Source of the DNA: a virus
Taxonomy: Duplodnaviria; Heunggongvirae; Uroviricota; Caudoviricetes
Direction: 5' to 3' (one strand)
DNA length: 64,000 nucleotides
Virus record (IMG/VR): IMGVR_UViG_3300023179_000049
In this document: in pieces, positions 1 to 64,000 of the stretch
How the letters are laid out: each line of letters starts with the position of its first letter
Numbering within the stretch: position 1 is the first letter of the stretch
The notes under the pieces: generated by a model
The model's input: only the letters and a program-made list of their open reading frames with translations
Told to the model about the DNA's origin: nothing
Databases searched by the model: none
Position numbers and translations under genes: made by a program

Positions 1-124
1 AGTACCATCAACAATCATCCCATCTAATTCAGTATCATTTTTATCTGTATCAAAATTTATTATAAGTTTAGGATATATTCCAACAAAAGTATATGATGGA
101 TTTGTAAGAGTTATAGTTCTAAGA

Positions 125-541
125 TTACTCATAACTTTCTATCCTTTTATCGTTGTATGTTATTGTGATTAGTTTGGTTGGTATGTTTAAGTCATTTAGT
201 AAATGATGTCTTTCTACATCATCTGGTCTTTGGTCTATACCGCCAGTATATATTGGGTTATTGAAAGAGTATGTATATAAATCTTGTCTAATTTCTTTAC
301 AAATTTTATCTGCCAATAATAATCTCTCTTCCAAACTCAACTCCTTTTCTTCAATCTTTAATCCCCACTTTTCATAGAACTCAGAATCGTTTTTACATTT
401 GTTGATGAATTCACCTCTAGTTAATATCCATTCCCCATTTAATATAGGCTTACCACTAACAGATGGAACCGCATTATCATAAAACCATTTAGTATATTCT
501 TGACCAACCAACTCAATAATACCTTCTTGTTCTTTATTCAT
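125..541 (-). CDS. hypothetical protein
   Basis: 138-aa ORF in tightly packed minus-strand gene array; no recognisable motifs. Confidence 0.4.
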   Translation of the reverse strand: MNKEQEGIIELVGQEYTKWFYDNAVPSVSGKPILNGEWILTRGEFINKCKNDSEFYEKWGLKIEEKELSLEERLLLADKICKEIRQDLYTYSFNNPIYTGGIDQRPDDVERHHLLNDLNIPTKLITITYNDKRIESYE

Positions 542-551
542 AACTTTCTAT

Positions 552-971
552 CTACTTATCTTTGTTTTTATTTAAAGTTAATTCTTCACCTGTTAAAACA
601 AAATAAATATTTTGAAGTTGATGAACATAACTAATATCTACCATTGAAAAATCTCTTAAATCATCAAAAGAATTATCTAAAATTGTATATTTTCCATCCC
701 TTCTCCTAACATCTAATTGTAAATAATAATCGTGGTTTGAATCAGTATATGTAATATAATCATTATCGCTTTTATCTATATCCTTAAACCCAAATTTATA
801 CAACCACTTTTCTGTTAATGGTATTGGTTTTGTTCGTTCATAATCCTCTATTGTATCTTGTGTTTCTTCTAAATCGACAACTACACAAGATAAATTATTT
901 ATTTCAATAATCTTAGCAATTCTATTACCTAAATCAACTAAATTACCAATTCTTAATTCATTTGCTTTCAT
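552..971 (-). CDS. hypothetical protein
   Basis: 139-aa ORF, minus-strand array. Confidence 0.4.
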   Translation of the reverse strand: MKANELRIGNLVDLGNRIAKIIEINNLSCVVVDLEETQDTIEDYERTKPIPLTEKWLYKFGFKDIDKSDNDYITYTDSNHDYYLQLDVRRRDGKYTILDNSFDDLRDFSMVDISYVHQLQNIYFVLTGEELTLNKNKDK

Positions 972-980
972 ACTAATCTA

Positions 981-1457
981 TTATTGAGCTGTTATCCATT
1001 TAGCTGTTGGCGAATAAGGATCTTGTAATTCTGATATAGCTTTTATCATATTCGTCGGTTTTTCTGATACGATTATATTCTTTTTAATGCCTTCAAACAC
1101 TGTAATATCATCATAAGGACCAATAATATAAACCATTTCGGTTTTATCTTTATTCAGTTCTACTGTTAATGTTTGGTCAGGATGATAACTATCATAGTAT
1201 ATCTTAACGCCATCAACTTCTCCTATATATAGAATGCCTTGCCAATTAATTCTCTCATACATTTTATTATAGTAATCATCACTATGCTTAAACAAATCTC
1301 TATCTTCATATCCCGAATAAAAAGCATCTGTTATTTGTTCTTTTTCTTTTTGTTTGGCTTGTTGTTTTAATTCTTCAATATATTTGCTTTGTAAACTAAT
1401 TGAGGGGTATAATTGCTCAACTAACCATTCTACAGCTGTTTGGTCTCTTTTACTCAT
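981..1457 (-). CDS. hypothetical protein
   Basis: 158-aa ORF preceded by conserved intergenic motif (1458-1500). Confidence 0.45.
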   Translation of the reverse strand: MSKRDQTAVEWLVEQLYPSISLQSKYIEELKQQAKQKEKEQITDAFYSGYEDRDLFKHSDDYYNKMYERINWQGILYIGEVDGVKIYYDSYHPDQTLTVELNKDKTEMVYIIGPYDDITVFEGIKKNIIVSEKPTNMIKAISELQDPYSPTAKWITAQ

Positions 1458-1500
1458 ATTTAAAAATAATAAAAATATTTCATATTTCCTAATCTTTTAG
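1458..1500 (-). promoter_or_regulatory. conserved intergenic promoter-like motif
   Basis: Minus strand 'AAAAGATTAGGAAATATGAAATATTTTTATTATTTTTAAAT' then ATG. Confidence 0.45.
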
Positions 1501-1502
1501 TA

Positions 1503-1733
1503 TTAATTAAGTTGCACGTAAAGTTCTTCTAAAAACTTAACTATTGCATAACGGCATGAAACATAAATAATAACTAATGATATTATCATCACTAATCCTA
1601 ATGCCCATATTTCTATAAAGTCAAAGTTCAATTCACTTTTAGAGTAGTTAACTTTAGATAAAGCTGTATATCCTAATTTGTAAGGTATTATAATTAAGGA
1701 TATGATTAATAGTATTTCAAAAAGTACATGCAT
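1503..1733 (-). CDS. small hydrophobic (membrane) protein
   Basis: 76 aa, two hydrophobic stretches. Confidence 0.3.
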   Translation of the reverse strand: MHVLFEILLIISLIIIPYKLGYTALSKVNYSKSELNFDFIEIWALGLVMIISLVIIYVSCRYAIVKFLEELYVQLN

Positions 1734-2326
1734 TATATTAAGTATTTTATTATTTTTTCTTTAATGCCACTTTGTTTTATCCCTTCATTAGATCTCGGTG
1801 TATGCACAAAGTTCTTTAATCCTGGTTTTTTATCTAAACCATCTTTATGAGTAAAATTATTGGATAAATACTTAACAGACATATTTAAATCATCTACTGC
1901 GACCCAATTCGTTACCTCTGGATGCTTATCTAGCCAATCCAATATTTCAATTGAACGTTCAAGCTCTTTATCTGCTCTATATCTTAATAAATTCCATGCT
2001 CCGGGGTCTATATCTTCAATTCTTGAAGTAACAGCAATAGGTGCTTTAATAATACCTTGAGACAGGTAATATTCTCCTAGCTCTTCTAAGTTTGCATATA
2101 ATCTCCAATCAGAACTAACTACTATTTCTGCACCAGTTTCTTTTATAATTTCATTTAGTACTTTAATAGCTTTTTCATCAAAGTTATCGAAACGATATTC
2201 AACAGGCATTTCTTTAGAACTCATTGAGGGCGTTAAGTCGCTCCAACTATTTCGTTTTTTAACACGGCTGCCCCAATTATTGGCTAAGCATATTACGCCG
2301 TCGTTATCTAAGAATATTACTTTCAT
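1733..2326 (-). CDS. HAD-superfamily phosphatase/nucleotidase-like protein
   Basis: N-terminal 'FLDNDGVI' resembles HAD motif I (DxDGT/V); later 'WVAVDD' motif-IV-like. Confidence 0.5.
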   Translation of the reverse strand: MKVIFLDNDGVICLANNWGSRVKKRNSWSDLTPSMSSKEMPVEYRFDNFDEKAIKVLNEIIKETGAEIVVSSDWRLYANLEELGEYYLSQGIIKAPIAVTSRIEDIDPGAWNLLRYRADKELERSIEILDWLDKHPEVTNWVAVDDLNMSVKYLSNNFTHKDGLDKKPGLKNFVHTPRSNEGIKQSGIKEKIIKYLI

Positions 2327-2342
2327 ATTTTTTATTTTTAGT

Positions 2343-2475
2343 AGTCAGGGTCGGATTCGAACCGAGTACCGTTCAAGACGGATTAGACAACCTTATAACT
2401 TCTCGCGTCCAAATGGTTATGGACCGTGGTGTTTTTCGGATTCGGGAACCATCCCCTCATTACGCCCACCTGACT
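2343..2475 (-). tRNA. tRNA-like element, 133 nt, non-canonical (possible intron-containing or composite tRNA)
   Basis: Minus-strand 5' AGTCAGG ... CCTGACT 3' gives perfectly complementary 7-nt acceptor ends; canonical T-arm (CTCGG-TTCGAAT-CCGAC) at the 3' side; a second T-arm-like hairpin (GGAT-GGTTCCCGA-ATCC) plus 'ACCA' internally; too long for a plain tRNA. Confidence 0.4.
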
Positions 2476-2485
2476 ATTTTTTTGA

Positions 2486-2573
2486 ACTCAGAGCGGGACT
2501 TGAACCCGCATCTCCTATACCAATATAGGGCGTTACCAATTGTGGTATTCATTCCCACTTACGCCATCTGAGT
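2486..2573 (-). tRNA. tRNA-like gene, 88 nt, long variable arm (type II-like), anticodon not resolved by hand
   Basis: Minus strand 5' ACTCAGA...GCGGG-TTCAAGT-CCCGC-TCTGAGT 3': 7-bp acceptor stem, perfect 5-bp T-stem with TTCAAGT loop, 6-bp extra hairpin CCTATA-TTGG-TATAGG; D/anticodon region not canonical by eye; CCA not encoded. Confidence 0.5.
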
Positions 2574-2583
2574 TATCTATTTA

Positions 2584-3411
2584 TTACTGAATAGATTTAA
2601 ATAAGGTTGGTACTTGACCATATGTTGGTAATGCACCGTTCCATTTATTAATAAATTGTTGCTGTAATAAATTCTCCGTTAAAGTTGCTTGTCTTAATCT
2701 ATTAGCTTCTGCTTCAGCACGAGCGGTCGTTAACATTGCTTGAGCCTCACCATCTGCTTGAGCTACTTTAATTTTAGCTTGAGCTTCTGCTGTTTTTACT
2801 TGATTCTCAGCTTGAAGGGCTTGTTGTACTGCATTATTCTTAGCATTAATCGCATTCTTAAATGATTCCGGATATACTAAGTTACTTGTTAATTGCTGCA
2901 CAATAAATCCTTCTGAAGTTAATCGACTATGTAAGTCTTTCATTACTAATGTTTCGAACTTTTGTCTATTACTTATTAAACTATCTGCATTAAATTCATT
3001 AGCCGCGACACGAAATACGTCCTGGACTGTTGTCTTTAAAAATGCTACTTCTAGATCTTCTAAGTCTTTACGATATTTTCTATAGATATCTGGAGCTTTA
3101 TCTGGTACGATACTATAATTGATAATAGGATTTACGGCAAATTCGCTTCCGTCTTTTGAATTTACAACGAACCCATGCTCTCCTATATATTCAACGTGTC
3201 TAACGAATGTCGGCCACTCAATAACTGTTGATGTAAGAGGATTGTAAAATGTCCACCCCGTAACATACACAATGTCATTTACTCCTTTGTCATCTCCAAA
3301 GTAAGAAACTTTCATACCTACATGTCCAGCGTCAATACGCGCACAACTTCCTAAGCTAAGTAATGAAATGGCACCCAGTACCATTAACACTGATTTGATT
3401 TTGTTTTTCAT
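2584..3411 (-). CDS. SPFH/band-7 (prohibitin/HflC-like) lipoprotein
   Basis: Signal peptide with lipobox 'LSLGSC'; Ala/Gln/Glu-rich coiled region 'QAENQVKTAEAQAKIKVAQADGEAQAMLTTARAEAEANRLRQ' typical of SPFH C-terminus. Confidence 0.65.
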   Translation of the reverse strand: MKNKIKSVLMVLGAISLLSLGSCARIDAGHVGMKVSYFGDDKGVNDIVYVTGWTFYNPLTSTVIEWPTFVRHVEYIGEHGFVVNSKDGSEFAVNPIINYSIVPDKAPDIYRKYRKDLEDLEVAFLKTTVQDVFRVAANEFNADSLISNRQKFETLVMKDLHSRLTSEGFIVQQLTSNLVYPESFKNAINAKNNAVQQALQAENQVKTAEAQAKIKVAQADGEAQAMLTTARAEAEANRLRQATLTENLLQQQFINKWNGALPTYGQVPTLFKSIQ

Positions 3412-3419
3412 TTTTGTTT

Positions 3420-3617
3420 TTATTTATTTAATATAAGTTTTTTAAATGTATACCAATTGGCCATAATTAAGAAGTATATTAATATTGTACCTGCAAAGAA
3501 CATAAATGTGCTAGACATATTAAGCATTGGCAAAATAATATATTCTAATAAAGAAATACTAATCGAAATTTGTACGAATCCTAAAAGGAGTGGGTTGTTT
3601 TTGAAAAATTTTATCAT
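3420..3617 (-). CDS. small membrane protein
   Basis: 65 aa, two hydrophobic helices; preceded by conserved intergenic motif. Confidence 0.3.
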   Translation of the reverse strand: MIKFFKNNPLLLGFVQISISISLLEYIILPMLNMSSTFMFFAGTILIYFLIMANWYTFKKLILNK

Positions 3618-3691
3618 AACTAATTTTAATTTCTAATATACTTAAAGATAAAGAAAACATTTCATATTTCCTAATCTTTTTTAAGTTTTTT
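3618..3691 (-). promoter_or_regulatory. conserved intergenic promoter-like motif
   Basis: Minus strand 'AAAAGATTAGGAAATATGAAATGTTTTCTTTATCTTTAAGTATATTAGAAAT'. Confidence 0.45.
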
Positions 3692-4783
3692 TCATTCATA
3701 ATCTCGTATCGCTATTACGTACGGAAATCTTGGTATATTATCAGGTGTTAAGTTAAAATACTTAATCGTAGCTTCTTTTCCGATTAACGATTCTTTATCT
3801 TTTAACATTTGTTGGCATATTTCCCAGTTAAACTTAGGAGAAGCATTAAATATTTTGCCATTAGCATTCTTAAATACAAAAGAACCCACCATTCCGGCTT
3901 TGTTTCCATTACCTTCTTCAATATCAATGATCGTATATTCTTCGTCTATAAAGGACTTATTCTTTAATAAAGACTTTGTTCTTTTATGCTCATATTGAGC
4001 GTCTAATCGTATCATTTGACCCTCATATCCCAAAGAAATATAATCTTCGTAGAAGGCATCTACATCATTAAAATTGTCTACTTGCTCTGTTTGTACAACA
4101 ACAATAGACTCATGATAATTTGTAAGCATTTTATGAAGATGTTGGAATCTTGGAACAAATGTGGCATTATAACTTGGTAAATCATATATATGATACTGAA
4201 TCTTTTCCTTTGATTCGTTAATATCTTCTTTTGTTGGCTTTGTTTTCTTTACTAACGAACATATCGCATTAAAATCGTTAGCAAATTTATCAGCATAAAG
4301 TTCTCCGTCAAAAATAAGATATGGATTAATTTCAAATAACGGTTTAAGACATTCATATATATGTGGGGCAGATATAATAGGTTTACCGCTTCGCGTCCAC
4401 ATACCATCTTTTTTAACGATACATCTTATCCCGTCTAATTTTGGCTGAGAAAATGCTGGAAATACTATTTTATTTTTATAATCCTCCCATTTATTAGCTA
4501 ACATTGGCTCGAAATAAATAGGAATATCAATATCATTAATATTTTCAAATGCGCCCTTTTCCATTTTCTTACGATGAATAGCTGTTGATTCATTAATGGC
4601 TTGTTCCTCTGCTGTCGTAGCATTTGCTCTTCCTATATTTTTAGGCTCGCAAACAGTCCATTCTGATGTTGTTTTAACTCCGTCTACATAACCGGATATC
4701 GTACGATATTTATTAGATTCGACTTCAATAGTCCATTCTAAAATCTTTCCTGTGGTCGCGCGTGAATATAATGTTCTTTTCAT
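3692..4783 (-). CDS. ATP-dependent DNA ligase
   Basis: Motif I 'PKLDGIRCI' (KxDG adenylation lysine), motif III 'FDGELY', motif IV-like 'EGQMIRLD', motif V 'KSLLKNK'. Confidence 0.75.
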   Translation of the reverse strand: MKRTLYSRATTGKILEWTIEVESNKYRTISGYVDGVKTTSEWTVCEPKNIGRANATTAEEQAINESTAIHRKKMEKGAFENINDIDIPIYFEPMLANKWEDYKNKIVFPAFSQPKLDGIRCIVKKDGMWTRSGKPIISAPHIYECLKPLFEINPYLIFDGELYADKFANDFNAICSLVKKTKPTKEDINESKEKIQYHIYDLPSYNATFVPRFQHLHKMLTNYHESIVVVQTEQVDNFNDVDAFYEDYISLGYEGQMIRLDAQYEHKRTKSLLKNKSFIDEEYTIIDIEEGNGNKAGMVGSFVFKNANGKIFNASPKFNWEICQQMLKDKESLIGKEATIKYFNLTPDNIPRFPYVIAIRDYE

Positions 4784-4842
4784 ACTTTATTTTCTAATAT
4801 ACTTAAAGATAAGGAAAACAATTCAAATTTCCAAATAAAAAG
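4784..4842 (-). promoter_or_regulatory. conserved intergenic promoter-like motif (variant) downstream of terminator
   Basis: Minus strand 'TTTGGAAATTTGAATTGTTTTCCTTATCTTTAAGTATATTAGAAAAT'. Confidence 0.4.
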
Positions 4843-4865
4843 TAAAAAAGGGACCTAAGTCCCTT
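4843..4865 (-). terminator. rho-independent terminator
   Basis: Minus-strand hairpin GGGACTTAGGTCCC followed by T-run, directly after stop of 4885..5172. Confidence 0.6.
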
Positions 4866-4884
4866 ATTATTAATGCATTAAAGT

Positions 4885-5172
4885 TTATTCATCACCATCT
4901 TCAAAAAATCCTAAAGACTTCGCTCGAGCATATCCAACAAACTTACCATTTTCTGGGTTAAGATATTGTCTTTTAGATTTAGGTAATGATTCTTGATACT
5001 CAATATCTGTTTTATATTTTTTAAGATAAGTTTTATCCCAATCTATTCTTACTTCTAAAAGTTGTCCTTTGTCATTATAAACCCATGTATCAGTGCTTAT
5101 TTCGTCTGTAAGAATAATTTCTTTTTTAGAAGGTTTTTTATTTAATATTTCTTCTTTGTTGTTTTTTGCCAT
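4885..5172 (-). CDS. hypothetical protein
   Basis: 95-aa ORF followed by terminator. Confidence 0.4.
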   Translation of the reverse strand: MAKNNKEEILNKKPSKKEIILTDEISTDTWVYNDKGQLLEVRIDWDKTYLKKYKTDIEYQESLPKSKRQYLNPENGKFVGYARAKSLGFFEDGDE

Positions 5173-5187
5173 TATCTTAATTTTTCT

Positions 5188-5691
5188 TTACAAATAAAAA
5201 TCTTTGTGATATGGTAAAGTACTGTTATTCAATGTATTATTTTTAGTTTCATCCTCTAATATACGTTCTTCTGTAGAAAGAAGTCCTTTTCCGAACTGCT
5301 TTAATCTTTTCCAATAACGTTCTTTTACTCGATTAGATATACGAATTGGATTTCCTTCATCATCAATTCGTACGAACTTCATTTTTGTATGAGTTACAAT
5401 TTCTTGAATGCCTGTATATACGTTATGCTTTCTGGCTTCAATATATAATGTTATAGAAGTATTTCCGAATTCTGATACTTCTCCATAAATCTTTATAATA
5501 TTTCCTAACTTCGTGGGTTTTTTAAAGATAAACTCATCTACTTTTATAGTAATCATTCTGGGTGTATCACAAATTTGAGCAGAATATACTGCAGAAGCTT
5601 CATCTACCCACCCGACTAATGTACCTCCAAACATATTGTTATGAATACCAATATCCGATGCTTTACATATATGTGTACTTATTAGTTCCAT
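5188..5691 (-). CDS. hotdog-fold acyl-CoA thioesterase-like protein
   Basis: 'HNNMFGGTLVGWVDEASAVYSA' resembles YciA/4HBT thioesterase active-site region. Confidence 0.5.
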   Translation of the reverse strand: MELISTHICKASDIGIHNNMFGGTLVGWVDEASAVYSAQICDTPRMITIKVDEFIFKKPTKLGNIIKIYGEVSEFGNTSITLYIEARKHNVYTGIQEIVTHTKMKFVRIDDEGNPIRISNRVKERYWKRLKQFGKGLLSTEERILEDETKNNTLNNSTLPYHKDFYL

Positions 5692-5692
5692 G

Positions 5693-6412
5693 TTATTTAT
5701 TATTGTGATAATCTATTAATTTCCATTTACCGTCTTTTGTTTCTACTAATGCCGTACAATTTTCACACCAATCTCCAGAATTCATATATTCGTCTTTTAA
5801 AGATGGTTGATGAATATGTCCGCATATTGCTACTTGACATCCTTTTCCCTTTGCTAATCTAACAGCATTTATTTCAAAATCATTTATAAAATTCGTAGCT
5901 TTCTTAATACCATTTTTAATATCCTTGGATATTGAATAGTATGGTAATTTTCTCCATGCTCTCCAACGATTATACCAACGGTTTATCCAAAGCGCAATAT
6001 CATATCCAATACTACCAATATAAGCTAACCACTTTACTTTTGTAATAAAGACATCTAATATATCTCCATGAAATATATAATAACGAATTTGATTACTTTG
6101 ATGAATCCAATACTCTACAATCTTAATATTTCCTAGATCAAATGGAATAAAGTCTTTTAAGAATTCATCATGATTACCTCTAAGCCAAACAACATTAGTA
6201 CCTGTTTCAGATATTTTTAATAGTTTACGAATGATCTTAGTGTCTTTTTTGGTCCATTTACTTCCTCTTTGTAAAGACCACCCATCAATAATATCTCCGT
6301 TTAAGATTAATGTTTCTGTAGATAATTTATCTAAGAAATCTAATATATCATCTCTTCTCGATGCTTTACTTCCTAAATGCAGATCTGATATTATTACTGT
6401 ATTATATTTCAT
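5693..6412 (-). CDS. calcineurin-like metallophosphoesterase (LpxH-like)
   Basis: Motifs 'ISDLHLG', 'LNGDIIDGW', 'LRGNHDEF', 'CGHIHQP' = phosphoesterase motifs I-V in LpxH-like arrangement. Confidence 0.6.
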   Translation of the reverse strand: MKYNTVIISDLHLGSKASRRDDILDFLDKLSTETLILNGDIIDGWSLQRGSKWTKKDTKIIRKLLKISETGTNVVWLRGNHDEFLKDFIPFDLGNIKIVEYWIHQSNQIRYYIFHGDILDVFITKVKWLAYIGSIGYDIALWINRWYNRWRAWRKLPYYSISKDIKNGIKKATNFINDFEINAVRLAKGKGCQVAICGHIHQPSLKDEYMNSGDWCENCTALVETKDGKWKLIDYHNNK

Positions 6413-7107
6413 TGCCAGTAATTATAATCTTCTTTGAAAAATGTATCATCATGTCTGTTAAACCAACATCTTATCATTAACATACACATATATAATACTC
6501 CTTTATTTTTAAATCTTCTTGAGGAAGTGCTAGCATAGAAATTAAAGATCTTAAAATATTTTGGATTAGCTTTCATCGATAAATGAAAATCTTCTGCAAA
6601 CTTATCTTCTTCATTAAACTGACCCAACTCCTTAAAGTATTCTGAATTAAAAAGCATAAATCCTCCAACTGCAAATGGCGACTTGAATGATATAATCCAC
6701 TGAACTAAATCAAATACTTTATATACTAAAGCATATTTCATATCCCAGGTAGTTATATTGCAGGTAGCTAACTTAATGTCATTAATAATCATTTTAGATA
6801 CTATATAATGTAAAGGTACATCAGTTACATCCATATCGGCATCTAAGAATAAAACATAAGGAGTTTTAACTTCTTTAAATCCATTATTACGAGCAATTGC
6901 CGGAAGACCTCCTTTAACTACTTTAATGTCATTTATACCTAAAGCAACTAATTGATCTATATAATCTAATGTATCATCTGTAGAAGAATCTGCTATAATA
7001 ATATTACAACTATGCATGGATAGTAATTTTACTAATGTATTTGCTAATCCAACTCCTTCGTTCTTACACGGAATAACAATTGTTAAGTTATCTTTAAGAT
7101 TTATCAT
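6409..7107 (-). CDS. family 2 glycosyltransferase (GT-A fold)
   Basis: 'IVIPCKNEG', 'ADSSTDDT', DxD 'LDADMD'. Confidence 0.7.
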   Translation of the reverse strand: MINLKDNLTIVIPCKNEGVGLANTLVKLLSMHSCNIIIADSSTDDTLDYIDQLVALGINDIKVVKGGLPAIARNNGFKEVKTPYVLFLDADMDVTDVPLHYIVSKMIINDIKLATCNITTWDMKYALVYKVFDLVQWIISFKSPFAVGGFMLFNSEYFKELGQFNEEDKFAEDFHLSMKANPKYFKIFNFYASTSSRRFKNKGVLYMCMLMIRCWFNRHDDTFFKEDYNYWQ

Positions 7108-7390
7108 ATAATACCTCCGTAATTGGTTCTAAAGTACCGTAAATATCCATTTTAGTTTTTAATTCTTTTGCTTTATTAATATACCAAGAAGCTTTCTTAG
7201 CGTCTTGCTCTAATGGTTGATCTGGTTTATCTCCCATACGCATTTTATATTTGAAAGCATTCATTTCACAAAACGCAATTGTTTTTTCAATGCCCCAAAT
7301 ATCTATCATCATATTAATTACTTCTTTACTGAATGTATTATAATGCTTAGGGTGATTAACGTGTTCGTAATTATTATTTGGTGTTGTCAT
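7094..7390 (-). CDS. DUF3310-like small protein
   Basis: 'HPKHY...IDIWGIE...FCEMNAFKYKMRMGDK' pattern recalled from phage DUF3310 family. Confidence 0.35.
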   Translation of the reverse strand: MTTPNNNYEHVNHPKHYNTFSKEVINMMIDIWGIEKTIAFCEMNAFKYKMRMGDKPDQPLEQDAKKASWYINKAKELKTKMDIYGTLEPITEVLYDKS

Positions 7391-7392
7391 TT

Positions 7393-7608
7393 TTATTTTA
7401 TTTTATTAAAGAATCTTCTTACGATATATCCTCGTGCTATTGATAAGAATGTAAATAATATTGTAGCCATTCCCAATTGACTGTAAGTATATTTCATTCC
7501 AACCATACTGTATATAATAGGGCTAAAGATAAGAGTTGTTAAGATTCCAATACCAGTATTAGTAATACTTTCGAGTATCGAATGTTTTTTAGTTTGTTGT
7601 CCCATCAT
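7393..7608 (-). CDS. small membrane protein
   Basis: 71 aa, hydrophobic. Confidence 0.3.
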   Translation of the reverse strand: MMGQQTKKHSILESITNTGIGILTTLIFSPIIYSMVGMKYTYSQLGMATILFTFLSIARGYIVRRFFNKIK

Positions 7609-7852
7609 TTTTATCTAAGTTACTGTATTTGGCTGATGCATATGTTCCAATCATACCTCCTATTGTTGCTGGTATTAATGCCCAATGATCTTCAATATAA
7701 CTAATAGCAGTAAATGCGCCGCATAACATAATTAAAGCCCCGAATATTGAAGCTTTGATGGCTTGATGTTTTGCCATTGCTTTAATATAAATGCCCCAAA
7801 AATAATCTGTAGCCATCATTATAAAAAATACTAATATATAAGTATAATCCAT
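7589..7852 (-). CDS. small membrane protein
   Basis: 87 aa, three hydrophobic segments. Confidence 0.3.
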   Translation of the reverse strand: MDYTYILVFFIMMATDYFWGIYIKAMAKHQAIKASIFGALIMLCGAFTAISYIEDHWALIPATIGGMIGTYASAKYSNLDKNDGTTN

Positions 7853-7853
7853 T

Positions 7854-8375
7854 TTATTTAGTTGTTTTTGTTTTTTTAGCAGCTACTTTCTTTGGCTTAG
7901 CTGTTGGTATTGTTTTATTTAATATAATAGCTTCGACTTGTGCTTCAGTATATCCATACTTAGAAACTATTTTAACAATCGCCTCTATATTATTAGATTC
8001 TGTTAAGATATTTAAGTATTCATATGCTTGAGTCTTCGAGCATTCATATTCTTGGGCGATTAAGCTAGTTAGATGATCATTATAAGCACTATCCTTTGTT
8101 CCCTTTATCCAAGTACTATAATAACTTCTCTTTGGTAATAGCTCGTTAAAGAACGTATATACTTCCCTAGGAGATAAATCTGATGATATGGCATAACGTT
8201 GAAATTCATTACATATCTCTAATAAATCAGGATGCATCGAAAGAATCATAATAATCATGAAAGGCTCTACTGCATTCTTTTCTTCATCGCTAAGATCGGA
8301 CCACTTTCTTTCTGTTGTGGTCATCACTTTCACAATATTAAATACACTTACTCTTTTATTTTCTTGTTCTGCCAT
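7854..8375 (-). CDS. hypothetical protein (position of clamp-loader small subunit gp62 in T4-like order)
   Basis: 173 aa directly downstream of gp44-like gene; Lys-rich C-terminus; assignment by synteny only. Confidence 0.3.
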   Translation of the reverse strand: MAEQENKRVSVFNIVKVMTTTERKWSDLSDEEKNAVEPFMIIMILSMHPDLLEICNEFQRYAISSDLSPREVYTFFNELLPKRSYYSTWIKGTKDSAYNDHLTSLIAQEYECSKTQAYEYLNILTESNNIEAIVKIVSKYGYTEAQVEAIILNKTIPTAKPKKVAAKKTKTTK

Positions 8376-8596
8376 TATGGTTGAGGAAATCTACTTGGAA
8401 TAGAGCCGCATGCACTGCATCTATATGTTTCTACAGGAATAAGTTCTTCTTTTCCTGACGGAGACATCATAGGTGATAATTCTTTAAAAAACATCACCGG
8501 AAAAAATGTAGTATTCTCACATAAATTATGCTCTTCATCTAAAACAGCACACGTCATTGTTGGTTGCTCTGATAGTTTTATATTTAAATTTTCCAT
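8375..8596 (-). CDS. small Cys-containing protein (possible zinc ribbon)
   Basis: 73 aa with CxxxxxC ... CxxC. Confidence 0.3.
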   Translation of the reverse strand: MENLNIKLSEQPTMTCAVLDEEHNLCENTTFFPVMFFKELSPMMSPSGKEELIPVETYRCSACGSIPSRFPQP

Positions 8597-8601
8597 GTTG
8601 T

Positions 8602-9543
8602 TTATTTTTTATTAATTTCTCCTATGATTTGTCCGAACATCGCTGCTACGTTGATATCTTTATTTACGCTAAAACTATCCTTATACTGATATTCAGCAAT
8701 GATTAATATAATAGGCCCTATATGACCACTTCCATATGATTCAATTTCATCATACATTAATCTATACAAATCCGCAAAATCTTTTATCTTAGCATCTGCA
8801 ATTGTTTGTCTAATATTCGTAAAGCAATCTTTAGGATTCTTTTCTGATTTAAGAATATCAATACATTTCATTGCATAGCTTCCGCGTTCTGCAATTCCTT
8901 TAGATATAGTTAATTCTCCGTTAGATGAATGTTGTTGACAAAGATTAATAACTTTCCTGATATCAGGATATCCTTCATTAACTAATGTTGCAACATCTTT
9001 AATATCATATATAATGTTTTCGTTATTTAAAATCTTTACTATTCTTTCCGCAACTTCTTTTTTGCTAGGAGGAATGATTTGAAATACTTGACATCTACTT
9101 TGAATAGCAGGAATAATTCTATCTACATAATTACAAGTAAGAATAAAACGAGCATGTTTACTAAATGTTTCCATTAAGTTACGAAGAGCGGCTTGTCCAT
9201 TAATCGTGACATAATCACTTTCATCTAAAATAACTACTTTAAACTTATTAAAACTAATCGTACTTACAAAAGACTTAATCTTATCTCTAATAACATCAAC
9301 TGAGTTTTCATCAGAAGCATTAATATAAAGAGTTTCAAATCCAAAGGTGTTAGTAATTAATTTAGCACAGCTCGTTTTACCAGTACCTGGAGGCCCATAT
9401 AATAAAAGATGAGGAATATCTTCTTTTTGAAGATACTGCCCTATCTTTTCTTTTATATGCTCATTCCCAATATAATCATTAATGGTTACGGGGCGATACT
9501 TCTCACAAAAAATGTCGTGTTCTTGATATATACTAATTGACAT
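8602..9543 (-). CDS. clamp loader large subunit (gp44/RFC-like AAA+ ATPase)
   Basis: Walker A 'YGPPGTGKTS', Walker B 'VVILDESD', SRC motif 'IQSRCQVF'. Confidence 0.8.
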   Translation of the reverse strand: MSISIYQEHDIFCEKYRPVTINDYIGNEHIKEKIGQYLQKEDIPHLLLYGPPGTGKTSCAKLITNTFGFETLYINASDENSVDVIRDKIKSFVSTISFNKFKVVILDESDYVTINGQAALRNLMETFSKHARFILTCNYVDRIIPAIQSRCQVFQIIPPSKKEVAERIVKILNNENIIYDIKDVATLVNEGYPDIRKVINLCQQHSSNGELTISKGIAERGSYAMKCIDILKSEKNPKDCFTNIRQTIADAKIKDFADLYRLMYDEIESYGSGHIGPIILIIAEYQYKDSFSVNKDINVAAMFGQIIGEINKK

Positions 9544-9835
9544 TCTTAGAAGCTAAGTCGGTTGTAAACATATAACGATATCTCATTAATAATCTTTGCA
9601 TCTTTTGACGAGATTTATATTCTTCAAAAGTCTCTACATCACTACGTTTGTTTGGTAATGCTGTAATATCATTAACTAATCTTAAGTTAGAATCTAAAGA
9701 TTCATCAATAATCCAATTTACAAATCTAAAGTGCTGTTTAGCACCGATTACATAACTTGGAACAGACATATTCATATTCTTTAAAAATGATTCTTTAAGT
9801 CTGTTTGTTTCGTGTATAATTGCTGTGTTTATCAT
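9533..9835 (-). CDS. hypothetical protein
   Basis: 100-aa ORF between clamp-like and clamp-loader genes. Confidence 0.35.
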   Translation of the reverse strand: MINTAIIHETNRLKESFLKNMNMSVPSYVIGAKQHFRFVNWIIDESLDSNLRLVNDITALPNKRSDVETFEEYKSRQKMQRLLMRYRYMFTTDLASKNVN

Positions 9836-9844
9836 GATATAATG

Positions 9845-10561
9845 TTATTGAATTGAAAGCTGTACAAGATAATACGTACTATTAAAATCTTTACCTGCAA
9901 AAGTAACTCTAGCTAATCCTTGCCCAGATACTTCAAATATTCCTGATTCTGCTCCTTTATTTGCAGTTAAGATTTCTTTAAAGATATTTGCAGAGAAACA
10001 AGTAGCACTTAATTTATTATGCGATGTAGCTTCAACATTAAACTTAATTCTATTAGTATTTACTGTCGAATAGTTAAGTAAGATTTCTGAAGCTATTGCA
10101 TCTGATACTACCGCAAAATTTTCTGCTTCTGGCATACCATTCTTAGCTTTTAAGAATTTTTCAGAGAATTCTTTAGTAATATTAATGCTCACATCAAATT
10201 GAGGAAGTGTTTTTACTTTTGGAACTGCTTTAATAACAGATAAATCCGCTAACATATAAGTAATCGATGTATTCTTATCTTCAACGATCATCGAGAATAC
10301 TTTATCTACAACTTTAACGAACTTAATCTCTACTGAATCATCTAATACAGAAAGCATTTTTAATAATTGACTCGTAGTATATACTGCCAACTCTGCATCT
10401 TCCATATCAACGGATTGTAATGTAACTTCTCCAATTACATTTTGATTTGCGGAAATAAAAGAACATAATAACTGTCCTTCTTTTACAACTAACTTAACAC
10501 TGTCGGTATTACCAGCTAAATAATAGCGGTTGATAAACGATACCAATTTTTCTTTTTGCAT
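9845..10561 (-). CDS. putative sliding clamp (gp45-like)
   Basis: 238 aa, size and position (immediately upstream of clamp loader) as in T4-like phages; no strong motif. Confidence 0.4.
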   Translation of the reverse strand: MQKEKLVSFINRYYLAGNTDSVKLVVKEGQLLCSFISANQNVIGEVTLQSVDMEDAELAVYTTSQLLKMLSVLDDSVEIKFVKVVDKVFSMIVEDKNTSITYMLADLSVIKAVPKVKTLPQFDVSINITKEFSEKFLKAKNGMPEAENFAVVSDAIASEILLNYSTVNTNRIKFNVEATSHNKLSATCFSANIFKEILTANKGAESGIFEVSGQGLARVTFAGKDFNSTYYLVQLSIQ

Positions 10562-10599
10562 AACTTATTTTTTATTTTCTTAATTATAATGATTTTATT

Positions 10600-11808
10600 T
10601 TAATTTTCAAAGAAACTACTTAAAATTTCTCTGTTTTGGCTAGGAACCCAATCTCCTCCATAATTTACATAGTAATGTCTATACTTCTCGTAAATTTTAT
10701 ATGCATTATCTGGCTGATCGAACATTTCATGTATTGATTTAAGTATAATATACATATCATTAGGAACAACGCCTTGTAATAACTCTACATCTCCAGAACA
10801 AAAATCTGCAATATCATACATACCTTTATTAAATACTAATAAATTTTGAATAGTAGCTCTGTCATAATATTCTTGTTTATAATCATTAACTACGCCCATT
10901 GTAAAGTTTTTAGATACCGGTGTATGATAAAGAACAGGTATTGGTTTTGTTTCTGTATACTTAATATCTCTAGAAACATGCATTTGCGTCCAATTTAATG
11001 TTCCAAAATTCGGAGCTAAAATAATATCTCCATATACTGGAAATTGTCCTGGCGAAGAACTATCCGTCATTAATTGAATTTTACCACCATAATGCTTATT
11101 TAAAAGCGCTTGATAAGTTCCAAGTACAAAAAAATCAGATACTTTAGAAATACCTAGCATATGAATAAATTCATTTCTTGGATTTTCAAATTCGCGATTC
11201 TCTAAGAATAAAGCAATAGTATAAATAAAATCTACTAATCTACGACTACCTCCAACACACCATCCTTTAAAATCAAAATGCTTAACGGTATCATACCATA
11301 AATTCCATTGACTAGGATTATTTCCTTGAAGTACGTTTAAAAATTTAGTTTTACCTTGTTGCTTATTAGCAAAGTATTTAAAGTTATCATAACTAAAATC
11401 TAATGATTCTTGAAACTTGCCTTCATAGGACATACGTGGCGGAATATCTAAATTTGCAGCAACATCTGAATTTTCTTCTAAGAATGCTAAGATTTGATCT
11501 CTAATACCTACATCCCATTTAATAGCCCCTGATGCAATCTGGAAACCTCCAGAATCGCCAAATGTAAATACATTCTCTAATCCGAATGTTATACGAGCAT
11601 CCATCTTTTTATAAAAATGCCCTGCCGTAATTAAGAAGTATGGGTGGCGAAATTCTTCTGGAAAATCTTCCGCATAAAATCTAGTTGTTAAACCAGGTTC
11701 AACTTCTCTATTCTTTTTTAAAGAAGCTGCTGTTCCTCCTGCGGATAATGAAGGAATAAATAATGGCTTTCTGTTTGGGTTTGGTGCTGTGATTTTTGAT
11801 AAATCCAT
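10600..11808 (-). CDS. tRNA-guanine transglycosylase-like protein (DpdA-like 7-deazaguanine DNA transglycosylase candidate)
   Basis: 'FGDSGGFQ' (TGT catalytic Asp motif), downstream 'NLDIPP', 'LNVLQGNN', 'GWCVGGS', 'HMLGIS' in TGT order; no C-terminal zinc Cys cluster. Confidence 0.6.
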   Translation of the reverse strand: MDLSKITAPNPNRKPLFIPSLSAGGTAASLKKNREVEPGLTTRFYAEDFPEEFRHPYFLITAGHFYKKMDARITFGLENVFTFGDSGGFQIASGAIKWDVGIRDQILAFLEENSDVAANLDIPPRMSYEGKFQESLDFSYDNFKYFANKQQGKTKFLNVLQGNNPSQWNLWYDTVKHFDFKGWCVGGSRRLVDFIYTIALFLENREFENPRNEFIHMLGISKVSDFFVLGTYQALLNKHYGGKIQLMTDSSSPGQFPVYGDIILAPNFGTLNWTQMHVSRDIKYTETKPIPVLYHTPVSKNFTMGVVNDYKQEYYDRATIQNLLVFNKGMYDIADFCSGDVELLQGVVPNDMYIILKSIHEMFDQPDNAYKIYEKYRHYYVNYGGDWVPSQNREILSSFFEN

Positions 11809-11870
11809 TTTATAACTTATTTTTTATATAATATAAAGATATTATTTCATATATCCTAATGTATGAACAT
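11809..11870 (-). promoter_or_regulatory. conserved intergenic promoter-like motif (variant)
   Basis: Minus-strand 'CATTAGGATATATGAAATAATATCTTTATATTATA' shares the ATTAGGAAATATGAAAT core with 4 other intergenic sites. Confidence 0.4.
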
Positions 11871-11890
11871 AAAAAAAGCCCTTTCGGGCT
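11871..11890 (-). terminator. rho-independent terminator
   Basis: Minus-strand hairpin AGCCCGAAAGGGCT followed by T7 run, at stop of 11890..12699. Confidence 0.6.
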
Positions 11891-12699
11891 TAATTATTTG
11901 TTAAGTTATTTTTTAATTCTTCAATAAATGACTTATATAAATGTGTACCATAATCTTCCTTTAATATAATAGAAACGGCTTTTGCTAAATCTACATATGA
12001 CAGATTAGGATCTATTTGCTCAATAGAATTTGATAATATATTAGCAAGTTGATATGCTTTACCAGATATATCTTGTTCTTTTAATTTCTTTTTAGGTCTT
12101 TTATTGAAACTATCAAATTTATCTACCGGCGCTGGTCCGGTTTTCTTTATTATGTATAAAGTAATAAACGAAAGGGTTGCAATGGTAAAGAATACAAAAA
12201 ATGCATACATTCCTAATTTAAACCAAATACTTCCTTCAGCTGCTTGGGCACCATACATATCAACCATAATCTTCATTACATCTGATTCAGCCATTCCTTG
12301 TATTGTTTTATAATACCATTGATTAAATGATCTGTCTATATACTGTAAACCACCTGCAACAGATAATATTCCACTTACAAAAGAACCTATCCCTCCACCT
12401 AATAAACCACCTTTTGCAAATTGTTTAAGTCTATCTACAAAGCCTTCATTTAAGCTTTGTGAGTCTGTTTCTAACTCCATTTGGGCTTTTTCCATAGCTC
12501 CTTGTGGAAGGGGCTTAGTAGTTAAGTTATCTATATTAACGTGATTAGAAGCTTCTTCGTAGTTAGCTTTAGCAGCTTTTACTGCCGCTGCTTTAATCTT
12601 TGATAAAAAGTCTGTTAGCTTAGATTCAGTTAGTTGTTGTTCAAATACTGCTAGTTGAATCTCTTCTTTGATCAATTGATTAAGTTCTGATTTTTTCAT
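11890..12699 (-). CDS. membrane protein with glycine-zipper/TM segments
   Basis: 269 aa; 'GGLLGGGIGSFVSGILSVAGG' and a second TM; N-terminus 'MKKSELNQLIKEEI' recurs in other ORFs. Confidence 0.4.
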   Translation of the reverse strand: MKKSELNQLIKEEIQLAVFEQQLTESKLTDFLSKIKAAAVKAAKANYEEASNHVNIDNLTTKPLPQGAMEKAQMELETDSQSLNEGFVDRLKQFAKGGLLGGGIGSFVSGILSVAGGLQYIDRSFNQWYYKTIQGMAESDVMKIMVDMYGAQAAEGSIWFKLGMYAFFVFFTIATLSFITLYIIKKTGPAPVDKFDSFNKRPKKKLKEQDISGKAYQLANILSNSIEQIDPNLSYVDLAKAVSIILKEDYGTHLYKSFIEELKNNLTNN

Positions 12700-12716
12700 A
12701 TTTATATTTAATATAA

Positions 12717-13826
12717 TTATTGTTCCAAATAAAAAACATTATCTTTTAACGCTTCTATTCTATAATAATTGGTATCTAAATGTTTCGCCCATTCTTCAAT
12801 ACCTTCTTTATATATATCATAGTTCTCCATACGGTCTTTGATATAATCTATAATTGTTGTATAGTTTTCCGTGTAATTTAAATAACTTAATGTCCAATGT
12901 GAAGGATATCTCCATTTTTCTGGAACTATTTCTTTAAAGTTTAATCTGTCAGGTGCTAATGGTATTGATCCGTGCATTATAGCTTCAAAGGCTGTTATAG
13001 AAGAAGAGTCAATTAAATCTAAGATTAACACATATTTAGAAGAAGCTAATAATCCATGATATTGAGTTTCGTTTGGCATTTTATCTTCTATACATACCCA
13101 TTCGTATTGAGGCAATGCTCGTTGCAGTTCACGAAAAATAATCATGTTACGATCTACCGTACCTTTATCGGCAAATAAAATCATATCACGTTTCTTTGTT
13201 TTTTTAAATTGCTCAGCATAATCACGTACATGAGCCATTGGAGGTCCGGCTTTTTGAACTCGTCCTGGAGTATTAAATAAATGCTTTGCTCCGAATGTTT
13301 TAAATAAGCTCTTAAGTAAAGATAAATGATAATCACTATCATAATAGTTATGATTAATAGCAGCTACTAAAGCTCGTTCTGCATTTTTTTGCCATGTTAA
13401 TGTTTTGGCAAATGAAAGATATGATGTTTTATTAAATGACCCAGATTGCCAAAATCCATGAATCCAAACAGGCGTACGATATACTGTAGATAAATAACGT
13501 AACTGAAAAATAGCAGGGTTCCAGGCATCCATAAAAATAAAATGATCTCCTTGATGAACTTCTTTATTGTAAAAAAGCTCCGCAAATCTAGTAGACTGCG
13601 AAGCTTGTTGATTTACAATATCTTTAAATGTTAATGGACTATTATCTATAATTGATAATGTATTTGGCTGAATATCATAAAGAGTCTTTACTTGATACTT
13701 AAGTGATTTCTTTTGTATATACTCCTCTAAACAATCTCGAAGATTATTTTGCCAATTACGTATATATTTTAATTCAATAGTCTTACTGTCTAAGATATAT
13801 ATCGTCTTCATTATACTAATTCGCAA
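12717..13826 (-). CDS. hypothetical protein, possible GT-B fold glycosyltransferase
   Basis: C-terminal 'SITAFEAIMHGSIPLAP' resembles the E...G.P donor-binding motif of GT-B (GT1/GT4) enzymes; weak. Confidence 0.3.
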   Translation of the reverse strand: MRISIMKTIYILDSKTIELKYIRNWQNNLRDCLEEYIQKKSLKYQVKTLYDIQPNTLSIIDNSPLTFKDIVNQQASQSTRFAELFYNKEVHQGDHFIFMDAWNPAIFQLRYLSTVYRTPVWIHGFWQSGSFNKTSYLSFAKTLTWQKNAERALVAAINHNYYDSDYHLSLLKSLFKTFGAKHLFNTPGRVQKAGPPMAHVRDYAEQFKKTKKRDMILFADKGTVDRNMIIFRELQRALPQYEWVCIEDKMPNETQYHGLLASSKYVLILDLIDSSSITAFEAIMHGSIPLAPDRLNFKEIVPEKWRYPSHWTLSYLNYTENYTTIIDYIKDRMENYDIYKEGIEEWAKHLDTNYYRIEALKDNVFYLEQ

Positions 13827-14170
13827 CGCGCACCATTTTCATTATCTTCCCAAACTTCAACCCAATTACATCCAAATTCATTAAGTATTTCTTTTGCGAG
13901 CATTTCGCAAGATCTATGATCAAATAAATGACTTCGAGAAGATTCATTATAATATTTTTCTTTAAGATAATCTATAATATCGCGCTTAAACATTATAAAT
14001 TCTTTATCTCGATCATCATGAAATACTTCTAACGAAGCTTTAAATGTGAATATGTGTCTGTGATAGTCAGATAAGAATCCTACTTCTGGAAATATATCTT
14101 TTGCAGATTCCCATCTATGAATCCCATCCACATTAACGCTAACTATAACTGTTGTTTTTAAATCTTGCAT
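13811..14170 (-). CDS. hypothetical protein
   Basis: 119-aa ORF immediately downstream of DNA polymerase. Confidence 0.35.
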   Translation of the reverse strand: MQDLKTTVIVSVNVDGIHRWESAKDIFPEVGFLSDYHRHIFTFKASLEVFHDDRDKEFIMFKRDIIDYLKEKYYNESSRSHLFDHRSCEMLAKEILNEFGCNWVEVWEDNENGARCELV

Positions 14171-14192
14171 ATTATAATATAATAAAAACTAA

Positions 14193-16736
14193 TTAAAATT
14201 CAAAGAAATTTTTTCCGTAATTATTCTTCGGCACTTCTGACCAACCTAATGCTCCAAAGAAATCATTAAGTTTATTTTCTAAGGAAGCTTCAAAGATGCT
14301 CGTATAATCGATATATTCCTTAACGATAGAATAGATATCCATTGGATCATTAAAGCCCGTTAAAGCTAAAGTTTCGATACCTAATCGATTAGGTTTTAGG
14401 TAAGTCCATTTTATTTTATCTCCGTCACTAATAGGTGCCATAGAATTAATTTTAAAGTGCTCTAATAAGTCATTAAAATTAGCAGCAGACTTTGCATGAA
14501 TAGGCATACCTTTTGGTCTTGTTTTAAATATAGACCCAGTTTTCTTACAAGGATACTTACTTAATTCTTTAATACCAGAGATGGTCATAATATCATAAAT
14601 GTCTAATGAAGGTAATGAATCTTTAAGCTCAAATATCTTATCAACGATTTCTTGCTTTTCTGCTTTATTAAGAATATCAATAATAATGCCTGACATAAAT
14701 CCTCTAAATGCTTTTGGAAATGAAGATCTTACAACATCCAATCCTTTTACATCTAGTTTATATTCTTTTTTACCATTTGTCATTTTAGATATACTTACAC
14801 CCTTTTCAGAGATAATTTTTTGAGCATATCGCTTTTTTGCAATCCACATTGCTGTTTCAGATACATATTCTTGTTTTGTTTGGAAATAATGTTCTGTTGC
14901 ATTAAATGCGTTCTTTGCAAAATCATCGAAAGTTGAATTAATAACACTTTCACAAGCTACGGCTAATTTAAAAGTAATATCTGAACATTCTTCTTTAGTT
15001 AATTCACGTCCTTGATTTCTTTGCATCTTTTTAATTAACGGCATTGCTGAAAAGAATGCAGAATCTGTATCAATATACAATACATAATCAATACCGCTCG
15101 TTCCTAATTTTTGGTTTAGCCATTCATTAGCATAAGACGTTTTATGCATAATAACTGCTTTACCTCCTAATGTCGTCCCTTCAGCATTGTCGATATCATA
15201 AAATCTAAAACCAGCATTACCTAATACACCGTATAATGAATTAGATAAGATCTTCATAGTTAACTGACGTGAATCAAAGAAACGATACATTTTTTCATTA
15301 CCGCCTTCTCCATATTTCTTCGCAAGTTGTCGATATTCTGTTCTTTCTGTATCCCATTTTTCTAAGATAGATGGAACTAATCCTTTTGTTTTAAGATCAT
15401 ATATTACGCCAACAGCTGAGATAGAAAAGTTATTTTCTTCTAAGAATCTTCTTAGCTCCATTCCTTTCCAAGATTTAGATTTATACTTATATACATAAGT
15501 TTCATCATTCTTCATGAATTTTGTATGGTCCCAATTTTCAATCTTACATACCTTAGTTTCAGGAGAAATATTAATTGTTCTTTGAGTCGAAGGATAAAGA
15601 GCTTTTAAGTCCAAGTCAAATACCCATTCATATAATCCTGGTTTAGGATCTTTTACAAATGCTCCTTCAAATCCATTTTCATCAGAATTTTCTTCTTCAT
15701 CACTTTCTTCTCTTAAAGGTTTATTAGTTGCAATAATTCCTAAACGATTTAAGTAAGTAAGACAAGCTCCGTCCAAATATCTACTTGATGCAAATACATC
15801 TTCATAAGGAACATGACCTTTATGAGCAATGTTTCTTGCTAATGTAATAAAATCAAGCTTTTCATCTAAATCAACAACTAATTGAACGTCATTAATATTA
15901 TACTCAATAAACTTCTCTAAGTCTGTTTTATAAAGATTATCTAAATCTCCATCATACTTTATCTTTCCACGTCCTAATTCTTTTTGAGATATAAATTCTA
16001 AAGCATAAGACGGTTCTTCGTTATAAGTAAATGATCGATATAAGTACATATAATCTAAAGCAGCAACACCTCCAATATTCATTTTATCTTTACGAAAGTC
16101 TTTTGAAACTACTCCAACTGGACTTAATTGCTTTGCAACATTTGCCCCTAGAAGCTTTTTAGTTCTGTTATAAATATAAGGGACGTCAAATCCATCTATA
16201 TTCCATCCAGTTAAAATATCTGGACTGATTTCTAGATAAAGCTGAAAGAATCTGTTTAGTAAGTCTTTTTCTGTTGAAAATGCTTCGAATATATACTTAT
16301 CTGTTCTTTTATTTTTTGTAAGATGTTCTTTATCCAATAATAATACATTCCAATCTTTAGAAATATTATCATATAAAGTTATTGCTGTTACTTCGTTATC
16401 TGCATCCCATGGGGTAGAATAACCATCACCTTTTGATACTTCAATATCAAAAAACAATGTAGTTATGTTTTCTGAAATATCATCTGTATCACCGTAATTA
16501 TCGATTAAAACACGTATTTCAGGTCTTATGTCTGATTCATATATAATACCTCTTTGTTCATCTTCTTTATCCCAATTATATACTTTTTCTACACGATTAC
16601 CGTCTAAAGCAGTATGCTTTCCGTTCGGAGCTTTGATATAAGCATATTTCTTATACTTAAAATTAAGACGACCTTTTTTATCATCCCAAACAATTACTTC
16701 GTTTTGTTCTCTATTGTAATATACGTTTTTATACAT
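14193..16736 (-). CDS. family B DNA polymerase (T4 gp43-like)
   Basis: Exo I 'FFDIEVS', 'YNINDV', pol motif A 'DLDLKALYPS', motif C 'YIDTDS'; 847 aa. Confidence 0.9.
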   Translation of the reverse strand: MYKNVYYNREQNEVIVWDDKKGRLNFKYKKYAYIKAPNGKHTALDGNRVEKVYNWDKEDEQRGIIYESDIRPEIRVLIDNYGDTDDISENITTLFFDIEVSKGDGYSTPWDADNEVTAITLYDNISKDWNVLLLDKEHLTKNKRTDKYIFEAFSTEKDLLNRFFQLYLEISPDILTGWNIDGFDVPYIYNRTKKLLGANVAKQLSPVGVVSKDFRKDKMNIGGVAALDYMYLYRSFTYNEEPSYALEFISQKELGRGKIKYDGDLDNLYKTDLEKFIEYNINDVQLVVDLDEKLDFITLARNIAHKGHVPYEDVFASSRYLDGACLTYLNRLGIIATNKPLREESDEEENSDENGFEGAFVKDPKPGLYEWVFDLDLKALYPSTQRTINISPETKVCKIENWDHTKFMKNDETYVYKYKSKSWKGMELRRFLEENNFSISAVGVIYDLKTKGLVPSILEKWDTERTEYRQLAKKYGEGGNEKMYRFFDSRQLTMKILSNSLYGVLGNAGFRFYDIDNAEGTTLGGKAVIMHKTSYANEWLNQKLGTSGIDYVLYIDTDSAFFSAMPLIKKMQRNQGRELTKEECSDITFKLAVACESVINSTFDDFAKNAFNATEHYFQTKQEYVSETAMWIAKKRYAQKIISEKGVSISKMTNGKKEYKLDVKGLDVVRSSFPKAFRGFMSGIIIDILNKAEKQEIVDKIFELKDSLPSLDIYDIMTISGIKELSKYPCKKTGSIFKTRPKGMPIHAKSAANFNDLLEHFKINSMAPISDGDKIKWTYLKPNRLGIETLALTGFNDPMDIYSIVKEYIDYTSIFEASLENKLNDFFGALGWSEVPKNNYGKNFFEF

Positions 16737-16739
16737 TTG

Positions 16740-17237
16740 TTAATGTTTTTTTATTGTTATAGGATATAATCCTTTATTGTTTTGAGTAATATCAAACTGC
16801 AGAAGAATTGCTCCATTATAATTTACTTTCTTAAATAAAGTATCATTATTACTTAATAAAGCATCTACTACCAACTTTCGCATTTCATTTAAATCATACA
16901 TTACATAAGTGTTAGTATATGTATTTACATGATAGATTCGGTCAGCTCGGCTCGAAAAGAACCAACCGAGCTTTCCGTGATCTTGAATCTCTACTTTAAA
17001 ATGATGGTCCCAATCGCAATACAAATTATTTTTACAGTCTAGATAATATTCTCGTAACCACTCTGGCTTCTTAATACTAAAGTCATAACCGCGCTTTTGA
17101 TGTTCTACTTGACCAGCATAATCAGTTACTTCATAACCATATGATTGTAATATTGATTTAAGCCATTCTTCTCCGATTTGTCCTTTAGTGCCAGTTACTG
17201 GAAATCTCTCTGTTAAGGTTGTATTGTATTGAGCCAC
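16740..17237 (-). CDS. hypothetical protein
   Basis: 165-aa ORF. Confidence 0.4.
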   Translation of the reverse strand: MAQYNTTLTERFPVTGTKGQIGEEWLKSILQSYGYEVTDYAGQVEHQKRGYDFSIKKPEWLREYYLDCKNNLYCDWDHHFKVEIQDHGKLGWFFSSRADRIYHVNTYTNTYVMYDLNEMRKLVVDALLSNNDTLFKKVNYNGAILLQFDITQNNKGLYPITIKKH

Positions 17238-17238
17238 T

Positions 17239-17865
17239 TTATTTTAAGTTCTTAACGAAATTATAAAATTCTTCTCTTACTTTAGCATCGTCTTTAAATG
17301 CTCCTGTTAATTTTGAAGTAATCATTGTCGAATCATGTTGGATACCTCTTAAACAAGCGCATTGATGACCTGCTTTAATCATTACTGCAACTCCTAAGTT
17401 AAACTCACAAGTCTTATCTAAGTAGTCAGAGATTTGCATAGTTAGGTTCTCTTGGACCTGCGGCATACGACAAAAATAATCTACAACGCGATTTAATTTA
17501 CTTAATCCAATTACTTTACCATTAGGCGCTGGAAGATATGCAACATACGCTTTACCTACAAAAGGAAGCGCGTGATGTGAACAAGTAGATTTTACATCTA
17601 TATTACCTTGAAACACCATTCCATCATATCTATCTGTATTAGAAAATGCTGTAATTTTAGGAGGTCCTTGATAAATACCTTTATATAAATCATTAACAAA
17701 TGATTTTGCAACGCGCATCGGTGTATCAGTCATATGTGGATCATTTTTATAATCAAAGCCTAAAGCTGTTAAAAATTCTCCATAAGCTTCTGCGGCATCA
17801 TTTAACATTTCTTGTTTTTCATTCTCATTTAAAATGAGTATTTTATCTACGATTTTTCTTTTCAT
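17239..17865 (-). CDS. folE: GTP cyclohydrolase I (FolE)
   Basis: 'DTPMRVAKSF', 'CSHHALPF', 'PQVQENLT', 'HQCACLRG' - hallmark FolE motifs. Confidence 0.9.
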   Translation of the reverse strand: MKRKIVDKILILNENEKQEMLNDAAEAYGEFLTALGFDYKNDPHMTDTPMRVAKSFVNDLYKGIYQGPPKITAFSNTDRYDGMVFQGNIDVKSTCSHHALPFVGKAYVAYLPAPNGKVIGLSKLNRVVDYFCRMPQVQENLTMQISDYLDKTCEFNLGVAVMIKAGHQCACLRGIQHDSTMITSKLTGAFKDDAKVREEFYNFVKNLK

Positions 17866-18710
17866 AATAATTGTATAGTTTCTTTAACTTGAATTAATTC
17901 TTTTGAGTCTAACCAAAATATATAAACATTATCGCATAATTCCAAAGCTTTATTTATTTTTAATGCATCAATATTATAAGATTCTAATCTTGTATATTTG
18001 TTAGTTTTTAATGGGCATGCCGGTAACGTTGGATTTTCTAATACATCACTTAATCTATAATGCCATGGACCATTAACTTCTATAATTGTTTGAATATCAT
18101 GCAATCCAGAGTTAATAACTACTAAATCATAAGCTATGGATTTTTTTTTATTTGTTATTGAATTAAATATTACTTGATAATATTCATTACCATTAATGCC
18201 ACCCCCATCATAATAACACTTATCTTCTGATATATTATATTGTCTTAGATATTCTTTAATATATAACCTGGCTATATTACTTTGACGGCCAAGGATTTTT
18301 GAAGAATATTTACCATTTTCAATATTTTTTAATATCGTCTCATTACGTCTTTGAATTAAATCAGGGCATTGTGCTGCCTTTGACATATTCAATCTTCTTT
18401 CTGCAGTATAATATTCTGGCGCGCCGCATTTTAACCTACGAACTTCAATTTGCTCAAATGACTTCATTTGACTTCGTGCCGAACTTGACCTCTGAGATTT
18501 TAACTTCTTAGCGACATCTACTCCATAAATTTCTTCGTATGTTCGTCCACGTGCCCTATCTCCGCACTTAATTTTTAGTTCATCTGTTTTTAACTCAGCA
18601 TCTGGGTATTTAGATTTATATTCTTGCTGAGTAATCCCATGCGTCTTTAAATGTGTATTACTAATATATTTAAAGGCTTTATTGCATATTAAGCATATTA
18701 TGGTGTTCAT
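17862..18710 (-). CDS. free-standing endonuclease, Vsr/DUF559-like nuclease domain with N-terminal zinc finger
   Basis: N-term 'CLICNKAF...HLKTH' C2H2-like; C-term 'IIEVNGPWHY' matches (V/I)IE(V/I)NGxxH motif also in 33805..34710. Confidence 0.5.
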   Translation of the reverse strand: MNTIICLICNKAFKYISNTHLKTHGITQQEYKSKYPDAELKTDELKIKCGDRARGRTYEEIYGVDVAKKLKSQRSSSARSQMKSFEQIEVRRLKCGAPEYYTAERRLNMSKAAQCPDLIQRRNETILKNIENGKYSSKILGRQSNIARLYIKEYLRQYNISEDKCYYDGGGINGNEYYQVIFNSITNKKKSIAYDLVVINSGLHDIQTIIEVNGPWHYRLSDVLENPTLPACPLKTNKYTRLESYNIDALKINKALELCDNVYIFWLDSKELIQVKETIQLL

Positions 18711-18760
18711 ATCATATATGTATTTATAATATATATGATGTTAGCACATAAATCTCATCA

Positions 18761-19945
18761 TTATTTTTTTAATAGTTCTGCACATAATTCAGCTTCATGC
18801 CAAATATTTAATTCGAAATCAGGATTATTAGCTACAATCCAAGCTTCTGTTCTTCTTCCTAAGTCGCTTCTTTCAACAATACCATAATTAGTACTTCCGC
18901 CATAATATACATCAGCAACAGTATTATTAAGAACATTAACTGCTGAATTTATATCAAAAGGAGTATACATTCTATCTGCTGGTACTTGTTCTGGAAATCC
19001 TCTAAAATTAGGATATACTACATCAATACCAAATGCTGTACCTTCTACAATTGTAAATGATACCCAATCTTGTAAAGAAGAATTAAAGATAATAGCATTC
19101 GAAGCTAATTCTTCATAATATTCTTCTTTAGTTAATCCTTCTAATAATTTGAATCTAGGTTCTTTAGCAGCATATTCTCTAAAAGCATCTATAACGCCCG
19201 GAAGCATACTTCTTAATGATTTACCAGATGTAGTAACGTGCCATTCAAACGTTATATCTTCACTTAAGAATTTCTTAGCTACCTCAAGCATAAAGAATGG
19301 ATTTTTTTCTTTATCTAGTCTTGACGAAAACATAACTACCTTTTTCTTTGGCTCTTGTAACTTTTCTTTCCAATTTGGAACTTTACTTCTTATTTCATCT
19401 GCTGATACCGGCATAGATACAACATGTATTGGACAAGTAAATCCATCAGCTCTTAACAAGTCTCTATGTAAGGTGCTTCCAACAAACATACCACTTAAAC
19501 GCTTATCTAGCCCCAATTCGTAATGTCTCATCCACTTTCTCATTGCAAAGGTAAAATCATATTCGTCCGAAGATTGAGCCCAATTACGAGCGTAAAACTT
19601 AATATCTTTATAACCGTAAAGATCTAAAGCATAAAAAATACTTTCAATACCCGGAGTCCAAAAATCTTGCAAGAATATAATATCTCCATTCTTTACATTA
19701 CCTTCATTAAGTAATGATAGAAAGTTAGCGCATTGACTCATTGCATACTTACCTCTACCTACAGCATCTAATACTGCACCTACTTTAATTTCTTGAGTTT
19801 CATCAAATTCGCCTGGAATATCAATAAAATTAATTTTATCGTTTTGAAGATTAAATGCTTCCGGCATCCATTTAGTACTTAGTTGATAAGTGTATCTTGC
19901 TTTTAAGGGTTCTAACCCAAAATAGAATAAATTTTTCTTTGTCAT
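18761..19945 (-). CDS. hypothetical protein, possible GT-B fold glycosyltransferase
   Basis: 'FTIVEGTAFGIDVVYPN' resembles GT-B E..G.PV motif; weak. Confidence 0.3.
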   Translation of the reverse strand: MTKKNLFYFGLEPLKARYTYQLSTKWMPEAFNLQNDKINFIDIPGEFDETQEIKVGAVLDAVGRGKYAMSQCANFLSLLNEGNVKNGDIIFLQDFWTPGIESIFYALDLYGYKDIKFYARNWAQSSDEYDFTFAMRKWMRHYELGLDKRLSGMFVGSTLHRDLLRADGFTCPIHVVSMPVSADEIRSKVPNWKEKLQEPKKKVVMFSSRLDKEKNPFFMLEVAKKFLSEDITFEWHVTTSGKSLRSMLPGVIDAFREYAAKEPRFKLLEGLTKEEYYEELASNAIIFNSSLQDWVSFTIVEGTAFGIDVVYPNFRGFPEQVPADRMYTPFDINSAVNVLNNTVADVYYGGSTNYGIVERSDLGRRTEAWIVANNPDFELNIWHEAELCAELLKK

Positions 19946-19981
19946 ATCATTAATATAAGAGAAACAACTGTAAAAACCAAA

Positions 19982-20281
19982 TTACAGAACCATTAATAAT
20001 TCAGATTCTCTTAAAATAATATAATCTTTGCCGTCAATCTTAATATCATTTCCTTGATGATATGGAGGAAGAACTACTTTATCTCCTACTTTTACAGACA
20101 TAGGAATTGGTGCTCCGCTTTGTGTAAAAATGCCATCACCTACGGCTACTACTGTTGTAAATTTTACATCTTCTGTTGATGCCGAGTCAGGAATAAAAAA
20201 TCCTGCTTCTGTTGTTTTTTCTTCGTTTTTAGGAAGAGCTTCTACTAAAACTCTATCTCCTAATGGTTTACTTGTTATCAT
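19982..20281 (-). CDS. groS: co-chaperonin GroES (Hsp10)
   Basis: 'KPLGDRVLVE...EEKTTEAGFFIPDSA...GDKVVL' typical GroES. Confidence 0.85.
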   Translation of the reverse strand: MITSKPLGDRVLVEALPKNEEKTTEAGFFIPDSASTEDVKFTTVVAVGDGIFTQSGAPIPMSVKVGDKVVLPPYHQGNDIKIDGKDYIILRESELLMVL

Positions 20282-20304
20282 AACTTTATTTTATTTATTA
20301 ATGT

Positions 20305-20826
20305 TTATTTAATTTTAGCTATATATAGCCCTAGCTTACCCATGAATTTACTAGTATCCCAATAATATCCAATACTATTTAATAAAGATTCATTACCATG
20401 TAATATAGAAGCATAAATACTTAATTTCTTTTTAGCTTCAATATCATTCTTACCAAATGGTATTACAGTAACTACATCTGGGTTGTTTTGTTTAATCCAT
20501 TCTAAGGTTGATTTAACTACTATTCCTAGTATATTGGCTAATGTATTATAGTCTGTTTTATATTTTTGTATTGTAGAATCTTCAATATCAAATCCAATAT
20601 TATAATATGTATTAGGATTGAATTTATTATATAGAATGGATCCTCGCTGAAACATTATTTTTCCATCATGGTCAAATTTTTCTATTTTTACTCCAACATC
20701 TAAATCTTTAACTTTAAATCTAACATCTTGATTTAATTTTAAAGTAATAGGTGTCGAATTTTCAAAATCAATAGACTCTGCTAATTGATTATAAAGAGTG
20801 TTATATTTTATTTTATTAATGCTCAT
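20305..20826 (-). CDS. hypothetical protein
   Basis: 173-aa ORF. Confidence 0.4.
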   Translation of the reverse strand: MSINKIKYNTLYNQLAESIDFENSTPITLKLNQDVRFKVKDLDVGVKIEKFDHDGKIMFQRGSILYNKFNPNTYYNIGFDIEDSTIQKYKTDYNTLANILGIVVKSTLEWIKQNNPDVVTVIPFGKNDIEAKKKLSIYASILHGNESLLNSIGYYWDTSKFMGKLGLYIAKIK

Positions 20827-20864
20827 AATTATATTTTTATTATATTTTTCTTTTAAAGAAACAT

Positions 20865-21308
20865 TTATATATTAAAATTTTCGTTTTTTAACATTATAAA
20901 ATCCTGCATATCTTTTTTACGAGCATATTTTTTCTTAGCTTCGATTATTTCATTTATAGGAACTAGAGGATACTTAACATTATTATAAGTATAATATAAT
21001 GAACCTATATTACCTGTATAATTATCAATACATAATATATTTAGATATAAATCTGATTTCTTAAATTTAAAATTATTATCTCCGGGAGAACCGCCATTAA
21101 TATTAAAAAACTCTAATCCTTTTAAATATATTTTTTGATCTCTTGTAGGATTGACTATTATTATATCTAAATCTCCTACAGATCTAGAAAAATTTAATCC
21201 TAATAATTTTAGAACCAATGTTCCACCTAATCTAACATTAGATTGGTATTCTGATAAATCTTTAATTATTATATTAAAGGTATCTAAGTATTTGTTTAAT
21301 TCTTTCAT
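20865..21308 (-). CDS. hypothetical protein
   Basis: 147-aa ORF; upstream 27-bp sequence duplicated at 22434-22460. Confidence 0.4.
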   Translation of the reverse strand: MKELNKYLDTFNIIIKDLSEYQSNVRLGGTLVLKLLGLNFSRSVGDLDIIIVNPTRDQKIYLKGLEFFNINGGSPGDNNFKFKKSDLYLNILCIDNYTGNIGSLYYTYNNVKYPLVPINEIIEAKKKYARKKDMQDFIMLKNENFNI

Positions 21309-21334
21309 AACTTATACGTTTAATGTTTTTTGGT

Positions 21335-21898
21335 TTATACTGCTGCAAATCTTACTATACAACCTGTATATCCAATTGGCCTATATTCTTCAGGATTGTC
21401 CAATACTTTTTCTAACATATCACGAATCATTTGTTTATCATCTTCATATGTTTTGATAGGTGCATCAATGTTTTGAGGAAATTCAGGTGACCAAGATATA
21501 GTAATACTTTGTTTTGGTTCAAATGTTTCTAGATTATATGTTGTAGGTGCAAATACACAACCATCTTTTACTGGTTTGTACATTTCTCCCGGTTCATATA
21601 TTTTTGGAGTAAAGTTTAAAGTGTAAATATATCCTACTTTATGTTTGTAAGTTGGATTGTCTGAATCTGATATTTTCATAGACTTTGCAACTATTGCTTT
21701 TTGTTTATCTTCAGTTAATCCAGCAGGTAGTTCCATCCATATAATTTTATCAAACTCAAAATGCTTGATTAACTCTGCTTCTACTTGATCACGCTGTTCT
21801 TCGGTTAGTTGCGTAATTTTTTCAATGTTATTATAACCATAAGCCTTGTCTGCACTTCCGCAAATTGATAATAATTTTTCTGTTAAATTTGATTTCAT
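21335..21898 (-). CDS. hypothetical protein
   Basis: 187-aa ORF. Confidence 0.4.
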   Translation of the reverse strand: MKSNLTEKLLSICGSADKAYGYNNIEKITQLTEEQRDQVEAELIKHFEFDKIIWMELPAGLTEDKQKAIVAKSMKISDSDNPTYKHKVGYIYTLNFTPKIYEPGEMYKPVKDGCVFAPTTYNLETFEPKQSITISWSPEFPQNIDAPIKTYEDDKQMIRDMLEKVLDNPEEYRPIGYTGCIVRFAAV

Positions 21899-21902
21899 AT
21901 TT

Positions 21903-22247
21903 TTATTTTTTTATAACATTAATTTTAACATCTCCATTAATAATTTGCTCTTGTACCTTAGATGCTTCTTTGAAGTTTTTACAATCTGTCACATCTACAT
22001 TGATTGTTATTCCTAATTCTTTTAATTGCTTAGGCGTTAGTGGTTTAATAGGCTCAGATTCTACAAATTTAGGATATGTTCTTTTAAGGGGTTCTTTTTT
22101 TAAGAAGTAACCTGATATATCAACATATTTAAGTAGATCTTTATCTCCTTCAATTGTAGTCGTTCCTTGTGTTGCTTTGAGCATTGCTATTTTATATCCA
22201 AGTTTATTAGCAAGCCATTTTACAATTAGTATTGTTGTTCTTTTCAT
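21903..22247 (-). CDS. hypothetical protein
   Basis: 114-aa ORF. Confidence 0.4.
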   Translation of the reverse strand: MKRTTILIVKWLANKLGYKIAMLKATQGTTTIEGDKDLLKYVDISGYFLKKEPLKRTYPKFVESEPIKPLTPKQLKELGITINVDVTDCKNFKEASKVQEQIINGDVKINVIKK

Positions 22248-22253
22248 AATTTT

Positions 22254-22433
22254 ATTTTATTTATCTATTATATTTTGTAATCGTTTAATCTCATCAATTA
22301 TATCATCACCTAATTCAATTTTAGACATCATTGTTAGATCTATTACTTGAGAATAAAGTAAGTTTATCAGTTGTTGTTGAGCTGCCATTTTTGCAGATAT
22401 CATTTGTGATACATTTTGTAGTTCTTTATTCAT
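22254..22433 (-). CDS. small hypothetical protein (59 aa, below ORF-track cutoff)
   Basis: Hand translation MNKELQNVSQMISAKMAAQQQLINLLYSQVIDLTMMSKIELGDDIIDEIKRLQNIIDK; same 27-bp upstream sequence as 20865..21308. Confidence 0.3.
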
Positions 22434-22444
22434 AACTTATACGT

Positions 22445-23248
22445 TTAATGTTTTTTATTTTTAATTTGTTCTATAAATTTATCATGTCCTAGAGCTCGTT
22501 TCATTGAATTGATTCGTTTTTTTGTATATACTAAATTTTCAATATTACAAACTTGCTCTGGTGATAATTGCAATTTCATCGCCTCCGTAATTGATATTTT
22601 ATGATCGACTGAAGGGTAATCTCCATGTGACCAATGTAAATTAAAGTTATCTCTAATATATTCTCCTGTATAATAATCAGTCCCATCCCATATTTTTTGT
22701 AATTCTTGTCTCTTTGATATTGTAAGCCGTCTAACTATTTTAGTATACTCTTTTTTACTCATACCATTAACGAATATAGTTGGGTCATGCCAAATACCAG
22801 ACTTTATACTAGTTTTTCTTCTCTTTTCAATCGCACTTGCAGAATTTGAATTAATTCTACGTAGTTCATTTTGAGGCGGTATTAAATTACTTTTTTTCCA
22901 AATACCATAACAAGTCCTAGAACAAAAATAATATTTTTTATCTTTATAAACCCTCTTTTTAATGCTTTTACTGCACTGATCACATTGTACGATTTTAAGA
23001 TTTGATTTGTTAATCTGGCATTCTTCGCTACAATACTTGTTGGATGTAACTAACTGTTTATTACTAATAAAGGAATTGTTACATCCAACACATGTATAAG
23101 TATATTCTTTATAAGTTCGTAACTTAGCCGCTTCTGAGTATTTTTTTCGTATATCATTAGCTTTAGAAATACCATATTCATTTTCTAATGAAATTCCTTT
23201 TCGATGACTATATTTCATATTAATATCTTTAATATAAATATCTGACAT
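22445..23248 (-). CDS. HNH homing endonuclease with zinc-finger modules
   Basis: Multiple CxxC pairs; 'HWSHGDYPSVDHKISITEAMK...N' HNH core (H...DH...N). Confidence 0.65.
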   Translation of the reverse strand: MSDIYIKDINMKYSHRKGISLENEYGISKANDIRKKYSEAAKLRTYKEYTYTCVGCNNSFISNKQLVTSNKYCSEECQINKSNLKIVQCDQCSKSIKKRVYKDKKYYFCSRTCYGIWKKSNLIPPQNELRRINSNSASAIEKRRKTSIKSGIWHDPTIFVNGMSKKEYTKIVRRLTISKRQELQKIWDGTDYYTGEYIRDNFNLHWSHGDYPSVDHKISITEAMKLQLSPEQVCNIENLVYTKKRINSMKRALGHDKFIEQIKNKKH

Positions 23249-23270
23249 CTAAGGTTTTATTCCAAGAAAG

Positions 23271-24104
23271 TTATACATTAATTACCCGGTCCCATGCCGC
23301 AATGTGCAATCTTGTTAATCCTCTGAACTTATACTTTTTAGCCATTTCTAAGATAAAATGAGTTCTTTCATGATATTGTTCTTGACTATCCATTCCTGGC
23401 ATCGCTACTACATTCTTCAAAGGAATCTTAAATGGTTCTATAAAGTCTCTAAACATCTCTTTTACATCATCTTCAGTTGAAATAACGAACTTAAATTGAT
23501 AGTTATCGTGTTCCATTATGCGTTCAATAGCTGCAGGAACTATTCTTTGTTTCTCGGTCATACCTGAGTTGGATAGCTTAGGTGAGCAATTAATTTGAGA
23601 TAACCTAGCAAATAAAGCATCTTCAATGTATAGAGTACCGTTTGTTTCTATCTCAGAGTATAATGTTTCTGGAGATGAATTTTGTTGGTAATAGTACTTG
23701 ATAAAGTTAACAATAGCTTCCTGATGTCCCTTAATTGTAGGTTCTCCACCAGTCCAAATGATATGAATAGTACCATTCTTAATGTGTTCATAGATACCCT
23801 GCTCTTTCCATTGATCAATTAGATATTGAAACTCTTTATCTTCACCTCTCCATAACCATTGAGATGTTGAATCACAAGTCCATGTTGCTTTACCTTCCTT
23901 ATGTAAATCACCCTCAAAGATCTCTCCATCCTCTAATGATTTATCTTTCATTAAATTGTTAGTGAATGCTCTACTCATTCCGCAAGTTAAATTGCATATT
24001 CCTAATCTTACAAAATATGATGGTATTCCTGATGAAATGCCCTCGCCTTGCACACTATAAAAATCACTACTAATTAGTAGTTTGTCCGTGTTTATTTTAC
24101 TCAT
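23271..24104 (-). CDS. queE: 7-carboxy-7-deazaguanine synthase (QueE, radical SAM)
   Basis: 'FYSVQGEGISSGIPSYFVRLGICNLTCG' = QueE N-terminal signature with CxxxC...C. Confidence 0.85.
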   Translation of the reverse strand: MSKINTDKLLISSDFYSVQGEGISSGIPSYFVRLGICNLTCGMSRAFTNNLMKDKSLEDGEIFEGDLHKEGKATWTCDSTSQWLWRGEDKEFQYLIDQWKEQGIYEHIKNGTIHIIWTGGEPTIKGHQEAIVNFIKYYYQQNSSPETLYSEIETNGTLYIEDALFARLSQINCSPKLSNSGMTEKQRIVPAAIERIMEHDNYQFKFVISTEDDVKEMFRDFIEPFKIPLKNVVAMPGMDSQEQYHERTHFILEMAKKYKFRGLTRLHIAAWDRVINV

Positions 24105-24118
24105 AACTTTTTATTTAT

Positions 24119-24748
24119 TTAAATATATAATAAATTTTTATTTCTTTTCAAAGCTTCCGTAATAAAATTTAATTCATTTGCAACGTTTTCAATATCTGGT
24201 AATATTTCGTTAAATCTAGAAAATCTATGCCCTGCATTTTCAAACTTCTTTAAAGTCTTTCTATACGGGAAGTATTGATCTAGTTTATCAAACGTTAAAC
24301 GTTCATCGTCAGAAGAAATATAAAAATATAAATTTGATGATGTAATAGATGATGATTGAATAGTATCAAATAAAAACTTTAACGAATCTAAATATTCTTT
24401 CTTAAATTCATAAGGTTCTCCATTTCCGTAACGAGTATGTGTTCCTATATCTTTAGCTAAAGACATATGAGGTTCTAAGGAAGGATTAATTACAAATGCT
24501 GGTACATCAAATCTAGCTGCGCAATATAAAGCATAAAATCCACCTAATGAAGTGCCTACAACAATCACAGGACCTTTAGTACCTTTAATAATTGAAGATA
24601 ATGTACTTACTGCTTCTTTAGGATTAGCTGATAATGTAGGACTAATTATGTTTACCTTAGGCCCGTATTTTGAAAAGTACTTTATAAGTTGATTGGATTT
24701 ATCATTATCTCCGGAAGATTTAAATCCATGTATATAAATTATATTCAT
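24119..24748 (-). CDS. alpha/beta hydrolase, YqiA-type esterase
   Basis: 'IIYIHGFKSS', nucleophile elbow 'GTSLGG'. Confidence 0.55.
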   Translation of the reverse strand: MNIIYIHGFKSSGDNDKSNQLIKYFSKYGPKVNIISPTLSANPKEAVSTLSSIIKGTKGPVIVVGTSLGGFYALYCAARFDVPAFVINPSLEPHMSLAKDIGTHTRYGNGEPYEFKKEYLDSLKFLFDTIQSSSITSSNLYFYISSDDERLTFDKLDQYFPYRKTLKKFENAGHRFSRFNEILPDIENVANELNFITEALKRNKNLLYI

Positions 24749-25317
24749 TATTTTGTATATGTTTTTGTATATTTAAAGTCTTCAATATTTTCATACCCGG
24801 CTATTTTACCTACGATTACTTTTTCATATGGAACACCGCCTATTAATCTTGTGTAATGTATACCATCTGGGTTAAGATTTAAAATTTCTTTATTTAAAAT
24901 TTCAGCAGCATACTTATTAGGAATTGGTTTATACCCATGTTTAAGTTTAATATGCTCCGTTTTTCCAGATACTTCTGTCCATGCTCTATTTAATTTTAAA
25001 TCTTCTGCCCATAAATCATAAAGTGCTTTCTTACCTTCTTCAGACCCATCACTACCAGCGCCGATTCCTTTTCTTCCTTTAAAATCTTTATATAAAGATA
25101 TAGCTACGATTTTGCCGTTTTTGCGTACTAATTTCCATAGACTCGATGTTTCAATTAATTCATCTATAGAAGATGCGCCTTTATATCCGCCAATGTCTTC
25201 GTATGAAGTTTGGAGCATGTCCCAGACTAACTGACCGTATTTTCTTTTGTCAGAACTATCTGTGATATTAACATATCTTTCTAAAAGTAACTCATTATAA
25301 AGCCTTTTTAATTTCAT
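24748..25317 (-). CDS. hypothetical protein
   Basis: 189-aa ORF. Confidence 0.4.
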   Translation of the reverse strand: MKLKRLYNELLLERYVNITDSSDKRKYGQLVWDMLQTSYEDIGGYKGASSIDELIETSSLWKLVRKNGKIVAISLYKDFKGRKGIGAGSDGSEEGKKALYDLWAEDLKLNRAWTEVSGKTEHIKLKHGYKPIPNKYAAEILNKEILNLNPDGIHYTRLIGGVPYEKVIVGKIAGYENIEDFKYTKTYTK

Positions 25318-25586
25318 TTTATTATTTCATTATATGATGTCCATCGAAATTGCTCTTCGGTATCATCAGGTAATGAAGGTACTGGCATTGCCAACATTAT
25401 CTCATTATCAACACTTCTACCGATTGCAATAAATCCATAACCTTCGCATATCTCTGGTACATACGTATCCGGTTGTAAAGAATCTGCTTTTTCTAAGATA
25501 TCAAAATCCCATTCGATACCATTGGGGTCATTATTTTCAACCCATTGTTTACTGTAATTTGCCATAACTTGTTTTTTTGTTAACAA
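25314..25586 (-). CDS. hypothetical protein
   Basis: 90-aa ORF, overlaps neighbours by 4-7 nt. Confidence 0.35.
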   Translation of the reverse strand: MLTKKQVMANYSKQWVENNDPNGIEWDFDILEKADSLQPDTYVPEICEGYGFIAIGRSVDNEIMLAMPVPSLPDDTEEQFRWTSYNEIIK

Positions 25587-26188
25587 CCGTAATGTTGTTC
25601 GTGATTAATTGTTTGATTTGTATTATTTATTTTAATATTATCTTCGTAGTATATTGAGCTGTTTTTATTATTTTCCATAAATTCAACTTGAGCTACTTTA
25701 ACTCTGCCATTAGTTTCTTCTAAAACAAATTTATTTACTTTATTATAAATATATTTTGCAAATTGTTCTGCTCCTGTAGCTGGTATGATTCTTAGTTGTA
25801 TCATTTCTTTAGAGTGCATAACTTTAAAAAATTCTACTTGTGGATCGTCCTCAGATATAATAGTCGTATGATCAAACATGTAATCCATCCATTCTTTAGG
25901 ATTCTTACCATCAATATGACCATTAGCTCGTTTCATACCTCCGAAATCCCAAACCCAATTACGTTCATCTAGTTCACCTTCAAATGTTATACGAAATGAT
26001 ACTCCATATCCATGTAAGAATCTACAATGAGTTCCTTCTGCTTTCCATTGACGAAATACACAACTGTAACCGTCAAATAATTTTGTTGATTGAAATTTTT
26101 TCATATTAGTTATTAATGCTATATTTTTTCTTGTTTTTAATGGTATTGAAGTATATTTCATCCACTCTATATAAATAGTTTGGGTCAT
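25580..26188 (-). CDS. queD: 6-carboxytetrahydropterin synthase (QueD/PTPS family)
   Basis: 'THCRFLHGYGVSF' (Cx3HGx motif of QueD/PTPS), Glu/His further downstream. Confidence 0.7.
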   Translation of the reverse strand: MTQTIYIEWMKYTSIPLKTRKNIALITNMKKFQSTKLFDGYSCVFRQWKAEGTHCRFLHGYGVSFRITFEGELDERNWVWDFGGMKRANGHIDGKNPKEWMDYMFDHTTIISEDDPQVEFFKVMHSKEMIQLRIIPATGAEQFAKYIYNKVNKFVLEETNGRVKVAQVEFMENNKNSSIYYEDNIKINNTNQTINHEQHYGC

Positions 26189-26324
26189 GAATTTTACGTC
26201 CTAATAAGTTTTTTGATTCTAATTCTTTTTTAGTTTCAAACTTAATAATTTCATTTTCAAAAGATCTAACAGCATTGCTAAAATGATCTACATAACCTCT
26301 TTTTTTACCCATAAACTTTATCAA
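26106..26324 (-). CDS. small hypothetical protein (TTG start in ORF track)
   Basis: 72 aa, starts at TTG; overlaps queD start; low support. Confidence 0.2.
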   Translation of the reverse strand: MIKFMGKKRGYVDHFSNAVRSFENEIIKFETKKELESKNLLGRKIHDPNYLYRVDEIYFNTIKNKKKYSINN

Positions 26325-26384
26325 TTTGTAATATACTTAAATATAAGTAATACATTTCATATTTCCTAATGTTTTTTAAAATAA
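26325..26384 (-). promoter_or_regulatory. conserved intergenic promoter-like motif
   Basis: Minus strand 'AAAAAACATTAGGAAATATGAAATGTATTACTTATATTTAAGTATATTACAAAT' ~80% identical to site at 3618-3691. Confidence 0.45.
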
Positions 26385-26390
26385 CAGTAA

Positions 26391-26423
26391 AAGAGCCCGC
26401 AGTTGGTATATTTTGCAGGCTCT
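26391..26423 (-). terminator. rho-independent terminator
   Basis: Minus-strand hairpin GAGCCTGCA...TGCGGGCTC followed by TTTTACTGTTATTTT after stop of 26449..27204. Confidence 0.55.
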
Positions 26424-26448
26424 TATTAATATGTATGTTGTAAATGGA

Positions 26449-27204
26449 TTAACGTTCCATTTCTCTATTAAAATGTGCTATTTGATCAAGTCTATCTTGT
26501 TCTTTATTTGGGCGTCTATAAGGTGATTTATAATCTGGATGACCCGTGGTATGTTTATCTAATATACCATTGGTAGTAGAAACAAACTCTTCTGCTGGTA
26601 CAATTTTCCAATTCGAATTTAATGCATGACTTCCGTATTTTGTTCCGCGATTTTTAAATGCCATTTCTGCTTCTCGCTTCGAAGGATACATGCTTATAGC
26701 CTGATTATTGCTTTTTAAAACCCAATAACCAGCCAATTTAGGGTCTAATGGACTATTTTCTTTTAAAGACATTTTACGTCTTTCTTGCATAACTGGATCT
26801 TTAAAGTTATTTATAGCAACTGCTAATTTTTTGAATTTTTCACCTATAAGGTTTAAGTCCATTTTATATATTATACGAGATAATTCTCGTAAAGCAATGT
26901 CAATGCCTTTCCATCTAGCTTGTTGTTCTGGATTTAAATTTGCAAGACCTGACAACTCATACGTGTCAACTTGTGATTCTTCCATTGTTTCAAATATAGA
27001 CTCATCATTAGTTTTTACTGCATTTTCTAATGCTTTTATATCTTCTATTGTTTCATCAACAATATAAGGTTCATATAACTTAAGTTTACTAGCTAAAGTA
27101 TATATTTTCTTTAGTTTTTGATAATCAATAGTATTAATTTCATTTTCTTTTAATACTTCTTTAATGCTCTCTTTTATAAGAGATTTTAATTGTGTTATTT
27201 TCAT
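26449..27204 (-). CDS. hypothetical protein
   Basis: 251 aa; N-terminus 'MKITQLKSLIKESIKEVLKE' of the recurrent LIKE type. Confidence 0.4.
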   Translation of the reverse strand: MKITQLKSLIKESIKEVLKENEINTIDYQKLKKIYTLASKLKLYEPYIVDETIEDIKALENAVKTNDESIFETMEESQVDTYELSGLANLNPEQQARWKGIDIALRELSRIIYKMDLNLIGEKFKKLAVAINNFKDPVMQERRKMSLKENSPLDPKLAGYWVLKSNNQAISMYPSKREAEMAFKNRGTKYGSHALNSNWKIVPAEEFVSTTNGILDKHTTGHPDYKSPYRRPNKEQDRLDQIAHFNREMER

Positions 27205-27229
27205 GTTATTGTTATTTTATATATATATG

Positions 27230-28243
27230 TTATACTTTATTTTTTCTTGTCGTAACTGCCGTTTCTAATTGAGTGCCATTTATAAAAATATGATCTCCTT
27301 TGAATTGTGCTATAGCATTAGATAATCTATAATTTTTACATCTAACTGAATTAAATACCGAATCAGCACTATTTAAATATAATGTTTTATTGCCAGTTAC
27401 AATCAAAGCCCACCAATCAGCTTTTTTTATTTTTGCTTCTAATAATCTATCAATATCATTGCAAAATTTAACTACTAAATTATTTAAGCTTTTGTTCGGA
27501 TCTTCTTTATTTAATAAATCTTCTAGTTTTGCAGCAAGTTTATATATAATTGGTATATCTGAAGTCTGGGCTAATTGAAAAATATCCTCTACCTGAAACA
27601 TCATTTCTGGAGTTTCTAATTCATCTAAAATTTTATTTATATCAATTTGCCCTTTAGATTTATTTACGTCAAGATTTGTTAATAATTGAGCTAATGTCAA
27701 AAATGAATTTAAATGCTTTGAAGTCTCCGGGTCTAAAGATCCAAAATCAAAAATCGCATTTCCATAAGCCTTTAAAGACACCGTTTTATTATCAACTACT
27801 ACATCAGGCGTGTCTCCTTTTGCTCCTACTACCAAACCTTTAAATACTATAGCAAACCATAATTCAGATGCATGTCCATTAGGAATTTTAATTGCAGTGT
27901 CTATAATATCAAATAATTCTCTTTCAGTAGATGATATTGGATATTCGCCTGCTTTTAAAGATTTTCTATATTTAGGGTTAAATAAATTTATTAAATTATT
28001 TGACTCGTCATTTTGTATAATTTGATCATATAAAGCAGATAATCCAGTTATACTTTGATTTTTTAATAGATATGTGTCTTTGATATATGCTTCAAATGTT
28101 TGAAGTGAGCTAAATATCTTTTCTGAAATAGTGTCTTGAACTACCTCTTCTGGATCAGTTACTCTTTCTTTCTTTGCATCATTAATCATACCAGAAATAT
28201 CTTCTTTTGTAAGTTTAATGCGTTCTAATATGTTATTTATCAT
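27230..28243 (-). CDS. hypothetical protein
   Basis: 337-aa ORF. Confidence 0.4.
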   Translation of the reverse strand: MINNILERIKLTKEDISGMINDAKKERVTDPEEVVQDTISEKIFSSLQTFEAYIKDTYLLKNQSITGLSALYDQIIQNDESNNLINLFNPKYRKSLKAGEYPISSTERELFDIIDTAIKIPNGHASELWFAIVFKGLVVGAKGDTPDVVVDNKTVSLKAYGNAIFDFGSLDPETSKHLNSFLTLAQLLTNLDVNKSKGQIDINKILDELETPEMMFQVEDIFQLAQTSDIPIIYKLAAKLEDLLNKEDPNKSLNNLVVKFCNDIDRLLEAKIKKADWWALIVTGNKTLYLNSADSVFNSVRCKNYRLSNAIAQFKGDHIFINGTQLETAVTTRKNKV

Positions 28244-28288
28244 ATTTGTATTATACGTTTCTTTATTATAAATATCTATGATAATTAA

Positions 28289-29608
28289 TTATACGAATAT
28301 TTTACCTTTAACTCCGGGTAACATTTGTTGTAATTGTTCTTTTGTATATTTTTCGGATATTGGTGTATCACTTAGACTAAGATCTCCTCCAATTGTTAAA
28401 TTATTAGGAAGAAATGTTATTGGTGTGTTACTTAACTCAAGTGTTCCTCTAACAGTTAAATTATCAGGTAATTTTGTTATCGGAGTCCCATTTAAATAAA
28501 GATCTCTATTAATTGTTAAATTATCAGGTAACTTTGTTATCGGAGTCCCATTTAAATAAAGATCGCCGCTTACTTTTAAAGTATCAGATAATTTTGTTAT
28601 TGGCGTATAACTTAAATAAAGGCCTCCATTAACTGTTAAATTATTAGGTAATTTTATTATTGGCGTATTGCTTAAACTAAGATTTCCATTAACTGTTAAA
28701 TTATCAGGTAATTGAGTTATTTTGGTATTAGTTAAACTTAGATTTCCTTCACTTCCGTCTTTAATATATTGTTGTATTTTCTCCTGAACATCTATCTCAT
28801 AATTTTTTATACGTCCTTTAGGTGAGTTTTTTGTAATTAAAGTATTTTCATTTTTTAATATTTTTTTATATTCTAATTTATATTTATCAGGTATTATATC
28901 AATATTTTCTCTAATTGTATCTATTACTTCATTTGGTATTAAAATTTTAGGAGTAGATACTATGTTATTTAAATAAAATAGTTCTTCTTCTACATCATAT
29001 TCAGAAAATATTGATATAAAATCCGGATTGAATAATAAATTTACATCTGTTATTGGTATACATATAATTGCAGGAATTAATCCTTTTTTTATTAATTTTA
29101 TAGTCTGCTCTTCATAATCTCCGTGATTTGTAGCATGCTCATGTGCTACTCCTAAATCAACTGAAAATGACATGAATTTTTTATTAAATTTTAGTACAAC
29201 TAAATTATTATATTCTGTATACTCTTGAGTAATTTTAGGATCGTATTTTGAAATGCTAGTAACTGAAATTGATACTCCCCTATAAACTAAATTTGTTTTT
29301 TTGTTTTTAGTTTTTCTTGGGTCTAATATTCCTGGAAATTTAGATTTTAATGGTGCTAGTATTTTAAAAAATTTTGGTAAATTACCAATCTCATTATCAG
29401 AAGTATATGCACGTAAATCATTTAAAAATTCTAACTCATCTTTAGTATTAACTTCATCTTTTGTATACCATTTTTTAAGAAACTTTTTAAGTTGTGCAGG
29501 ATCGGATACTTCAGCATTTAGATCTCCAAATAAAAACTCTCCATAGTCAAATGAAGAGCCTTTATTTAAATTTTCTTTTAGTATATCGCGCAATCTTATC
29601 ATACTCAT
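28289..29608 (-). CDS. LRR-like repeat protein (paralog of 40822..42465)
   Basis: C-terminal ~6 tandem ~21-aa repeats 'LxNTPITKLPDNLTVxGxLxL'; C-terminal tail 'YTKEQLQQMLPGVKGKIFV' homologous to the tail of the paralog. Confidence 0.6.
   Translation of the reverse strand: MSMIRLRDILKENLNKGSSFDYGEFLFGDLNAEVSDPAQLKKFLKKWYTKDEVNTKDELEFLNDLRAYTSDNEIGNLPKFFKILAPLKSKFPGILDPRKTKNKKTNLVYRGVSISVTSISKYDPKITQEYTEYNNLVVLKFNKKFMSFSVDLGVAHEHATNHGDYEEQTIKLIKKGLIPAIICIPITDVNLLFNPDFISIFSEYDVEEELFYLNNIVSTPKILIPNEVIDTIRENIDIIPDKYKLEYKKILKNENTLITKNSPKGRIKNYEIDVQEKIQQYIKDGSEGNLSLTNTKITQLPDNLTVNGNLSLSNTPIIKLPNNLTVNGGLYLSYTPITKLSDTLKVSGDLYLNGTPITKLPDNLTINRDLYLNGTPITKLPDNLTVRGTLELSNTPITFLPNNLTIGGDLSLSDTPISEKYTKEQLQQMLPGVKGKIFV
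28348..28740. repeat. tandem ~63-bp coding repeats (LRR-like units), two near-identical adjacent copies
   Basis: 'gttaaattatcaggtaa(t/c)tttgttatcggagtcccatttaaataaagatc' repeated nearly exactly at ~28441-28500 and ~28501-28560. Confidence 0.7.
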
Positions 29609-29637
29609 ATTATATAATATAAATATCAGAGATTAAA

Positions 29638-30090
29638 CTATTTCCCACTACTTCCAAACCCACCTTCGCCTCTTACTGTTTCTGTTAAATTATCTAACTC
29701 CACAAATTCTACTTCTGGGTATGGCATTATGATGATTTGTCCGACACGGTCTCCTACTTCATAACGCTTAGAAGGTATTCCTCCATTCTTATTAAACGTA
29801 AATTGTATTTCTCCTCTGTAACCGCTATCAATTACTCCGACACAATTTGATAATGAAATTTCATAATTACGAATAGAACTTCTTGGAAATAATAATCCAA
29901 CATATCCTAATGGAATTTCCATTGCTAGACCTGTTCTATAAGTTACTTGAAAGCTTTCATCGTTAATAACTTCTACTGCAGTTAAATCTAATCCTGCATC
30001 TCCCGGCTTTGAATACTTTGGTATTACTGCATCTGGGTGTAATTTTTTAATTCCTACTTTCATAGTTGTGTTTTTATTTTTGGATTGCAA
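29638..30090 (-). CDS. dut: dUTP diphosphatase
   Basis: dUTPase motifs 'GDAGLDL', 'FPRSS', 'VIDSGYRGEI', 'GDRVGQIII'. Confidence 0.85.
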   Translation of the reverse strand: MQSKNKNTTMKVGIKKLHPDAVIPKYSKPGDAGLDLTAVEVINDESFQVTYRTGLAMEIPLGYVGLLFPRSSIRNYEISLSNCVGVIDSGYRGEIQFTFNKNGGIPSKRYEVGDRVGQIIIMPYPEVEFVELDNLTETVRGEGGFGSSGK

Positions 30091-30158
30091 TCCAATCTTC
30101 TTTACGTCTCATTTTAATATTATACTATCTCCCTTTTATAAATATTAGTAATTAAAAA

Positions 30159-30671
30159 TTACGGCAATATTTGTAATAGAGCGTCTACTTGTTCATCATC
30201 ATCCGGATCGTCGGCTACCTGAACATAATCTTCCCAATTATCGTCGCCAATTAGTTCTAGATTATATTTTCTTGCTATATGTTCCCATGCATCTAGATCC
30301 CAATTCTCTCCCGCTATAAATAGTGCTGGCATTGCATCTGTATGCTGTCGTAATAAATTATCAATATGAATTTTAATAGCGTCACCTAAAACGCCTTTGT
30401 ATTTTTTTGTAAAAGCGTCTTGTATTGTCGGTCCTACATAATAAAGTTTTTTTAAATCTTTTGGATTGACAACAGGTACTTTAATTGACCAAGCTAAAAT
30501 GATAGCCCTCTCATCATCGATTGTTTCTACGGACTGAATTTGATCTGTACTTTTAACATTCCAAATAGACTTAGGATACTTTTTTTCAACTATATCTAAA
30601 AATACTTTAAGAAATGCATTAGGCTTTGATCCTGTAATTTTTATTTCTTTTAAAATCGTCATTAATTTCAT
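30159..30671 (-). CDS. hypothetical acidic protein
   Basis: 170 aa; acidic C-terminus 'ADDPDDDEQVDALL'. Confidence 0.4.
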   Translation of the reverse strand: MKLMTILKEIKITGSKPNAFLKVFLDIVEKKYPKSIWNVKSTDQIQSVETIDDERAIILAWSIKVPVVNPKDLKKLYYVGPTIQDAFTKKYKGVLGDAIKIHIDNLLRQHTDAMPALFIAGENWDLDAWEHIARKYNLELIGDDNWEDYVQVADDPDDDEQVDALLQILP

Positions 30672-30701
30672 ATTATACTTTATAATAAATATCGAAAAGT
30701 A

Positions 30702-32558
30702 TTAATGTATCTCACAATTATTTCCTGCACAGGCTAGCTCACCACTTAAATCTGTATCATCTACTAATTCTACTACTTGAGTCAAATCAACATTAACTAA
30801 TGATTCCATCAATTCATTATATCTTTCTTCTGTAATATCTTCAAATGGAGCTTGAATATATGTATGGTCTGCATAAGGAAGAACTGATAATCCGTTATAA
30901 CAATTTTTATTCTCCCACATCCATTCTCCAACGCTTTCCCATTCATTATCTTTAATAGATACTGTAGCAGATATATTATGAGTATTTTGTCCTGTTCTGT
31001 GACCTGGCTTAATCCAATTAGTATAGAACCATTTAACACGACTTAATAAATCTAATGCTGATTCTGTCCTTAAAATAGAACCTTCTGGAGCTTTTTGTGG
31101 TACTGAAATAACTGCAGTATCATGAGGTCTAAAGTATTCATCTTCTAGAAGCTCTGGATGATTTATTAATAAATGCGTATATAAAGATTCATTCTTTCCA
31201 ATACGCATTCTTCTAATATAATAATCATTGTGCCAAGCATGAATTCCACTTGATGTTCCTAATACTAATGATGATGTTCCGCTAGGTTTAATTGTAGTTG
31301 TTCTAGCAGCTTTATTAATACCAATAAGATTGGCTACTCTTTCGTTTTCTTCTTTAACAATTTCAGCAGCTTCATTCATATCATATTGTTGAGCTTTACC
31401 AGAACCTACTCCTGTAATACCAACTCCAATTAAAGCTTCTTTTTCTGTCGTTCTTTGCCAAATTGGTCTTAAGTAATGAAAATCTGTATACCCTGCTTGA
31501 AGTGTTCCTATAAATGCTGCGACTTTAACTCTATTATTTAAATCTTCTTGTGATTCAATATTACTTACATTTACTTCACATAAGTTACAAAACTGAAATG
31601 GACGTAATGCAATTTCGCAACACGGATTAGTTCCCCAATCTTTATCATTGTTTAAATAAATTCCAGGTTCTCCTGCTCCAGAAGCTTTAATCTTGTCCCA
31701 TATTGACATAAAGAATTCTTTAGTAACGCGATTACGTAATAATACTGCTGAGTTATTTGCTCTTCCTCTTTGTGGATTTAGTTCCCACCAATTACCTGTT
31801 TTAGATGAAATCATATCATCATCATCTGCGCTAAATAATGAAATTAAAGCAGCTCTTCTAATACCACCTGCTAATACTGCGTCTGCAATATGGCATACAA
31901 TATCATGCGTTTCTATAGGAGTTAACTTTTCTCCGTCAGATTTAGTATCTAAAATACCTTGAATCTTAACAATACATTCTTTTAATGGTTGAGGACCTGG
32001 AGCTTTACCACCAGAAGTTACAAGTAATGCTCCTTTTGGTCTAATATCAGAAAAATCAAATAAAATACTTGAACCGCCTTCAAAATAAGACTTCATTAAT
32101 ACTTTAATTGCATCTGCCCATCCTTCAATAGAATCGCCAATTAAAAATCGTCTGTGCTTTACAGGATTTGGTTTTCTTATTTCCGGTAATTTTTCTACGT
32201 GATGTTTTTGAACTGAATATCCGACTCCTGTGCCGCCTAATAATAAGAACATTGTTTCGCCAAACGCTCTGTAATCATCTATTGGAAGATAAGCGCAGTT
32301 ATAAACTCTGTTTGGAGAAAGCTCAATTGATTTACCTCCGAATTGTAAACTTCTCATTGAAGGAAGTACTTTTTTGTCATAAACCAATTGATATGCATTT
32401 TCTATTTCAGCTTCCATATGCGGATACTTTCTAATATGCATTTCTTTGTTTCTTGTTACAATTTGCCACCAATCTTCTCGGCGACTTAACTCACTTTTAT
32501 ATTTTGCATACTTACTGTATACAGTAATATCGGAGAGTATCTTGTTTGAAATTTTCAT
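30702..32558 (-). CDS. ribonucleotide reductase, class II-like (NrdJ-like) catalytic subunit
   Basis: Active-site 'NPCCEIAL' (NPCGEI-type), 'FQFCNLCEVN', C-terminal Cys pair 'ACAGNNCEIH'; 618 aa single chain. Confidence 0.65.
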   Translation of the reverse strand: MKISNKILSDITVYSKYAKYKSELSRREDWWQIVTRNKEMHIRKYPHMEAEIENAYQLVYDKKVLPSMRSLQFGGKSIELSPNRVYNCAYLPIDDYRAFGETMFLLLGGTGVGYSVQKHHVEKLPEIRKPNPVKHRRFLIGDSIEGWADAIKVLMKSYFEGGSSILFDFSDIRPKGALLVTSGGKAPGPQPLKECIVKIQGILDTKSDGEKLTPIETHDIVCHIADAVLAGGIRRAALISLFSADDDDMISSKTGNWWELNPQRGRANNSAVLLRNRVTKEFFMSIWDKIKASGAGEPGIYLNNDKDWGTNPCCEIALRPFQFCNLCEVNVSNIESQEDLNNRVKVAAFIGTLQAGYTDFHYLRPIWQRTTEKEALIGVGITGVGSGKAQQYDMNEAAEIVKEENERVANLIGINKAARTTTIKPSGTSSLVLGTSSGIHAWHNDYYIRRMRIGKNESLYTHLLINHPELLEDEYFRPHDTAVISVPQKAPEGSILRTESALDLLSRVKWFYTNWIKPGHRTGQNTHNISATVSIKDNEWESVGEWMWENKNCYNGLSVLPYADHTYIQAPFEDITEERYNELMESLVNVDLTQVVELVDDTDLSGELACAGNNCEIH

Positions 32559-32651
32559 TGTTGTTTGTTAATTAAATTTTATGTGTTGTGAATTGATGTT
32601 AAACATAACCGCCCTTATTTGGGTATTAATAAATATTGTTTAAGCCACATT

Positions 32652-33818
32652 TTATCCCAAAGAATTTCCTAAAAGTTCTGAATATTTTGTAGCTAATGAT
32701 TTTCGTGTTACTGAGTCTTCATCCATTTCTGTTTTTGTTTCTCTTCCTTTAATAGATGATTCTTGATACATATCAATTCTACCATTTGACATATTAAGTT
32801 TAGTTGGTAATGTTAATCCATCTGGCCCAAAACGATTCTTAATAAAATGAACTCTTCCCGTACCTGCAATCTTATCTGTTGTTTTTCTTGCTAATGAAAT
32901 AATAACATCTCCGATCATAATCTTACTAAATGAAGAAGCTACTTGATCTGATGTAATAATATCAGATTCTACGGAAGATCTATTTGCTTGAGATGCTGTA
33001 ACAACTGGTATTTGATATTCACCGGCTAATCCTCTTAAATCTTCATATGTAGTTTCTAATTCTTCATGAAGTTTTTCTTTTGCTTTTGCTGAACGTAATA
33101 AATCTGCATAATCTACAATAACAATATCAGGTTTTACTCCTTGCATTAACATTTTATCTAAATGAGCTTTTAATGTTGTTACAGATGCTGTTTTTGTCGG
33201 AAAAAACTTTAAATACAATTGTCCTTTTAGTTTTGATAATTCATGCTCAACTTCTTCTAAGTTATATTTTAAATTTGCAGTCGCTATTCCAGTAACTACC
33301 GAATCATATCTTTGAGCTACATAAGGCTCTGATAATTCCATTGTATAATGGACTACCGTTTTTCCTTGTCTTAATAAATGAGCTCCTACATTAATCATTG
33401 AAGTAGAGTTATGTGATAAAATACCATTACTATAATAACAATTAACCTCATCTACTGTAATATCATATAAAGATTCATATTTATCTAAATATTTCAACTC
33501 TTTTAGATATGTCATACCTGATTCAGTTTCTATAATATCAGAAGGCTTAATATTTAATACTTTAGTCCACCCATCTTGTGTCTTTAATAAATGATGTGAT
33601 GAACATTGTAAAGTTTTATTATTTCCGAAATAACATGTTACTTTTTGTTGAATTTCTGTTCTAAATAAAGATGTTATACTTTTATATCCATATGGGGTAA
33701 GTACTTTAACATGTATATCAGGTATAACTTCTATATTAGGAGTATTTGGTATTTGATATTTATCAAATAATTCTTTAATAGTTATAGTTTCTTGTTTATT
33801 TCGTTTAATTAATTTCAT
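32652..33818 (-). CDS. gp41/DnaB-like helicase, C-terminal part, preceded by intein C-terminal segment
   Basis: '...NGILSHN|STSMIN' intein end (HN + Ser+1); extein has DnaB-family RecA-domain motifs ('IVDYADLL', 'ASQANR', 'HFIKNRFG'); upstream residues 20-101 resemble Hint blocks A/B without Cys1. Confidence 0.7.
   Translation of the reverse strand: MKLIKRNKQETITIKELFDKYQIPNTPNIEVIPDIHVKVLTPYGYKSITSLFRTEIQQKVTCYFGNNKTLQCSSHHLLKTQDGWTKVLNIKPSDIIETESGMTYLKELKYLDKYESLYDITVDEVNCYYSNGILSHNSTSMINVGAHLLRQGKTVVHYTMELSEPYVAQRYDSVVTGIATANLKYNLEEVEHELSKLKGQLYLKFFPTKTASVTTLKAHLDKMLMQGVKPDIVIVDYADLLRSAKAKEKLHEELETTYEDLRGLAGEYQIPVVTASQANRSSVESDIITSDQVASSFSKIMIGDVIISLARKTTDKIAGTGRVHFIKNRFGPDGLTLPTKLNMSNGRIDMYQESSIKGRETKTEMDEDSVTRKSLATKYSELLGNSLG
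33408..33515 (-). other. candidate split-intein C-terminal half (IntC, 36 aa from internal Met)
   Basis: MTYLKELKYLDKYESLYDITVDEVNCYYSNGILSHN: block F/G pattern ending HN, followed by Ser. Confidence 0.5.
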
Positions 33819-34710
33819 ATATAAATTTTATGACTTGATCTAATATAATATCTTTTTTGGATTTCCAATCCGATTCCCATATAATAAAAATAGAATAATT
33901 AAGGGCTTCTAAGTCTTTACATCGAGAGGCATCTTTATTCCATTGGTCATCAACAAGATACATTCCTCCTGGTTTTTTAATATAATCTCCGGACTTATAT
34001 ATTTTTGGATTACAATGCCAATAATCTCCATTTATTTCAATAATTTTATTATCAACCTGAATATCTACAATATATAAAGTATTAGATATCTTTTTATTAA
34101 ATTTAAATACTTTATCTTTGCAAAGAGATTTAATATTTTCCTGAATTAATCTTTCTAATTTAGATACACATCCGGTATTATTATGTTGATCACCAAAATT
34201 TTTATCTAACCATGCTTCTTTACCTACTAATGCAATTTCATTTAATTTATTTCTTCTTGTAGCATTACTTTGCTTTATTTTAGCTTCTTTAGTATGTGAA
34301 TGACCTAAGAACTTTTTTGACTTAGCACTGGCTATTGATTGATATTCTTTTAATTTATTACTAGCTTCTTCATGAGACAATCCACTATTTAAATAATATT
34401 CAATGGATCTTTTAGAGCCCTTTTTACTTTTTAATTTCGAAGCTTCTTGTATTTTTAAAATTTCTGCAGGGTCTGATATATTACGTTTAGAATAATATTC
34501 GTCACAAAATTTATTTCTTTCTCTTTGATTAATTGACACTTGCAATTTAGATTCTTCTTCAGTATATCCTAGAGCTAGCCAATATTCTATTCTATTTTTA
34601 GTAATAGGGGGTGTTCCATTAGAATTAAATTTTTTCTTTTGTTCTTCCCATTTACGAAGACCTTCTACTTCGCCGTATTTTTTAATCCAAGCTTGTTTTA
34701 CAGATGCCAT
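33805..34710 (-). CDS. free-standing homing endonuclease, Vsr/DUF559-like nuclease domain
   Basis: C-terminal 'IIEINGDYWHCN' nuclease motif; N-terminal repeated 'EYWLALGYTEEES'/'EYYLNSGLSHEEAS' helix modules; lies between the two helicase halves. Confidence 0.6.
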   Translation of the reverse strand: MASVKQAWIKKYGEVEGLRKWEEQKKKFNSNGTPPITKNRIEYWLALGYTEEESKLQVSINQRERNKFCDEYYSKRNISDPAEILKIQEASKLKSKKGSKRSIEYYLNSGLSHEEASNKLKEYQSIASAKSKKFLGHSHTKEAKIKQSNATRRNKLNEIALVGKEAWLDKNFGDQHNNTGCVSKLERLIQENIKSLCKDKVFKFNKKISNTLYIVDIQVDNKIIEINGDYWHCNPKIYKSGDYIKKPGGMYLVDDQWNKDASRCKDLEALNYSIFIIWESDWKSKKDIILDQVIKFIYEIN

Positions 34711-34752
34711 ATTCTTTATTATAAATATATAAATAATAAAATTTTTATATAT

Positions 34753-35541
34753 TTATTTTTCCTGGACCTGGACCTGTAAGAGGTTAATTACTTCATATCC
34801 TTGAATTTTATGATTATCTATTTCATATATGGTAAATGGATCAATCCAAAATATAAAAGGTATTCCTTGAGAATTAATCATCTCAATACCCAACTCTTCA
34901 TACTGTATATCTATAGATGTATTAGGCCCTATACATTTACCAGCACCTGGTCCCGCTACAAATATAATAAGTTCTCCTTTACCAATACCGCCATCAACTA
35001 ATTCATTAAATGCTGTCCAAGGCGTAGGTAAAGTTAGTCTAGCAGATTCTTCATAACGAAGCTTAACATCTTTTAAATATTCTAATCCAATATCTTGATT
35101 AGCCCCTGCTTTCATCGCAGTATCAATTTTCTTTTTGATATTATCATATTCTCCTGATTGTAATAATTCAACAGACTCGATAATGGCTTTTTTGATGCAT
35201 TGGTTTTTACAGAAGTTAACGCATTCTGTTTTAACGAAATCTAAATCTTCTGCTTCAACATATCTTAATATATCTTTTAAAGATTCTACAATAGACATTT
35301 TTAAAGGTTCAGATGTAAGTTCTAATGCCTTTACTTTAAATACTTCTAATGTAGGTACTGTTTTATATTCTGGATAGTATTTCATAATAATGTCTACAAT
35401 CCAAATATTAGCTTCAGAATCAAAATATTCAGGTATTAAAATATCGAATATTTGTTGAAGAAATGTTTTATCTTTTATAAGGGCCGCAATTATTTTTAAT
35501 TGAAAGGTCTTTCCGTACTGCGTAAATCTATCTTGACTCAT
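34753..35541 (-). CDS. gp41/DnaB-like helicase, N-terminal part, ending in intein N-terminal segment
   Basis: Walker A 'FVAGPGAGK' immediately followed by 'CIGPNTSIDI' (Hint block A, Cys1 at 34933-34935); ORF terminates 60 aa into the intein. Confidence 0.7.
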   Translation of the reverse strand: MSQDRFTQYGKTFQLKIIAALIKDKTFLQQIFDILIPEYFDSEANIWIVDIIMKYYPEYKTVPTLEVFKVKALELTSEPLKMSIVESLKDILRYVEAEDLDFVKTECVNFCKNQCIKKAIIESVELLQSGEYDNIKKKIDTAMKAGANQDIGLEYLKDVKLRYEESARLTLPTPWTAFNELVDGGIGKGELIIFVAGPGAGKCIGPNTSIDIQYEELGIEMINSQGIPFIFWIDPFTIYEIDNHKIQGYEVINLLQVQVQEK

Positions 35542-35572
35542 ATCTCTAATATATAATATACTTTTCTAAAGA

Positions 35573-36628
35573 TCAAGAATTATTATTTGTTCCTAGCGCA
35601 AATATATTTAATTGATTAAAGATGTTTAAAAATGTAATAGGATCGTTAATATAGTTATATCCTTTATCCGTAGCTAATATTTGTATAAATTCGTTTTTAT
35701 TAATTAATGATACTGCTTCGTTAAACTTATCAATTAAGAATAGTTTATGCGTACCTGATATATCTACATTATGTAGTTGCATTAATTTATAATTACGTGT
35801 TATAATGTCTTTATTGTTAATGATTTTTTTGTATAATTTATCATCTTGTTTATCTTCACAAAAAGATAAAAATTCTTCTAAACCAACTACCCTATTTTCT
35901 TGCAAAATAGGCATCTTTCCTACGGTCTTAGGGCCGATTCCAGGCACTCCGGGTATATTATCTCCATCGTCTCCAATAAACACTTTATAGAGGTGATAAT
36001 TCTCTGCAGGCACTCCAAATCTTACTTTAACATCTTCTAATTTATATAAACGCTTTTCTACTGGTCTATATACATTAACTTTCTCATTTACAAGTTGTAG
36101 ATAATCTTTGTCGTCTGAAACTATCATTACATTATTACTTCTTGTATTAAGAATATCTGTAGTTAAATACGCTACCATATCATCTGCTTCAATATGGTCT
36201 GCAGTAATTACTGATACTGGTAAGCAACGTAAGTATTGTATTAATCTTACAAATTGATGCTTCATCGAAGCACTTTCATCTTCTGCGTTTTCAAATATCT
36301 CTGCTCTGTTAAAAGATTTAGGAGCTAAACGATTGCCTTTATATTCAGGATATAGCTCTTTTCTTTTTTTAGAGCCTCCTTTACCATCAAACGTAATAAT
36401 AATTCTTGTAGGTTTGAATGTTTTAACATAAGAAGCTAGTGACTTTAAGAATCCTAAAGACCCTCCTAAATGCTCTCCATTTTCATTCATTACTGGGTTG
36501 GCTTGGAAACATCTCAAGTAAAAATTAGTCCCGTCCACTAACATAACCCTGGAGTTAATATTTAGTGAAACGGGACTTTCTTTTTCTTGTTGAATCTCTG
36601 CTAATAACTCAACAAATCTATTTAACAT
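35573..36628 (-). CDS. RNase H / 5'-3' flap endonuclease (T4 rnh-like)
   Basis: 'LVDGTNFYLRCF', 'ITFDGKGGSKKRKELYPEYKGNR', 'IEADDMVAYL', 'IVSDDKDYLQL' match 5' nuclease metal-binding motifs. Confidence 0.8.
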   Translation of the reverse strand: MLNRFVELLAEIQQEKESPVSLNINSRVMLVDGTNFYLRCFQANPVMNENGEHLGGSLGFLKSLASYVKTFKPTRIIITFDGKGGSKKRKELYPEYKGNRLAPKSFNRAEIFENAEDESASMKHQFVRLIQYLRCLPVSVITADHIEADDMVAYLTTDILNTRSNNVMIVSDDKDYLQLVNEKVNVYRPVEKRLYKLEDVKVRFGVPAENYHLYKVFIGDDGDNIPGVPGIGPKTVGKMPILQENRVVGLEEFLSFCEDKQDDKLYKKIINNKDIITRNYKLMQLHNVDISGTHKLFLIDKFNEAVSLINKNEFIQILATDKGYNYINDPITFLNIFNQLNIFALGTNNNS

Positions 36629-36634
36629 AACTTA

Positions 36635-38275
<1,641 letters not shown>

Positions 38276-39430
38276 TTAAAAATCATCTCCGCCATCTGGC
38301 GTCGTAACTATTTGAATTCCTTCATCTGGGTTTGCAGGGTCATACTTCATAATATATTCTTCACAAAGCTTTTCATATACTTGCTTTTTCAATCTAGGAT
38401 CTTCGGCAAACTTTGTTAGTATATTTGCTGATGTAAATACTACTTCTTCTCCTGTTTCTGTATCTACATAATCATAATAAGCTCCACGCTTCTTAACTAA
38501 TTTATGCTTTGTTAATTCGTCAATCCAACTTGGCGCTGAATCAATACCAGAATCAAAATAAATATCATATTCTACTTCTCTGCTTGGAGGCCCTAAACGA
38601 TTCTTCTTAATCTTTAACTTTGTTTTAGCTCCAATTACAGTTCCGTCAGATTTCTTAATCATTCCTAAATTATATAATGATAATCTAACTGATGCATGGA
38701 ATCCGACTGCTTTACCACCAGATGTTTGAGTCTTTTCACCAAAGCCCATAACACCTACTTTATCACGTAATTGATTTGTTAAGATTAAGCATACTTTTTG
38801 ACGACCAATCATATTAGTAATCTTACGCATTGCTTTTGATAATACAATAGCTTTTGTAGTTGCATAACCATCTTTTTCGTAATCTGCTTCTTGCTCCACT
38901 TTTGTTGTAGCACCCATAATAGAATCAATAGCAATACATACTAATCTATTTTTGTCAGCATTTCTTACTTTCTCGATAATAGTTTCTACAATTGCAAATG
39001 CATCTTCTATAGTTTCTACTGGAGCATAAATCATTTTACTTAAATCCATACCTAGCATTTCAAAGAATTCATTTGCTACGGCATTTTCTGTATCAATATA
39101 AATTGATAATCCTCCTTTACGTTGACATTGAGCTAATATATTTGCTGTTAGTAAAGATTTACCAGCAGCACTTTCGCCCATAATCTCTATAATACGACCT
39201 ACTGGCAATCCGCCATATGGTCTATTTGATATTGCTAAATCTGCAATATCATTTCCCGTTGTTATCCAATCTGTTACATTACTAGGTGAATCAGCATCTT
39301 TATCTAAAAAATACGCTACTTTCATGTTAGTTTCTTTAAACTTTGCATTAAGCGTATCTGCTAATAATGATGCCAAATCTTCATGCATTGCACCAGATGA
39401 TATTCCGTCATCCGTTTTCTTTTTTGCCAT
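38276..39430 (-). CDS. uvsX: RecA-family recombinase (UvsX-like)
   Basis: Walker A 'GESAAGKSLL'; 'LTNQLRDKVGVMGFGEKTQTSGGKAVGFHASVRLSL' matches the RecA L2/ATP-sensing region; acidic C-terminus; adjacent to gp32-like and helicase genes. Confidence 0.8.
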   Translation of the reverse strand: MAKKKTDDGISSGAMHEDLASLLADTLNAKFKETNMKVAYFLDKDADSPSNVTDWITTGNDIADLAISNRPYGGLPVGRIIEIMGESAAGKSLLTANILAQCQRKGGLSIYIDTENAVANEFFEMLGMDLSKMIYAPVETIEDAFAIVETIIEKVRNADKNRLVCIAIDSIMGATTKVEQEADYEKDGYATTKAIVLSKAMRKITNMIGRQKVCLILTNQLRDKVGVMGFGEKTQTSGGKAVGFHASVRLSLYNLGMIKKSDGTVIGAKTKLKIKKNRLGPPSREVEYDIYFDSGIDSAPSWIDELTKHKLVKKRGAYYDYVDTETGEEVVFTSANILTKFAEDPRLKKQVYEKLCEEYIMKYDPANPDEGIQIVTTPDGGDDF

Positions 39431-39449
39431 AATATTTTGGTTTATAGTA

Positions 39450-39478
39450 AAATAAAAGGAGTAGATGATTCTAACTCC
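39450..39478 (-). terminator. possible rho-independent terminator
   Basis: Minus-strand hairpin GGAGT-(11 nt)-ACTCC followed by TTTTATTTT between SSB stop and recombinase start. Confidence 0.4.
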
Positions 39479-39497
39479 CCTTACTTACTTTATGTTT

Positions 39498-40289
39498 TTA
39501 GTTTTTAAATAAATCGTCAAATGCACTAGAAATATCCTCTACTGATTTTGTTTCAGCGGGCTTTGTAGGTGTCGACACTTTAGCTTCTGTACCTGTAGAT
39601 GCTGTTCCTTCTTGAACTCCTTCGGTATCGCGATTTAACCAATTGGTCAATACTACCTTTAAATCTTCATATGAAGGTTCTTTAAAGATTTCTGTTAAAT
39701 TTTTCTGACCAGTTGCAATCTTTGTGATAATTTCCTTATCTGTATGTACCGGAGTTTGATTTGGTTTAATACGAATAGAAGTTTCTGGAAAATCTTTTCC
39801 CGTTTGTTCTTTAGTTTTAAATTCTACTGTAATGTCTCTTCCATTAACTGGGTCTGTAATATCACCGTAATCTGGGTCTGCAATAAATGCTAATAATTCT
39901 TGGTATACTGTTTTACCAAATCCCCAATACTTAACACCTTCATGTTCTTTTCCACGAATAACGATTGGAGCGTATACGCGCATTTTAGGTTCGATCTTTT
40001 TACCTAATTTCCATTCTTCTTTTTTTCCTGTAGATTGAAGCTTTTCTGCGAACTCAACTACTGGATCTGGTTTGCCAAATGTAGCTGGAGATAAATACTG
40101 CTTATTTCCAAATTCATAATGGAAATAAAGTTCATTAAATGGATTGTCTTTGTTGAATTGATAAGGTACAATTCTAACTACTTGTGTACCTGGTTCTGGT
40201 TTCCATAAGGTGTCTTGTCTTTCACCTTTTCCTGTGTTTTTTTGCAAATCGCCTAGTTTCGCGCGAATTGCGTCTAAATTAATCGCCAT
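39498..40289 (-). CDS. single-stranded DNA-binding protein (T4 gp32-like)
   Basis: N-terminal 'LWKPEPGTQVVRIVP' resembles gp32 '[20 protein letters not shown]'; acidic C-terminal tail 'SAFDDLFKN'. Confidence 0.55.
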   Translation of the reverse strand: MAINLDAIRAKLGDLQKNTGKGERQDTLWKPEPGTQVVRIVPYQFNKDNPFNELYFHYEFGNKQYLSPATFGKPDPVVEFAEKLQSTGKKEEWKLGKKIEPKMRVYAPIVIRGKEHEGVKYWGFGKTVYQELLAFIADPDYGDITDPVNGRDITVEFKTKEQTGKDFPETSIRIKPNQTPVHTDKEIITKIATGQKNLTEIFKEPSYEDLKVVLTNWLNRDTEGVQEGTASTGTEAKVSTPTKPAETKSVEDISSAFDDLFKN

Positions 40290-40383
40290 TTTTCTTTTTG
40301 TTTTTAATTGTTTAACTTACTAAATATCTAACTGATATCTAAATTTCTTATCTAATATAATATCTTATCTCTTATTTTCCTAA
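40290..40383 (-). promoter_or_regulatory. promoter-like region upstream of SSB gene (motif variant)
   Basis: Minus strand contains 'ATTAGGAAAAT' and 'TATATTAGATAAGAAAT' resembling the conserved intergenic motif. Confidence 0.3.
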
Positions 40384-40770
40384 TTATTTTATATGAATTA
40401 TTTTGTATATTTGCAATTCATGTAAAATTAATTTCTTATCTGTTACTAAAATAGCCGTATTTGAATAATCTTCCCAATTCACTTTATAATTCTTATCTAA
40501 TATATTATTATTAAGTGATTTTATCAAGAAATTTAATCCATTAATGGTATAAAGCGTATTAGTTTCTTTTCTTCTGTGTATTGAAATAGTGTTATCTAAC
40601 AAATCATTAAGATTGCCAGACTCTATATTGTACGTGCAAGCCAACTCAGGATTCTCGCTCATTTGCAGAACAAAAATTTTACCGTTAAGTATATTATAAT
40701 TACTTACGATATTATCAATTGTTGGTTGTAAATCATTCTCTAAAGTGAATGTGCAAAGTAAACGTATCAC
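40384..40770 (-). CDS. hypothetical protein
   Basis: 128-aa ORF. Confidence 0.4.
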   Translation of the reverse strand: MIRLLCTFTLENDLQPTIDNIVSNYNILNGKIFVLQMSENPELACTYNIESGNLNDLLDNTISIHRRKETNTLYTINGLNFLIKSLNNNILDKNYKVNWEDYSNTAILVTDKKLILHELQIYKIIHIK

Positions 40771-40821
40771 GTATATAGATTATTTATTATAAATATCTAC
40801 ATACTTACATTTTTTAAGTTA

Positions 40822-42465
40822 TTATAGTCGTATGTACCCATTAACCCATGGGAGTAATTTTTCTAACTGCTCTTCAGAATAGTTTGCTGCTAGTGGCGTA
40901 TCCCATATCATAAAATTTCCGTTAACGGTTAAATTTTTAGGTACTTCCATAAGATTTGTATTACGTGCATTTAATCCTTTACCCACGGATAAATTATCTG
41001 GCAAAGATGTAATTGCTGTATATGATATATTTAAGTTATTGCCCACGGATAAATTATCTGGTAAAGATGTAATTTTTGTGCCGCTTAAATCTAAATCTCC
41101 TCCTACTTTTATATTAGCTGGTATAAAATTAATTTTAGACCCACATTGCAAATCTTGACCTACAATTAAATTATTTGGTAAAGATGTAATTTTTGTCCCG
41201 CTCAAATATAAATTACCATTTACTGTTAAATTATTTGGCAACGATGTAATAGGAGTATTTTCTAAAAATAAATTACCATTTATTGTTAAATTGTCAGGTA
41301 AAGATTTAATTTTAGTATCTGAAAGTATTAAATCATGTTTAACTATTAAATCTGCTGGCCATGGATATGTAAAGGTACTTTCTTTTGGTTTATAATCTAT
41401 ACTTGCTAAATAATCTGCTCTAGATTGTCTATACGGTATACTTTTATTAGGTAATCCATCAAATATTTTATATGGAATATTTAAATTTTGAAGTACTAAA
41501 GACATTTTTTTTATTTTTGCTGTATTTGATTTAGATTTTTTGTTATTTGTAAAAATATCAATTCGTTTAAGATACTGCATAAAATAAAAATTTTTACCAT
41601 TAACTACAATCTGTTCCTCTCCTAAATCTTCCTCGTCCCAAGAAAATGGTCTAATTTTATATTTATTGCTAATCTTATCACCATCTAGTTCCAATCTAAC
41701 AATAGGAACTTCACTCATATCATTATTTCTATCTTCAGATTCCTCTCCTCCAAAAATAGTGTCCATATTTGGTCTTATAGACGTTGATATTTGATTTTCA
41801 TGGTTAGGCATTAAATATTGAGTTTTTAATATTTTATCTAAATTTGTTATAGGTGTGAAATGGTATAAATTTCCTCGTTGCTTAGCTTCATTTAATACTC
41901 CTTTTAAAATGCTAGATAATTTCATAGGATCTATTTTTCTTTTTATTTGTGTTTTTAACCAATTAAAATATTTTTGATTAGATACAAAATATTTTGTTGC
42001 ATTACCAACATCACCATAATGTAATGTTATACTTCCATCAGAATTTATCGTAAAGTCAGCATCTCCGAACATATCTTTCGGGGCTATTTTAAGTAACATT
42101 TTAAGAATAAAAGAATTTGGAGTTGTAAATCCTAGCTTATGCATCATTGGTAAAATATCTTTTGAAACCATTCCCCAAATAGGTTTGTTTAAAGATTTTA
42201 ATTCATTAAATCCATTTAAAATACTTCGAATATTTCCTCCTATTACAGTTAATTTATATATTCCATTTCCTATAGGTCTTGCAGCAACATATCCTTGTTG
42301 ATCTCCAAAAAACTGCCAATCCATAGCCTTATCAAAAAATGTATGTGATTTCCACGATGTACCGACACTTTTTTCATAAGAATTTTTATATAAATTGTAT
42401 ATATTGTCCAGTTCTTCACTCGTGAGGTCTTCCAAGTCAAATACTTCAAATATTTTATTATTCAT
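40822..42465 (-). CDS. LRR-like repeat protein (paralog of 28289..29608) with distinct N-terminal domain
   Basis: C-terminal ~7 tandem ~21-aa repeats 'TKITSLPDNLSVGxNLxL'; conserved tail 'YSEEQLEKLLPWVNGYIRL'. Confidence 0.6.
   Translation of the reverse strand: MNNKIFEVFDLEDLTSEELDNIYNLYKNSYEKSVGTSWKSHTFFDKAMDWQFFGDQQGYVAARPIGNGIYKLTVIGGNIRSILNGFNELKSLNKPIWGMVSKDILPMMHKLGFTTPNSFILKMLLKIAPKDMFGDADFTINSDGSITLHYGDVGNATKYFVSNQKYFNWLKTQIKRKIDPMKLSSILKGVLNEAKQRGNLYHFTPITNLDKILKTQYLMPNHENQISTSIRPNMDTIFGGEESEDRNNDMSEVPIVRLELDGDKISNKYKIRPFSWDEEDLGEEQIVVNGKNFYFMQYLKRIDIFTNNKKSKSNTAKIKKMSLVLQNLNIPYKIFDGLPNKSIPYRQSRADYLASIDYKPKESTFTYPWPADLIVKHDLILSDTKIKSLPDNLTINGNLFLENTPITSLPNNLTVNGNLYLSGTKITSLPNNLIVGQDLQCGSKINFIPANIKVGGDLDLSGTKITSLPDNLSVGNNLNISYTAITSLPDNLSVGKGLNARNTNLMEVPKNLTVNGNFMIWDTPLAANYSEEQLEKLLPWVNGYIRL
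40890..41310. repeat. tandem ~63-bp coding repeats (LRR-like units)
   Basis: Repeated 'ggataaattatctggtaaagatgtaat' units on plus strand. Confidence 0.65.
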
Positions 42466-42477
42466 ATAAATAAATAT

Positions 42478-43830
42478 CTACATACTTACATTTTTTAAGT
42501 TATTATAGTCGTAACCGGCTTGCACTTTTACTGGATATTTTCCGTTACATTCTAATATTCTTTGACATTGCTTAATATACTTACCTCCATCATCTTTATG
42601 GAAGTCGATCAATAAAGAATCATAGGTATATAATATCATCTTACTCTTAAATCCTTTGTTAAAGCTCATTAAAGTATCTAATATTCCCATAGTTTCTTCC
42701 ATCTCTAATGATTGAATAAGATAGTTAAGAAGCTTCTGAGAATTCATTTCAGTAAAGAATGTATTTTTTAATGTTCTTTTATATATTGGAGTTTCTAAAT
42801 ATTTTTGATCTTTATAAAGTTTCCAGTTAATTTTTGTAAAATCATCTACTAATTTAAAAAATGGAATTTCTAAAAACTCTTTTTCAATACCTCCGTATAA
42901 TAATTTAAAGGTTATGCCCTTACTTTGATCATATTCTTCCGGAGTTAATTCTTCTTTTCCAAAATATTGACGTCCTAAATGTTCGTGCATATTTACTTTG
43001 CCTGGAAATTGATATCCTAGTAATTCTCCTAATAATCTAATATGATAAGCATCATAATCAAACTGCAGTAAAAATCCATCTTTACCAAACCGAGACTTAA
43101 ATGATTTTCTTACTCCCGTTTCTTTATTTAGTGCCGCATAATTTACAGAATCAAATCTATTTGAAGGTCTTCCTGTTGTTGTATAAGGATTATATTCTGT
43201 ATATACAAAGTTATTTGTTATTGTTACATTTGGAAATGTTTCTTTAAGTATATCAGAATTTACATACATACCATTTATTTCTATATGATGTAAAGTTTTA
43301 ACTACATTATTATATTTTAAAAATGTGTCTGATATTGTAAATGCTTTAAATTCTTCTTTATATTCTTTAATAAGATTGCCAAACTTTTCGTGATGTTTTA
43401 CAATTGGTATAAGATGATTAAGATTTTTTAAGTTAGAGTATTTTTGATTAAAGTAATCATGCACGGAAGTATCAAACTCCTCGATATCTATAGATTTATT
43501 TGTTAAGAAGTATATTACCATATGAGCATCATATATATGATCACATGTAATCTTACTTAATAAATATTTAAGATTTAAAACAAAGCATTCTTTACTAGAA
43601 CATAATAAATCACTTAATAATGATTCTTTTATTGAAAGTGCCTCGGAATGATTAAAACTTACAATACATTCTTTGTTTATTGTAAGATCATATAAATAAA
43701 GTAATGAAAGCTCATTTATACTGTAGTGAAGAAACGGGTCTTTTAAAACCGGGGCAACAAAGATACGATGTGATTTAATCTCTGTTATAAGGTCAAATAA
43801 TTCGGTTTCGGTTTCTACAATTGGTAGCAT
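42478..43830 (-). CDS. family A DNA polymerase-like protein (polymerase domain only, divergent)
   Basis: Motif A 'LLQFDYDAYHIRLL' (DYSQIELR-like), motif B 'DQSKGITFKLLYGG' (K...F..YG), motif C 'ILYTYDSLLIDF' (HDE position reads YDS); 450 aa, no obvious exo domain. Confidence 0.55.
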   Translation of the reverse strand: MLPIVETETELFDLITEIKSHRIFVAPVLKDPFLHYSINELSLLYLYDLTINKECIVSFNHSEALSIKESLLSDLLCSSKECFVLNLKYLLSKITCDHIYDAHMVIYFLTNKSIDIEEFDTSVHDYFNQKYSNLKNLNHLIPIVKHHEKFGNLIKEYKEEFKAFTISDTFLKYNNVVKTLHHIEINGMYVNSDILKETFPNVTITNNFVYTEYNPYTTTGRPSNRFDSVNYAALNKETGVRKSFKSRFGKDGFLLQFDYDAYHIRLLGELLGYQFPGKVNMHEHLGRQYFGKEELTPEEYDQSKGITFKLLYGGIEKEFLEIPFFKLVDDFTKINWKLYKDQKYLETPIYKRTLKNTFFTEMNSQKLLNYLIQSLEMEETMGILDTLMSFNKGFKSKMILYTYDSLLIDFHKDDGGKYIKQCQRILECNGKYPVKVQAGYDYNNLKNVSM

Positions 43831-43844
43831 ACCAGAAATATAAG

Positions 43845-44396
43845 TTATTTGTTATATAACTCCAAATAATTTCTTAAGTATTTTTGTAAGCCAGGCAATT
43901 CTTCGTTATATTTACGTACAACTTTAAAGTTAGTTTGCTCAACGTCAGATTCATTTCCTGTTAATTTCCACGGAAGAGATGTTTTTAAATATAAGAATGG
44001 ATCAATTCTACTTCCTATTAAGTTCCATTGTTTTATATCAATCTCTATAATTTTGGCATCTACATTATTAGATCTTCTTATAAAATAACGTGTTACATAT
44101 CCTTGATCATAATCTTGTTTTGATGGTTGTGGATAATATTGTTGTGGAGTAACATAATCTTTTACTTTTACTGAAGTTAAAGTATCATACTTAAAAGAAG
44201 ATTGTGGTTGATATGGTATTAAATATTCAGAAGTAAATTCGTTATAACTAAAGCCAGTCATTATCATACCATCTTTATAAGTATGATAATACCCTTTAAA
44301 CTCAGTACCGTCTCGTAACATCCATTCTTTTCCTGATGTTTTAAGTCCTACTGTTATTTGGTCTTGAGGATAATATATTTTAGGTCTTTGTGCCAT
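43845..44396 (-). CDS. hypothetical protein
   Basis: 183-aa ORF. Confidence 0.4.
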   Translation of the reverse strand: MAQRPKIYYPQDQITVGLKTSGKEWMLRDGTEFKGYYHTYKDGMIMTGFSYNEFTSEYLIPYQPQSSFKYDTLTSVKVKDYVTPQQYYPQPSKQDYDQGYVTRYFIRRSNNVDAKIIEIDIKQWNLIGSRIDPFLYLKTSLPWKLTGNESDVEQTNFKVVRKYNEELPGLQKYLRNYLELYNK

Positions 44397-44463
44397 TATT
44401 TTTATTAAATTTTTGTTAAAACTTTTTCACTTTTGGCAAATTTACTTGAGTTTCTTGAGATTG

Positions 44464-46599
44464 TTAGTTTTCCTGCGATTTTTTTTGAGGGCCCCCTTCT
44501 TTTACTCTATATATAGCTTCTAATTCTGTTGTCCAATCATTATTTTGTATCATGTGACGAATTTTAGTTACTGTCCAATAAATCCTTGAATCTCTATATT
44601 GTTTTGGTAGCCAATTTGTTTTAATAGCATTTCCGTATAAAAATCCATTAATACCATCTAATGTAAGTTTAAGATAAATTGGAAATACTGCTGTTTTTAA
44701 ATTAAAAATGTTATATTTAGATAAAAACCCACCATCTGAATTTAAGGTAACTGTTTGTTGTATAGATGCCATTTTTCTATAAATAGATTTAATTTTTTCA
44801 TTCCATTTTTTTGTAGAAGAACTATTTCGGGCACCATCTGACGAAATAACATTTATCCAACGATCATTTAACGTTTTTAACTCATCTAATAAATCTCTCA
44901 TATCTACTTCTTCTTTATCAATATCAAGAGAATCTTCAGACGTATTTTCTCCGTAACTTAAACCAGCTCTAGTAAGAGTGGCTACTTCTGTTACGATAGC
45001 ATCTGGAACTTTTGATTCTATACTCATAGAACGAACAATTGAACCTTTTGTCATCATAGGAATTTCAAATGGTCTGATAGTATCAGCAAGATTTTCTGGG
45101 TCTCCAAGTAAATTTGATATTATAATTGATATAATATTACCGTTTGCATCTCTTTCTGGGTTTATTTGTAAATCTATAATACCGCCCGTATTTATTTCTA
45201 ATTGACGAAATAATGATTTTAAAAATGATAAGATTTTTTTATCTTGTAAATATTTATCCCCTCGTAAGATTTTATTAAATTCACTTAAAATAAAATTTAC
45301 ATTTATTAAAATTAAATGTTGTAACGGTATATTTGAAGACTTTAAATCTTGAACAAATGGTTCATTAGACTCTAATAACGACAATGCTAAATAAATTATT
45401 TCATCTTTTGCTCCATTTCTTTGAGTTGTAAATGCAAATTGAGATTCAATTCCAAACTCGTCAGGAAAAATCGTATTATCTACTGTTTTAATAACATTAA
45501 ATGCTTCGGCCGGGCCAGCAGATAAAAAATATTCATTTAATTTACTACCAACGCATACATTTTTATTATCTTGCGTAAATGAATAATTTGGAATTTTTCT
45601 TTTAGACATAAAATTAATTTTTTCGTTAATTAAATTAATTAAATTATCTAAAGTTATGTATGCTACATTAGAAAATTTTGTATCACCGCCTCCTAGTTCA
45701 CGCTCTAATAATAATTTATATACATAAAATATTGGTCCTGTTTTATTGTCAAATGTTGTTTTTATATTTTGAGTACCGATATTAGTACCTAAATAACCGG
45801 TTAATTGGTTGGTATAAATTTTTTTACAATACTCATTTACAATAACACCATTTTCATATAAAAAAGTTAAATTTTCTTGCACTGCTCGAAATATTTCTAG
45901 TAGACCATATGTAGCAAAATTAGTCGGGTCCGGTGTAACATTTTCGGCGTGTTTTGCATCGGTGTTCCATCCGTATGTCATTAATGACGGCCCATAAGCA
46001 TTTAATGTACAATCCCAGCTTCCATCTTCTTTAGCAGAAAATGAAAAGTTAAACACCGTCCCGCGTATATCTGATTTATTTACATATACAGGAGTACCAT
46101 CTTTTCCTTTATTGCCGGCAAATTCATCTACTGTCCAGCCCCATTCTAATCCTATATCTGCTCCTGGTCGTAAAAAACTATTCATGTAATTATCCAATTC
46201 ATCTTTATCAAATACAGTAAAATTTACTGTAATTCTTAATATTGCCCCGAAGTTATTATTTGTTCCATCGGATGTTATTTCTGCTGAATTTAATACTGCT
46301 CCCTTTAATGTTCCGTTAGATTTTGTATAATTCGACCCGTATAATTCTAATATAGGCGCAGTAGGAGTTTGTATGCGTTTAACAGGTGCTGAATCATTAA
46401 CTTTAACGACGGTTTTTTTTGTCTTCGGATCAAGCTCTACTTTTATAGACTTTAAAATAAGATATGCGGTTTTTTGATAATTCCATGCTAATGCACTATT
46501 ATTAATATGACCTTCAGGCCAATAAGCACGTTCTCTTCTATGTATTTCATCTTTAACGTCTTGAAGCGTATTATTATAAAACTGATAATTTAATGCCAT
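44464..46599 (-). CDS. hypothetical virion (baseplate-region) protein
   Basis: 711 aa, located between LysM tail protein and polymerase-like gene; assignment by context. Confidence 0.3.
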   Translation of the reverse strand: MALNYQFYNNTLQDVKDEIHRRERAYWPEGHINNSALAWNYQKTAYLILKSIKVELDPKTKKTVVKVNDSAPVKRIQTPTAPILELYGSNYTKSNGTLKGAVLNSAEITSDGTNNNFGAILRITVNFTVFDKDELDNYMNSFLRPGADIGLEWGWTVDEFAGNKGKDGTPVYVNKSDIRGTVFNFSFSAKEDGSWDCTLNAYGPSLMTYGWNTDAKHAENVTPDPTNFATYGLLEIFRAVQENLTFLYENGVIVNEYCKKIYTNQLTGYLGTNIGTQNIKTTFDNKTGPIFYVYKLLLERELGGGDTKFSNVAYITLDNLINLINEKINFMSKRKIPNYSFTQDNKNVCVGSKLNEYFLSAGPAEAFNVIKTVDNTIFPDEFGIESQFAFTTQRNGAKDEIIYLALSLLESNEPFVQDLKSSNIPLQHLILINVNFILSEFNKILRGDKYLQDKKILSFLKSLFRQLEINTGGIIDLQINPERDANGNIISIIISNLLGDPENLADTIRPFEIPMMTKGSIVRSMSIESKVPDAIVTEVATLTRAGLSYGENTSEDSLDIDKEEVDMRDLLDELKTLNDRWINVISSDGARNSSSTKKWNEKIKSIYRKMASIQQTVTLNSDGGFLSKYNIFNLKTAVFPIYLKLTLDGINGFLYGNAIKTNWLPKQYRDSRIYWTVTKIRHMIQNNDWTTELEAIYRVKEGGPQKKSQEN

Positions 46600-46604
46600 A
46601 TAAC

Positions 46605-46913
46605 TTATCTACTTTGATTAAAATTATTTATTTGAATAATATAGTCCCTATAATTATTAGGATCTGGTATACGTAATTGTTTTCCTTCTTCAATATTTAA
46701 AGTTCCTAGTCCTATATTATTAGCAGTTGCTATTATTGGCCATGCCGTTACATCTCCGTAAAATTGATTTGCTAATAAATCTAATCTATCAGATGGGTCA
46801 GTAATAACATATACATCATTATCTGATTTGTCAAAAAATGGGACAAACGTAGTTGTATATTTACGTCGCCCATTTGAATCTTTTATAATTGGAAGGTCTT
46901 GATATCTATTCAT
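46605..46913 (-). CDS. LysM-like tail protein (tail protein X-like)
   Basis: 'YVITDPSDRLDLLANQFYGD...WPIIATANNI...EEGKQLRIP' LysM-like fold signature. Confidence 0.45.
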   Translation of the reverse strand: MNRYQDLPIIKDSNGRRKYTTTFVPFFDKSDNDVYVITDPSDRLDLLANQFYGDVTAWPIIATANNIGLGTLNIEEGKQLRIPDPNNYRDYIIQINNFNQSR

Positions 46914-46980
46914 ATATTAATATATATCATGGATAGTATATTAGTTATTGAGGATTAACTTTTGGTAATATATTTGCGGT

Positions 46981-49900
46981 TTATCGTTTTACTTTAGGCA
47001 AATTAACATCCTGTGGATTAGTCGGTTTTTTCTTCGGCAATGGAGCTGGTTTAGGTACTATTTTTGTTTTTTTAGTTTTAGGCGTTTTCTTTGGTTTAGG
47101 GTCATGATTAACTGTATCATTTCCAAAATTTGTTGTTTGTCTTAAACCTCGTAATCCTTCAATTCCTAATGGATATAAATTACCTTGATTATAATGAGTA
47201 GTTATTTTACCTTCTGCTTTTTCTTCATTAATTACTTTAACTGCACTAATTTGATCTGTGTTAGATATTGTACTTTCCGGTCTTACTTCACCAAATATCT
47301 GCATTGATAATTGAACTGATACAATCATTGGTAATTCTCCAACATTATCTATACTAGGGTCACCGTATACTCCAGAATTGCCTAAGTTAATTTCCCATGG
47401 AGTTTCATTATCAACTGTATAAGTTAAAGATTTAATAAATGCAGGTGTATTAATAAACCAATTACCTAAAGTAAATTTAATTAACGGCCCTTTCATTTTA
47501 GCAGCTTTTTGATATTGAGGAACTGTCGTTCTTGCTAATCTTTCTAGTTGATCCCACATAAGCATTAAATCTCCTCTTGACAGTGCAGCAGCTTTAAATG
47601 ATATACTTAAACTACGCTCAAATCCTTGATAGATATATGGACTATCAGCACGACCTAAGATTTTTACTTCTTGCCAATTAGGACTAAAATCTTCAGATAC
47701 ATTTTCTATGTAAGCTCTAAATCTAAATCTTTCATTAGTATTTAAATCATGAAACATGAATTTTACAAAATCATCTACAGCCTCAGCAGTCGTTTGATTT
47801 ACCATCCAGATAGGGTCAATCATACCAAAATCTCTCTTGTATACTTTCATAAAAGGCCCATCTAATGGATTTTGAAGATTTTTACCTCTTTTACCATAAT
47901 CTGGTACTCTAAGTTTATCTCTTATATGTTGAGATGTTTCTGGATAATCTTGAATAACGGTACCGTAACCGAAATCTCCTTTAGTAGATATCCATTTAGT
48001 ATTAGCAACATCATCATTTAATGGCGTACCGTCAATTTTTAAAAGAAAGTTTTTAATTACGCCTGTTGAAAATATTGATGATTCAGCTGCTTTTGTTTTA
48101 AGATTATCATAATCTAGAGTATAATATTGTTGAAATGGTTCATTAGTTATTGATTTATTAGATGCGTACCCGAATTTAAATGTGCTATTATCATATAACA
48201 TATCATATAATCCAGTAAATCTCGTTAAATAATTATCATTAGAATCTGGGTTTATATATTTAACTTTATCGTTTTTACCTAATATACCACCGCCTCTTAC
48301 ATGGGTAACTACAGTACCTCTACTAGATATTGTTTTCCAACTATTACTAACTGTATATCTTTTAATAGGTGTAGTCCCGATGCCATATACTGATTGAGGC
48401 CCACCTATACCTCCTAATGCAAGTATAGGCAACCCCGGGGCATTTTTTAATAAAGAAGGATAGTTAAATATCTCATTATAAACCTTTTCTAATCTATTTT
48501 TATATGAGGGAGATGCTAATGCTAAAGAATATGTTCTTCTAGGAGCAATTGGCAATCCATCTTTTCTAAATCTAAGACCTAAATGTTGTGTAGCTGTATT
48601 AACTAATGAACTTGCTAATGTTAATGCTCCATTACCAGCTCTCTTACCAACTAAAGGATCTGCTTCTGTATTAGGAGCTGAAGCTTGAAGGCCTGCTTGA
48701 CGAGCTATAAATAATAATCCTTTAACAGAAGAAAACCATTTTCCAATACGAAGAACGTCTACAATTGCTCTTTGAGTAGATGTAACAACACCGCCTCTAA
48801 TAAATCCATCATCAAATTTCCAAGTTTCCCAAAATCTAAATCCTGTCTTTACAAAGTCTTTACGCTGTATACCAGTTAATATTAATGGTTGATTGAATAA
48901 AACTAATCCAGTATTAAATGAATTATCTCTTAAATTAAATTTAGTATATTCAATATCTAATGGCGAAGGAGAATTTCTTTTCTGTGACCATTCTCTTAAA
49001 GCATTTGTAAGATTAGTTAATTTTCCATTTACGTCTGTATATGGCGTGATATTAGTATTATATTTTCTTTTATAGATTATGTTATTTGCTGCTAAATCAC
49101 CGTCAAATTTTCTTTCTTTTCCATCTAAAAGAAATTCATTTTTACTATCTGAGTAAAAAGTACTCCTATTTAATATATTGCCTGACTTTACTGTATTTGG
49201 ATATGTATATGTTCCGGCAATCGTATTAACGCCCAAATATTGTGTTACTTCTTGATATCTAGTAAATCCTATAGCCCCAGATTCTAAATCATTAAAACCA
49301 GATAATCCTCTACCAGTAAATGATAATCTATTATTTAATCTTCCAAACTTTACCGTCTTTGGATATGTATATGTATATTTTAACCCTGATCTATTGATTC
49401 CTAGATATTGTGTTGCCGTTTGATATAATGTAAATCCTCTAGCCCCTGATTGTAAATTATCAAACCCATTTGCAGCTAATTTTTTATATAGGCTTAACTT
49501 ATCTAAAATATTAGGTCTTTGATCTTTATATAAACTTAGTTTAAGTAATGCTCGTGGAGATTGATCTTTATATAAACTTAATTTGTCAAGCAATGGAGGT
49601 AATTGATCTTTGTATAAACTTAGTTTATCTATAATAGCAGGTAATTGATCTTTGTATAAACTAAGCTTAAATATATCAATTGGTAATTGATTTTTATACA
49701 AACTAGTCTTTGTAAGATTTCTCGGAAACTGTTCTTTGTATTTACTTATTTTATCTTTTAAAATAGTTTTAAGTATTTCAATTGTAGATATATGTTGAAT
49801 ACCTCTCGGAGTTATTTTTACAAACTCTGAAGTTTTAACTATTTCTTTTACTCTTTGTTCTTTATATTGCGAAATTTTATTTAAAATAGTATCGCCGAAT

Positions 49901-50163
49901 AATGTAGATATAGCAGGTATTCCTCTATTTCTTTTTGCGTTAATAGAGAATAGTTTATAATCTATTTTTTTAGCCCCTGGCACTTGAATAGACGTAGAAT
50001 TATCTATTTTGTTTATCTTTATATCAGTAGGAGTTTTAAGCTCGTTAGACGTGCTATAAACAGCTTTTACTGGAGATTCAGAAAGCTTCTTTTTTTCTCC
50101 AGATTCTACTGTTGTTGGCTTACGCCATTGAGATAAATTTGATTTTAAATCTAGTATTGCCAT
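46981..50163 (-). CDS. large tail/baseplate-associated protein with internal tandem repeats and Lys/Pro-rich C-terminus
   Basis: 1060 aa; eight ~11-aa repeats 'LSLYKDQLPxxxDK'; C-term 'KPKKTPKTKKTKIVPKPAPLPKKKP'; immediately downstream of tape-measure-like gene. Confidence 0.4.
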   Translation of the reverse strand: MAILDLKSNLSQWRKPTTVESGEKKKLSESPVKAVYSTSNELKTPTDIKINKIDNSTSIQVPGAKKIDYKLFSINAKRNRGIPAISTLFGDTILNKISQYKEQRVKEIVKTSEFVKITPRGIQHISTIEILKTILKDKISKYKEQFPRNLTKTSLYKNQLPIDIFKLSLYKDQLPAIIDKLSLYKDQLPPLLDKLSLYKDQSPRALLKLSLYKDQRPNILDKLSLYKKLAANGFDNLQSGARGFTLYQTATQYLGINRSGLKYTYTYPKTVKFGRLNNRLSFTGRGLSGFNDLESGAIGFTRYQEVTQYLGVNTIAGTYTYPNTVKSGNILNRSTFYSDSKNEFLLDGKERKFDGDLAANNIIYKRKYNTNITPYTDVNGKLTNLTNALREWSQKRNSPSPLDIEYTKFNLRDNSFNTGLVLFNQPLILTGIQRKDFVKTGFRFWETWKFDDGFIRGGVVTSTQRAIVDVLRIGKWFSSVKGLLFIARQAGLQASAPNTEADPLVGKRAGNGALTLASSLVNTATQHLGLRFRKDGLPIAPRRTYSLALASPSYKNRLEKVYNEIFNYPSLLKNAPGLPILALGGIGGPQSVYGIGTTPIKRYTVSNSWKTISSRGTVVTHVRGGGILGKNDKVKYINPDSNDNYLTRFTGLYDMLYDNSTFKFGYASNKSITNEPFQQYYTLDYDNLKTKAAESSIFSTGVIKNFLLKIDGTPLNDDVANTKWISTKGDFGYGTVIQDYPETSQHIRDKLRVPDYGKRGKNLQNPLDGPFMKVYKRDFGMIDPIWMVNQTTAEAVDDFVKFMFHDLNTNERFRFRAYIENVSEDFSPNWQEVKILGRADSPYIYQGFERSLSISFKAAALSRGDLMLMWDQLERLARTTVPQYQKAAKMKGPLIKFTLGNWFINTPAFIKSLTYTVDNETPWEINLGNSGVYGDPSIDNVGELPMIVSVQLSMQIFGEVRPESTISNTDQISAVKVINEEKAEGKITTHYNQGNLYPLGIEGLRGLRQTTNFGNDTVNHDPKPKKTPKTKKTKIVPKPAPLPKKKPTNPQDVNLPKVKR
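49480..49750. repeat. tandem ~33-bp coding repeats (11-aa LSLYKDQLP units)
   Basis: Repeated 'ttgatctttatataaacttag' units. Confidence 0.7.
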
Positions 50164-50168
50164 TATGC

Positions 50169-50555
50169 CTATGCTTGATAATTTCTATTTAATGTAGTTT
50201 TATTACCCATTTCATTAATTGTAGTCCCGCCCAGATTTATAATTGCTGGCTGATCTACTTTTGCTATTAATTGACGTAATAAATCGTTTGTTTCTTTATT
50301 ATTTCCTCCAGTTACTGTATTTAATTGAGAATTTGGAGTAACACTATTACCTTTTCTTAAATGTACAATCTCTGGTCCTTTTTCTCCTACTACCACAGGT
50401 CCTTGGCCGCCTACTACATTACCACCAGCAGCCATACCGGAATACATGTATAGTGCTGATACCCCTGCTGCTATTGCTCCAATTATTATAGGTATTGCCA
50501 TTCCGCCTGTTAAAGCTGCAGTAAGCCCCATTGCAGCTATAGCAGCTTTCATCAT
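50169..50555 (-). CDS. glycine-zipper membrane protein
   Basis: 'AAMGLTAALTGGMAIPIIIGAIAAGVSALYMYSGMAAGG'. Confidence 0.4.
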   Translation of the reverse strand: MMKAAIAAMGLTAALTGGMAIPIIIGAIAAGVSALYMYSGMAAGGNVVGGQGPVVVGEKGPEIVHLRKGNSVTPNSQLNTVTGGNNKETNDLLRQLIAKVDQPAIINLGGTTINEMGNKTTLNRNYQA

Positions 50556-50588
50556 ACCTAAACCTATTACAGTAATAGCAACACCAAT

Positions 50589-52289
50589 TCATATTAAGAC
50601 AGGTGCAAAAAATTTAAATGTCGTAAGCATTATATCTACGAGCTTATTCATTTTTTCTTGGGCCGTTAATGATTCATTATCTCGAATATATTGCTTTGCT
50701 GCTTCATCTCCTAGCTTTGCTCGAAGTTCAATATCTTTCTGACGAGCCTTTAAAGATTCTTCCAATCCGACTGCAGTTTGATTTTCTGCTTTAGACATAT
50801 CAATACCCAACTGCTTAGCTAATTCTTGTTGAGAAACAAATTTTGCCATTTGTTCTGTATTCATTCCTAATGCAGCTGCTGTGGCTTGTTTTTCAACACG
50901 ATTCATTTTTGTATAAGAAGCAAAGGTGATTTCTTGTTTAACTAACTCATCCATTAATCCACTCATATCATCATTTAATGCAAAATATCTAGCCTTTTCT
51001 AAATTAATATTTCTTCCAGTTACTAATTGAGCTGTTACTTGATTCTCAATTGATGATTCGATATTTAATAATTGATCTGCAATACCGTTTAAATCTTCTA
51101 AGCTAGTTCCTAACATTTTAGCTTTCATTACAGCATTAGTCAATTCTTTATCACTTCCTCTAAATTGTACTCGTATTGCATCAGATAATTTTGATACAGA
51201 ACGTAATACTGCAGATAATGATTGTGTTGAGCCAGTAGCTTTATTAAATCCAGATGCGATTGCAAATACTTCTTTCTTTACAACTGCTGTATCTTTACCA
51301 GCTATTTTTGCTGTTCTTTGAAAATTAGATGCATCTTCTGCTTGAAGTCCATATGCTTTAGTCAATTTAACTTGCTGATCAACTAACGTTTTATTGTCTG
51401 CACCATATTTTCCAAAATCCTCTACTAATTCAGCTGAAGCTTTTCTGGCTTCTTCCATAGAAGTAACCATTGTTCCAAAACTATTTAATAAGCCTCTTTG
51501 CATACTATCAACTGCTTTAGATTCATCATTTGTCAATCCTATAGATCGTTGTTGGTCTTTTAATTCTTGTTCACGACTTAATGTTGCGCTTACACCCGCG
51601 CCAATTAGTCCTATACCTGCCGTAGCCATTCCTAAACCTAGAGCGCCGGATAAAGATTTGCCCACTGTTTTTTGGTCAAACATTGCTTTTGCTAACTTCT
51701 TTCGAACTTTCTTACCTGCCTCACTTTTAATAAATTTATCAAATCCTTTGCTTAAAGAATCTCCAATTATAGGTAATTTTGCAATACCTTGAGTAACATC
51801 ATTTAAAAATCCATCTGCAGATTGTTTTGCGGCTTCCCAAATTTCTCTTTGTTGACGAATTTTTTGATTAAGAGTCAATGCTTCAGAATTTAAGCTTTTA
51901 TATTCATCTTCTTGTTGTATTAATGCTTGTAATATTTTCTCTTCAGTGTCTGCATTAATTCTATTTGTTTCTAAATGCTTTTGTAATTGTTTTTGTTCTT
52001 TTGTAAGTTCTTTATTATTAGATTTTAAATAGTCTAATTGCTTTTTAAATGACTCTTGAAGACTATCAGCAGTAGAAAAATTATCTTCTTGAAGTTTATT
52101 AATTCTAGATTCAAGTTGTATCGTTGTATTTAAAAGATCATTATGTTCTTTTGTAAGTCTGTTTATCTCTTGAACATTTGGTACTTGTTTAATTTGTTCG
52201 TCATATAAAGCATCTAAAGCATCATTAGCTTTATTTGTTATGTTAGCTAATCGAGCTTCTAATTTATCTAACTCATCTTTTTTTGCCAT
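50589..52289 (-). CDS. tape-measure-like protein
   Basis: 566 aa, long N-terminal coiled coil, central Gly-rich hydrophobic segment 'GALGLGMATAGIGLIGAGVSATL'; located between tube and baseplate-region genes. Confidence 0.45.
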   Translation of the reverse strand: MAKKDELDKLEARLANITNKANDALDALYDEQIKQVPNVQEINRLTKEHNDLLNTTIQLESRINKLQEDNFSTADSLQESFKKQLDYLKSNNKELTKEQKQLQKHLETNRINADTEEKILQALIQQEDEYKSLNSEALTLNQKIRQQREIWEAAKQSADGFLNDVTQGIAKLPIIGDSLSKGFDKFIKSEAGKKVRKKLAKAMFDQKTVGKSLSGALGLGMATAGIGLIGAGVSATLSREQELKDQQRSIGLTNDESKAVDSMQRGLLNSFGTMVTSMEEARKASAELVEDFGKYGADNKTLVDQQVKLTKAYGLQAEDASNFQRTAKIAGKDTAVVKKEVFAIASGFNKATGSTQSLSAVLRSVSKLSDAIRVQFRGSDKELTNAVMKAKMLGTSLEDLNGIADQLLNIESSIENQVTAQLVTGRNINLEKARYFALNDDMSGLMDELVKQEITFASYTKMNRVEKQATAAALGMNTEQMAKFVSQQELAKQLGIDMSKAENQTAVGLEESLKARQKDIELRAKLGDEAAKQYIRDNESLTAQEKMNKLVDIMLTTFKFFAPVLI

Positions 52290-52296
52290 AATCTAA

Positions 52297-52515
52297 TTAT
52301 TTAAAGTTCTTATTACCAGTTTTAGCAGTTGTATATTTAGAGCCTTTATTTTTCTCTTGATATACTTTCATTGACTTGCTAGCATTTTTAGCGGCATTTT
52401 TAGCTTTATACGTCGCCTCAATAAACTCTTTTTTCTTAAAGAATTCTTGTTGGCGCTTTGCAAATGATTTAGGAAATAATGCAATTAATGTATTTGCTAA
52501 TATTGATGTTAACAT
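52297..52515 (-). CDS. small basic protein
   Basis: 72 aa, Lys-rich. Confidence 0.3.
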   Translation of the reverse strand: MLTSILANTLIALFPKSFAKRQQEFFKKKEFIEATYKAKNAAKNASKSMKVYQEKNKGSKYTTAKTGNKNFK

Positions 52516-52547
52516 ATCTTTATAGTCTTTTATATTATTAATTATCG

Positions 52548-52817
52548 TTATACAGTAAAAAAGCCCTTTTTATTAGGGCTTTCTTTTATTGAAGTTTGGT
52601 TTAGAAATCTTCGGCATTTTACTTTTTGCTTCTGAAGTTTGTTTTTCAATTTCTTCATTTTCTTTATTAATAAAGTCATTGATTTGTTTAATATAGAATC
52701 TTCGAAGCCACACGGGAAAGGAATACACGCTCTCCCACGTAAATCCTCCTTTGCCATGATATACCAAGTTAAATATCTCGGTATGCAGAATGGGCCTATA
52801 GTTAGGCCCCAGGCCAA
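52548..52817 (-). CDS. ORF in -1 frame overlapping end of 52802..53656 (possible frameshift extension)
   Basis: Begins at a T7 run (minus-strand GACTTTTTTTGG) where upstream ORF ends 5 codons later; TTG start. Confidence 0.25.
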   Translation of the reverse strand: MAWGLTIGPFCIPRYLTWYIMAKEDLRGRACIPFPCGFEDSILNKSMTLLIKKMKKLKNKLQKQKVKCRRFLNQTSIKESPNKKGFFTV

Positions 52818-53656
52818 AAAAAGTCCACTCCCACGGGTAAATTTAATTTGCCTTCAAAGAAACATTCTTGACAAGTAAAATCAACATTAAAATCTACACC
52901 CGGAGATATAGTTTTAATATGTTCTCTTAACCCTCTTGAATCTTGAGCAAATAATTCATTATCAACAAACTCACTAATATATTTCTTATCGTCATTGCCG
53001 TCAACTGAAATAATAATATATTTTAATCTTGTAGTAAGATCTTTGCTAATACCTGATTTATTTGTCTTTTTAAGATTTTCAAGCTCTAGCTGAATTTTCT
53101 TTTCATCTCCGTGAGTAAGTAATTTAAATATTACTTCTCGGTTTGAAGCTGGAAGAATAAATTTAAATTCATTTGCATTAATCATTTCGGCTTTTTGGAT
53201 ATCAAATTCCTTTTCTTTTAATGTATTTAAATCAAACGAAGTTTTAGATTCTTTATCACACTCCGGACAAGTGCATGTAGCATCATACATTTTTCCGTAT
53301 CCTAAAATTCTTGCAGCAATCATAATAGCGTCTTTATCAGCGCCAATTAAATCGTTATACTTAATAGGAGTTACGATTAATGCTTGAAATAATTTGTCTA
53401 ATACAACACCTTGTTTAATTAATGATTGGGTTGTAAGAATATCTTCTTCAGCAGCAGTCATGTATTTTAATTCAATAGTGCCACTTCTTAATGGAGAATC
53501 TTCTGGATATAATAATCCTTTAGAAGGTAAAGCTATTACTTCTGTTGGAAAGTTATTTCTTTTAAGATCTTTTTGATTGTATTCTTGAATAATACTTTGT
53601 TTTAAATCTTGGATAGATGATTTATCCATTGGATAATTGTCGTTTACTATACTCAT
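52802..53656 (-). CDS. hypothetical protein with two CxxC pairs, upstream of tape-measure-like gene
   Basis: 284 aa; 'CTCPEC' and 'CQEC' pairs. Confidence 0.4.
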   Translation of the reverse strand: MSIVNDNYPMDKSSIQDLKQSIIQEYNQKDLKRNNFPTEVIALPSKGLLYPEDSPLRSGTIELKYMTAAEEDILTTQSLIKQGVVLDKLFQALIVTPIKYNDLIGADKDAIMIAARILGYGKMYDATCTCPECDKESKTSFDLNTLKEKEFDIQKAEMINANEFKFILPASNREVIFKLLTHGDEKKIQLELENLKKTNKSGISKDLTTRLKYIIISVDGNDDKKYISEFVDNELFAQDSRGLREHIKTISPGVDFNVDFTCQECFFEGKLNLPVGVDFFWPGA

Positions 53657-53677
53657 AACGTATTTATTTTATTATAA

Positions 53678-54718
53678 TTATCTTTGATGTAAAAAAGCTT
53701 TCATTATTTTATCGAATATTTCAAATTCATCTTCATTATCATGGTTAAATTTCTTTAATATATTATAATATGATATTTTTTTATTATCGGGCAGGTCCGA
53801 AGTTATTGCTACAGATAAATCTTTAAGTGCTTTTGATACTAATGGTTGATCTTGTTTCTTTAAATGATTATACCAATCTTTAAGATCATAAATCCAGTTT
53901 GTAGGTATTTGTTTGCCTTTACTATTAGGCGACTTTTTATAAGCAGATTCTATATCTTTTAAGAAATCATTAGATGTATATGTTATACCTGATGATTCTT
54001 TTGATACAGCCGTTGCATTTTTCCATAAACTAAATATACTATTAGCAGACTTTGTTATTGCCCAGAATAATTTCATTAATGCTGGAACGATAGCCATTAT
54101 TGAGCCTCCTGCAAATGCTGCGGATACTACAGAAATAATACTCGGAAAATGTGAAATACTAAATGCTATACATCCTATGGCAAATAATGCTAATCCAACA
54201 TTACCAGCCATTGATGCAGTTTCTATATTCGCGCCAAATAATCTAGCAATTTTAAAAAATGCTTTTTCTACTAATCTAATTGGCGAATATTTTATTAAGT
54301 TTTTTAAAAATTTTGAAGCCGATTTTATTTGCTCATTGCTAAATCCCATTTTCTGCATTATAGTTGTACCTAAATGTGTACCAGTCTCACCTGCTTCATA
54401 AGTTTCAAGTGCTTCTAATCCAAGTGATAATATTCCCGATTCAAAAAGAATTTTATTTTCTTCTAAACTTTCATTATATTCATTAATTTCTTCTGGGTTT
54501 AATGAATCTATATCAAAATCAGCATCTATAAATTTATTTAAAATATCTAGTTGTACTTTATTGTTACTAGTATCTATACCAGCAGATTTTACTCCTTTTA
54601 TAAAATTATTAATTTTTTGGGTACCATCTTCTTCCTTCAATAATTTATTATATTGAGATTCTGTAATGATTCTTGCAGTCCTTTGCAAGTCTAATCTTTC
54701 TTTTAAGGTTAAGTTCAT
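53678..54718 (-). CDS. paralog family member 1 (conserved N-terminal module + membrane domain)
   Basis: N-term 'MNLTLKERLDLQRTARIITESQYNKLLKE'; C-terminal TM helices. Confidence 0.5.
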   Translation of the reverse strand: MNLTLKERLDLQRTARIITESQYNKLLKEEDGTQKINNFIKGVKSAGIDTSNNKVQLDILNKFIDADFDIDSLNPEEINEYNESLEENKILFESGILSLGLEALETYEAGETGTHLGTTIMQKMGFSNEQIKSASKFLKNLIKYSPIRLVEKAFFKIARLFGANIETASMAGNVGLALFAIGCIAFSISHFPSIISVVSAAFAGGSIMAIVPALMKLFWAITKSANSIFSLWKNATAVSKESSGITYTSNDFLKDIESAYKKSPNSKGKQIPTNWIYDLKDWYNHLKKQDQPLVSKALKDLSVAITSDLPDNKKISYYNILKKFNHDNEDEFEIFDKIMKAFLHQR

Positions 54719-55623
54719 ATTAATTTTTTGGTTTTATCTTTAGCATCATCTACTGTTTTATATAAATCAGTTAAAAATTCTTTATATCCTTCAGGATTAT
54801 ATTTTTTTATCATAAGTATATAACTAGCATAAGTATTAAGAGATGATGAATATTCTGTAAATTTATTAACTAAAGATTGAAATGCAGTTCTTTTTCCTGA
54901 TCCTTGTATAAAATCTTTAGCATTTTGATTAAATGTGGTTTGTTTACCTGAATAAAATTGTAATATACTGTCTAAAGCGCTTAATATTTCTTCTTTAGTC
55001 ATTTTTAATTTTACCGCCCTATCAACACTTGTAGTGATTGCTTCAAAAAACTGCCCTGTCATTGTTTGAAATTCTGCCCATGATTTATAGTAAACTTCAC
55101 CTGACTCATTTGGCTCTTTTAGGTATCGATGATTTGTTGCAGGGTCTTTAGCGTGTATTAACTCATGTTTAAGTGTTTTTCTTACGGCGTCTATACCTGG
55201 ATTTTCGTTGCCTGTCATCATCTTAGTAAAATCCATATCTAAACCTCCAAGGCCTTTAAAATATTTAGAAAATTGAAATTGTTGTATCAAAATAATATTA
55301 TCGTCTGGATTTTTTTTATCATTAGTTTGATAATAACCGTTAGCAGTTTTATAATTCATATCATTACCGACATAAATTTTAACTTTTATAGGACTTTTAT
55401 CTGCCGAAATACCTTTAAATTCGTCAACTAAAAACATTTTATTATCTCCTAAATAATCCCCTGCTATCATGTTTATAATTTTAGGCAACATAGAATTTAC
55501 TTGTCTTCTTTCATCAGAAGTAAGTTGTATCGTACCTTCGTTTAATAATTTCGTATATTGACTTTCAGTAATGATTTTTGCCGTTCTTTGTAGGCCTAAT
55601 CGTTCTTTTAAAGTTAAGTTCAT
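54715..55623 (-). CDS. paralog family member 2 with HExxH metalloprotease-like motif
   Basis: N-term 'MNLTLKERLGLQRTAKIITESQYTKLLNE'; 'LKHELIHAKD' HExxH. Confidence 0.5.
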   Translation of the reverse strand: MNLTLKERLGLQRTAKIITESQYTKLLNEGTIQLTSDERRQVNSMLPKIINMIAGDYLGDNKMFLVDEFKGISADKSPIKVKIYVGNDMNYKTANGYYQTNDKKNPDDNIILIQQFQFSKYFKGLGGLDMDFTKMMTGNENPGIDAVRKTLKHELIHAKDPATNHRYLKEPNESGEVYYKSWAEFQTMTGQFFEAITTSVDRAVKLKMTKEEILSALDSILQFYSGKQTTFNQNAKDFIQGSGKRTAFQSLVNKFTEYSSSLNTYASYILMIKKYNPEGYKEFLTDLYKTVDDAKDKTKKLI

Positions 55624-55655
55624 ATTAAATGATTTATTATAATTATCTCGATCAT

Positions 55656-55683
55656 GAAAAAGGCTCGCATTTTATTGCAAGCC
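55656..55683 (-). terminator. possible rho-independent terminator
   Basis: Minus-strand hairpin GGCTTGC-(8)-GCGAGCC followed by TTTTTC. Confidence 0.4.
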
Positions 55684-55724
55684 AATTTCGTAGTAACCTC
55701 GGGAAAAGGTAATATTGTTATATA

Positions 55725-56207
55725 TTATTCTTGTACTGGTGTATTTAATTGAAAATTATTTATTGCTTTAGATAACCCTTTAAGTGATGTAGCTACATCA
55801 TCAAGATCATATTCATCAACTGACATATTAACTATGTTTAATGCCGAGTCTAATATATCCCATTTAGCTTGTTGTGGCTTATCTAAATCAAGAAGTCCTT
55901 CAAAAGTAGCTAATCGATTATCATTACGAAAAATAGTATCATCATTATTTTTTACTGCCTTTTCTAAACTCATCAAATACTGTAATGTATTTTTAATATC
56001 TTCTTTCTCAATTAATGCACCTTCATTTCCATCTGGAAATGTTTTACTTGCTAAAAGTAAGATGTCTTTTAGTTTCTTATAATTAATCGGAGTACCAATA
56101 GATGGTACCATTCCTTCATTCTCTTTCAATAATTTCTTATATTGAGATTCAGTAATGATTCTTGCTGTTCTTTGCAAGTCTAATTTTTCTTTTAAAGTTA
56201 TATTCAT
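55725..56207 (-). CDS. paralog family member 3
   Basis: N-term 'MNITLKEKLDLQRTARIITESQYKKLLKE'. Confidence 0.5.
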   Translation of the reverse strand: MNITLKEKLDLQRTARIITESQYKKLLKENEGMVPSIGTPINYKKLKDILLLASKTFPDGNEGALIEKEDIKNTLQYLMSLEKAVKNNDDTIFRNDNRLATFEGLLDLDKPQQAKWDILDSALNIVNMSVDEYDLDDVATSLKGLSKAINNFQLNTPVQE

Positions 56208-56218
56208 ATTAGTATTTA

Positions 56219-56560
56219 TTATAATTCATTATTAGATTGGACTAATCCTGCTTTAGCTAACAATCGTATGATATCCTGACCGTTATTAAAAAATCCATTT
56301 AAATACTCAGTACCAAAGGATTCTGTTGTATCAAAGTCAGGTGCTTGACACCATTCTTGCATACCTAAAAAGAATTCTTTACCCTTCGGAGTAAATATTA
56401 CATCATTTAAAGTTATTGATTCTTTAACTGGTTCTTCTTTTTCTTGTTTAGCTTCATACTCATCCATTACTTCTTGAATAGTAGGTAATGGTTTGCCAGG
56501 TTTACGTTCCCATGCATATCCTTCTTTAAGAAGTGATTTTAGTTTTATTTGTTTTGACAT
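56219..56560 (-). CDS. hypothetical protein
   Basis: 113-aa ORF. Confidence 0.4.
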   Translation of the reverse strand: MSKQIKLKSLLKEGYAWERKPGKPLPTIQEVMDEYEAKQEKEEPVKESITLNDVIFTPKGKEFFLGMQEWCQAPDFDTTESFGTEYLNGFFNNGQDIIRLLAKAGLVQSNNEL

Positions 56561-56572
56561 TTTAGTTATGTT

Positions 56573-57094
56573 TTATTTAAAGTATGTTTGCTCGAAATAT
56601 AATACTTCGAAATTATTTTCTATATTTACAAGCATCGCTGCATTTAGTAAATCTGAATATTCAATTACTGATTGATTTTGACCCATTCTATATGATGTTA
56701 AAAAATCGAATGTATTTAAATCGCTCGTGAACAATTCTTTAGAATCTTTTAAATATGCTTCATAAAGAGCATATTCAATTTGATATGCTTTATTAACAAT
56801 ATCAATTAAGTTTGTAAATATAATATTACCTTTAATTGATGGCATAGTAGGAATAACATTCCAATCTACTAAATACTTTTGAATACCCTCTGCATGCTCT
56901 AATTCATTATCAGCTTCTGCTGCAAAAAATGTAGCGGCTTTTAAATACCCTTCACCAGCGCACCAGTTATGAGCATTTCTGTAGAAATAATGAGCGCCAT
57001 ATTCGTCTTTTAATCTTTCGTTTAGTTTTGATACTGAAGAAGCTTCTAAGGTTTTCGGAGTTTTTATACTTCCTTGTGTTGCTTGTGTAATCAT
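56573..57094 (-). CDS. ferritin-like protein
   Basis: 'AAEADNELEHAEGIQKYL' matches ferritin 'EEREHAEKLMKYQN' ferroxidase-site helix; N-terminal 'ERLKDEYGAHYFY' like ferritin helix A. Confidence 0.55.
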   Translation of the reverse strand: MITQATQGSIKTPKTLEASSVSKLNERLKDEYGAHYFYRNAHNWCAGEGYLKAATFFAAEADNELEHAEGIQKYLVDWNVIPTMPSIKGNIIFTNLIDIVNKAYQIEYALYEAYLKDSKELFTSDLNTFDFLTSYRMGQNQSVIEYSDLLNAAMLVNIENNFEVLYFEQTYFK

Positions 57095-57099
57095 AAAAA

Positions 57100-57591
57100 C
57101 TAGAAATTCAATATAGCATAATCATAGGTAATCGTTACTGTAATAGTAACAGCTTCTCCGTCATTCGCCCAATCCATTTCATTGAAGTTAGCATCTGAAC
57201 ACCAAGCACCTTTTAATACCCATTCTTCTACTTTATCACCTACAGGCCCTAACATATTAAATGTAATGTCTTTTTTGTAGAAATCACTATAACCATCACG
57301 ACCTGTTACGCTTTCATGTCCTAGACGAATCCATTCCATTACTGCTTGAGCTCCTGAAGGAACAATTGGGTCATATAAAGTAATAGTGAGATCTTGCCAA
57401 CGAGACTTACCTTTTACTTTTCTGTCTACGTTGATATGATCTAATACTGTAACAGTTGATGTTAATTGAGGCCTTCCTGCTGCTTTAATAATAAAAGAAG
57501 GAATTCCTTCAATATACATGAAGAATCTATTTGTTTGTTTTGGTTCCCAACTCTGGAACATTATTTCAGCTGGGTCTAAAATTTCTGGCAT
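57100..57591 (-). CDS. tail tube protein (T4 gp19-like)
   Basis: 163 aa (same length as recalled T4 gp19); N-terminal 'NRFFMYIEG...VDRKVKGKSRWQDLTITLYD' and C-terminal 'MDWANDGEAVTITVTITYDY' parallel gp19. Confidence 0.55.
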   Translation of the reverse strand: MPEILDPAEIMFQSWEPKQTNRFFMYIEGIPSFIIKAAGRPQLTSTVTVLDHINVDRKVKGKSRWQDLTITLYDPIVPSGAQAVMEWIRLGHESVTGRDGYSDFYKKDITFNMLGPVGDKVEEWVLKGAWCSDANFNEMDWANDGEAVTITVTITYDYAILNF

Positions 57592-57653
57592 AGTATTATA
57601 TGTTTAAATTTGTTATTTATTATAATTATTGTTAAGTGTTAAAAACTAATGTA

Positions 57654-58280
57654 TTATTTCTTACGTAAGAACGTATCTAATAAAACACCTATTTGAGCTG
57701 CATGAGTCTTTAAACTATCATATGCTTCGTCACTTAATTCTTTTTTACGTTTTATTGATTCTGCTGAAAGAACTCCGATCATTTTGCCGTCAATATTCTT
57801 AAGAGCAAACATATATGAAGATTTACAGTTCGTTTCTTCTGCTAAATATCTTAATCCGTAAGTAGCTGTTTCTTCATTTTTATAATCAGTGATAGTAATT
57901 TTATCATGATCTAAAAGTCTATTAATAGATTTACTAAATAAGTTTATTGGTATATTTTGAAAGTTATGTCTTATTGATTCTGCTTCAGCAGTTACTGCTT
58001 CGTAAATCATTGAAAACTTTTGAATAGATTTACCTGTAGGATAAAAATGTCCTCCATTGTGGAATTGAGTTATCCATACACGATCTAAACCCGTTTCATC
58101 TAAGATTTGATCTAATACTTTACAAATAATTTCTCCGTTTGCTGCCGCATCTTTAATAGGGTCTTTAGTTTTTTTATGTTCTTGAAGATAATGCCTTACT
58201 ATTAATATTAATATAGGCCCCAGAACCCCGGTTAAGAACGCCGGTAATGAACTAGTTATGATATTTAATATACTTTCCAT
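57654..58280 (-). CDS. hypothetical protein with N-terminal TM segment
   Basis: 208-aa ORF. Confidence 0.4.
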   Translation of the reverse strand: MESILNIITSSLPAFLTGVLGPILILIVRHYLQEHKKTKDPIKDAAANGEIICKVLDQILDETGLDRVWITQFHNGGHFYPTGKSIQKFSMIYEAVTAEAESIRHNFQNIPINLFSKSINRLLDHDKITITDYKNEETATYGLRYLAEETNCKSSYMFALKNIDGKMIGVLSAESIKRKKELSDEAYDSLKTHAAQIGVLLDTFLRKK

Positions 58281-58313
58281 TGATTAATAATACAGTTCGT
58301 TAGACTTAAGATT

Positions 58314-59084
58314 TTATTTTGTTTCGATATTAATAGATTTAATATTTGAATCGCCTAATTTAAGTTTTACGGCCTTTACTTGAGAATTTGAAAATGTACC
58401 AACAACTTTACCTGTCTTTTCATAATAAGCGGCTGTAGTACTTATATCTAATCCTTTTAATATTTGAATAATTTTTTCATGGTGTTTGATAACATCATCT
58501 CCGGAAATTACGAGTTTTACTTTTTTACCGTGGGTTACTGACTCGCTTACACCTTCTTTAGCTATACCGCCTTTAAGAATAGTCATAATAGCTAAGAAAG
58601 CATCATCAATACTATAGTCATAATATTTAGCTATACTTTTAACGAACTGCTCTACTTTTTTTCTTAGTTCAGGATTAATACTACCTCCTGTTACGAACAT
58701 ATCTGCTTCGGATATTTTTGGCACTTTACCTTCTTCAGATGCCATTTTTGATATACGATTAAATACATCATGATCTTTTTCATCCCATGTATTTTCTGGC
58801 TTCTTAGATAAAAAGAAGTCAGGCCCCATTAACTGAGCTATAATTTTATGTTTTGGAGTGGTATTAGTTTGTTCTGATATTACTTCTTTAATGATTTCTT
58901 GAATCATTTTAGTTAGCTCTGATTTTTTCATAGTATTAGTTTTACCTTCATTAGCATTTGCATATAATGCTTTTAGTTGAGCCTCTGCTTTTTTATGAGA
59001 CATTGGTTCTTTTGAAAATTCTTTAGATGTTCCTTTTTTGAACACTTTATATCCTTCTCCGGATTTTTTTATTTCGTATGGCAT
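58314..59084 (-). CDS. hypothetical protein (start trimmed to internal Met MPYEIKK)
   Basis: ORF-track start at 59168 would overlap upstream gene by 58 nt in another frame; internal Met gives a non-overlapping 256-aa product. Confidence 0.4.
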   Translation of the reverse strand: MPYEIKKSGEGYKVFKKGTSKEFSKEPMSHKKAEAQLKALYANANEGKTNTMKKSELTKMIQEIIKEVISEQTNTTPKHKIIAQLMGPDFFLSKKPENTWDEKDHDVFNRISKMASEEGKVPKISEADMFVTGGSINPELRKKVEQFVKSIAKYYDYSIDDAFLAIMTILKGGIAKEGVSESVTHGKKVKLVISGDDVIKHHEKIIQILKGLDISTTAAYYEKTGKVVGTFSNSQVKAVKLKLGDSNIKSINIETK

Positions 59085-59110
59085 ATTATTTATTTTTATG
59101 TTTATTTTTA

Positions 59111-59482
59111 TTACCAGGCGCGGCAACTCCAGTAGCGTGCTTTCCAACGAGGGCCGGGAGTATCGCACTTATGACGTGCTCTGAATGATTTTCTTCTCGC
59201 AGGAATGTTTTTCTTTATTCTCATATTTGGGTCGCCAAAGTTTACTTTAACAACATTACCTTTATCGTTCTTAACATATACACTACGCTTTTTAGGGCCG
59301 CCTGGAGTTAAGAATGGCTTTCCTAATGATACCTTTCTTCCTTGATATTCAGCTTCTCCAATTATTGGATTGGCTTTAAGCTCTTGAAGAAATTTAATGG
59401 CACATGAATTGCACATTGTTTGCTCAGATTCCATTTCTTCTAAGCATTCTCTTATTAATGATTCAAGTAATAGTTTTTTCAT
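59111..59482 (-). CDS. hypothetical basic protein
   Basis: 123 aa; N-terminus 'MKKLLLESLIRE'; Arg/Lys-rich C-terminus. Confidence 0.4.
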   Translation of the reverse strand: MKKLLLESLIRECLEEMESEQTMCNSCAIKFLQELKANPIIGEAEYQGRKVSLGKPFLTPGGPKKRSVYVKNDKGNVVKVNFGDPNMRIKKNIPARRKSFRARHKCDTPGPRWKARYWSCRAW

Positions 59483-59634
59483 CTTCCTTGGCCTCTATAT
59501 GGTTTTTTATAATATTTTGATTTTTTATTATTGCTCGTTCTTTTTTTAGAAACAATACCCGAGCGCTTTTTCTTAGCTTTTTTATGAAACGCTTTAATAT
59601 TAGTTGAAGATTTTTTATCTGGTTTCTTTGCCAT
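59479..59634 (-). CDS. small highly basic protein (51 aa, not in ORF track)
   Basis: Hand translation MAKKPDKKSSTNIKAFHKKAKKKRSGIVSKKRTSNNKKSKYYKKPYRGQGR; stop TGA overlaps ATG of next gene (ATGA). Confidence 0.4.
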   Translation of the reverse strand: MAKKPDKKSSTNIKAFHKKAKKKRSGIVSKKRTSNNKKSKYYKKPYRGQGR

Positions 59635-59661
59635 TGATTTTTATAATAAATATCGTATGTA

Positions 59662-59698
59662 CAAAAAAACAGCCCTATATTTTTTAGATATAGAGCTG
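59662..59698 (-). terminator. rho-independent terminator after tail sheath gene
   Basis: Minus-strand hairpin CAGCTCTATAT-CTAAAAA-ATATAGGGCTG followed by T7. Confidence 0.65.
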
Positions 59699-59727
59699 CT
59701 CTTGTTAAGTTAGATTTATGTTATAAA

Positions 59728-62664
59728 TTAAGCAGGAAATTCAGCACCGGTTGGGGTTAGATTAAAGTTAATTACTATAAACTCCGCAGTTTTTGCCGGT
59801 TGTAAGTAAATATCACCTACTAATAAATTTCTGTCAATTACGGCAGGAGTATTATTAGTGTCATCCATTACAACTTTAAATGCATATAATCCTTGTCTTT
59901 GTTGGATTGATTCTAAGTAAGGATTAACGATGCTTAAGAATCTATTTCTTGTTGCTGCGGTATTTTGTTCAAATACTAAGTATCTAGAAGTAGATGCGAT
60001 ATATTTCTTAACAGTTATTAATAATCTTCTTACGTTGATTCTATCTAATGCACTAGGCTTTTGTTGTAAGGTTTTTTGACCCCATGCACAAATTCCTTGA
60101 CTAGGGAAAGAAGCAATTGGATTTACTTGATTTTCATATAATGTATCACGCTCTGAATGATTTAATTTTGTTTCAATATTAATAGCATCTGTAATACCAC
60201 CTCTATTTAAACCTGCAGGTGCATACCACTCTGCTGCTACTGAATCATTATAAGCTAATACTCCTGGCATTAATACGCTTGGCGGAACCCAAATAGGCTT
60301 ATTAATAGAAGTATCTAATACTTGCATCCAAGGATAATATGTCGCAGCATAATTACTATCCATATTAGCTGTTTGATTTGCTGCTGTTGCAATACTATCT
60401 CCTTTAGCTGTATTATCAACGATTACAAATGTATCTTGACGTCCTTCTGCTGTTGATATCATATAATTTGCTACATATGGATGTAATCTTCTAATAACAC
60501 CTGGAGCTAATAACATATTAATATCATATTCGTCTTGATTTGAAAGCATATCAAATGCATCTGTATATTTTATACTTCCGTTTGATGTTGCGGTTGATAA
60601 GTCATATCCAAATGAATTTGTAGCAGTAATATCACCACCAGCTAATTTAATTCTAGCAGGACTCATACCATCTGAACCACCTTGCATTGGAACTGTAAAC
60701 TGAACGTTATTAGCAGTTGGGCCAGTAACACCGGTTATATCAACTCTTGCATCTAACGTGCCTGTATATGTATACCCTGAATTAATTGGCATTACGAATT
60801 GATCAACAATAAAATCTGAATTAATTGCTGATACTTCAATTGATGCTGATGTAGGAATTGCTTTTAAATAATTAGCATTATCTACTGCTCCAAAATTCCA
60901 TCCTAAGAATCTATTAGATACATATGATTGATCAGAATCATTTTGAGATACTGTATAAGATGCTGGAGGCATATTAGCATTTGTAAATCCAATAAACGTT
61001 TGTTTTAGTTTTCTAAATCCTCTAGGAGATAAAGTTTCACTTACAGCTTTTGAATCTACTGCAGGATCCATTTCTATTCTTACGTATTTAGAAACGTTAT
61101 TGTAATTACCATACTCAACAACTTTATTAGTTGAAGTAACAAATTCTTTATATTTATCTCCAATTACACGAGCAATATATTGAGGGCTATCTGGGTCTAA
61201 TGTTAATCCTCTGTATTGTTCTAATATATTAGGTCTGTTATCAGTATCGCTATAGCTTCTAACTAATAAATCAAATGTAGAATAACTACCAGAAGAATAT
61301 TCTCTTAAGTTAGTAATGCTAATTTTAACATCTGTATTAGTATCATTACCGTCACTTAAATGATGAACTTTAAATAAATTTTGAGTTGTTTTAACATTGC
61401 TACCATTAAGACCTGATGTAATCCATGGAGTAGAAGCATTATTATAATCTGGGAATGTTACAGTATATGATGACGTTAAAACTGTTACTGTTGGTATAAA
61501 TGATGTAGGCGTACTACTTCCAGAAACTACAGGGTATACTACTTTTGTAGGAGTTATTGTTCCTAGGAAAGGAAAGCTATTTTGATTAATGTTATATGTA
61601 GTATTAGAATAAGAAGACCATACTATATCACCATTTAAGTACATAGTAAATGTACCTGAGCCTGAATTATAAGTAGTTAATGTCGGGACATAATCATAAT
61701 ACGATGTATTTAATATACTTGGGTTAGATGTTGTTTCTAATCCAATATTTAAATATTGAGGAGATCCTGTTATAAAGTTAAACGATTCTATCGGCATTGC
61801 TGCTTTTATAGATGCTGTCGTTAACGTAGCTATAAATATTTCAGAACCTAATACCCAATTTTGAGTAGCAGTCGGAGTAGATGACCATCCATTTGATGCT
61901 GTTAAAAAACTATTACCAGAACCAACGCCCGGAGTAGAGCTAGTTACTGAAAATGCGGTAGTATAGTTATTATTAGCAGTTCCTAATAAAGTAAAGCTAC
62001 TTGAACTAACAGTTACAGATACGCCATATCCATTTGCTATATTAGTACTAAAGTCTTCAAACGTCACATATGAATAAATTCCATTATTATAACTTGTATT
62101 ACTTATTTTAGTAGAATCTGGAGTGCTTCCAATTACTTTACTAATAAAGGTAGTGTTTTGACGATTGATAGATACGGTATAAGATTTAGCTGTTAAGTTA
62201 CTGCCTGACGCTGTTAATGTAAAGTTATTAGAAATATTACCGCTTATTGCTGTTGATGCTCCTAAGTCAAAATTAGTACTGTTATTGTTTTTTGCTGGAT
62301 GTAATCCTGAAACAATTTGATATGTAATTGTTGAACCTGTTGAAGCAACTGCTACAGCAGCTAATTTATTTGTGCTTGTAGTAAATGTCCAACCGCCATT
62401 ACCTAAAATACGAACTACCATAGCAGATCCTGCATTTTTTAAATAATTTTTGATTGCATAAGGGATGTAAGTCTGAGATGAATCTTCACCTCCAAACATT
62501 ACTTGATAATCTTGATAAGTTAATACCTGCATTGGTACTAAAGCTGGCCCTTTTAACGTAGGTCCTACGAAGGCTGCTCCTATCTGAGCTATACCAGCGG
62601 GAAGAAACGATAGGTCGTTCTCGTTGGTAAATACGCCTGGGCTAATAATTCTTTCTGTTGCCAT
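59728..62664 (-). CDS. tail sheath protein (T4 gp18-like) with large S/T/N-rich insertion domains
   Basis: N-term 'ISPGVFTNENDLS...VGPTLKGP'; C-terminal 'RINVRRLLITVKKYIASTSRYLVFEQN...VVMDDTNNTPAVIDRNLLVGDIYLQPAKTAEFIVINF' closely parallels gp18 C-terminal domain. Confidence 0.85.
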   Translation of the reverse strand: MATERIISPGVFTNENDLSFLPAGIAQIGAAFVGPTLKGPALVPMQVLTYQDYQVMFGGEDSSQTYIPYAIKNYLKNAGSAMVVRILGNGGWTFTTSTNKLAAVAVASTGSTITYQIVSGLHPAKNNNSTNFDLGASTAISGNISNNFTLTASGSNLTAKSYTVSINRQNTTFISKVIGSTPDSTKISNTSYNNGIYSYVTFEDFSTNIANGYGVSVTVSSSSFTLLGTANNNYTTAFSVTSSTPGVGSGNSFLTASNGWSSTPTATQNWVLGSEIFIATLTTASIKAAMPIESFNFITGSPQYLNIGLETTSNPSILNTSYYDYVPTLTTYNSGSGTFTMYLNGDIVWSSYSNTTYNINQNSFPFLGTITPTKVVYPVVSGSSTPTSFIPTVTVLTSSYTVTFPDYNNASTPWITSGLNGSNVKTTQNLFKVHHLSDGNDTNTDVKISITNLREYSSGSYSTFDLLVRSYSDTDNRPNILEQYRGLTLDPDSPQYIARVIGDKYKEFVTSTNKVVEYGNYNNVSKYVRIEMDPAVDSKAVSETLSPRGFRKLKQTFIGFTNANMPPASYTVSQNDSDQSYVSNRFLGWNFGAVDNANYLKAIPTSASIEVSAINSDFIVDQFVMPINSGYTYTGTLDARVDITGVTGPTANNVQFTVPMQGGSDGMSPARIKLAGGDITATNSFGYDLSTATSNGSIKYTDAFDMLSNQDEYDINMLLAPGVIRRLHPYVANYMISTAEGRQDTFVIVDNTAKGDSIATAANQTANMDSNYAATYYPWMQVLDTSINKPIWVPPSVLMPGVLAYNDSVAAEWYAPAGLNRGGITDAINIETKLNHSERDTLYENQVNPIASFPSQGICAWGQKTLQQKPSALDRINVRRLLITVKKYIASTSRYLVFEQNTAATRNRFLSIVNPYLESIQQRQGLYAFKVVMDDTNNTPAVIDRNLLVGDIYLQPAKTAEFIVINFNLTPTGAEFPA

Positions 62665-62741
62665 TATTTGTTAAAGTTTATAAATTTTGTTGGTTTGTGT
62701 AGAGAGAATCTTTCTACAAATATAATTATAGTATCTTAAGA

Positions 62742-63017
62742 TCAAACCTCCGAAATAAATTCACCTGACTCTAAATTTACAGTACCTAGACCATATTTTT
62801 TAGTAAATGCTTCCTGAACTTTAGATTCTTGCTCTTTTAATTCTAAAAACACGCCTTGTAATTTAGAAAGCTCATCATCCATACTAGATAATGCTAATGT
62901 TAAATTAATCTTCTCTAAGTGTATTTGACCTAGTTGAGCTGTTAATTCTAAATACTTGTTTTGAATGCTTTTTAATTCATCTAACTCTTCTTGTGTTAGT
63001 TTTTTTGTTGTTGCCAT
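62742..63017 (-). CDS. hypothetical coiled-coil protein
   Basis: 91-aa ORF. Confidence 0.35.
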   Translation of the reverse strand: MATTKKLTQEELDELKSIQNKYLELTAQLGQIHLEKINLTLALSSMDDELSKLQGVFLELKEQESKVQEAFTKKYGLGTVNLESGEFISEV

Positions 63018-63018
63018 T

Positions 63019-63417
63019 TTATTGTTTTTCTATTAAGTTTTGTAATATAAATATATAAGACTCTTCCGTTTCTATTTTTTCTAGTATTGAAAATGGAATT
63101 GGTTTATATTGAAGTTCTTTTTCTTGAGTAAGTAAAGTACTAAATTCTTGTTGGAATTGCTCAAATTTAGGATTGATGATTTCTTTTTCAGTATCTATAT
63201 AATATGGTATAATAATATTACCATCTGCATTAGGAGTGCCGTATGTTTTAATAAGCTCATCTCGTAAAGATTCGATAATAGGTTTAATTTCTTGAACTTG
63301 TTTATTAAGTTCTAATAACCAAAATTTTGTTGATAATGAAATCTTTTCATTAAGCAGTTTTGTTAACTCTTCTTCTAGTACGAAAATGTTTGTAAGTTGA
63401 ATTTTTAGTGTTTCCAT
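63019..63417 (-). CDS. hypothetical protein
   Basis: 132-aa ORF. Confidence 0.4.
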   Translation of the reverse strand: METLKIQLTNIFVLEEELTKLLNEKISLSTKFWLLELNKQVQEIKPIIESLRDELIKTYGTPNADGNIIIPYYIDTEKEIINPKFEQFQQEFSTLLTQEKELQYKPIPFSILEKIETEESYIFILQNLIEKQ

Positions 63418-63473
63418 AACGTTATAACTTCTTATAATATAATAAATTAAAGTAGTAAGTCCTAATTAATTAT

Positions 63474-63968
63474 TTAGTAATTAGAAGAACCGCTCGTATT
63501 TTGAAGTTTTACGGGTTGTAATGGAATAGTTGTTTCATTAAAACTAACTACTACTTTATTAGCAGGTATTAATTTTTGAATTGTAGGCCTATTTCTTTCA
63601 TCTTCATTAATTAAATAAGCTTTAGTAGTAAATTGAAACTTTGCTTTTACAAATCTATCACTTCCAATATCATTACTTAATTCAAATGACGGAGATGAAA
63701 TCATTGTTGGAAATTTTTGAGTATCTCCAAATGCTGTACCATTAAAAAACATAATTTGTTCTACTAACTCATTCATTTGTTCTAAGAATTCTGTCCAACA
63801 AATTATATCGTATGTTATATGGATATATCTCGGAATATCCATTGCATAATATTCTTTAATAGGTTTAGTGTTTGTTAAGATATCAAAAGGAGTATATTTG
63901 TTTTTTGAAGAATATTTTCTTTCAAATATCCATTGATTTCCTTCATTCTTTAATACTTCATTCTTCAT
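63474..63968 (-). CDS. hypothetical protein
   Basis: 164-aa ORF. Confidence 0.4.
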   Translation of the reverse strand: MKNEVLKNEGNQWIFERKYSSKNKYTPFDILTNTKPIKEYYAMDIPRYIHITYDIICWTEFLEQMNELVEQIMFFNGTAFGDTQKFPTMISSPSFELSNDIGSDRFVKAKFQFTTKAYLINEDERNRPTIQKLIPANKVVVSFNETTIPLQPVKLQNTSGSSNY

Positions 63969-64000
63969 GTAATCTTGACGCTGTTCAAATCCAGTTCTGT

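Follow-up and report, generated by a model that had tools for sequence, protein, structure and literature searches.

Predicted QueC-less, DpdL-containing 7-deazaguanine DNA-modification genes and associated GT4-like glycosyltransferases in an uncultured freshwater T4-like phage

Genes of the locus

The phage is uncultured, freshwater, T4-like, and known solely from metagenome contigs. The stretch of DNA analysed (the window) covers 64 kb, and the whole genome is probably larger. From its sequence, the phage is a probable carrier of the genes with which some phages replace DNA guanine by 7-deazaguanine. The features are as follows.

9845-10561, putative clamp gene, named by its position beside clamp-loader genes only
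10600..11808, minus strand, zinc-less divergent DpdA2-like guanine transglycosylase (TGT-like), predicted DNA 7-deazaguanine insertase; 402 aa, FGDSGGFQ
12717..13811, minus strand, glycosyltransferase X1, GT4-like GT-B; confident GT-B/GT4 fold, (E/D)x7E motif kept
13811..14170, minus strand, dpdL, QueD paralogue, proposed CDG decarboxylase yielding 7-deazaguanine; phrog_17812 E 1.6e-26
14193..16736, minus strand, family B DNA polymerase (PolB); Pfam DNA_pol_B E 3e-30, exonuclease domain E 3e-19
17239..17865, minus strand, folE, GTP cyclohydrolase I; Pfam PF01227 (GTP_cyclohydroI) E 2.3e-50, phrog_2197 E 4e-59
18761..19945, minus strand, glycosyltransferase X2, GT4-like, paralogue of X1; Pfam Glycos_transf_1 E 1e-4, below cut-off
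23271..24104, minus strand, queE, radical-SAM CDG synthase; phrog_2076 QueE-like E 1.6e-40
25580..26188, minus strand, queD, CPH4 synthase, phage CxxxHGY type; Pfam PTPS E 9e-15, phrog_2389 QueD-like E 3e-41

The modification genes are embedded in a replisome cluster, with PolB, the putative clamp and ribonucleotide reductase genes as neighbours. The four pathway genes listed by the first-pass annotation (folE, queD, queE and the TGT-like gene) are all present at the coordinates it gave, on the minus strand; its list was incomplete, as dpdL and both glycosyltransferase genes had been omitted. It placed the TGT-like gene right after a clamp gene. ORF 9845-10561 does adjoin; its clamp identity is positional, with no sequence match in Pfam, PHROG or PDB. 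Free-standing endonuclease genes, described there as interspersed, were not recovered, none of the scanned intervening ORFs matching a nuclease family. A weak REase_MTES_1575 match at 33805-34710, outside the region in question, is the sole nuclease-like match. No ParB/DpdB-like protein was matched in family scans of the ORFs at 9.8-26.2 kb. No tRNA genes are present in the window.

The set for synthesis of 7-carboxy-7-deazaguanine (CDG) is complete, FolE, QueD and QueE being 28-71% identical to their counterparts in phages whose DNA is proven to be modified. FolE contains the CSHH motif and is 54% identical to FolE of Flavobacterium phage immuto, 61% to that of relative L008 and 47% to that of phiST. 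QueD shares 71% identity with its immuto counterpart and 58% with that of phiST; its HCxxLHGY motif is common to the QueD proteins of phiSM, phiST and immuto, phages with known modified DNA. QueE has cysteines at positions 37, 41 and 77, is 28% identical to MA9V-3 QueE (E 3e-30), and is matched by five NCBIfam QueE models (best E 5e-14), all five below their cut-offs. Pfam, PHROG and NCBIfam matches thus bear out the three identities first assigned.

By definition (PMC10516641), DpdL is a QueD-like T-fold paralogue with LxxxHRHxF in place of CxxxHGH. The ORF at 13811..14170 was found by tblastn with phiST DpdL (35% identity, E 2e-20) and contains LSDYHRHIF, an exact match to the signature that separates DpdL from QueD. 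A DpdL HMM that includes this sequence detects DpdL in 12 other phage or metagenome loci. The stop codon of dpdL and the start codon of X1 share one base (TAATG), which suggests translational coupling.

QueC is absent from the window: tblastn of the 64 kb with two phage QueC proteins gave nothing better than E 0.25, and the PP-loop motif SGGxD[ST] is absent from all six frames, as first annotated. The search past the window, proposed earlier, reached the low-coordinate flank, where no QueC was seen in ~6 kb. Annotated QueC is likewise absent from the flanks of all DpdL loci fetched. Accordingly, dpdL occurs together with FolE, QueD, QueE and a DpdA-type protein, without QueC in 64 kb plus the ~6 kb flank.

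The order PolB, DpdL, glycosyltransferase, TGT-like protein, putative clamp is repeated in relative L016, whose TGT-like protein is 47% identical to that of the window. Relative L008 has the same order, but a non-DpdL 139-aa ORF in the DpdL position. The module spans 15.6 kb in the window through inserted ORFs versus ~8 kb in L008.

The TGT-like transglycosylase

The protein is a DpdA-family (TGT-fold) transglycosylase, the signature protein of phage 7-deazaguanine DNA modification. Asp85, Asp121 and Asp249 are conserved. Their counterparts in TGT and DpdA serve as general acid/base, base-recognition residue and nucleophile, respectively. As first annotated, DSGGFQ is present and the zinc Cys cluster is missing; the only cysteines are C184 and C337, so the CxCxxC..H site cannot be formed. 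The further view, in which a missing zinc site points to action on DNA, is only half right: bacterial DpdA retains the site as CXCX2CX22H (PMC10164549), whereas the sampled phage DpdA2-like and DpdA3 alignments contain no invariant cysteines.

Profile-profile comparison with DpdA2 of Vibrio phages VH7D and nt-1 gave 97.2% probability (E 4.5e-11, 175 columns) over the catalytic core, with DSGG(F/L)Q, the second Asp, QG, HxLG and the nucleophile Asp aligned. Direct BLAST against the VH7D and nt-1 proteins gave no match, an HMM of the window TGT-like family reaches VH7D at only E 2e-4, and the link to DpdA2 runs via ACP17 gp123. On these comparisons the protein is best described as a putative divergent sister clade of DpdA2. 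DpdA2 of VH7D and nt-1 are experimentally active DNA preQ0/preQ1 insertases with low insertion levels. They are similar in length (400-460 aa); unlike the window, these phages have QueC, with or without QueF, and have neither DpdL nor a glycosyltransferase beside dpdA.

Membership in DpdA3 is rejected (hhalign probability 4.7%, P 0.009; no tblastn match; 402 aa vs 259-264 aa in phiST and immuto). Membership in bacterial Tgt is rejected by the missing CxCxxC...H site and by the lack of any score above the Pfam TGT gathering threshold, and membership in bacterial DpdA by the missing zinc site. The genomic context, a phage replisome with a deazaguanine cluster, also differs from the queA/yajC context and the dpdB-K cluster of the bacterial proteins. 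The window protein has no match to Pfam TGT; 11 of 33 family members do, at E 7.7e-7 or weaker, and the two members checked against NCBIfam TGT are both below cut-offs. Fold comparison does not separate the protein from tRNA-acting TGTs.

Predicted pathway and closest known systems

The window probably encodes the phage pathway for 7-deazaguanine modification of DNA in its QueC-less form, the branch with DpdL. FolE would convert GTP to H2NTP, QueD would make CPH4, and QueE would make CDG. DpdL would remove the carboxyl group of CDG to give 7-deazaguanine (DG), and the zinc-less DpdA2-like enzyme would exchange guanine for DG via Asp85, Asp121 and Asp249, with DNA rather than tRNA as the presumed substrate. 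The predicted product is dDG-substituted DNA, resistant to restriction enzymes.

In the literature, DpdL identifies the QueC-less branch, whose product in phiST is dDG (PMC10516641). This Cellulophaga phage encodes FolE, QueD, QueE, DpdL and DpdA3, has no QueC, and contains 302,000 dDG per 10^6 nucleotides with dG undetectable (Cui et al. 2023, PMC10516641). The presence of this small gene therefore explains the missing QueC. The first-pass annotation had answered that question otherwise (CDG inserted, queC elsewhere, or supply by the host), an answer that fails on the DpdL homologue. Since FolE, QueD, QueE, DpdL and DpdA without QueC constitute the published dDG route, the modified nucleoside is best predicted to be dDG or a derivative, rather than dCDG or a base derived from host-supplied preQ0. 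Both the identity of the final base and its extent are predictions here.

Several points limit this reading. The decarboxylase activity of DpdL is proposed in the literature and has never been demonstrated, and no dDG was obtained when E. coli co-expressed dpdL with dpdA of phiST or ACP17 (PMC10516641). Measurements of dDG come solely from phages of the DpdA3 type (phiST and relatives), and none from a phage with the DpdA2-like plus glycosyltransferase architecture. The sub-threshold Pfam and NCBIfam TGT scores and the fold, not set apart from tRNA-acting TGTs, also count against it.

The phiST system resembles that of the window in its gene set, in an identical LxxxHRHxF motif, and in that the modification genes adjoin a DNA polymerase gene in both phages. 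It differs in the 259-aa DpdA3 transglycosylase, in a cluster with a MazG gene and a small ATPase gene and without a GT4-like gene, and in a polymerase of the Pol III alpha type instead of family B.

The module of ACP17, PA5oct, Phosso, BUCT-ZZ01, BCSR5 and Xanthomonas X1 shares the core of DpdA2-like protein, GT4-like glycosyltransferase and DpdL, plus FolE, QueD and QueE. It usually lies beside replication genes, and homology is detectable for all three core proteins. It differs in low identity (transglycosylase 26-27%, glycosyltransferase 25-29%), and the window has two glycosyltransferase paralogues and a module spread over 15.6 kb. Support for the dDG route comes from the homologous PA5oct module (gp166-168), as PA5oct DNA resists cleavage at G-containing restriction sites according to the literature. 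No chemical identification of the modified base in phages of this type was found in the literature searched.

Glycosyltransferases and alternative readings

X1 and X2 have the GT-B two-Rossmann fold with the (E/D)x7E motif. X2 is located between the GroES gene and folE. It shares 61% identity with the glycosyltransferase encoded immediately upstream of the TGT-like gene in L008 and matches ACP17 gp124 (E 9e-22); its Dx7E motif is kept. A GT4-like gene occurs in every sampled DpdL plus DpdA2-like system: PA5oct, ACP17, Phosso, BUCT-ZZ01, BCSR5, Xanthomonas X1 and one metagenomic relative. In tblastn with X1 against 50,697 phage records, 14 match, and all 14 encode DpdL; HMM searches add BUCT-ZZ01, BCSR5 and Xanthomonas X1, in which the glycosyltransferase abuts dpdL or dpdA. 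None was found within 9-15 kb in the four sampled DpdL plus DpdA3 phages (phiST, MA9V-3, RHph_I1_18, Bakedbeans), or in the short flanks fetched from the DpdA2 plus QueC phages VH7D, Moby and pf16. The co-occurrence comes from few lineages and a view of ~10 kb around dpdL. X1 and X2 are part of the same conserved module as dpdL, and the conserved DpdL-associated glycosyltransferase is a new observation; no published role for it in DpdL modules was found in the literature.

X1 and X2 may be accessories needed for insertion, or may modify the base further. Accordingly, the leading alternative to unmodified dDG is that the final base is a further-modified (e.g. glycosylated) 7-deazaguanine, or that the glycosyltransferase is an obligatory partner, catalytic or non-catalytic, of DpdA2-like enzymes with DG as substrate. 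The one-base overlap with dpdL, the confident fold and the distribution above favour this alternative, which is nevertheless rated as somewhat unlikely: at C7, dDG offers no obvious O- or N-acceptor, and glycosylation would call for a C-glycoside or for an acceptor at a different site; glycosylated deazaguanine in DNA is unreported in the literature; these phages hold other glycosyltransferase and sugar-metabolism genes, possibly for unrelated purposes; and the sampling is narrow.

Entry of the deazaguanine before replication is improbable. A phosphoribosyltransferase would convert the base to NMP and then dNTP for use by PolB, the TGT-like protein being secondary or tRNA-acting. HGPRT-like genes do lie inside the clusters of L008, L016, BUCT-ZZ01 and immuto, the module sits among replication and ribonucleotide reductase genes, and dNTP pools would more readily account for the complete replacement of G in phiST and immuto. 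However, no phosphoribosyltransferase was found in the window (best tblastn match E 0.005, inside the tail-sheath gene), and in the relatives it might instead recycle guanine freed by transglycosylation. In published work, DpdA is taken as the hallmark of insertion after replication. The window is devoid of tRNA genes.

Equally low is the probability of a queC (and perhaps a queF or gat-queC) in another part of the genome, or of supply by the host, with preQ0, ADG, preQ1 or G+ as the inserted base. Only 64 kb of the genome are visible, and queC of immuto is ~11 kb away from the other pathway genes; against this, DpdL marks phages without QueC (PMC10516641), and none was annotated near the fetched DpdL loci or seen past the window end. 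Insertion of CDG itself, giving dCDG with nothing active downstream of QueE, is the least probable: QueC is missing, VH7D DpdA2 is able to insert CDG, though very inefficiently (67 per 10^6 nucleotides), and dCDG occurs in STSV-2 DNA (literature), but DpdL is well conserved, with an intact motif and a stop codon overlapping the next start, and dCDG went undetected in phiST, whose FolE, QueD, QueE and DpdL set is the same, albeit with a DpdA3-type transglycosylase.

The preferred dDG route leaves X1 and X2 without a role, which suggests that the published scheme is incomplete for this architecture. Overall, the system is a known type of phage pathway with one unexplained conserved partner, the GT4-like glycosyltransferase. 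The glycosyltransferase overlapping dpdL is tentatively, and with some doubt, proposed as a third, indispensable part of systems that combine DpdL with a DpdA2-like protein. If true, it could glycosylate 7-deazaguanine, either free or already in DNA, to yield a new DNA hypermodification such as a C7-glycoside. Alternatively, it could be required for DG insertion, which would explain why ACP17 dpdL and dpdA alone yielded no dDG in E. coli.

Base-synthesis genes and the dpdL reading frame

The genes concerned lie on the minus strand, as do all substantial ORFs of the window (G + C content about 30%):

25580-26188, minus, QueD
23271-24104, minus, QueE
19982-20281, minus, GroES
18761-19945, minus, X2, paralogue of the glycosyltransferase X1
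17239-17865, minus, FolE
16740-17237, minus, 165-aa ORF
13811-14170, minus, DpdL (119 aa)
12717-13811, minus, X1, GT4-like glycosyltransferase
11890-12699, minus, 269-aa membrane-like ORF
10600-11808, minus, TGT-like (DpdA2-like) protein (402 aa)
9845-10561, minus, putative clamp

The order on this strand is dUTPase, QueD, QueE, GroES, X2, FolE and family B DNA polymerase (PolB), followed by DpdL, X1, the 269-aa ORF, the DpdA2-like gene, the putative clamp and a clamp loader. The backbone is common to relatives, where it measures about 8 kb; ORFs without assigned function lengthen it to 15.6 kb in the window. An HGPRT-like gene lies between FolE and PolB in relatives, and the unrelated 165-aa ORF occupies this place in the window. 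Genes resembling hypoxanthine/xanthine-guanine phosphoribosyltransferase occur in the deazaguanine clusters of two relatives and of phages BUCT-ZZ01 and immuto (L008:5359-5865, L016:5517-6020, L021:5441-5902 and L001:21921-22316, all in fetched loci). Such an enzyme could recycle the guanine that transglycosylation sets free, or produce a deazaguanine nucleotide. The 269-aa ORF has hydrophobic, transmembrane-like segments and is missing from the metagenomic relatives L008 and L016, in which glycosyltransferase and TGT-like gene abut. GroES (Cpn10, E 3e-24) lies within the deazaguanine cluster, likewise in L008 and L016.

The 7-deazaguanine gene set of the first-pass annotation is real and its interpretation right in kind. 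FolE matches Pfam GTP_cyclohydroI (E 2e-50), QueD matches PTPS (E 9e-15) and a QueD-like PHROG (E 3e-41), and QueE matches a QueE-like PHROG (E 1.6e-40) and, under the cut-off in every case, five NCBIfam QueE models. QueD shares 71% identity with the QueD protein of Flavobacterium phage immuto and 58% with phiST QueD. It carries CxxxHGY instead of the canonical CxxxHGH; the variant is common to QueD of phiSM, phiST and immuto, phages with experimentally modified DNA, and is therefore a functional phage form. Compared with the Cx3Cx7C visible in the immuto sequence, the radical-SAM cluster loop of QueE contains a long insertion: cysteines 37, 41 and 77 are spaced Cx3Cx35C. Two other details were not supported: the clamp identity of 9845-10561 found no backing in sequence comparison and is assigned by position only, and the intervening ORFs that were scanned gave no match to nuclease families or homing endonucleases, although free-standing endonucleases had been reported there.

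QueC is not encoded in the window, as had been stated: two phage QueC queries gave E 0.25 at best, and the PP-loop SGGxD[ST] occurs in no frame. The gene set was incomplete in another respect. The overlooked ORF at 13811-14170 follows PolB directly on its downstream side and is homologous to DpdL (phiST gp040), the QueD paralogue proposed to decarboxylate 7-carboxy-7-deazaguanine (CDG) to 7-deazaguanine (DG); tblastn with the phiST cluster genes gave 35% identity (E 2e-20). Its LSDYHRHIF is an exact instance of LxxxHRHxF, the signature separating DpdL from QueD in Cui et al. (PMC10516641). Phage phiST encodes FolE, QueD, QueE, DpdL and DpdA3, with QueC missing, and its DNA contains 302,000 2'-deoxy-7-deazaguanine (dDG) per 10^6 nucleotides, with dG and dCDG not detectable (PMC10516641). 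Given DpdL and the phiST precedent, absence of QueC is what one expects of the DG branch. The earlier speculation on insertion of CDG (dCDG), or on QueC supplied by the host or from elsewhere, is superseded by this known route to dDG. The window phage joins those whose guanine is predicted to be exchanged for 7-deazaguanine, as an uncultured addition to the known DpdL-type systems, with a divergent DpdA2-like transglycosylase.

In relatives of 51% identity, a 139-aa protein (L008:8405-8824) lies between PolB and glycosyltransferase. Its position is that of DpdL; it is not recognised by a DpdL HMM and was rejected as such. These relatives may end at a different base or use a non-homologous enzyme. 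DpdL forms the C-terminal part of longer proteins in Chryseobacterium phage MA9V-3 (L003:21539-22420, 293 aa) and Vibrio phage Bakedbeans (L020:9221-10372, 383 aa), each preceded by a further N-terminal domain.

Putative zinc-less DpdA2-like transglycosylase

The TGT-like protein contains FGDSGGFQ and two cysteines only, so the CxCxxC..H zinc site is missing. Comparison with Pfam, PHROG and PDB sequences gave no match. Its metagenomic family is large: clustering at 90% identity leaves over 650 clusters, clustering at 50% (E<=1e-3) 1140 representatives, and 11 of 33 sampled members match Pfam TGT weakly.

Comparison values of the TGT-like protein
Bacterial TGT (3unt): 21.9
Salmonella DNA preQ0 insertase DpdA (7ui4): 21.9
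QTRT2: 21.6
Archaeosine TGT: 16.9
Cap10: 16.5
Generic TIM barrels: 13.3 or less

Invariant across the family are D85 (in DSGGFQ), D121 and D249 (in TDSSSP), the respective counterparts of general acid/base, base-recognition residue and nucleophile in TGT and DpdA; Q161-G162, G186 and H216-x-L-G219 are also invariant. With one E. coli Tgt sequence as target, hhalign gave a weak match (probability 3.5%), in which the motifs were aligned consistently. Membership of DpdA3 was rejected, the hhalign profile comparison being insignificant (probability 4.7%).

The link to a known DpdA subfamily is provided by phage ACP17 gp123, which bridges to DpdA2: its similarity to the window protein is weak (E 1.5e-6), and it is 34-36% identical to DpdA2 of Vibrio phages nt-1 and VH7D (E about 1e-38). 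An alignment of six DpdA2-like proteins, VH7D included, matched the window family over the catalytic core (probability 97.2%, E 4.5e-11). For DpdA2 of VH7D, insertion into DNA has been demonstrated with preQ1, with preQ0 and, in traces, with CDG. On this bridge, the alignment match and the VH7D activity, the window protein is classed by sequence as a putative divergent, zinc-less DpdA2-like transglycosylase. From its relatives and context it would act on DNA.

Phage, host and genome extent

The window encodes a T4-like replication and morphogenesis gene set: PolB, clamp-loader subunits, gp32-like ssDNA-binding protein, RecA/UvsX-like protein, class II ribonucleotide reductase, dUTPase, ATP-dependent ligase, GroES, GroEL (36635-38251, 51% identity to immuto GroEL), tail sheath and baseplate proteins. 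No tRNA genes were found in it. A megablast query of 17 kb found no DNA-level match among 50,697 phage records, hence no close cultured relative; the closest cultured homologue of PolB is only 41% identical. Freshwater metagenome contigs carry identical genes. In extensions sought for queC, a contig passed the low-coordinate end by about 6 kb, with no QueC in that stretch, and the other end had no exact match on record. A T9SS Por_Secre_tail sorting-domain protein, encoded by close relatives and by this contig, suggests a Bacteroidota host; the uncultured freshwater T4-like phage is probably a phage of Bacteroidota.

In the extension (L030), a Cohesin/Por_Secre_tail (T9SS) protein lies just beyond window position 1 (L030:5800-7677). 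Also just outside is a thymidylate-synthase-family protein, unusually long at 417 aa (L030:2839-4092), which could be a pyrimidine hydroxymethylase, hence a second DNA modification. A DnaB-like replicative helicase is seemingly split across 32652-35541: 34753-35541 corresponds to its N-terminal and central regions (phrog_19, E 9e-28), in 32652-33818 fragments of intein C-terminal splicing/HINT type precede DnaB_C, and the 301-aa ORF that separates the two (33805-34710) matches phrog_22677 and, weakly, REase_MTES_1575. The arrangement may represent a split intein; alternatively, a free-standing endonuclease gene may have interrupted an intein. A 450-aa ORF at 42478-43830 has a DNA_pol_A match below threshold (E 5e-7), alongside the family B polymerase of the same genome.

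GT4 glycosyltransferase partner

X1 overlaps dpdL by one base. Homologues adjoin dpdL and/or the DpdA2-like gene in six phages, PA5oct (module gp168, gp167, gp166), ACP17 (gp123, gp124, gp125), Phosso (gp223, gp224), BUCT-ZZ01, BCSR5 and Xanthomonas phage X1 (distinct from gene X1), and in L016. In L008 the glycosyltransferase lies beside the TGT-like gene, with DpdL not detectable. All 14 records matched by X1 in tblastn, among 50,697, are DpdL-encoding phages. No glycosyltransferase was found in the fetched flanks of the DpdL + DpdA3-type phages phiST, MA9V-3, RHph_I1_18 and Bakedbeans, or in the fetched 1.5-5 kb flanks of the QueC-encoding DpdA2 phages VH7D, Moby and pf16. The enzyme is present in 8/8 sampled DpdL + DpdA2-like systems versus 0/4 sampled DpdL + DpdA3 systems, as raw counts before any phylogenetic correction. 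As a pattern, its tight, lineage-spanning association with the DpdL + DpdA2-like architecture has good support.

Further glycosyltransferase and sugar-nucleotide genes are numerous in the window (6409-7107) and relatives (L008:15668-21185, L016:2187-5515, L016:18028-21257), including GT2, GT1/GT4, GFO/IDH/MocA and ADH oxidoreductases, CTP-transferase and PIG-L.

An attempt to reconstitute dDG with ACP17 dpdL and dpdA failed, possibly, according to its authors, for want of 'other unknown enzymes' (PMC10516641). The glycosyltransferase, unmentioned in the searchable literature, is the obvious candidate for such an enzyme. It may help to insert the base or may add a further decoration to it. The association goes beyond published work; the pairing may point to a further, undescribed hypermodification of guanine.

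The TGT-like clade is large in metagenomes, and 7-deazaguanine chemistry may therefore be common in aquatic viromes. DNA containing 7-deazaguanine is resistant to restriction enzymes and may bias sequencing. These consequences are already familiar, and the pairing of GT4 with DpdL + DpdA2-like systems is a more useful lead than they are.

Follow-up and report, generated by a model that had tools for sequence, protein, structure and literature searches.

A fractured replicative-helicase gene in an uncultured phage, with a putative atypically split P-loop intein and a free-standing endonuclease gene between the intein halves

The window, that is, the whole stretch of DNA that was analysed, covers 64,000 nucleotides from an uncultured A+T-rich phage (IMGVR_UViG_3300023179_000049). 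[quoted passage not shown] This arrangement agrees with a first-pass annotation of the window, and translation confirmed the coordinates of all three ORFs. The N-ORF (34753..35541, minus strand, 262 aa) contains the N-extein in residues 1-202, ending with ...FVAGPGAGK of Walker A, and runs directly into Cys203 (codon 34935..34933), which opens the block A sequence CIGPNTSIDI... and is followed by a TAA codon 60 residues on. The middle ORF (33805..34710, minus strand, 301 aa) carries the Vsr-like motif IIEINGDYWH as well as IIWESDW and is placed in the frame of the N-ORF, past one stop codon and a 42-nt spacer. The C-ORF (32652..33818, minus strand, 388 aa) is read in a shifted frame, and its first 14 nt lie within the end of the middle ORF. 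Its residues 1-137 end with ...CYYSNGILSHN, followed by S138 and TSMIN, where the helicase resumes. The features, with the two intein parts named IntN and IntC, are as follows.

34936..35541, minus strand: N-extein, helicase residues 1-202, assigned by ORF translation, the PHROG_19 profile and flank identity to the intein-less allele L003; it contains the N-terminal domain, the linker and the start of the RecA-like domain through the Walker A lysine (...AGPGAGK)
34894..34935, minus strand: IntN part 1, Cys1 and Hint block A / long strand β1, CIGPNTSIDIQYEE, intein residues 1-14
34756..34893, minus strand: IntN part 2, the accessory subdomain, intein residues 15-60; TAA stop at 34753..34755
34711..34752, minus strand: A+T-rich spacer of 42 nt between the IntN stop and the endonuclease start
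33805..34710, minus strand: free-standing putative homing endonuclease gene, 301 aa, with a Vsr-like / EDxHD core at the C-terminus
33408..33818, minus strand: IntC, 137 aa, the start of which overlaps the endonuclease stop by 14 nt
32652..33407, minus strand: C-extein, Ser+1 and the remaining RecA-like helicase domain, 251 aa plus stop
33408..34935, minus strand: the whole inserted element (IntN, spacer, endonuclease gene and IntC), 1528 nt, missing from empty-site alleles

The same fractured layout is seen in L052, L054-L056, L060 and other related loci. A scan of the spacer and the locus for promoters and terminators revealed no signal enriched over shuffled sequences, and ribosome-binding signals likewise gave no assignment; we therefore make no claim on transcription signals.

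The N-ORF matches positions 159-366 of the PHROG_19 DnaB-like profile and the C-ORF positions 367-600, from which it follows that the two exteins abut exactly. Pfam DnaB_C also matches the C-extein. The element is inserted inside Walker A, between Gly-Lys and Ser-Thr (GK/ST), and in the empty-site alleles L003, L004, L005 and L006-L020, identified by blastn against IMG/VR loci, the flanks are joined precisely at the junction ...GGTAAA/TCTACT.... These alleles are 98% identical in the flanks, and the 865-nt N-extein flank is 98.5% identical to that of L003. Removal of the intein restores the host protein in frame: the predicted spliced helicase of 453 aa is identical to the uninterrupted L003 helicase at 451 of the 453 residues. 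The insertion point is the DnaB "b" site in the P-loop, as described for cellular replicative DnaB helicases (Novikova et al. 2016, PMC4760082).

The IntN consists only of block A (strand β1) and an accessory subdomain of about 45 aa, and there is no block B in the tail of the N-ORF. As expected for a class-1 intein, the nucleophile, Cys203, is located at position 1 directly after the N-extein. Among 33 family members this Cys1 is invariant, while T6, I8, I10 and Y12 are nearly so, and block A aligns to CVTGETIVTI of a contiguous relative in the terminase large subunit (TerL). An AlphaFold model contains a strand at intein residues 6-19 with a pLDDT of about 95, and predicts that the accessory subdomain is composed of the β1 continuation, three short strands and one helix (pLDDT 78-95). 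The accessory subdomain is 33-55% identical across the helicase N-fragments of the relatives, with G16 and W30 invariant and P33 nearly so. The contiguous relatives have it in-frame, the related TerL mini-intein lacks it, and a sequence comparison with solved inteins found none that matches it. With this subdomain attached, the IntN is 60 aa long here and 55-74 aa in most relatives, which explains why it exceeds the S1 norm. Its role is probably to enlarge the binding surface of an IntN that would be very short without it. Truncated tails occur in a few relatives (33 aa in L083 and 45 aa in L070, both of uncertain activity), and for this reason the subdomain may be partly dispensable. The IntN tails were also found independently by exhaustive phmmer. 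With the IntN profile, a word-indexed search of proteins yielded no more than 6 short fragments. One further match to the IntN tail, the 1461-aa repeat protein P0005, looks compositional and was set aside.

The IntC contains a strand (residues 2-11), helix α1 (TIKELFD) and blocks B, F and G. Block B has the T/S-x-x-H pattern as S73-x-x-H76 of the C-ORF (codons 33602..33591), with both residues invariant in alignment A2 and the histidine invariant in alignment A3. Block F contributes D119 and block G the terminal H136-N137 (33413..33408), all three invariant, so that the IntC ends with LYDITVDEVNCYYSNGILSHN and is followed by the +1 nucleophile. The latter is a serine, replaced by threonine in one member of the helicase family and by cysteine in the TerL out-group row. 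The complete class-1 catalytic set, C1, S/T-x-x-H, the block F aspartate, HN and S+1, is invariant or nearly so in the 33 family members. The similarity to Hint profiles that the first-pass reading implied was recovered with Pfam Intein_splicing and PT-HINT, which match residues 44-137 of the C-ORF, without the first ~30 profile positions and below their cut-offs as single-sequence matches.

In the canonical split architecture, the IntN is ~100 aa long and includes blocks A and B, while the IntC is ~35-50 aa long and includes blocks F and G. Here, block B is located in the C-ORF and the loop at the canonical split site (ETESGMT), between blocks B and F, is continuous in the IntC, in line with the earlier remark that the intein is not split at the textbook position. 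Instead, as in VidaL, 10-12 residues of the IntC precede the TIKELFD helix, and the split topology is S1 atypical. By definition, an S1 split lies after the first strand(s) and ahead of the strand and helix α1 (PMC13014065).

The AlphaFold model of the fused IntN and IntC has a mean pLDDT of 82.6, with block means mostly at 90-96 and 78 at the IntN/IntC junction; a single-sequence run on the fused intein gave a pLDDT of 31. The modelled structure has the horseshoe-shaped Hint fold. Consistently, Foldseek identified 61 PDB matches at E <= 1e-3, of which the best 50 of 61 are all inteins or intein-like Hint domains and the first is the S1-split VidaL. The alignment behind the model was unpaired, with separate IntN and IntC rows, the IntC rows limited to 24 and the N-part of the window added, and the predicted docking of IntN on IntC hence reflects the priors of AlphaFold rather than co-evolution. 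The charges of the two parts are complementary, with a mean of -4.7 for the IntN and +3.2 for the first 15 IntC residues.

Taken together, we consider it very probable that the replicative-helicase gene of this A+T-rich, uncultured phage is fractured, with an S1-split class-1 intein in the P-loop and an endonuclease gene between the intein halves. Under this interpretation, the two halves would trans-splice. Split-intein halves bind tightly, and it could therefore be argued that the intein halves keep the two helicase fragments together without a covalent bond, so that these function as a two-piece enzyme and no splicing takes place. We regard this as very unlikely. The break falls between the Walker A lysine and the following Ser/Thr, which means that no P-loop can form until some 200 intein residues (60 and 137) have been removed, and Cys1, SxxH, the block F aspartate, His-Asn and Ser+1, which are needed for the chemistry and not for binding, are all invariant or nearly so.

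We compared the window with its relatives. Independent assemblies show the same architecture. L002/L059 is 96% identical, with 119 substitutions and no indels over 3186 nt, and both stops and the frame shift are kept. L001 is 99% identical, and its coverage of the element starts only within the endonuclease ORF. The cluster of C-half proteins has 7 members that originate from JGI, ENA and Logan, and near-identical C-half copies are found on contigs of 115-198 kb. In all, the family comprises 62 loci, 42 of them distinct, and the 57 split loci share one break point, including related loci that are 37-59% identical. A combined IntN and IntC profile matched 158 protein clusters at E <= 1e-5; among the 120 matches listed, nearly all are C-fragments with lengths of 364-402 aa. 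At the DNA level, the 2.9-kb region matched none of 50,697 phage records, tblastn of the C-ORF against cultured phages gave extein matches only, the best to Microcystis phage Mel-JY01 (44.6%), and a scan of 185,579 representative bacterial and archaeal genomes (GTDB) with the IntC profile found no family relative. Between the window and L002, synonymous and nonsynonymous codon changes amount to 5:2 in the IntN and 11:2 in the IntC. The dN/dS ratios according to Nei-Gojobori are 0.02-0.37 for the IntN and 0.04-0.23 for the IntC, as estimable from dS in 8 of 11 and 10 of 11 pairs, respectively, some of which have lost the endonuclease in one partner; the ratio for the exteins is about 0.1 or lower, as judged from codon counts. 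Both IntN and IntC are under purifying selection, and the break is a conserved trait rather than a one-off disruption.

The relatives cover contiguous inteins, split inteins with an endonuclease, split inteins with a remnant or none, and empty sites. The contiguous inteins are 172-204 aa long (L067, L104, L105/106 and L107), and the endonucleases in the split relatives are 241-339 aa long. The split L051 retains an endonuclease remnant, and in L049, which is split and lacks the endonuclease, the two ORFs overlap by 4 nt. The contiguous intein of L104 and the endonuclease-associated split IntC of L115/P0123 share about 99% identity, but the two helicases diverge to about 60% beyond some 35 flanking residues. 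This indicates that the element was transferred recently, and that contiguous and split forms have interconverted recently. The first-pass annotation had left open whether the locus is an atypically placed natural split intein or a recently disrupted, non-functional one, and the results favour the former. If an endonuclease had landed in a contiguous intein so that splicing was lost, the helicase would be a pseudogene and the phage would use the host DnaB or another helicase. The non-canonical split site would fit such a history, as would the close contiguous forms, which imply that insertions are recent in some lineages. However, the low dN/dS ratios, the single break point across the 57 split loci, down to 37% identity, and the persistence of split forms with intact catalytic residues after endonuclease loss all contradict it, every catalytic residue being retained, and we consider a dead intein highly improbable.

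[quoted passage not shown] The stretch VKVLTPYGYKSI in the C-ORF superficially resembles the block A strand, and Met102 would give an IntC of canonical size. Yet VKVLTPYGYKSI...CSSHHLL turned out to be a single copy of the post-α1 strands and block B (S73-x-x-H76). The contiguous relatives L104, L105, L067 and L107 have each Hint element once and in the same order, and the TerL mini-intein aligns in the same manner. Moreover, the match to Pfam PT-HINT begins only at position 31 of the profile, the N-ORF tail lacks block B, and residues 32-128 of the solved gp41-1 intein, not its N-terminus, align to the VKVLTPYGYKSI stretch. The methionine at 33513-33515 is indeed present and would leave 36 residues, but it corresponds to a threonine in L002, is variable in the family, and a start there would exclude block B. 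This proposal is hardly tenable. As for an assembly or sequencing artefact that conceals one contiguous intein-endonuclease ORF, the single TAA between two ORFs in the same frame would be compatible with it, but the chance is negligible since L002/L059, at 4% divergence, keeps the stop and the frame shift (and L001 covers the element in part), the endonucleases of the relatives start 15-180 nt past the IntN stop in varying frames and overlap the IntC start with their stop (by 4-41 nt in every endonuclease-bearing relative), and Vsr-like/EDxHD endonucleases have been described as free-standing or intron-encoded genes. We know of none that is fused inside an intein.

The endonuclease contains three YW..G.s.eEa helix repeats, a NUMOD3-like segment, KSKKFLGHSHTKEAKIK, and a Vsr-like / EDxHD core at the C-terminal end with E225, D229, H232, D260 and W278-E279-x-D281-W282. 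The first four of these, which are the catalytic residues of the EDxHD type, are invariant in 11 family endonucleases. Taken alone, the sequence resembles Vsr only weakly, with matches to Pfam MTES_1575 and DUF559 below the cut-off; the similarity becomes significant only with a profile of the 11 family endonucleases, which matches E. coli Vsr (1vsr, 1cw0 and 1odg) across the catalytic core at E = 7e-4 to 9e-4, the match at E = 7e-4 spanning D51...H69...D97. The same profile matches I-Bth0305I (3r3p) at E = 0.027. Compared to L002, the endonuclease gene has 26 synonymous and 12 nonsynonymous codon changes. The candidate target of the putative homing endonuclease is ...CCAGGTGCTGGTAAA/TCTACTTCGATGATT... 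of L003. Read-through of the stop codon, which would fuse the IntN to the endonuclease, was considered since a single in-frame TAA separates them, and was rejected because the frame relation between the two ORFs is not conserved among the relatives.

We propose that the two helicase fragments are translated separately, with the fragment that starts with the IntC probably being translationally coupled to the endonuclease ORF via the 14-nt overlap. The acidic IntN would then dock on the basic N-terminus of the IntC and complete the Hint horseshoe. Splicing would proceed by an N-S acyl shift at Cys1, attack by Ser+1, cyclisation of Asn137 and an O-N shift, and the resulting helicase would have 453 aa and an uninterrupted GPGAGKST P-loop. 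The presumed targets of the endonuclease are helicase alleles of co-infecting relatives that lack the intein; by cutting these, it would spread the element by homing.

Since fractured genes and atypical split inteins are both already known, the basic finding will be no surprise to specialists. What is new is a large, natural and so far uncharacterised split-intein family at the helicase P-loop, which numbers no fewer than 158 protein clusters and over 60 phage contigs, none of them from cultured phages or representative cellular genomes, and the combination of an S1 split position with an IntN accessory subdomain seen in no solved intein. The series of alleles is also unusually complete for a route in which an endonuclease invades an intein, the gene breaks, the endonuclease decays and a stable split intein remains. 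A tentative reading, which we consider quite possible but hold with less than even confidence, is that this represents a third natural way to split an intein, in which the loop after β1 acts as a second landing pad for endonucleases and the ~45-aa subdomain clamps the short IntN to the IntC. If so, the family would provide orthogonal, atypically split inteins of a new class, possibly fast ones. It would also allow a direct test, in a natural system, of the gene-breaking model for how split inteins arise, as alleles of all four kinds (contiguous, endonuclease-bearing, endonuclease-less and empty) exist side by side, some of them about 99% identical. New natural split inteins are also of practical value, as atypically split inteins are sought for protein semisynthesis and labelling.

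The organization of the locus is that of the "fractured genes" described by Dassa et al. 2009 (PMC2677866), namely gp41-1 to gp41-9, NrdJ-1, IMPDH-1 and others, with spacers of 27-51 nt. There too, a phage gene for DNA metabolism is broken by a split intein into three ORFs on one strand, with a short spacer (42 nt here), a free-standing Vsr-like endonuclease and a downstream ORF that overlaps the endonuclease gene. Endonuclease-less variants such as gp41-7 also occur, and the halves are oppositely charged in both. However, the published gp41 inteins are located at other helicase positions than the P-loop and have a canonical split, with an IntN of 88-105 aa and an IntC of 33-54 aa (PMC2677866), whereas the intein in the window is split near its N-terminus into 60 and 137 aa. 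The terminase locus alone in that study had a comparably unusual break (PMC2677866).

The break resembles that of VidaL and PolB16 OarG, natural S1 atypical split inteins with an IntN of 16 and 15 aa; in the literature compared, natural atypical IntN fragments are 15-35 aa long. In both, as here, the first strand(s) after Cys1 are separated from the strand before helix α1, and most of the Hint domain is found in the IntC. Among solved structures, VidaL (6vgv) is closest to the model, at about 14% structure-based identity, and its sequence also matches the IntC significantly. Unlike in these inteins, the IntN in the window carries a ~45-aa accessory subdomain and is not of the very short S1 type (about 15-16 aa). 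The phage origin and a short IntN are shared with AceL-TerL, GOS-TerL and Cat-TerL, S2-split inteins in the terminase large subunit. CatC (6dsl_B) matches the IntC at E = 3.6e-11, the TerL IntC P0003 is 32% identical to it and has the same ending, FYSNGILSHN/STS, and for L112, a related TerL intein that is contiguous, the identity is 27%. The TerL inteins differ in that they are split after helix α1, with an IntN of 25-37 aa, in another host protein and without an accessory subdomain.

The endonuclease shares the Vsr-like core residues E, D, H and D in IIE.nGD.WH ... D with I-Bth0305I and the EDxHD family (PMC3239194), and NUMOD3-type DNA-binding modules are common to both. The gene for I-Bth0305I resides in a recA group I intron (PMC3239194). 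The enzyme in the window is free-standing in a phage gene and lacks the ROS/MucR-type zinc finger that is present in 5 of the 11 family endonucleases. To our knowledge, the DnaB P-loop inteins known so far are contiguous, either mini-inteins or endonuclease-containing, and differ in this respect from the split intein in the window. The functional site itself is shared: like the b-site inteins of the cellular helicases (PMC4760082), the element in the window interrupts the Walker A motif of a DnaB-type helicase.

ORF calling and translation confirm three consecutive minus-strand ORFs at the coordinates proposed in the first-pass annotation, which read them as a fractured gp41/DnaB-like helicase gene. 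The first (N-ORF) joins the N-terminal helicase part (N-extein) to the N-terminal intein half (IntN), the middle ORF is a homing endonuclease gene, and the third (C-ORF) joins the C-terminal intein half (IntC) to the remaining helicase (C-extein).

34753..35541, minus strand: N-ORF, 262 aa; passes ...FVAGPGAGK, continues from residue 203 as CIGPNTSIDIQYEELGIEMINSQGIPFIFWIDPFTIYEIDNHKIQGYEVINLLQVQVQEK (IntN, 60 aa) and ends at TAA
42 nt between this TAA and the endonuclease ORF, minus strand: A+T-rich spacer
33805..34710, minus strand: endonuclease ORF, 301 aa; last 14 nt shared with the C-ORF start
32652..33818, minus strand: C-ORF, 388 aa; residues 1-137 (IntC) end ...CYYSNGILSHN, followed by STSMINVGAH...
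33408..34935, minus strand: whole inserted element (IntN, spacer, endonuclease gene and IntC), 1528 nt, delimited by empty alleles

Positions 159-366 of the DnaB-like helicase profile PHROG_19 match the N-ORF, and positions 367-600 match the C-ORF starting at its residue 138. Since positions 366 and 367 are contiguous, the exteins abut to the residue inside Walker A, at GK/ST (the slash marks the insertion point). The Pfam Hint models match C-ORF residues 44-137, with only the first ~30 model positions absent. The exteins of 202 and 251 aa give a predicted 453-aa helicase of about 51 kDa with the splice-junction sequence ...FVAGPGAGKSTSMINVG..., which has the same length as uninterrupted helicases and is identical at 451 of 453 residues to that of the related locus L003. 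A single in-frame TAA (34753..34755), and no other stop, lies between the helicase-N/IntN ORF and the endonuclease ORF. The frame relation of these ORFs is not conserved in relatives, so the shared frame in the window is probably coincidental.

Both occupied and empty alleles are found among the IMG/VR loci. The occupied allele L001 is 99% identical and covers the element from a point inside the endonuclease ORF onwards, and L002/L059 are 96% identical, with 119 substitutions and no indels over 3186 nt. The flanks are joined directly in L003 and L005 (97-98% identical), L004 (94-97%) and L006-L020 (82-89%). The junction in these empty alleles reads ...GGT AAA/TCT ACT..., that is AGPGAGK/STSMINVGAH, and the empty site of L003 is ...CCAGGTGCTGGTAAATCTACTTCGATGATTAATG.... 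Polymorphisms in the window flanks are shared with the empty allele L003 and those flanking the element in L002 with the empty allele L004, so a single phage population has at least two haplotypes in which occupied and empty alleles segregate. The element is inserted precisely, and its presence is polymorphic.

The first-pass annotation had left open that the helicase is non-functional, a reading that is contradicted by the substitution patterns. Every stop and the frame shift are retained in L002, and synonymous codon differences from the window outnumber nonsynonymous ones in the N-extein (23:3), IntN (5:2), endonuclease (26:12), IntC (11:2) and C-extein (21:2). Nei-Gojobori dN/dS, estimated for 11 moderately diverged pairs of relatives and given only where dS was unsaturated, is low in both halves (0.02-0.37 for IntN and 0.04-0.23 for IntC), also where the endonuclease gene is missing from one member of the pair through loss. 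The sequence comparisons thus indicate that the broken helicase gene is neither an artefact nor decaying. The sole two replacements in IntC change a loop from ESGM to ELGT in L002, which removes the internal Met from which a 36-aa IntC had been proposed to start and speaks against that start.

To locate the split, the fused halves were aligned with contiguous relatives and the related contiguous terminase mini-intein L112. Each Hint element is found once, in the order Cys1 and strand β1 (CIGPNTSIDIQY), a family-specific insertion of 50-75 alignment columns, a strand and helix α1 (ETITIKELFDKY), the subsequent strands (VKVLTPYGYKSI...), block B (S73-x-x-H76), and blocks F and G. The break point, with or without an endonuclease gene, is the variable C-terminal end of the family-specific insertion, and the N-ORF tail has no block B. 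[quoted passage not shown] However, because each element is single, that stretch, to which residues 32-128 of the solved gp41-1 intein align, is the only copy of the post-α1 strands and block B.

Single-sequence structure prediction of the fused intein gave a pLDDT of only 31. With an alignment of eight IntN-bearing and 24 IntC fragments, unpaired, the mean pLDDT was 82.6, with block means that are mostly 90-96 over the intein but fall to 78 where IntN meets IntC. In this model, IntN forms a long strand (residues 6-19), three short strands (25-30, 35-38 and 41-44) and a helix (45-58), while IntC starts with a long strand (2-11), followed by the helix TIKELFD and the usual Hint strands. A Foldseek search against the PDB gave 61 matches at E <= 1e-3, and the best 50 of the 61 were all inteins or intein-like Hint domains, with VidaL (6vgv) ranked first, followed by the DnaB, NrdJ-1 and gp41-1 inteins. 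When the PDB was searched with a sequence profile, gp41-1, the TerL consensus CatC and VidaL were matched over IntC only, and the family-specific insertion had no match. As the alignment was unpaired, the docking of IntN onto IntC is a prediction. The halves carry complementary charge, with a mean net charge of -4.7 for IntN and +3.2 for the first 15 IntC residues, and opposite charges have been reported for other natural split inteins (Dassa et al. 2009, PMC2677866).

When the 60-residue IntN tail was searched exhaustively with phmmer, it retrieved helicase N-fragments with tails that are 45-47% identical and terminate 60-72 residues past Cys1. Metagenomes and IMG/VR, scanned with profile guidance, yielded 62 loci (42 distinct) whose inteins occupy the same site, GK/C...HN/S, and are 37-59% identical. 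A protein search with the IntN and IntC profile gave 158 clusters at E <= 1e-5, the best 120 of which were almost all C-fragments of 364-402 aa. Searches of cultured phages and of 185,579 representative genomes of bacteria and archaea found no member. The majority of loci are split with an endonuclease gene for 241-339 aa between the halves, and in all of these the end of the endonuclease gene and the beginning of IntC share 4-41 nt. Other split loci have at most a remnant between the halves: L051 retains only the last ~35 endonuclease residues, the two helicase ORFs of L049/L050/L110 overlap by 4 nt without an endonuclease gene, and gaps of 10-241 nt are seen in L053, L057, L062, L065, L070, L079, L093, L098, L102 and L108. 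Contiguous one-ORF inteins of 172-204 aa (L067, L104, L105/L106 and L107) and empty sites complete the series. Throughout the family, IntC is 134-147 aa long and the start of its ORF is aligned at one and the same position.

The IntN tails of L083 and L070 are shortened to 33 aa (...GILKWYDPWDLSS, followed by a stop) and 45 aa, so that the helix is missing together with part of the small sheet. IntC is intact in both, and L083 has a 304-aa endonuclease gene. These natural tails suggest that at least the helix of the accessory subdomain may be dispensable.

The window endonuclease alone matches Pfam MTES_1575 and DUF559, both below threshold. Aligning 11 family endonucleases revealed invariant E225, D229, H232, N234, P235, D260 and W278-E-x-D-W282. 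The resulting profile matches E. coli Vsr (1vsr, 1cw0 and 1odg) across the catalytic core at E = 7e-4 to 9e-4, and I-Bth0305I (3r3p), the intron-encoded founder of the EDxHD family (PMC3239194), at E = 0.027, so the original Vsr-like assignment was right at the family level. Three YW..G.s.eEa helix repeats and a NUMOD3-like KSKKFLGHSHTKEAKIK are located 5' of the nuclease core. A ROS/MucR-type zinc finger is found at the N-terminus of five of the 11 enzymes, the window enzyme not among them. L104, whose intein is contiguous, and L115 (protein P0123), with a split IntC, are ~99% identical over the intein and ~35 C-extein residues next to it, whereas beyond these the helicases are only ~60% identical, and the C-terminus of a Vsr-like endonuclease lies immediately upstream of IntC in L115. 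This pattern is one of apparent homing with co-conversion of flanking extein sequence, and it indicates that the endonuclease gene was gained or lost very recently by an otherwise identical intein.

A second endonuclease-like ORF (17862..18710, minus strand, 282 aa) is a weak match to the family profile (E = 9e-5). A ROS/MucR-like zinc finger (MNTIICLICNKAFKYISNTHLKTHGITQQEYKSKYP) lies at its N-terminus and ...TIIEVNGPWHY...YIFW at its C-terminus, and it looks like a free-standing homing endonuclease without intein association. Its neighbours, judged by eye, are a glycosyltransferase-like ORF (394 aa) and a GTP cyclohydrolase I-like ORF (208 aa), which it overlaps by 4 nt. The helicase locus appears, also by eye, to be flanked on the minus strand by genes for a 5'-3' exonuclease-like protein (35573..36628), a full-length GroEL-like chaperonin (36635..38251, 538 aa) and a class II-like ribonucleotide reductase (RNR; 30702..32558, 618 aa). 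The exonuclease and reductase readings are backed by Pfam families in the syntenic relative L049, where the order is gp32, UvsX, exonuclease, helicase, RNR. The window has 29.9% G+C, and its large ORFs are all on one strand.

The analyses show the anatomy, exact insertion site, catalytic residues, selection, family series and the Hint fold of the model, and a mechanism is proposed. The two helicase fragments would be made separately, with IntC-helicase-C probably translationally coupled to the endonuclease ORF. The acidic IntN is predicted to dock onto the basic start of IntC, and splicing would follow the standard class-1 pathway, from the Cys1 thioester through Ser+1 attack and Asn137 cyclisation to the O-N shift, to yield a helicase of 453 aa whose P-loop is intact. 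The endonuclease, whose activity and target are predicted, would carry the element into alleles that lack it. The catalytic part of IntN is one strand only, and the most plausible role of the accessory subdomain is to provide IntN with more binding surface.

A 2026 paper from the Mootz laboratory (PMC13014065) places the natural atypical splits seen so far, with an IntN of 15-35 aa, at two positions: S1 after β2 (VidaL, 16 aa; PolB16, 15 aa) and S2 after α1 (AceL-TerL, 25 aa; GOS-TerL, 37 aa). The present family shares the S1 topology of VidaL and PolB16 but differs in its IntN, mostly of 55-74 aa, a length due to the accessory subdomain. The first-pass interpretation is thereby partly right: the fractured gene, the Vsr-like endonuclease and the atypical natural split are supported, whereas the duplication, the 36-aa IntC and the non-functional alternative are not.

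Additional split inteins were observed in related loci. L046 (4840-5552) and L047 carry an S2-split intein without an endonuclease in the terminase large-subunit gene, with an IntN of 37 aa (CLLSNTYITIKNKKTGRIEEITIGDFFNRISEKREVK) whose stop overlaps the IntC start. The terminase frame upstream of Cys1 is apparently one base off (RQSRK versus the expected RQ.GK), either an error or a defect. The helicases of L057/L094 (about 5050-5850), L067 and L107 carry two inteins, the second of which is gp41-1/gp41-8-like, canonically split and located further downstream, at a putative DnaB H4 motif (SQxxR/C...; IntC ...FYANDIYTHN/S). With two different split inteins, the helicase of L057 is encoded in three pieces, while L067 and L107 combine a contiguous P-loop intein with a split downstream intein.

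The overall arrangement was described and named fractured genes by Dassa et al. 2009 (PMC2677866), so this kind of system is already known. Their gp41 inteins are alike in arrangement but are canonically split (IntN 88-105 aa, IntC 33-54 aa) at other helicase positions, with an unusual break point at the terminase locus only. The helicase intein of the window differs in its S1 split and in its P-loop site, which is the known DnaB insertion point b (Novikova et al. 2016, PMC4760082). As far as the available literature shows, two features are new: the split architecture, in which an S1 break at the P-loop of the helicase is combined with an accessory subdomain on IntN, and the completeness of the evolutionary series.

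Follow-up and report, generated by a model that had tools for sequence, protein, structure and literature searches.

We assign a 450-residue ORF in a 64,000-nt stretch of viral DNA (hereafter, the window) with high confidence to divPolA1, a family of divergent family A DNA polymerases. On balance, we favor reading its product as a Klenow-derived, active auxiliary DNA polymerase that operates beside a family B polymerase (PolB). The protein is a fresh member of a known family and not a discovery, but it is a real and odd enzyme. The gene is located as follows.

42478..43830, minus strand: divPolA1-type family A DNA polymerase gene, whole ORF, 450 aa, ATG start.

The divPolA1 family was described by computation in 2024. 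That study (PMC11348598) reports 14 genomes; the immuto-like phage group has genomes of about 155-190 kb, and divPolA1 occurs in addition to a "regular" polymerase from family A, B or C. The hallmarks given there are retained palm catalytic residues, a truncated thumb and a conserved order of replication genes downstream. BLASTP of the window protein against the divPolA1 of Flavobacterium phage immuto (gene 1) gave E=3e-64 with 32% identity over 397 columns. The homology spans residues 44-435 of 450, and the two proteins are of similar length (450 and 441 aa). The best tblastn matches were likewise immuto phages, in which the product is named "DNA polymerase family A". The immuto protein carries matching motif variants, DFDGYH, EEYAKAK..F..IYG and YTYDA; its thumb is also truncated, its exonuclease is inactivated, a regular polymerase is encoded alongside, and gene order runs parallel genome-wide. 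The window protein differs in coming from a separate, very abundant metagenomic clade (about 32% identical), and the regular polymerase is a PolA in immuto but a PolB in the window. Clustering placed the family at >5000 clusters at 90% identity and about 700-1000 at 50% (685 with E<=1e-30), nearly all of them 420-480 aa long; the cluster look-up returned "hypothetical protein" as the sole name and no accessions. Relatives with 92-98% nucleotide identity lie on contigs of 196.9 and 197.6 kb, and the phage collection contained no near-identical DNA. Relative to the published account, our analysis adds three points: the signature of the pocket, a family membership running to thousands, and a 128-aa neighbor gene that is conserved; the text of PMC11348598 available to us discusses neither the E710H/R754Y/H881Y/E883S signature nor this neighbor.

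A preliminary description of this DNA had placed a second, minimal and divergent family A polymerase beside a gp43-like PolB, and our results support that view. The ORF is present on the minus strand with an ATG start, and the four Pol I motif strings that had been quoted all occur in the order given, including the pre-motif-B region NMHEHLGRQYFG (residues 280-291) and DQSKGITFKLLYGG, which lies within residues 297-314 (nt 42889-42942). The Pfam DNA_pol_A profile, proposed as a check at that time, bore out the motif matches as real, yet the score fell below the gathering threshold (PF00476, 29.5 bits versus a 34.3-bit cut-off, E=4.7e-7) and not all Klenow residues are kept. Despite the sub-threshold score, homology to family A polymerases is secure from profile and structure comparisons; a BFVD fold search matched only ordinary, longer viral PolAs. 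Residue correspondence was set against authentic E. coli polA, for which phmmer, hmmsearch and hhalign were concordant. The motifs of the polymerase domain, with Klenow equivalents, are listed here.

43156..43194, minus strand: Motif 2, YNPYTTTGRPSNR; R221 corresponds to R668, a primer-terminus contact (three concordant alignments).
43030..43062, minus strand: Motif A, FDYDAYHIRLL, residues 257-267; D258 corresponds to the metal ligand D705, and H263 replaces the steric gate E710.
42889..42942, minus strand: Motif B / O-helix, PEEYDQSKGITFKLLYGG; Y300 is at the R754 position, with K304, F308 and Y312 corresponding to K758, F762 and Y766.
42697..42735, minus strand: Motif 6, KLLNYLIQSLEME; N369 and Q373 correspond to N845 and Q849 (template/minor-groove contacts), and E376 is family-specific.
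42601..42633, minus strand: Motif C, LYTYDSLLIDF, residues 400-410; Y403 replaces H881, D404 corresponds to the metal ligand D882, and S405 replaces E883.

As had been suspected by eye, several positions invariant in Klenow are replaced, namely E710, R754, H881 and E883, leaving the canonical PolA motif set (D..Y....E, R...K...F/Y...YG, HDE) incomplete. The reading of the motif A Glu as His and of the motif C HDE as YDS proved correct, both in all three alignments. For motif B, the Arg is indeed gone, but the Gln offered in its place (Gln302) occupies the S756 position, and R754 aligns with Tyr300.

Conservation was counted across 147 diverse relatives with a median identity of 34%. The two metal ligands D258 and D404 are retained in 147/147, as are R221, K304, Q373 and the family-specific E376, while Y312 (144/147), F308 (140/147) and N369 (139/147) vary in few. 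The unusual residues are similarly stable: H263 occurs in 145/147 and Y403 in 146/147, at residue 300 the counts are Y (107), I/L/V (30), R (5) and K (2), and at residue 405 S (122) outnumbers A (20) and G (5). The gene is under purifying selection, with a dN/dS of 0.02-0.10, and all key residues are unchanged in close relatives. Invariant catalytic residues, fixed odd residues and low dN/dS together point to an enzyme that is constrained and probably active; on sequence evidence, we consider an active polymerase quite probable.

By Klenow standards, the four second-shell replacements might severely impair catalysis or shift the substrate. A catalytically dead polymerase fold kept as a DNA-binding or scaffold protein, an option raised in the preliminary description, would accommodate the loss of all four residues together with the missing thumb, the predicted-dead exonuclease and the Pfam score under the gathering threshold. 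This reading is highly unlikely and goes unsupported by our counts, as D705, D882 and K758 are present in all 147 relatives despite a median identity of 34%, and R668, Q849, F762 and Y766 are also invariant or nearly so under a dN/dS of 0.02-0.10. A scaffold would have no reason to preserve exactly the residues of the chemistry, and because the replacement residues are themselves fixed, a working pocket is indicated.

Outside the palm and fingers, the protein has undergone two further changes, in the thumb and in the exonuclease-fold domain.

43198..43329, minus strand: PolA motif 1 (IE-NG, E184/G187) followed by a vestigial thumb, residues 168-211, from profile alignment to Klenow 525-557.
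43426..43830, minus strand: N-terminal 3'-5' exonuclease-fold domain, residues ~1-135, predicted inactive, from a fold match.

Motif 1 is well conserved (E184 in 144/147 relatives, G187 in 143/147), but only 19 residues separate it (EING, 184-187) from the palm strand (VYTEY), compared with 108 in Klenow. The segment from G187 to Y213 has a family median of 27 residues, and the predicted model places a single short helix (residues 192-198) at the thumb site. The thumb is thus essentially absent, with about 89 residues deleted. A smaller trim lies between the equivalents of Y766 and D882, which are 92 residues apart versus 116 in Klenow. It is the short segment between motif 1 and the palm that accounts for the 450-aa length. 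The earlier view that the ORF is too short for a 3'-5' exonuclease domain was wrong, as an exonuclease fold was found at the N-terminus and is predicted to be inactive. Here the fold match is the sole support for the domain; hhalign to the Klenow exonuclease was not significant (E=0.5), and a forced global hhalign misaligned the region. On the weak domain alignment (E=0.5), the acids of ExoI and ExoII give way to P, L and L, with D355 falling on P27 and D424 on L90 and no conserved acid nearby. The candidate helix for the D501 equivalent carries E148, 75% conserved. Still under strong selection with its thumb gone, its proofreading predicted lost and four "essential" second-shell residues replaced, the family tests in nature the limits to which a Pol I-type enzyme can shrink.

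Relative to the E. coli Klenow fragment (PDB 1D9D/1KFS), then, the window protein is about 89 thumb residues short, has its ExoI/ExoII carboxylates replaced (as predicted), and carries E710->H, Q708->A, I709->Y, R754->Y, H881->Y and E883->S. Other divergent PolAs share parts of this pattern. As described in PMC11348598, divPolA2 of barbaviruses likewise accompanies a regular PolB as a second, divergent PolA, with no conventional thumb and no active proofreading. [quoted passage not shown] The bacterial APEX 1/2 PolAs (PMC10201439) structurally keep an inactive 3'-5' exonuclease domain and have an altered ("broken") thumb, but one that is bent and not deleted. Among the 19 PolA clusters of that study, the portion available to us contains no matching subfamily.

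The gene heads a replication and recombination module, and the regular polymerase is encoded elsewhere in the window.

40384..40770, minus strand: 128-aa conserved protein, candidate partner subunit; its ancestral site is directly downstream of divPolA1.
39498..40289, minus strand: gp32-type ssDNA-binding protein, module partner (Pfam gp32 E=1.4e-15, phrog_1192).
38276..39430, minus strand: UvsX/RecA recombinase, module partner (Pfam RecA E=1.7e-49, phrog_97).
35573..36628, minus strand: 5'-3' exonuclease / flap endonuclease of the Pol I N-terminal-domain type, a separate gene (phrog_107 E=5.7e-38).
32652..35541, minus strand: DnaB-type replicative helicase, two ORFs split by an inserted 301-aa ORF at 33805-34710 (phrog_19).
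14193..16736, minus strand: gp43-like family B DNA polymerase, the "regular" polymerase (phrog_262 E=1.5e-181; Pfam DNA_pol_B, exo1).

The module order in the window is polymerase, (insertion), 128-aa protein, gp32, UvsX, GroEL, 5'-3' exonuclease, DnaB and RNR, and in immuto it is polymerase, two ORFs, SSB, RecA, 5'-3' exonuclease, DnaB and RNR. The window departs from immuto in having GroEL inside the module and a 547-aa LRR ORF between the polymerase and the small protein. In all loci examined, a small conserved protein gene lies immediately 3' of the polymerase, and the position of gp32 is unchanged in immuto, Mel-JY01 and further loci. The 5'-3' exonuclease, which the window protein does not carry as a fused domain, is a module gene whose orthologues contain Pfam 5_3_exonuc_N and 5_3_exonuc. 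Positions 159-366 and 367-600 of the phrog_19 profile fall on separate DnaB ORFs; the orthologue at a related locus is intact at 453 aa. The jumbo-phage record LR756508 was considered as an independent test of linkage and set aside, as it carries the whole same module. Because all loci examined come from one viral lineage, the gene order may be inherited and not functionally enforced.

We take PolB to be the main replicase because its exonuclease and polymerase motifs are intact (FDIE96, NIDGFD179, YNIND279, DLKALYP376, YIDTDS554) and clamp-loader subunits of the gp44/62 type are present (8602-9543 and 7854-8375). In our reading, divPolA1 retains the two-metal catalytic core and the primer and template contacts, lacks about 89 thumb residues and, as predicted, the carboxylates for proofreading, and has a systematically remodeled nucleotide-binding pocket (E710->His, R754->Tyr, H881->Tyr, E883->Ser). 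Such an enzyme would presumably be a DNA-templated DNA polymerase, distributive and without proofreading, and bulk replication of the ~197-kb genome would be left to PolB and its clamp, with divPolA1 as an auxiliary. It could carry out short-patch synthesis, filling the gaps that primer removal leaves, in concert with the separate flap endonuclease as a "split Pol I". Extension of UvsX/gp32 recombination intermediates may be an alternative or additional job. We propose this gap-filling or recombination role tentatively, at slightly less than even odds. To our knowledge, Okazaki fragment maturation in T4-type phages does not normally need a Pol I-like enzyme, which counts against our best explanation.

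PMC11348598 leans instead toward a direct role in replication, since the replication context is conserved even as the regular polymerase varies between families A, B and C. In a rival reading, divPolA1 would be the main phage replicase; the 128-aa protein, gp32 and DnaB would offset the lack of a thumb, and the interchangeable PolB, PolA or PolC would serve elsewhere. The catalytic core is invariant, and the gene stays at the head of the module throughout the lineage as the regular polymerase changes family (PMC11348598). Moreover, the regular polymerase sits among nucleotide-metabolism, modification and chaperonin genes in both the window and immuto. Nevertheless, a genome of ~197 kb would then be copied by an enzyme predicted to lack both proofreading and a thumb, although the window PolB has intact motifs and a gp44/62-type clamp loader nearby. 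divPolA1 also diverges faster than its module neighbors, at 30-46% identity compared with 42-60% for gp32, UvsX and DnaB in the same loci. We regard this reading as unlikely. The role of divPolA1 bears on why this lineage always keeps the enzyme yet swaps its main polymerase (A, B, C).

The preliminary description had also suggested a polymerase for modified bases; for 7-deazaguanine, such an enzyme would insert modified dGTP analogues or copy fully modified templates. The remodeled nucleotide pocket and the FolE, QueD and QueE encoded in the window would agree with this idea, but in guanine, position 7 points into the major groove and away from the changed residues. Immuto, a divPolA1 carrier, has all dG replaced by fdPreQ1, and this complete replacement is credited to the DNA transglycosylase DpdA3 (PMC10516641). 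Campylobacter phages of the CP220 type carry DpdA3 and lack a divPolA1 match; CP220 and Cellulophaga phiST are fully modified (PMC10516641), yet neither group has such a match. Conversely, Mel-JY01 and LR756508 encode divPolA1 with no DpdA3 match. As divPolA1 and DpdA3 are not co-distributed, a 7-deazaguanine polymerase is unsupported and, in our judgment, most improbable. Within the window, tblastn found no match to immuto DpdA3, QueC or QueF, Pfam profiles revealed neither TGT nor QueC in the unannotated ORFs, and no DpdA was found.

Finally, the replaced steric-gate Glu and the YDS of motif C prompt the proposal of a changed chemistry, either a two-subunit primase-polymerase formed with the 128-aa protein or the use of ribonucleotides or synthesis of RNA. 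The pocket replacements are fixed (E710->H in 145/147, R754->Y or aliphatic, H881->Y in 146/147, E883->S/A/G in 147/147), and a Ser after the motif C Asp occurs in single-subunit RNA polymerases, which speaks for altered chemistry. Even so, we judge it distinctly unlikely. The nearest structural neighbors are not RNA polymerases with an RNAP-type N-terminal or promoter-binding domain, and the reverse-transcriptase-like activity suggested earlier found no support. A role as a primase substitute is weakened by the DnaG primase of immuto; no primase was found in the 64-kb window, which is uninformative either way for a ~197-kb genome.

A precedent for the two-subunit form is CCPol-MP of SCCmec, in which a truncated PolA and a small downstream partner give de novo priming (PMC7581432, PMC10061031). 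As at every divPolA1 locus examined, a reduced A-family polymerase gene is followed at once by a gene for a small conserved protein, with a helicase gene near. CCPol, however, is missing the bulk of the exonuclease domain but retains E710, and the OB fold of MP contrasts with the ferredoxin-like fold of the 128-aa protein, so the comparison is one of analogy only. It is improbable that divPolA1 and the 128-aa protein form a two-subunit enzyme in which the latter replaces the thumb in trans or delivers an ssDNA template, with the remodeled pocket and the invariant Glu376 conferring an activity not seen in ordinary PolA enzymes. In recombination-dependent replication, that activity might consist in making primers de novo or in using ribonucleotides. 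The role of divPolA1 bears on whether a partner protein serves a thumbless PolA, and the small size and altered pocket may be useful for enzyme engineering. If true, the two-subunit reading would make this the second independent PolA-based primase-polymerase after SCCmec CCPol-MP, and one that is very abundant in aquatic phages.

The 450-aa protein is a new member of divPolA1, a divergent family A polymerase family that has been described computationally and is biochemically uncharacterised. Its best phage matches are the immuto phages of Flavobacterium (32% identity, E=3e-64, residues 44-435). The family was named in 'DNA polymerase swapping in Caudoviricetes bacteriophages' (Virol J 2024, PMC11348598). 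According to that paper, divPolA1 occurs on top of a regular family A, B or C polymerase in 14 immuto-like genomes, 155-190 kb in size. It keeps the palm catalytic residues, its thumb is truncated and its exonuclease aspartates are replaced, replication genes follow downstream in a conserved arrangement, and the protein was judged probably polymerase-active and involved in replication. The window protein shares the additional regular polymerase, the palm residues, the thumb truncation and the downstream gene arrangement, and its exonuclease aspartates are probably replaced too. No cluster in the available part of the PolA reclassification (PMC10201439) corresponds to it, divPolA1 is mentioned in no paper later than PMC11348598, NCBIfam holds no model for the family, and public copies of the protein carry only the name 'hypothetical protein'. 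As the family is already described, interest in this member is modest; the remaining value lies in a fixed pocket signature, the family's abundance and a conserved small neighbour gene.

The window comes from a T4-like myovirus; its GC content is ~30%, and nearly all ORFs of at least 90 aa are on the minus strand. It encodes the following:

7854-8375 and 8602-9543, clamp-loader subunits
14193-16736, minus strand, gp43-like PolB (the regular polymerase)
17239-17865, 23271-24104 and 25580-26188, minus strand, FolE, QueE and QueD, near PolB
30702-32558, minus strand, class II (B12-type) ribonucleotide reductase (RNR), single gene, directly after DnaB
32652-35541, minus strand, DnaB helicase, split
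35573-36628, minus strand, 5'-3' exonuclease
36635-38251, minus strand, GroEL
38276-39430, minus strand, UvsX
39498-40289, minus strand, gp32
40384-40770, minus strand, 128-aa protein, no family assignment
40822-42465, minus strand, 547-aa leucine-rich-repeat ORF (insertion at ~40834-42469)
42478-43830, minus strand, divPolA1-type polymerase ORF, ATG start, 450 aa

A dUTPase and an ATP-dependent ligase are also encoded, and baseplate and sheath genes lie upstream in the window. The order polymerase, small protein, gp32/SSB, UvsX/RecA, 5'-3' exonuclease, DnaB, RNR recurs in immuto, in Microcystis phage Mel-JY01, in the 484-kb jumbo-phage record LR756508 and in metagenomic contigs at ~45% identity. 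Wider synteny common to the window and immuto comprises sheath, tape measure and divPolA1, then the Que genes, the regular polymerase and chaperonin. The phage collection contains no DNA closely similar to the window, and metagenomic contigs of 196.9-197.6 kb carry the module at 92-98% nucleotide identity.

At the sequence level, the similarity to PolA is real, which confirms the second family A polymerase-like ORF of the preliminary description. phrog_17 'DNA polymerase' matches residues 137-441 (E=4.4e-11), phmmer matches the protein directly to Klenow, a family profile of 37 members matches Klenow over residues 185-438 (E=8.5e-8), and hhalign returns 95.7% probability for authentic E. coli polA (L003:2967-5753). 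Pfam DNA_pol_A, the profile proposed as a check, matches at E=4.7e-7, although its score (29.5 bits) is under the 34.3-bit gathering cut-off. A BFVD fold search with the predicted model matched only ordinary, longer viral PolAs.

Three independent alignments (phmmer, family-profile search and hhalign) agree on the correspondence with Klenow. Kept are R668 (R221), D705 (D258), H734 (H282), K758 (K304), F762 (F308), Y766 (Y312), N845 (N369), Q849 (Q373) and D882 (D404), while E710, R754, H881 and E883 are replaced by H263, Y300, Y403 and S405. The earlier readings of the motif A Glu as His and of motif C HDE as YDS therefore hold. The motif B Arg is likewise replaced, by Tyr300 and not by the Gln originally named; Gln302 lies two positions off and aligns with S756. 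Apart from two corrections, that observation is largely right; its interpretation is partly so. The thumb is nearly missing: 19 residues separate the motif 1 glycine (EING, 184-187) from the palm strand VYTEY, versus 108 in Klenow, and the predicted model places one short helix there.

The family is both large and uniform. Matches to the protein at E<=1e-3 number at least 5005 clusters at 90% identity; at 50% identity 1622 clusters match, 685 of them at E<=1e-30. The 145 full-length representatives analysed (>=400 aa) span 420-479 aa. Conservation was scored across 147 sequences whose median identity to the query is 34%. Equivalents of R668, D705, K758, Q849 and D882 are 100% conserved, and those of F762, Y766 and N845 are kept in at least 139/147. 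The substitutions are likewise fixed: 145/147 have His at E710, 146/147 have Tyr at H881, and all 147 have one of Ser, Ala and Gly at E883. R754 is replaced by Tyr in 107 and by aliphatic residues in 30, with a basic residue (Arg or Lys) in just 7. An invariant Glu376, three positions past the Q849 equivalent, is specific to the family. Values of dN/dS between near-identical relatives are 0.02-0.10, with the key residues unchanged. Judged from these alignments, the pattern is that of a working, remodelled active site. It argues against a catalytically dead derivative, an option raised earlier, since a dead scaffold would not hold precisely these positions constant. The exonuclease-fold domain (43426-43830, minus strand), predicted to be inactive, keeps four near-invariant polar residues: H35 (138/147), H61 (140/147), D/E63 (146/147) and D101 (143/147), which may form a metal or ligand site or a domain interface.

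Because ExoI, ExoII, ExoIII and polymerase motifs A and C are intact in PolB and clamp-loader genes are present, we infer that PolB is probably the processive, proofreading replicase of the window. The wording of PMC11348598 leaves open that divPolA1 is the main replicase, as the divPolA1 context is conserved while the regular polymerase is swapped. Against this reading, divPolA1 is without fidelity and processivity features and diverges faster than gp32, UvsX and DnaB of the same loci. From what Klenow thumb-deletion studies reportedly show, a PolA with neither thumb nor proofreading should be distributive and error-prone, which would suit short-patch synthesis. Its fixed neighbours are SSB, recombinase and a Pol I-type flap endonuclease that has a gene of its own; they suggest a short-patch, auxiliary role. 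divPolA1 could act within a 'split Pol I', filling gaps after primer removal, or extend UvsX/gp32 strand-invasion intermediates, and the two are not mutually exclusive. The identity, fold, residues and context themselves are shown, whereas such a role in gap filling or recombination is a credible proposal that falls somewhat short of probable.

A link to 7-deazaguanine DNA modification, suggested previously as a modified-base role, is tempting: immuto, with the full gene set, has every dG replaced by fdPreQ1 (PMC10516641). Yet divPolA1 is not co-distributed with DpdA3, the DNA transglycosylase of the pathway. CP220-type phages bear DpdA3 with no divPolA1 match, whereas Mel-JY01 and LR756508 bear divPolA1 with no DpdA3 match. 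The authors credit the modification to DpdA3 (PMC10516641), and the pathway genes of the window are limited to FolE, QueD and QueE. DpdA, QueC and QueF were not detectable within the 64-kb window; the remainder of the pathway may lie beyond it or be too divergent for detection.

The 128-aa gene always adjoins divPolA1 and precedes gp32 in the loci examined, directly after the polymerase in the metagenomic loci L007 and L009 and also following it in L010, L011, Mel-JY01 and LR756508. Its product is conserved more strongly than the polymerase (48% identity to immuto gene 2, versus 32% for divPolA1), shares 40% identity with its Mel-JY01 counterpart, has 2343 homologues and yields a confident ferredoxin-like predicted model. 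It may be a partner subunit of divPolA1, a lead that goes beyond the available text of PMC11348598. By analogy, the pair could resemble SCCmec CCPol-MP, in which a truncated PolA and a small partner encoded downstream form a de novo primase-polymerase (PMC7581432, PMC10061031). We consider this improbable, as MP has an OB fold, CCPol retains the E710 that is His here, and immuto encodes DnaG. In the window, a 1.64-kb insertion with the 547-aa ORF parts the two genes; it is absent in L007 and L009, and three other ORFs occupy the site in the related locus L008, marking the junction as a hotspot for variable cargo. Leucine-rich repeats of ~20 residues (..ITSLPDNLxVxGNL..) make up the C-terminal half of the 547-aa ORF, which weakly resembles the LRR regions of SlrP and XopAC. 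A 439-aa ORF (28289-29608, minus strand) has internal repeats with weak DUF5649 similarity, and an ORF inserted beside the polymerase in L008 (8480-9210) shares 64-76% DNA identity with it in many registers; the two belong to a repeat-protein family moving around these genomes.

Full-length GroEL lies inside the replication module, between UvsX and the 5'-3' exonuclease, whereas immuto GroES and GroEL adjoin the regular polymerase; PMC11348598 calls chaperonins constant companions of that polymerase in this phage group. Where the window has its class II RNR, L007, L008, L009 and L011 carry the small and large subunits of a class I enzyme, a switch of RNR class between closely related genomes; similarity to these relatives, otherwise 92-98% nucleotide-identical, ends at ~32587-32652. 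Window DnaB comprises two ORFs (262 and 388 aa) parted by a 301-aa ORF (33805-34710) with a weak REase_MTES_1575 nuclease domain, while its L007 orthologue is undivided (453 aa). The C-terminal piece has a faint intein-splicing match in relatives, and RecA is similarly split in L008 and L010. Elements of the homing-endonuclease or intein type seem frequent in the replication module.
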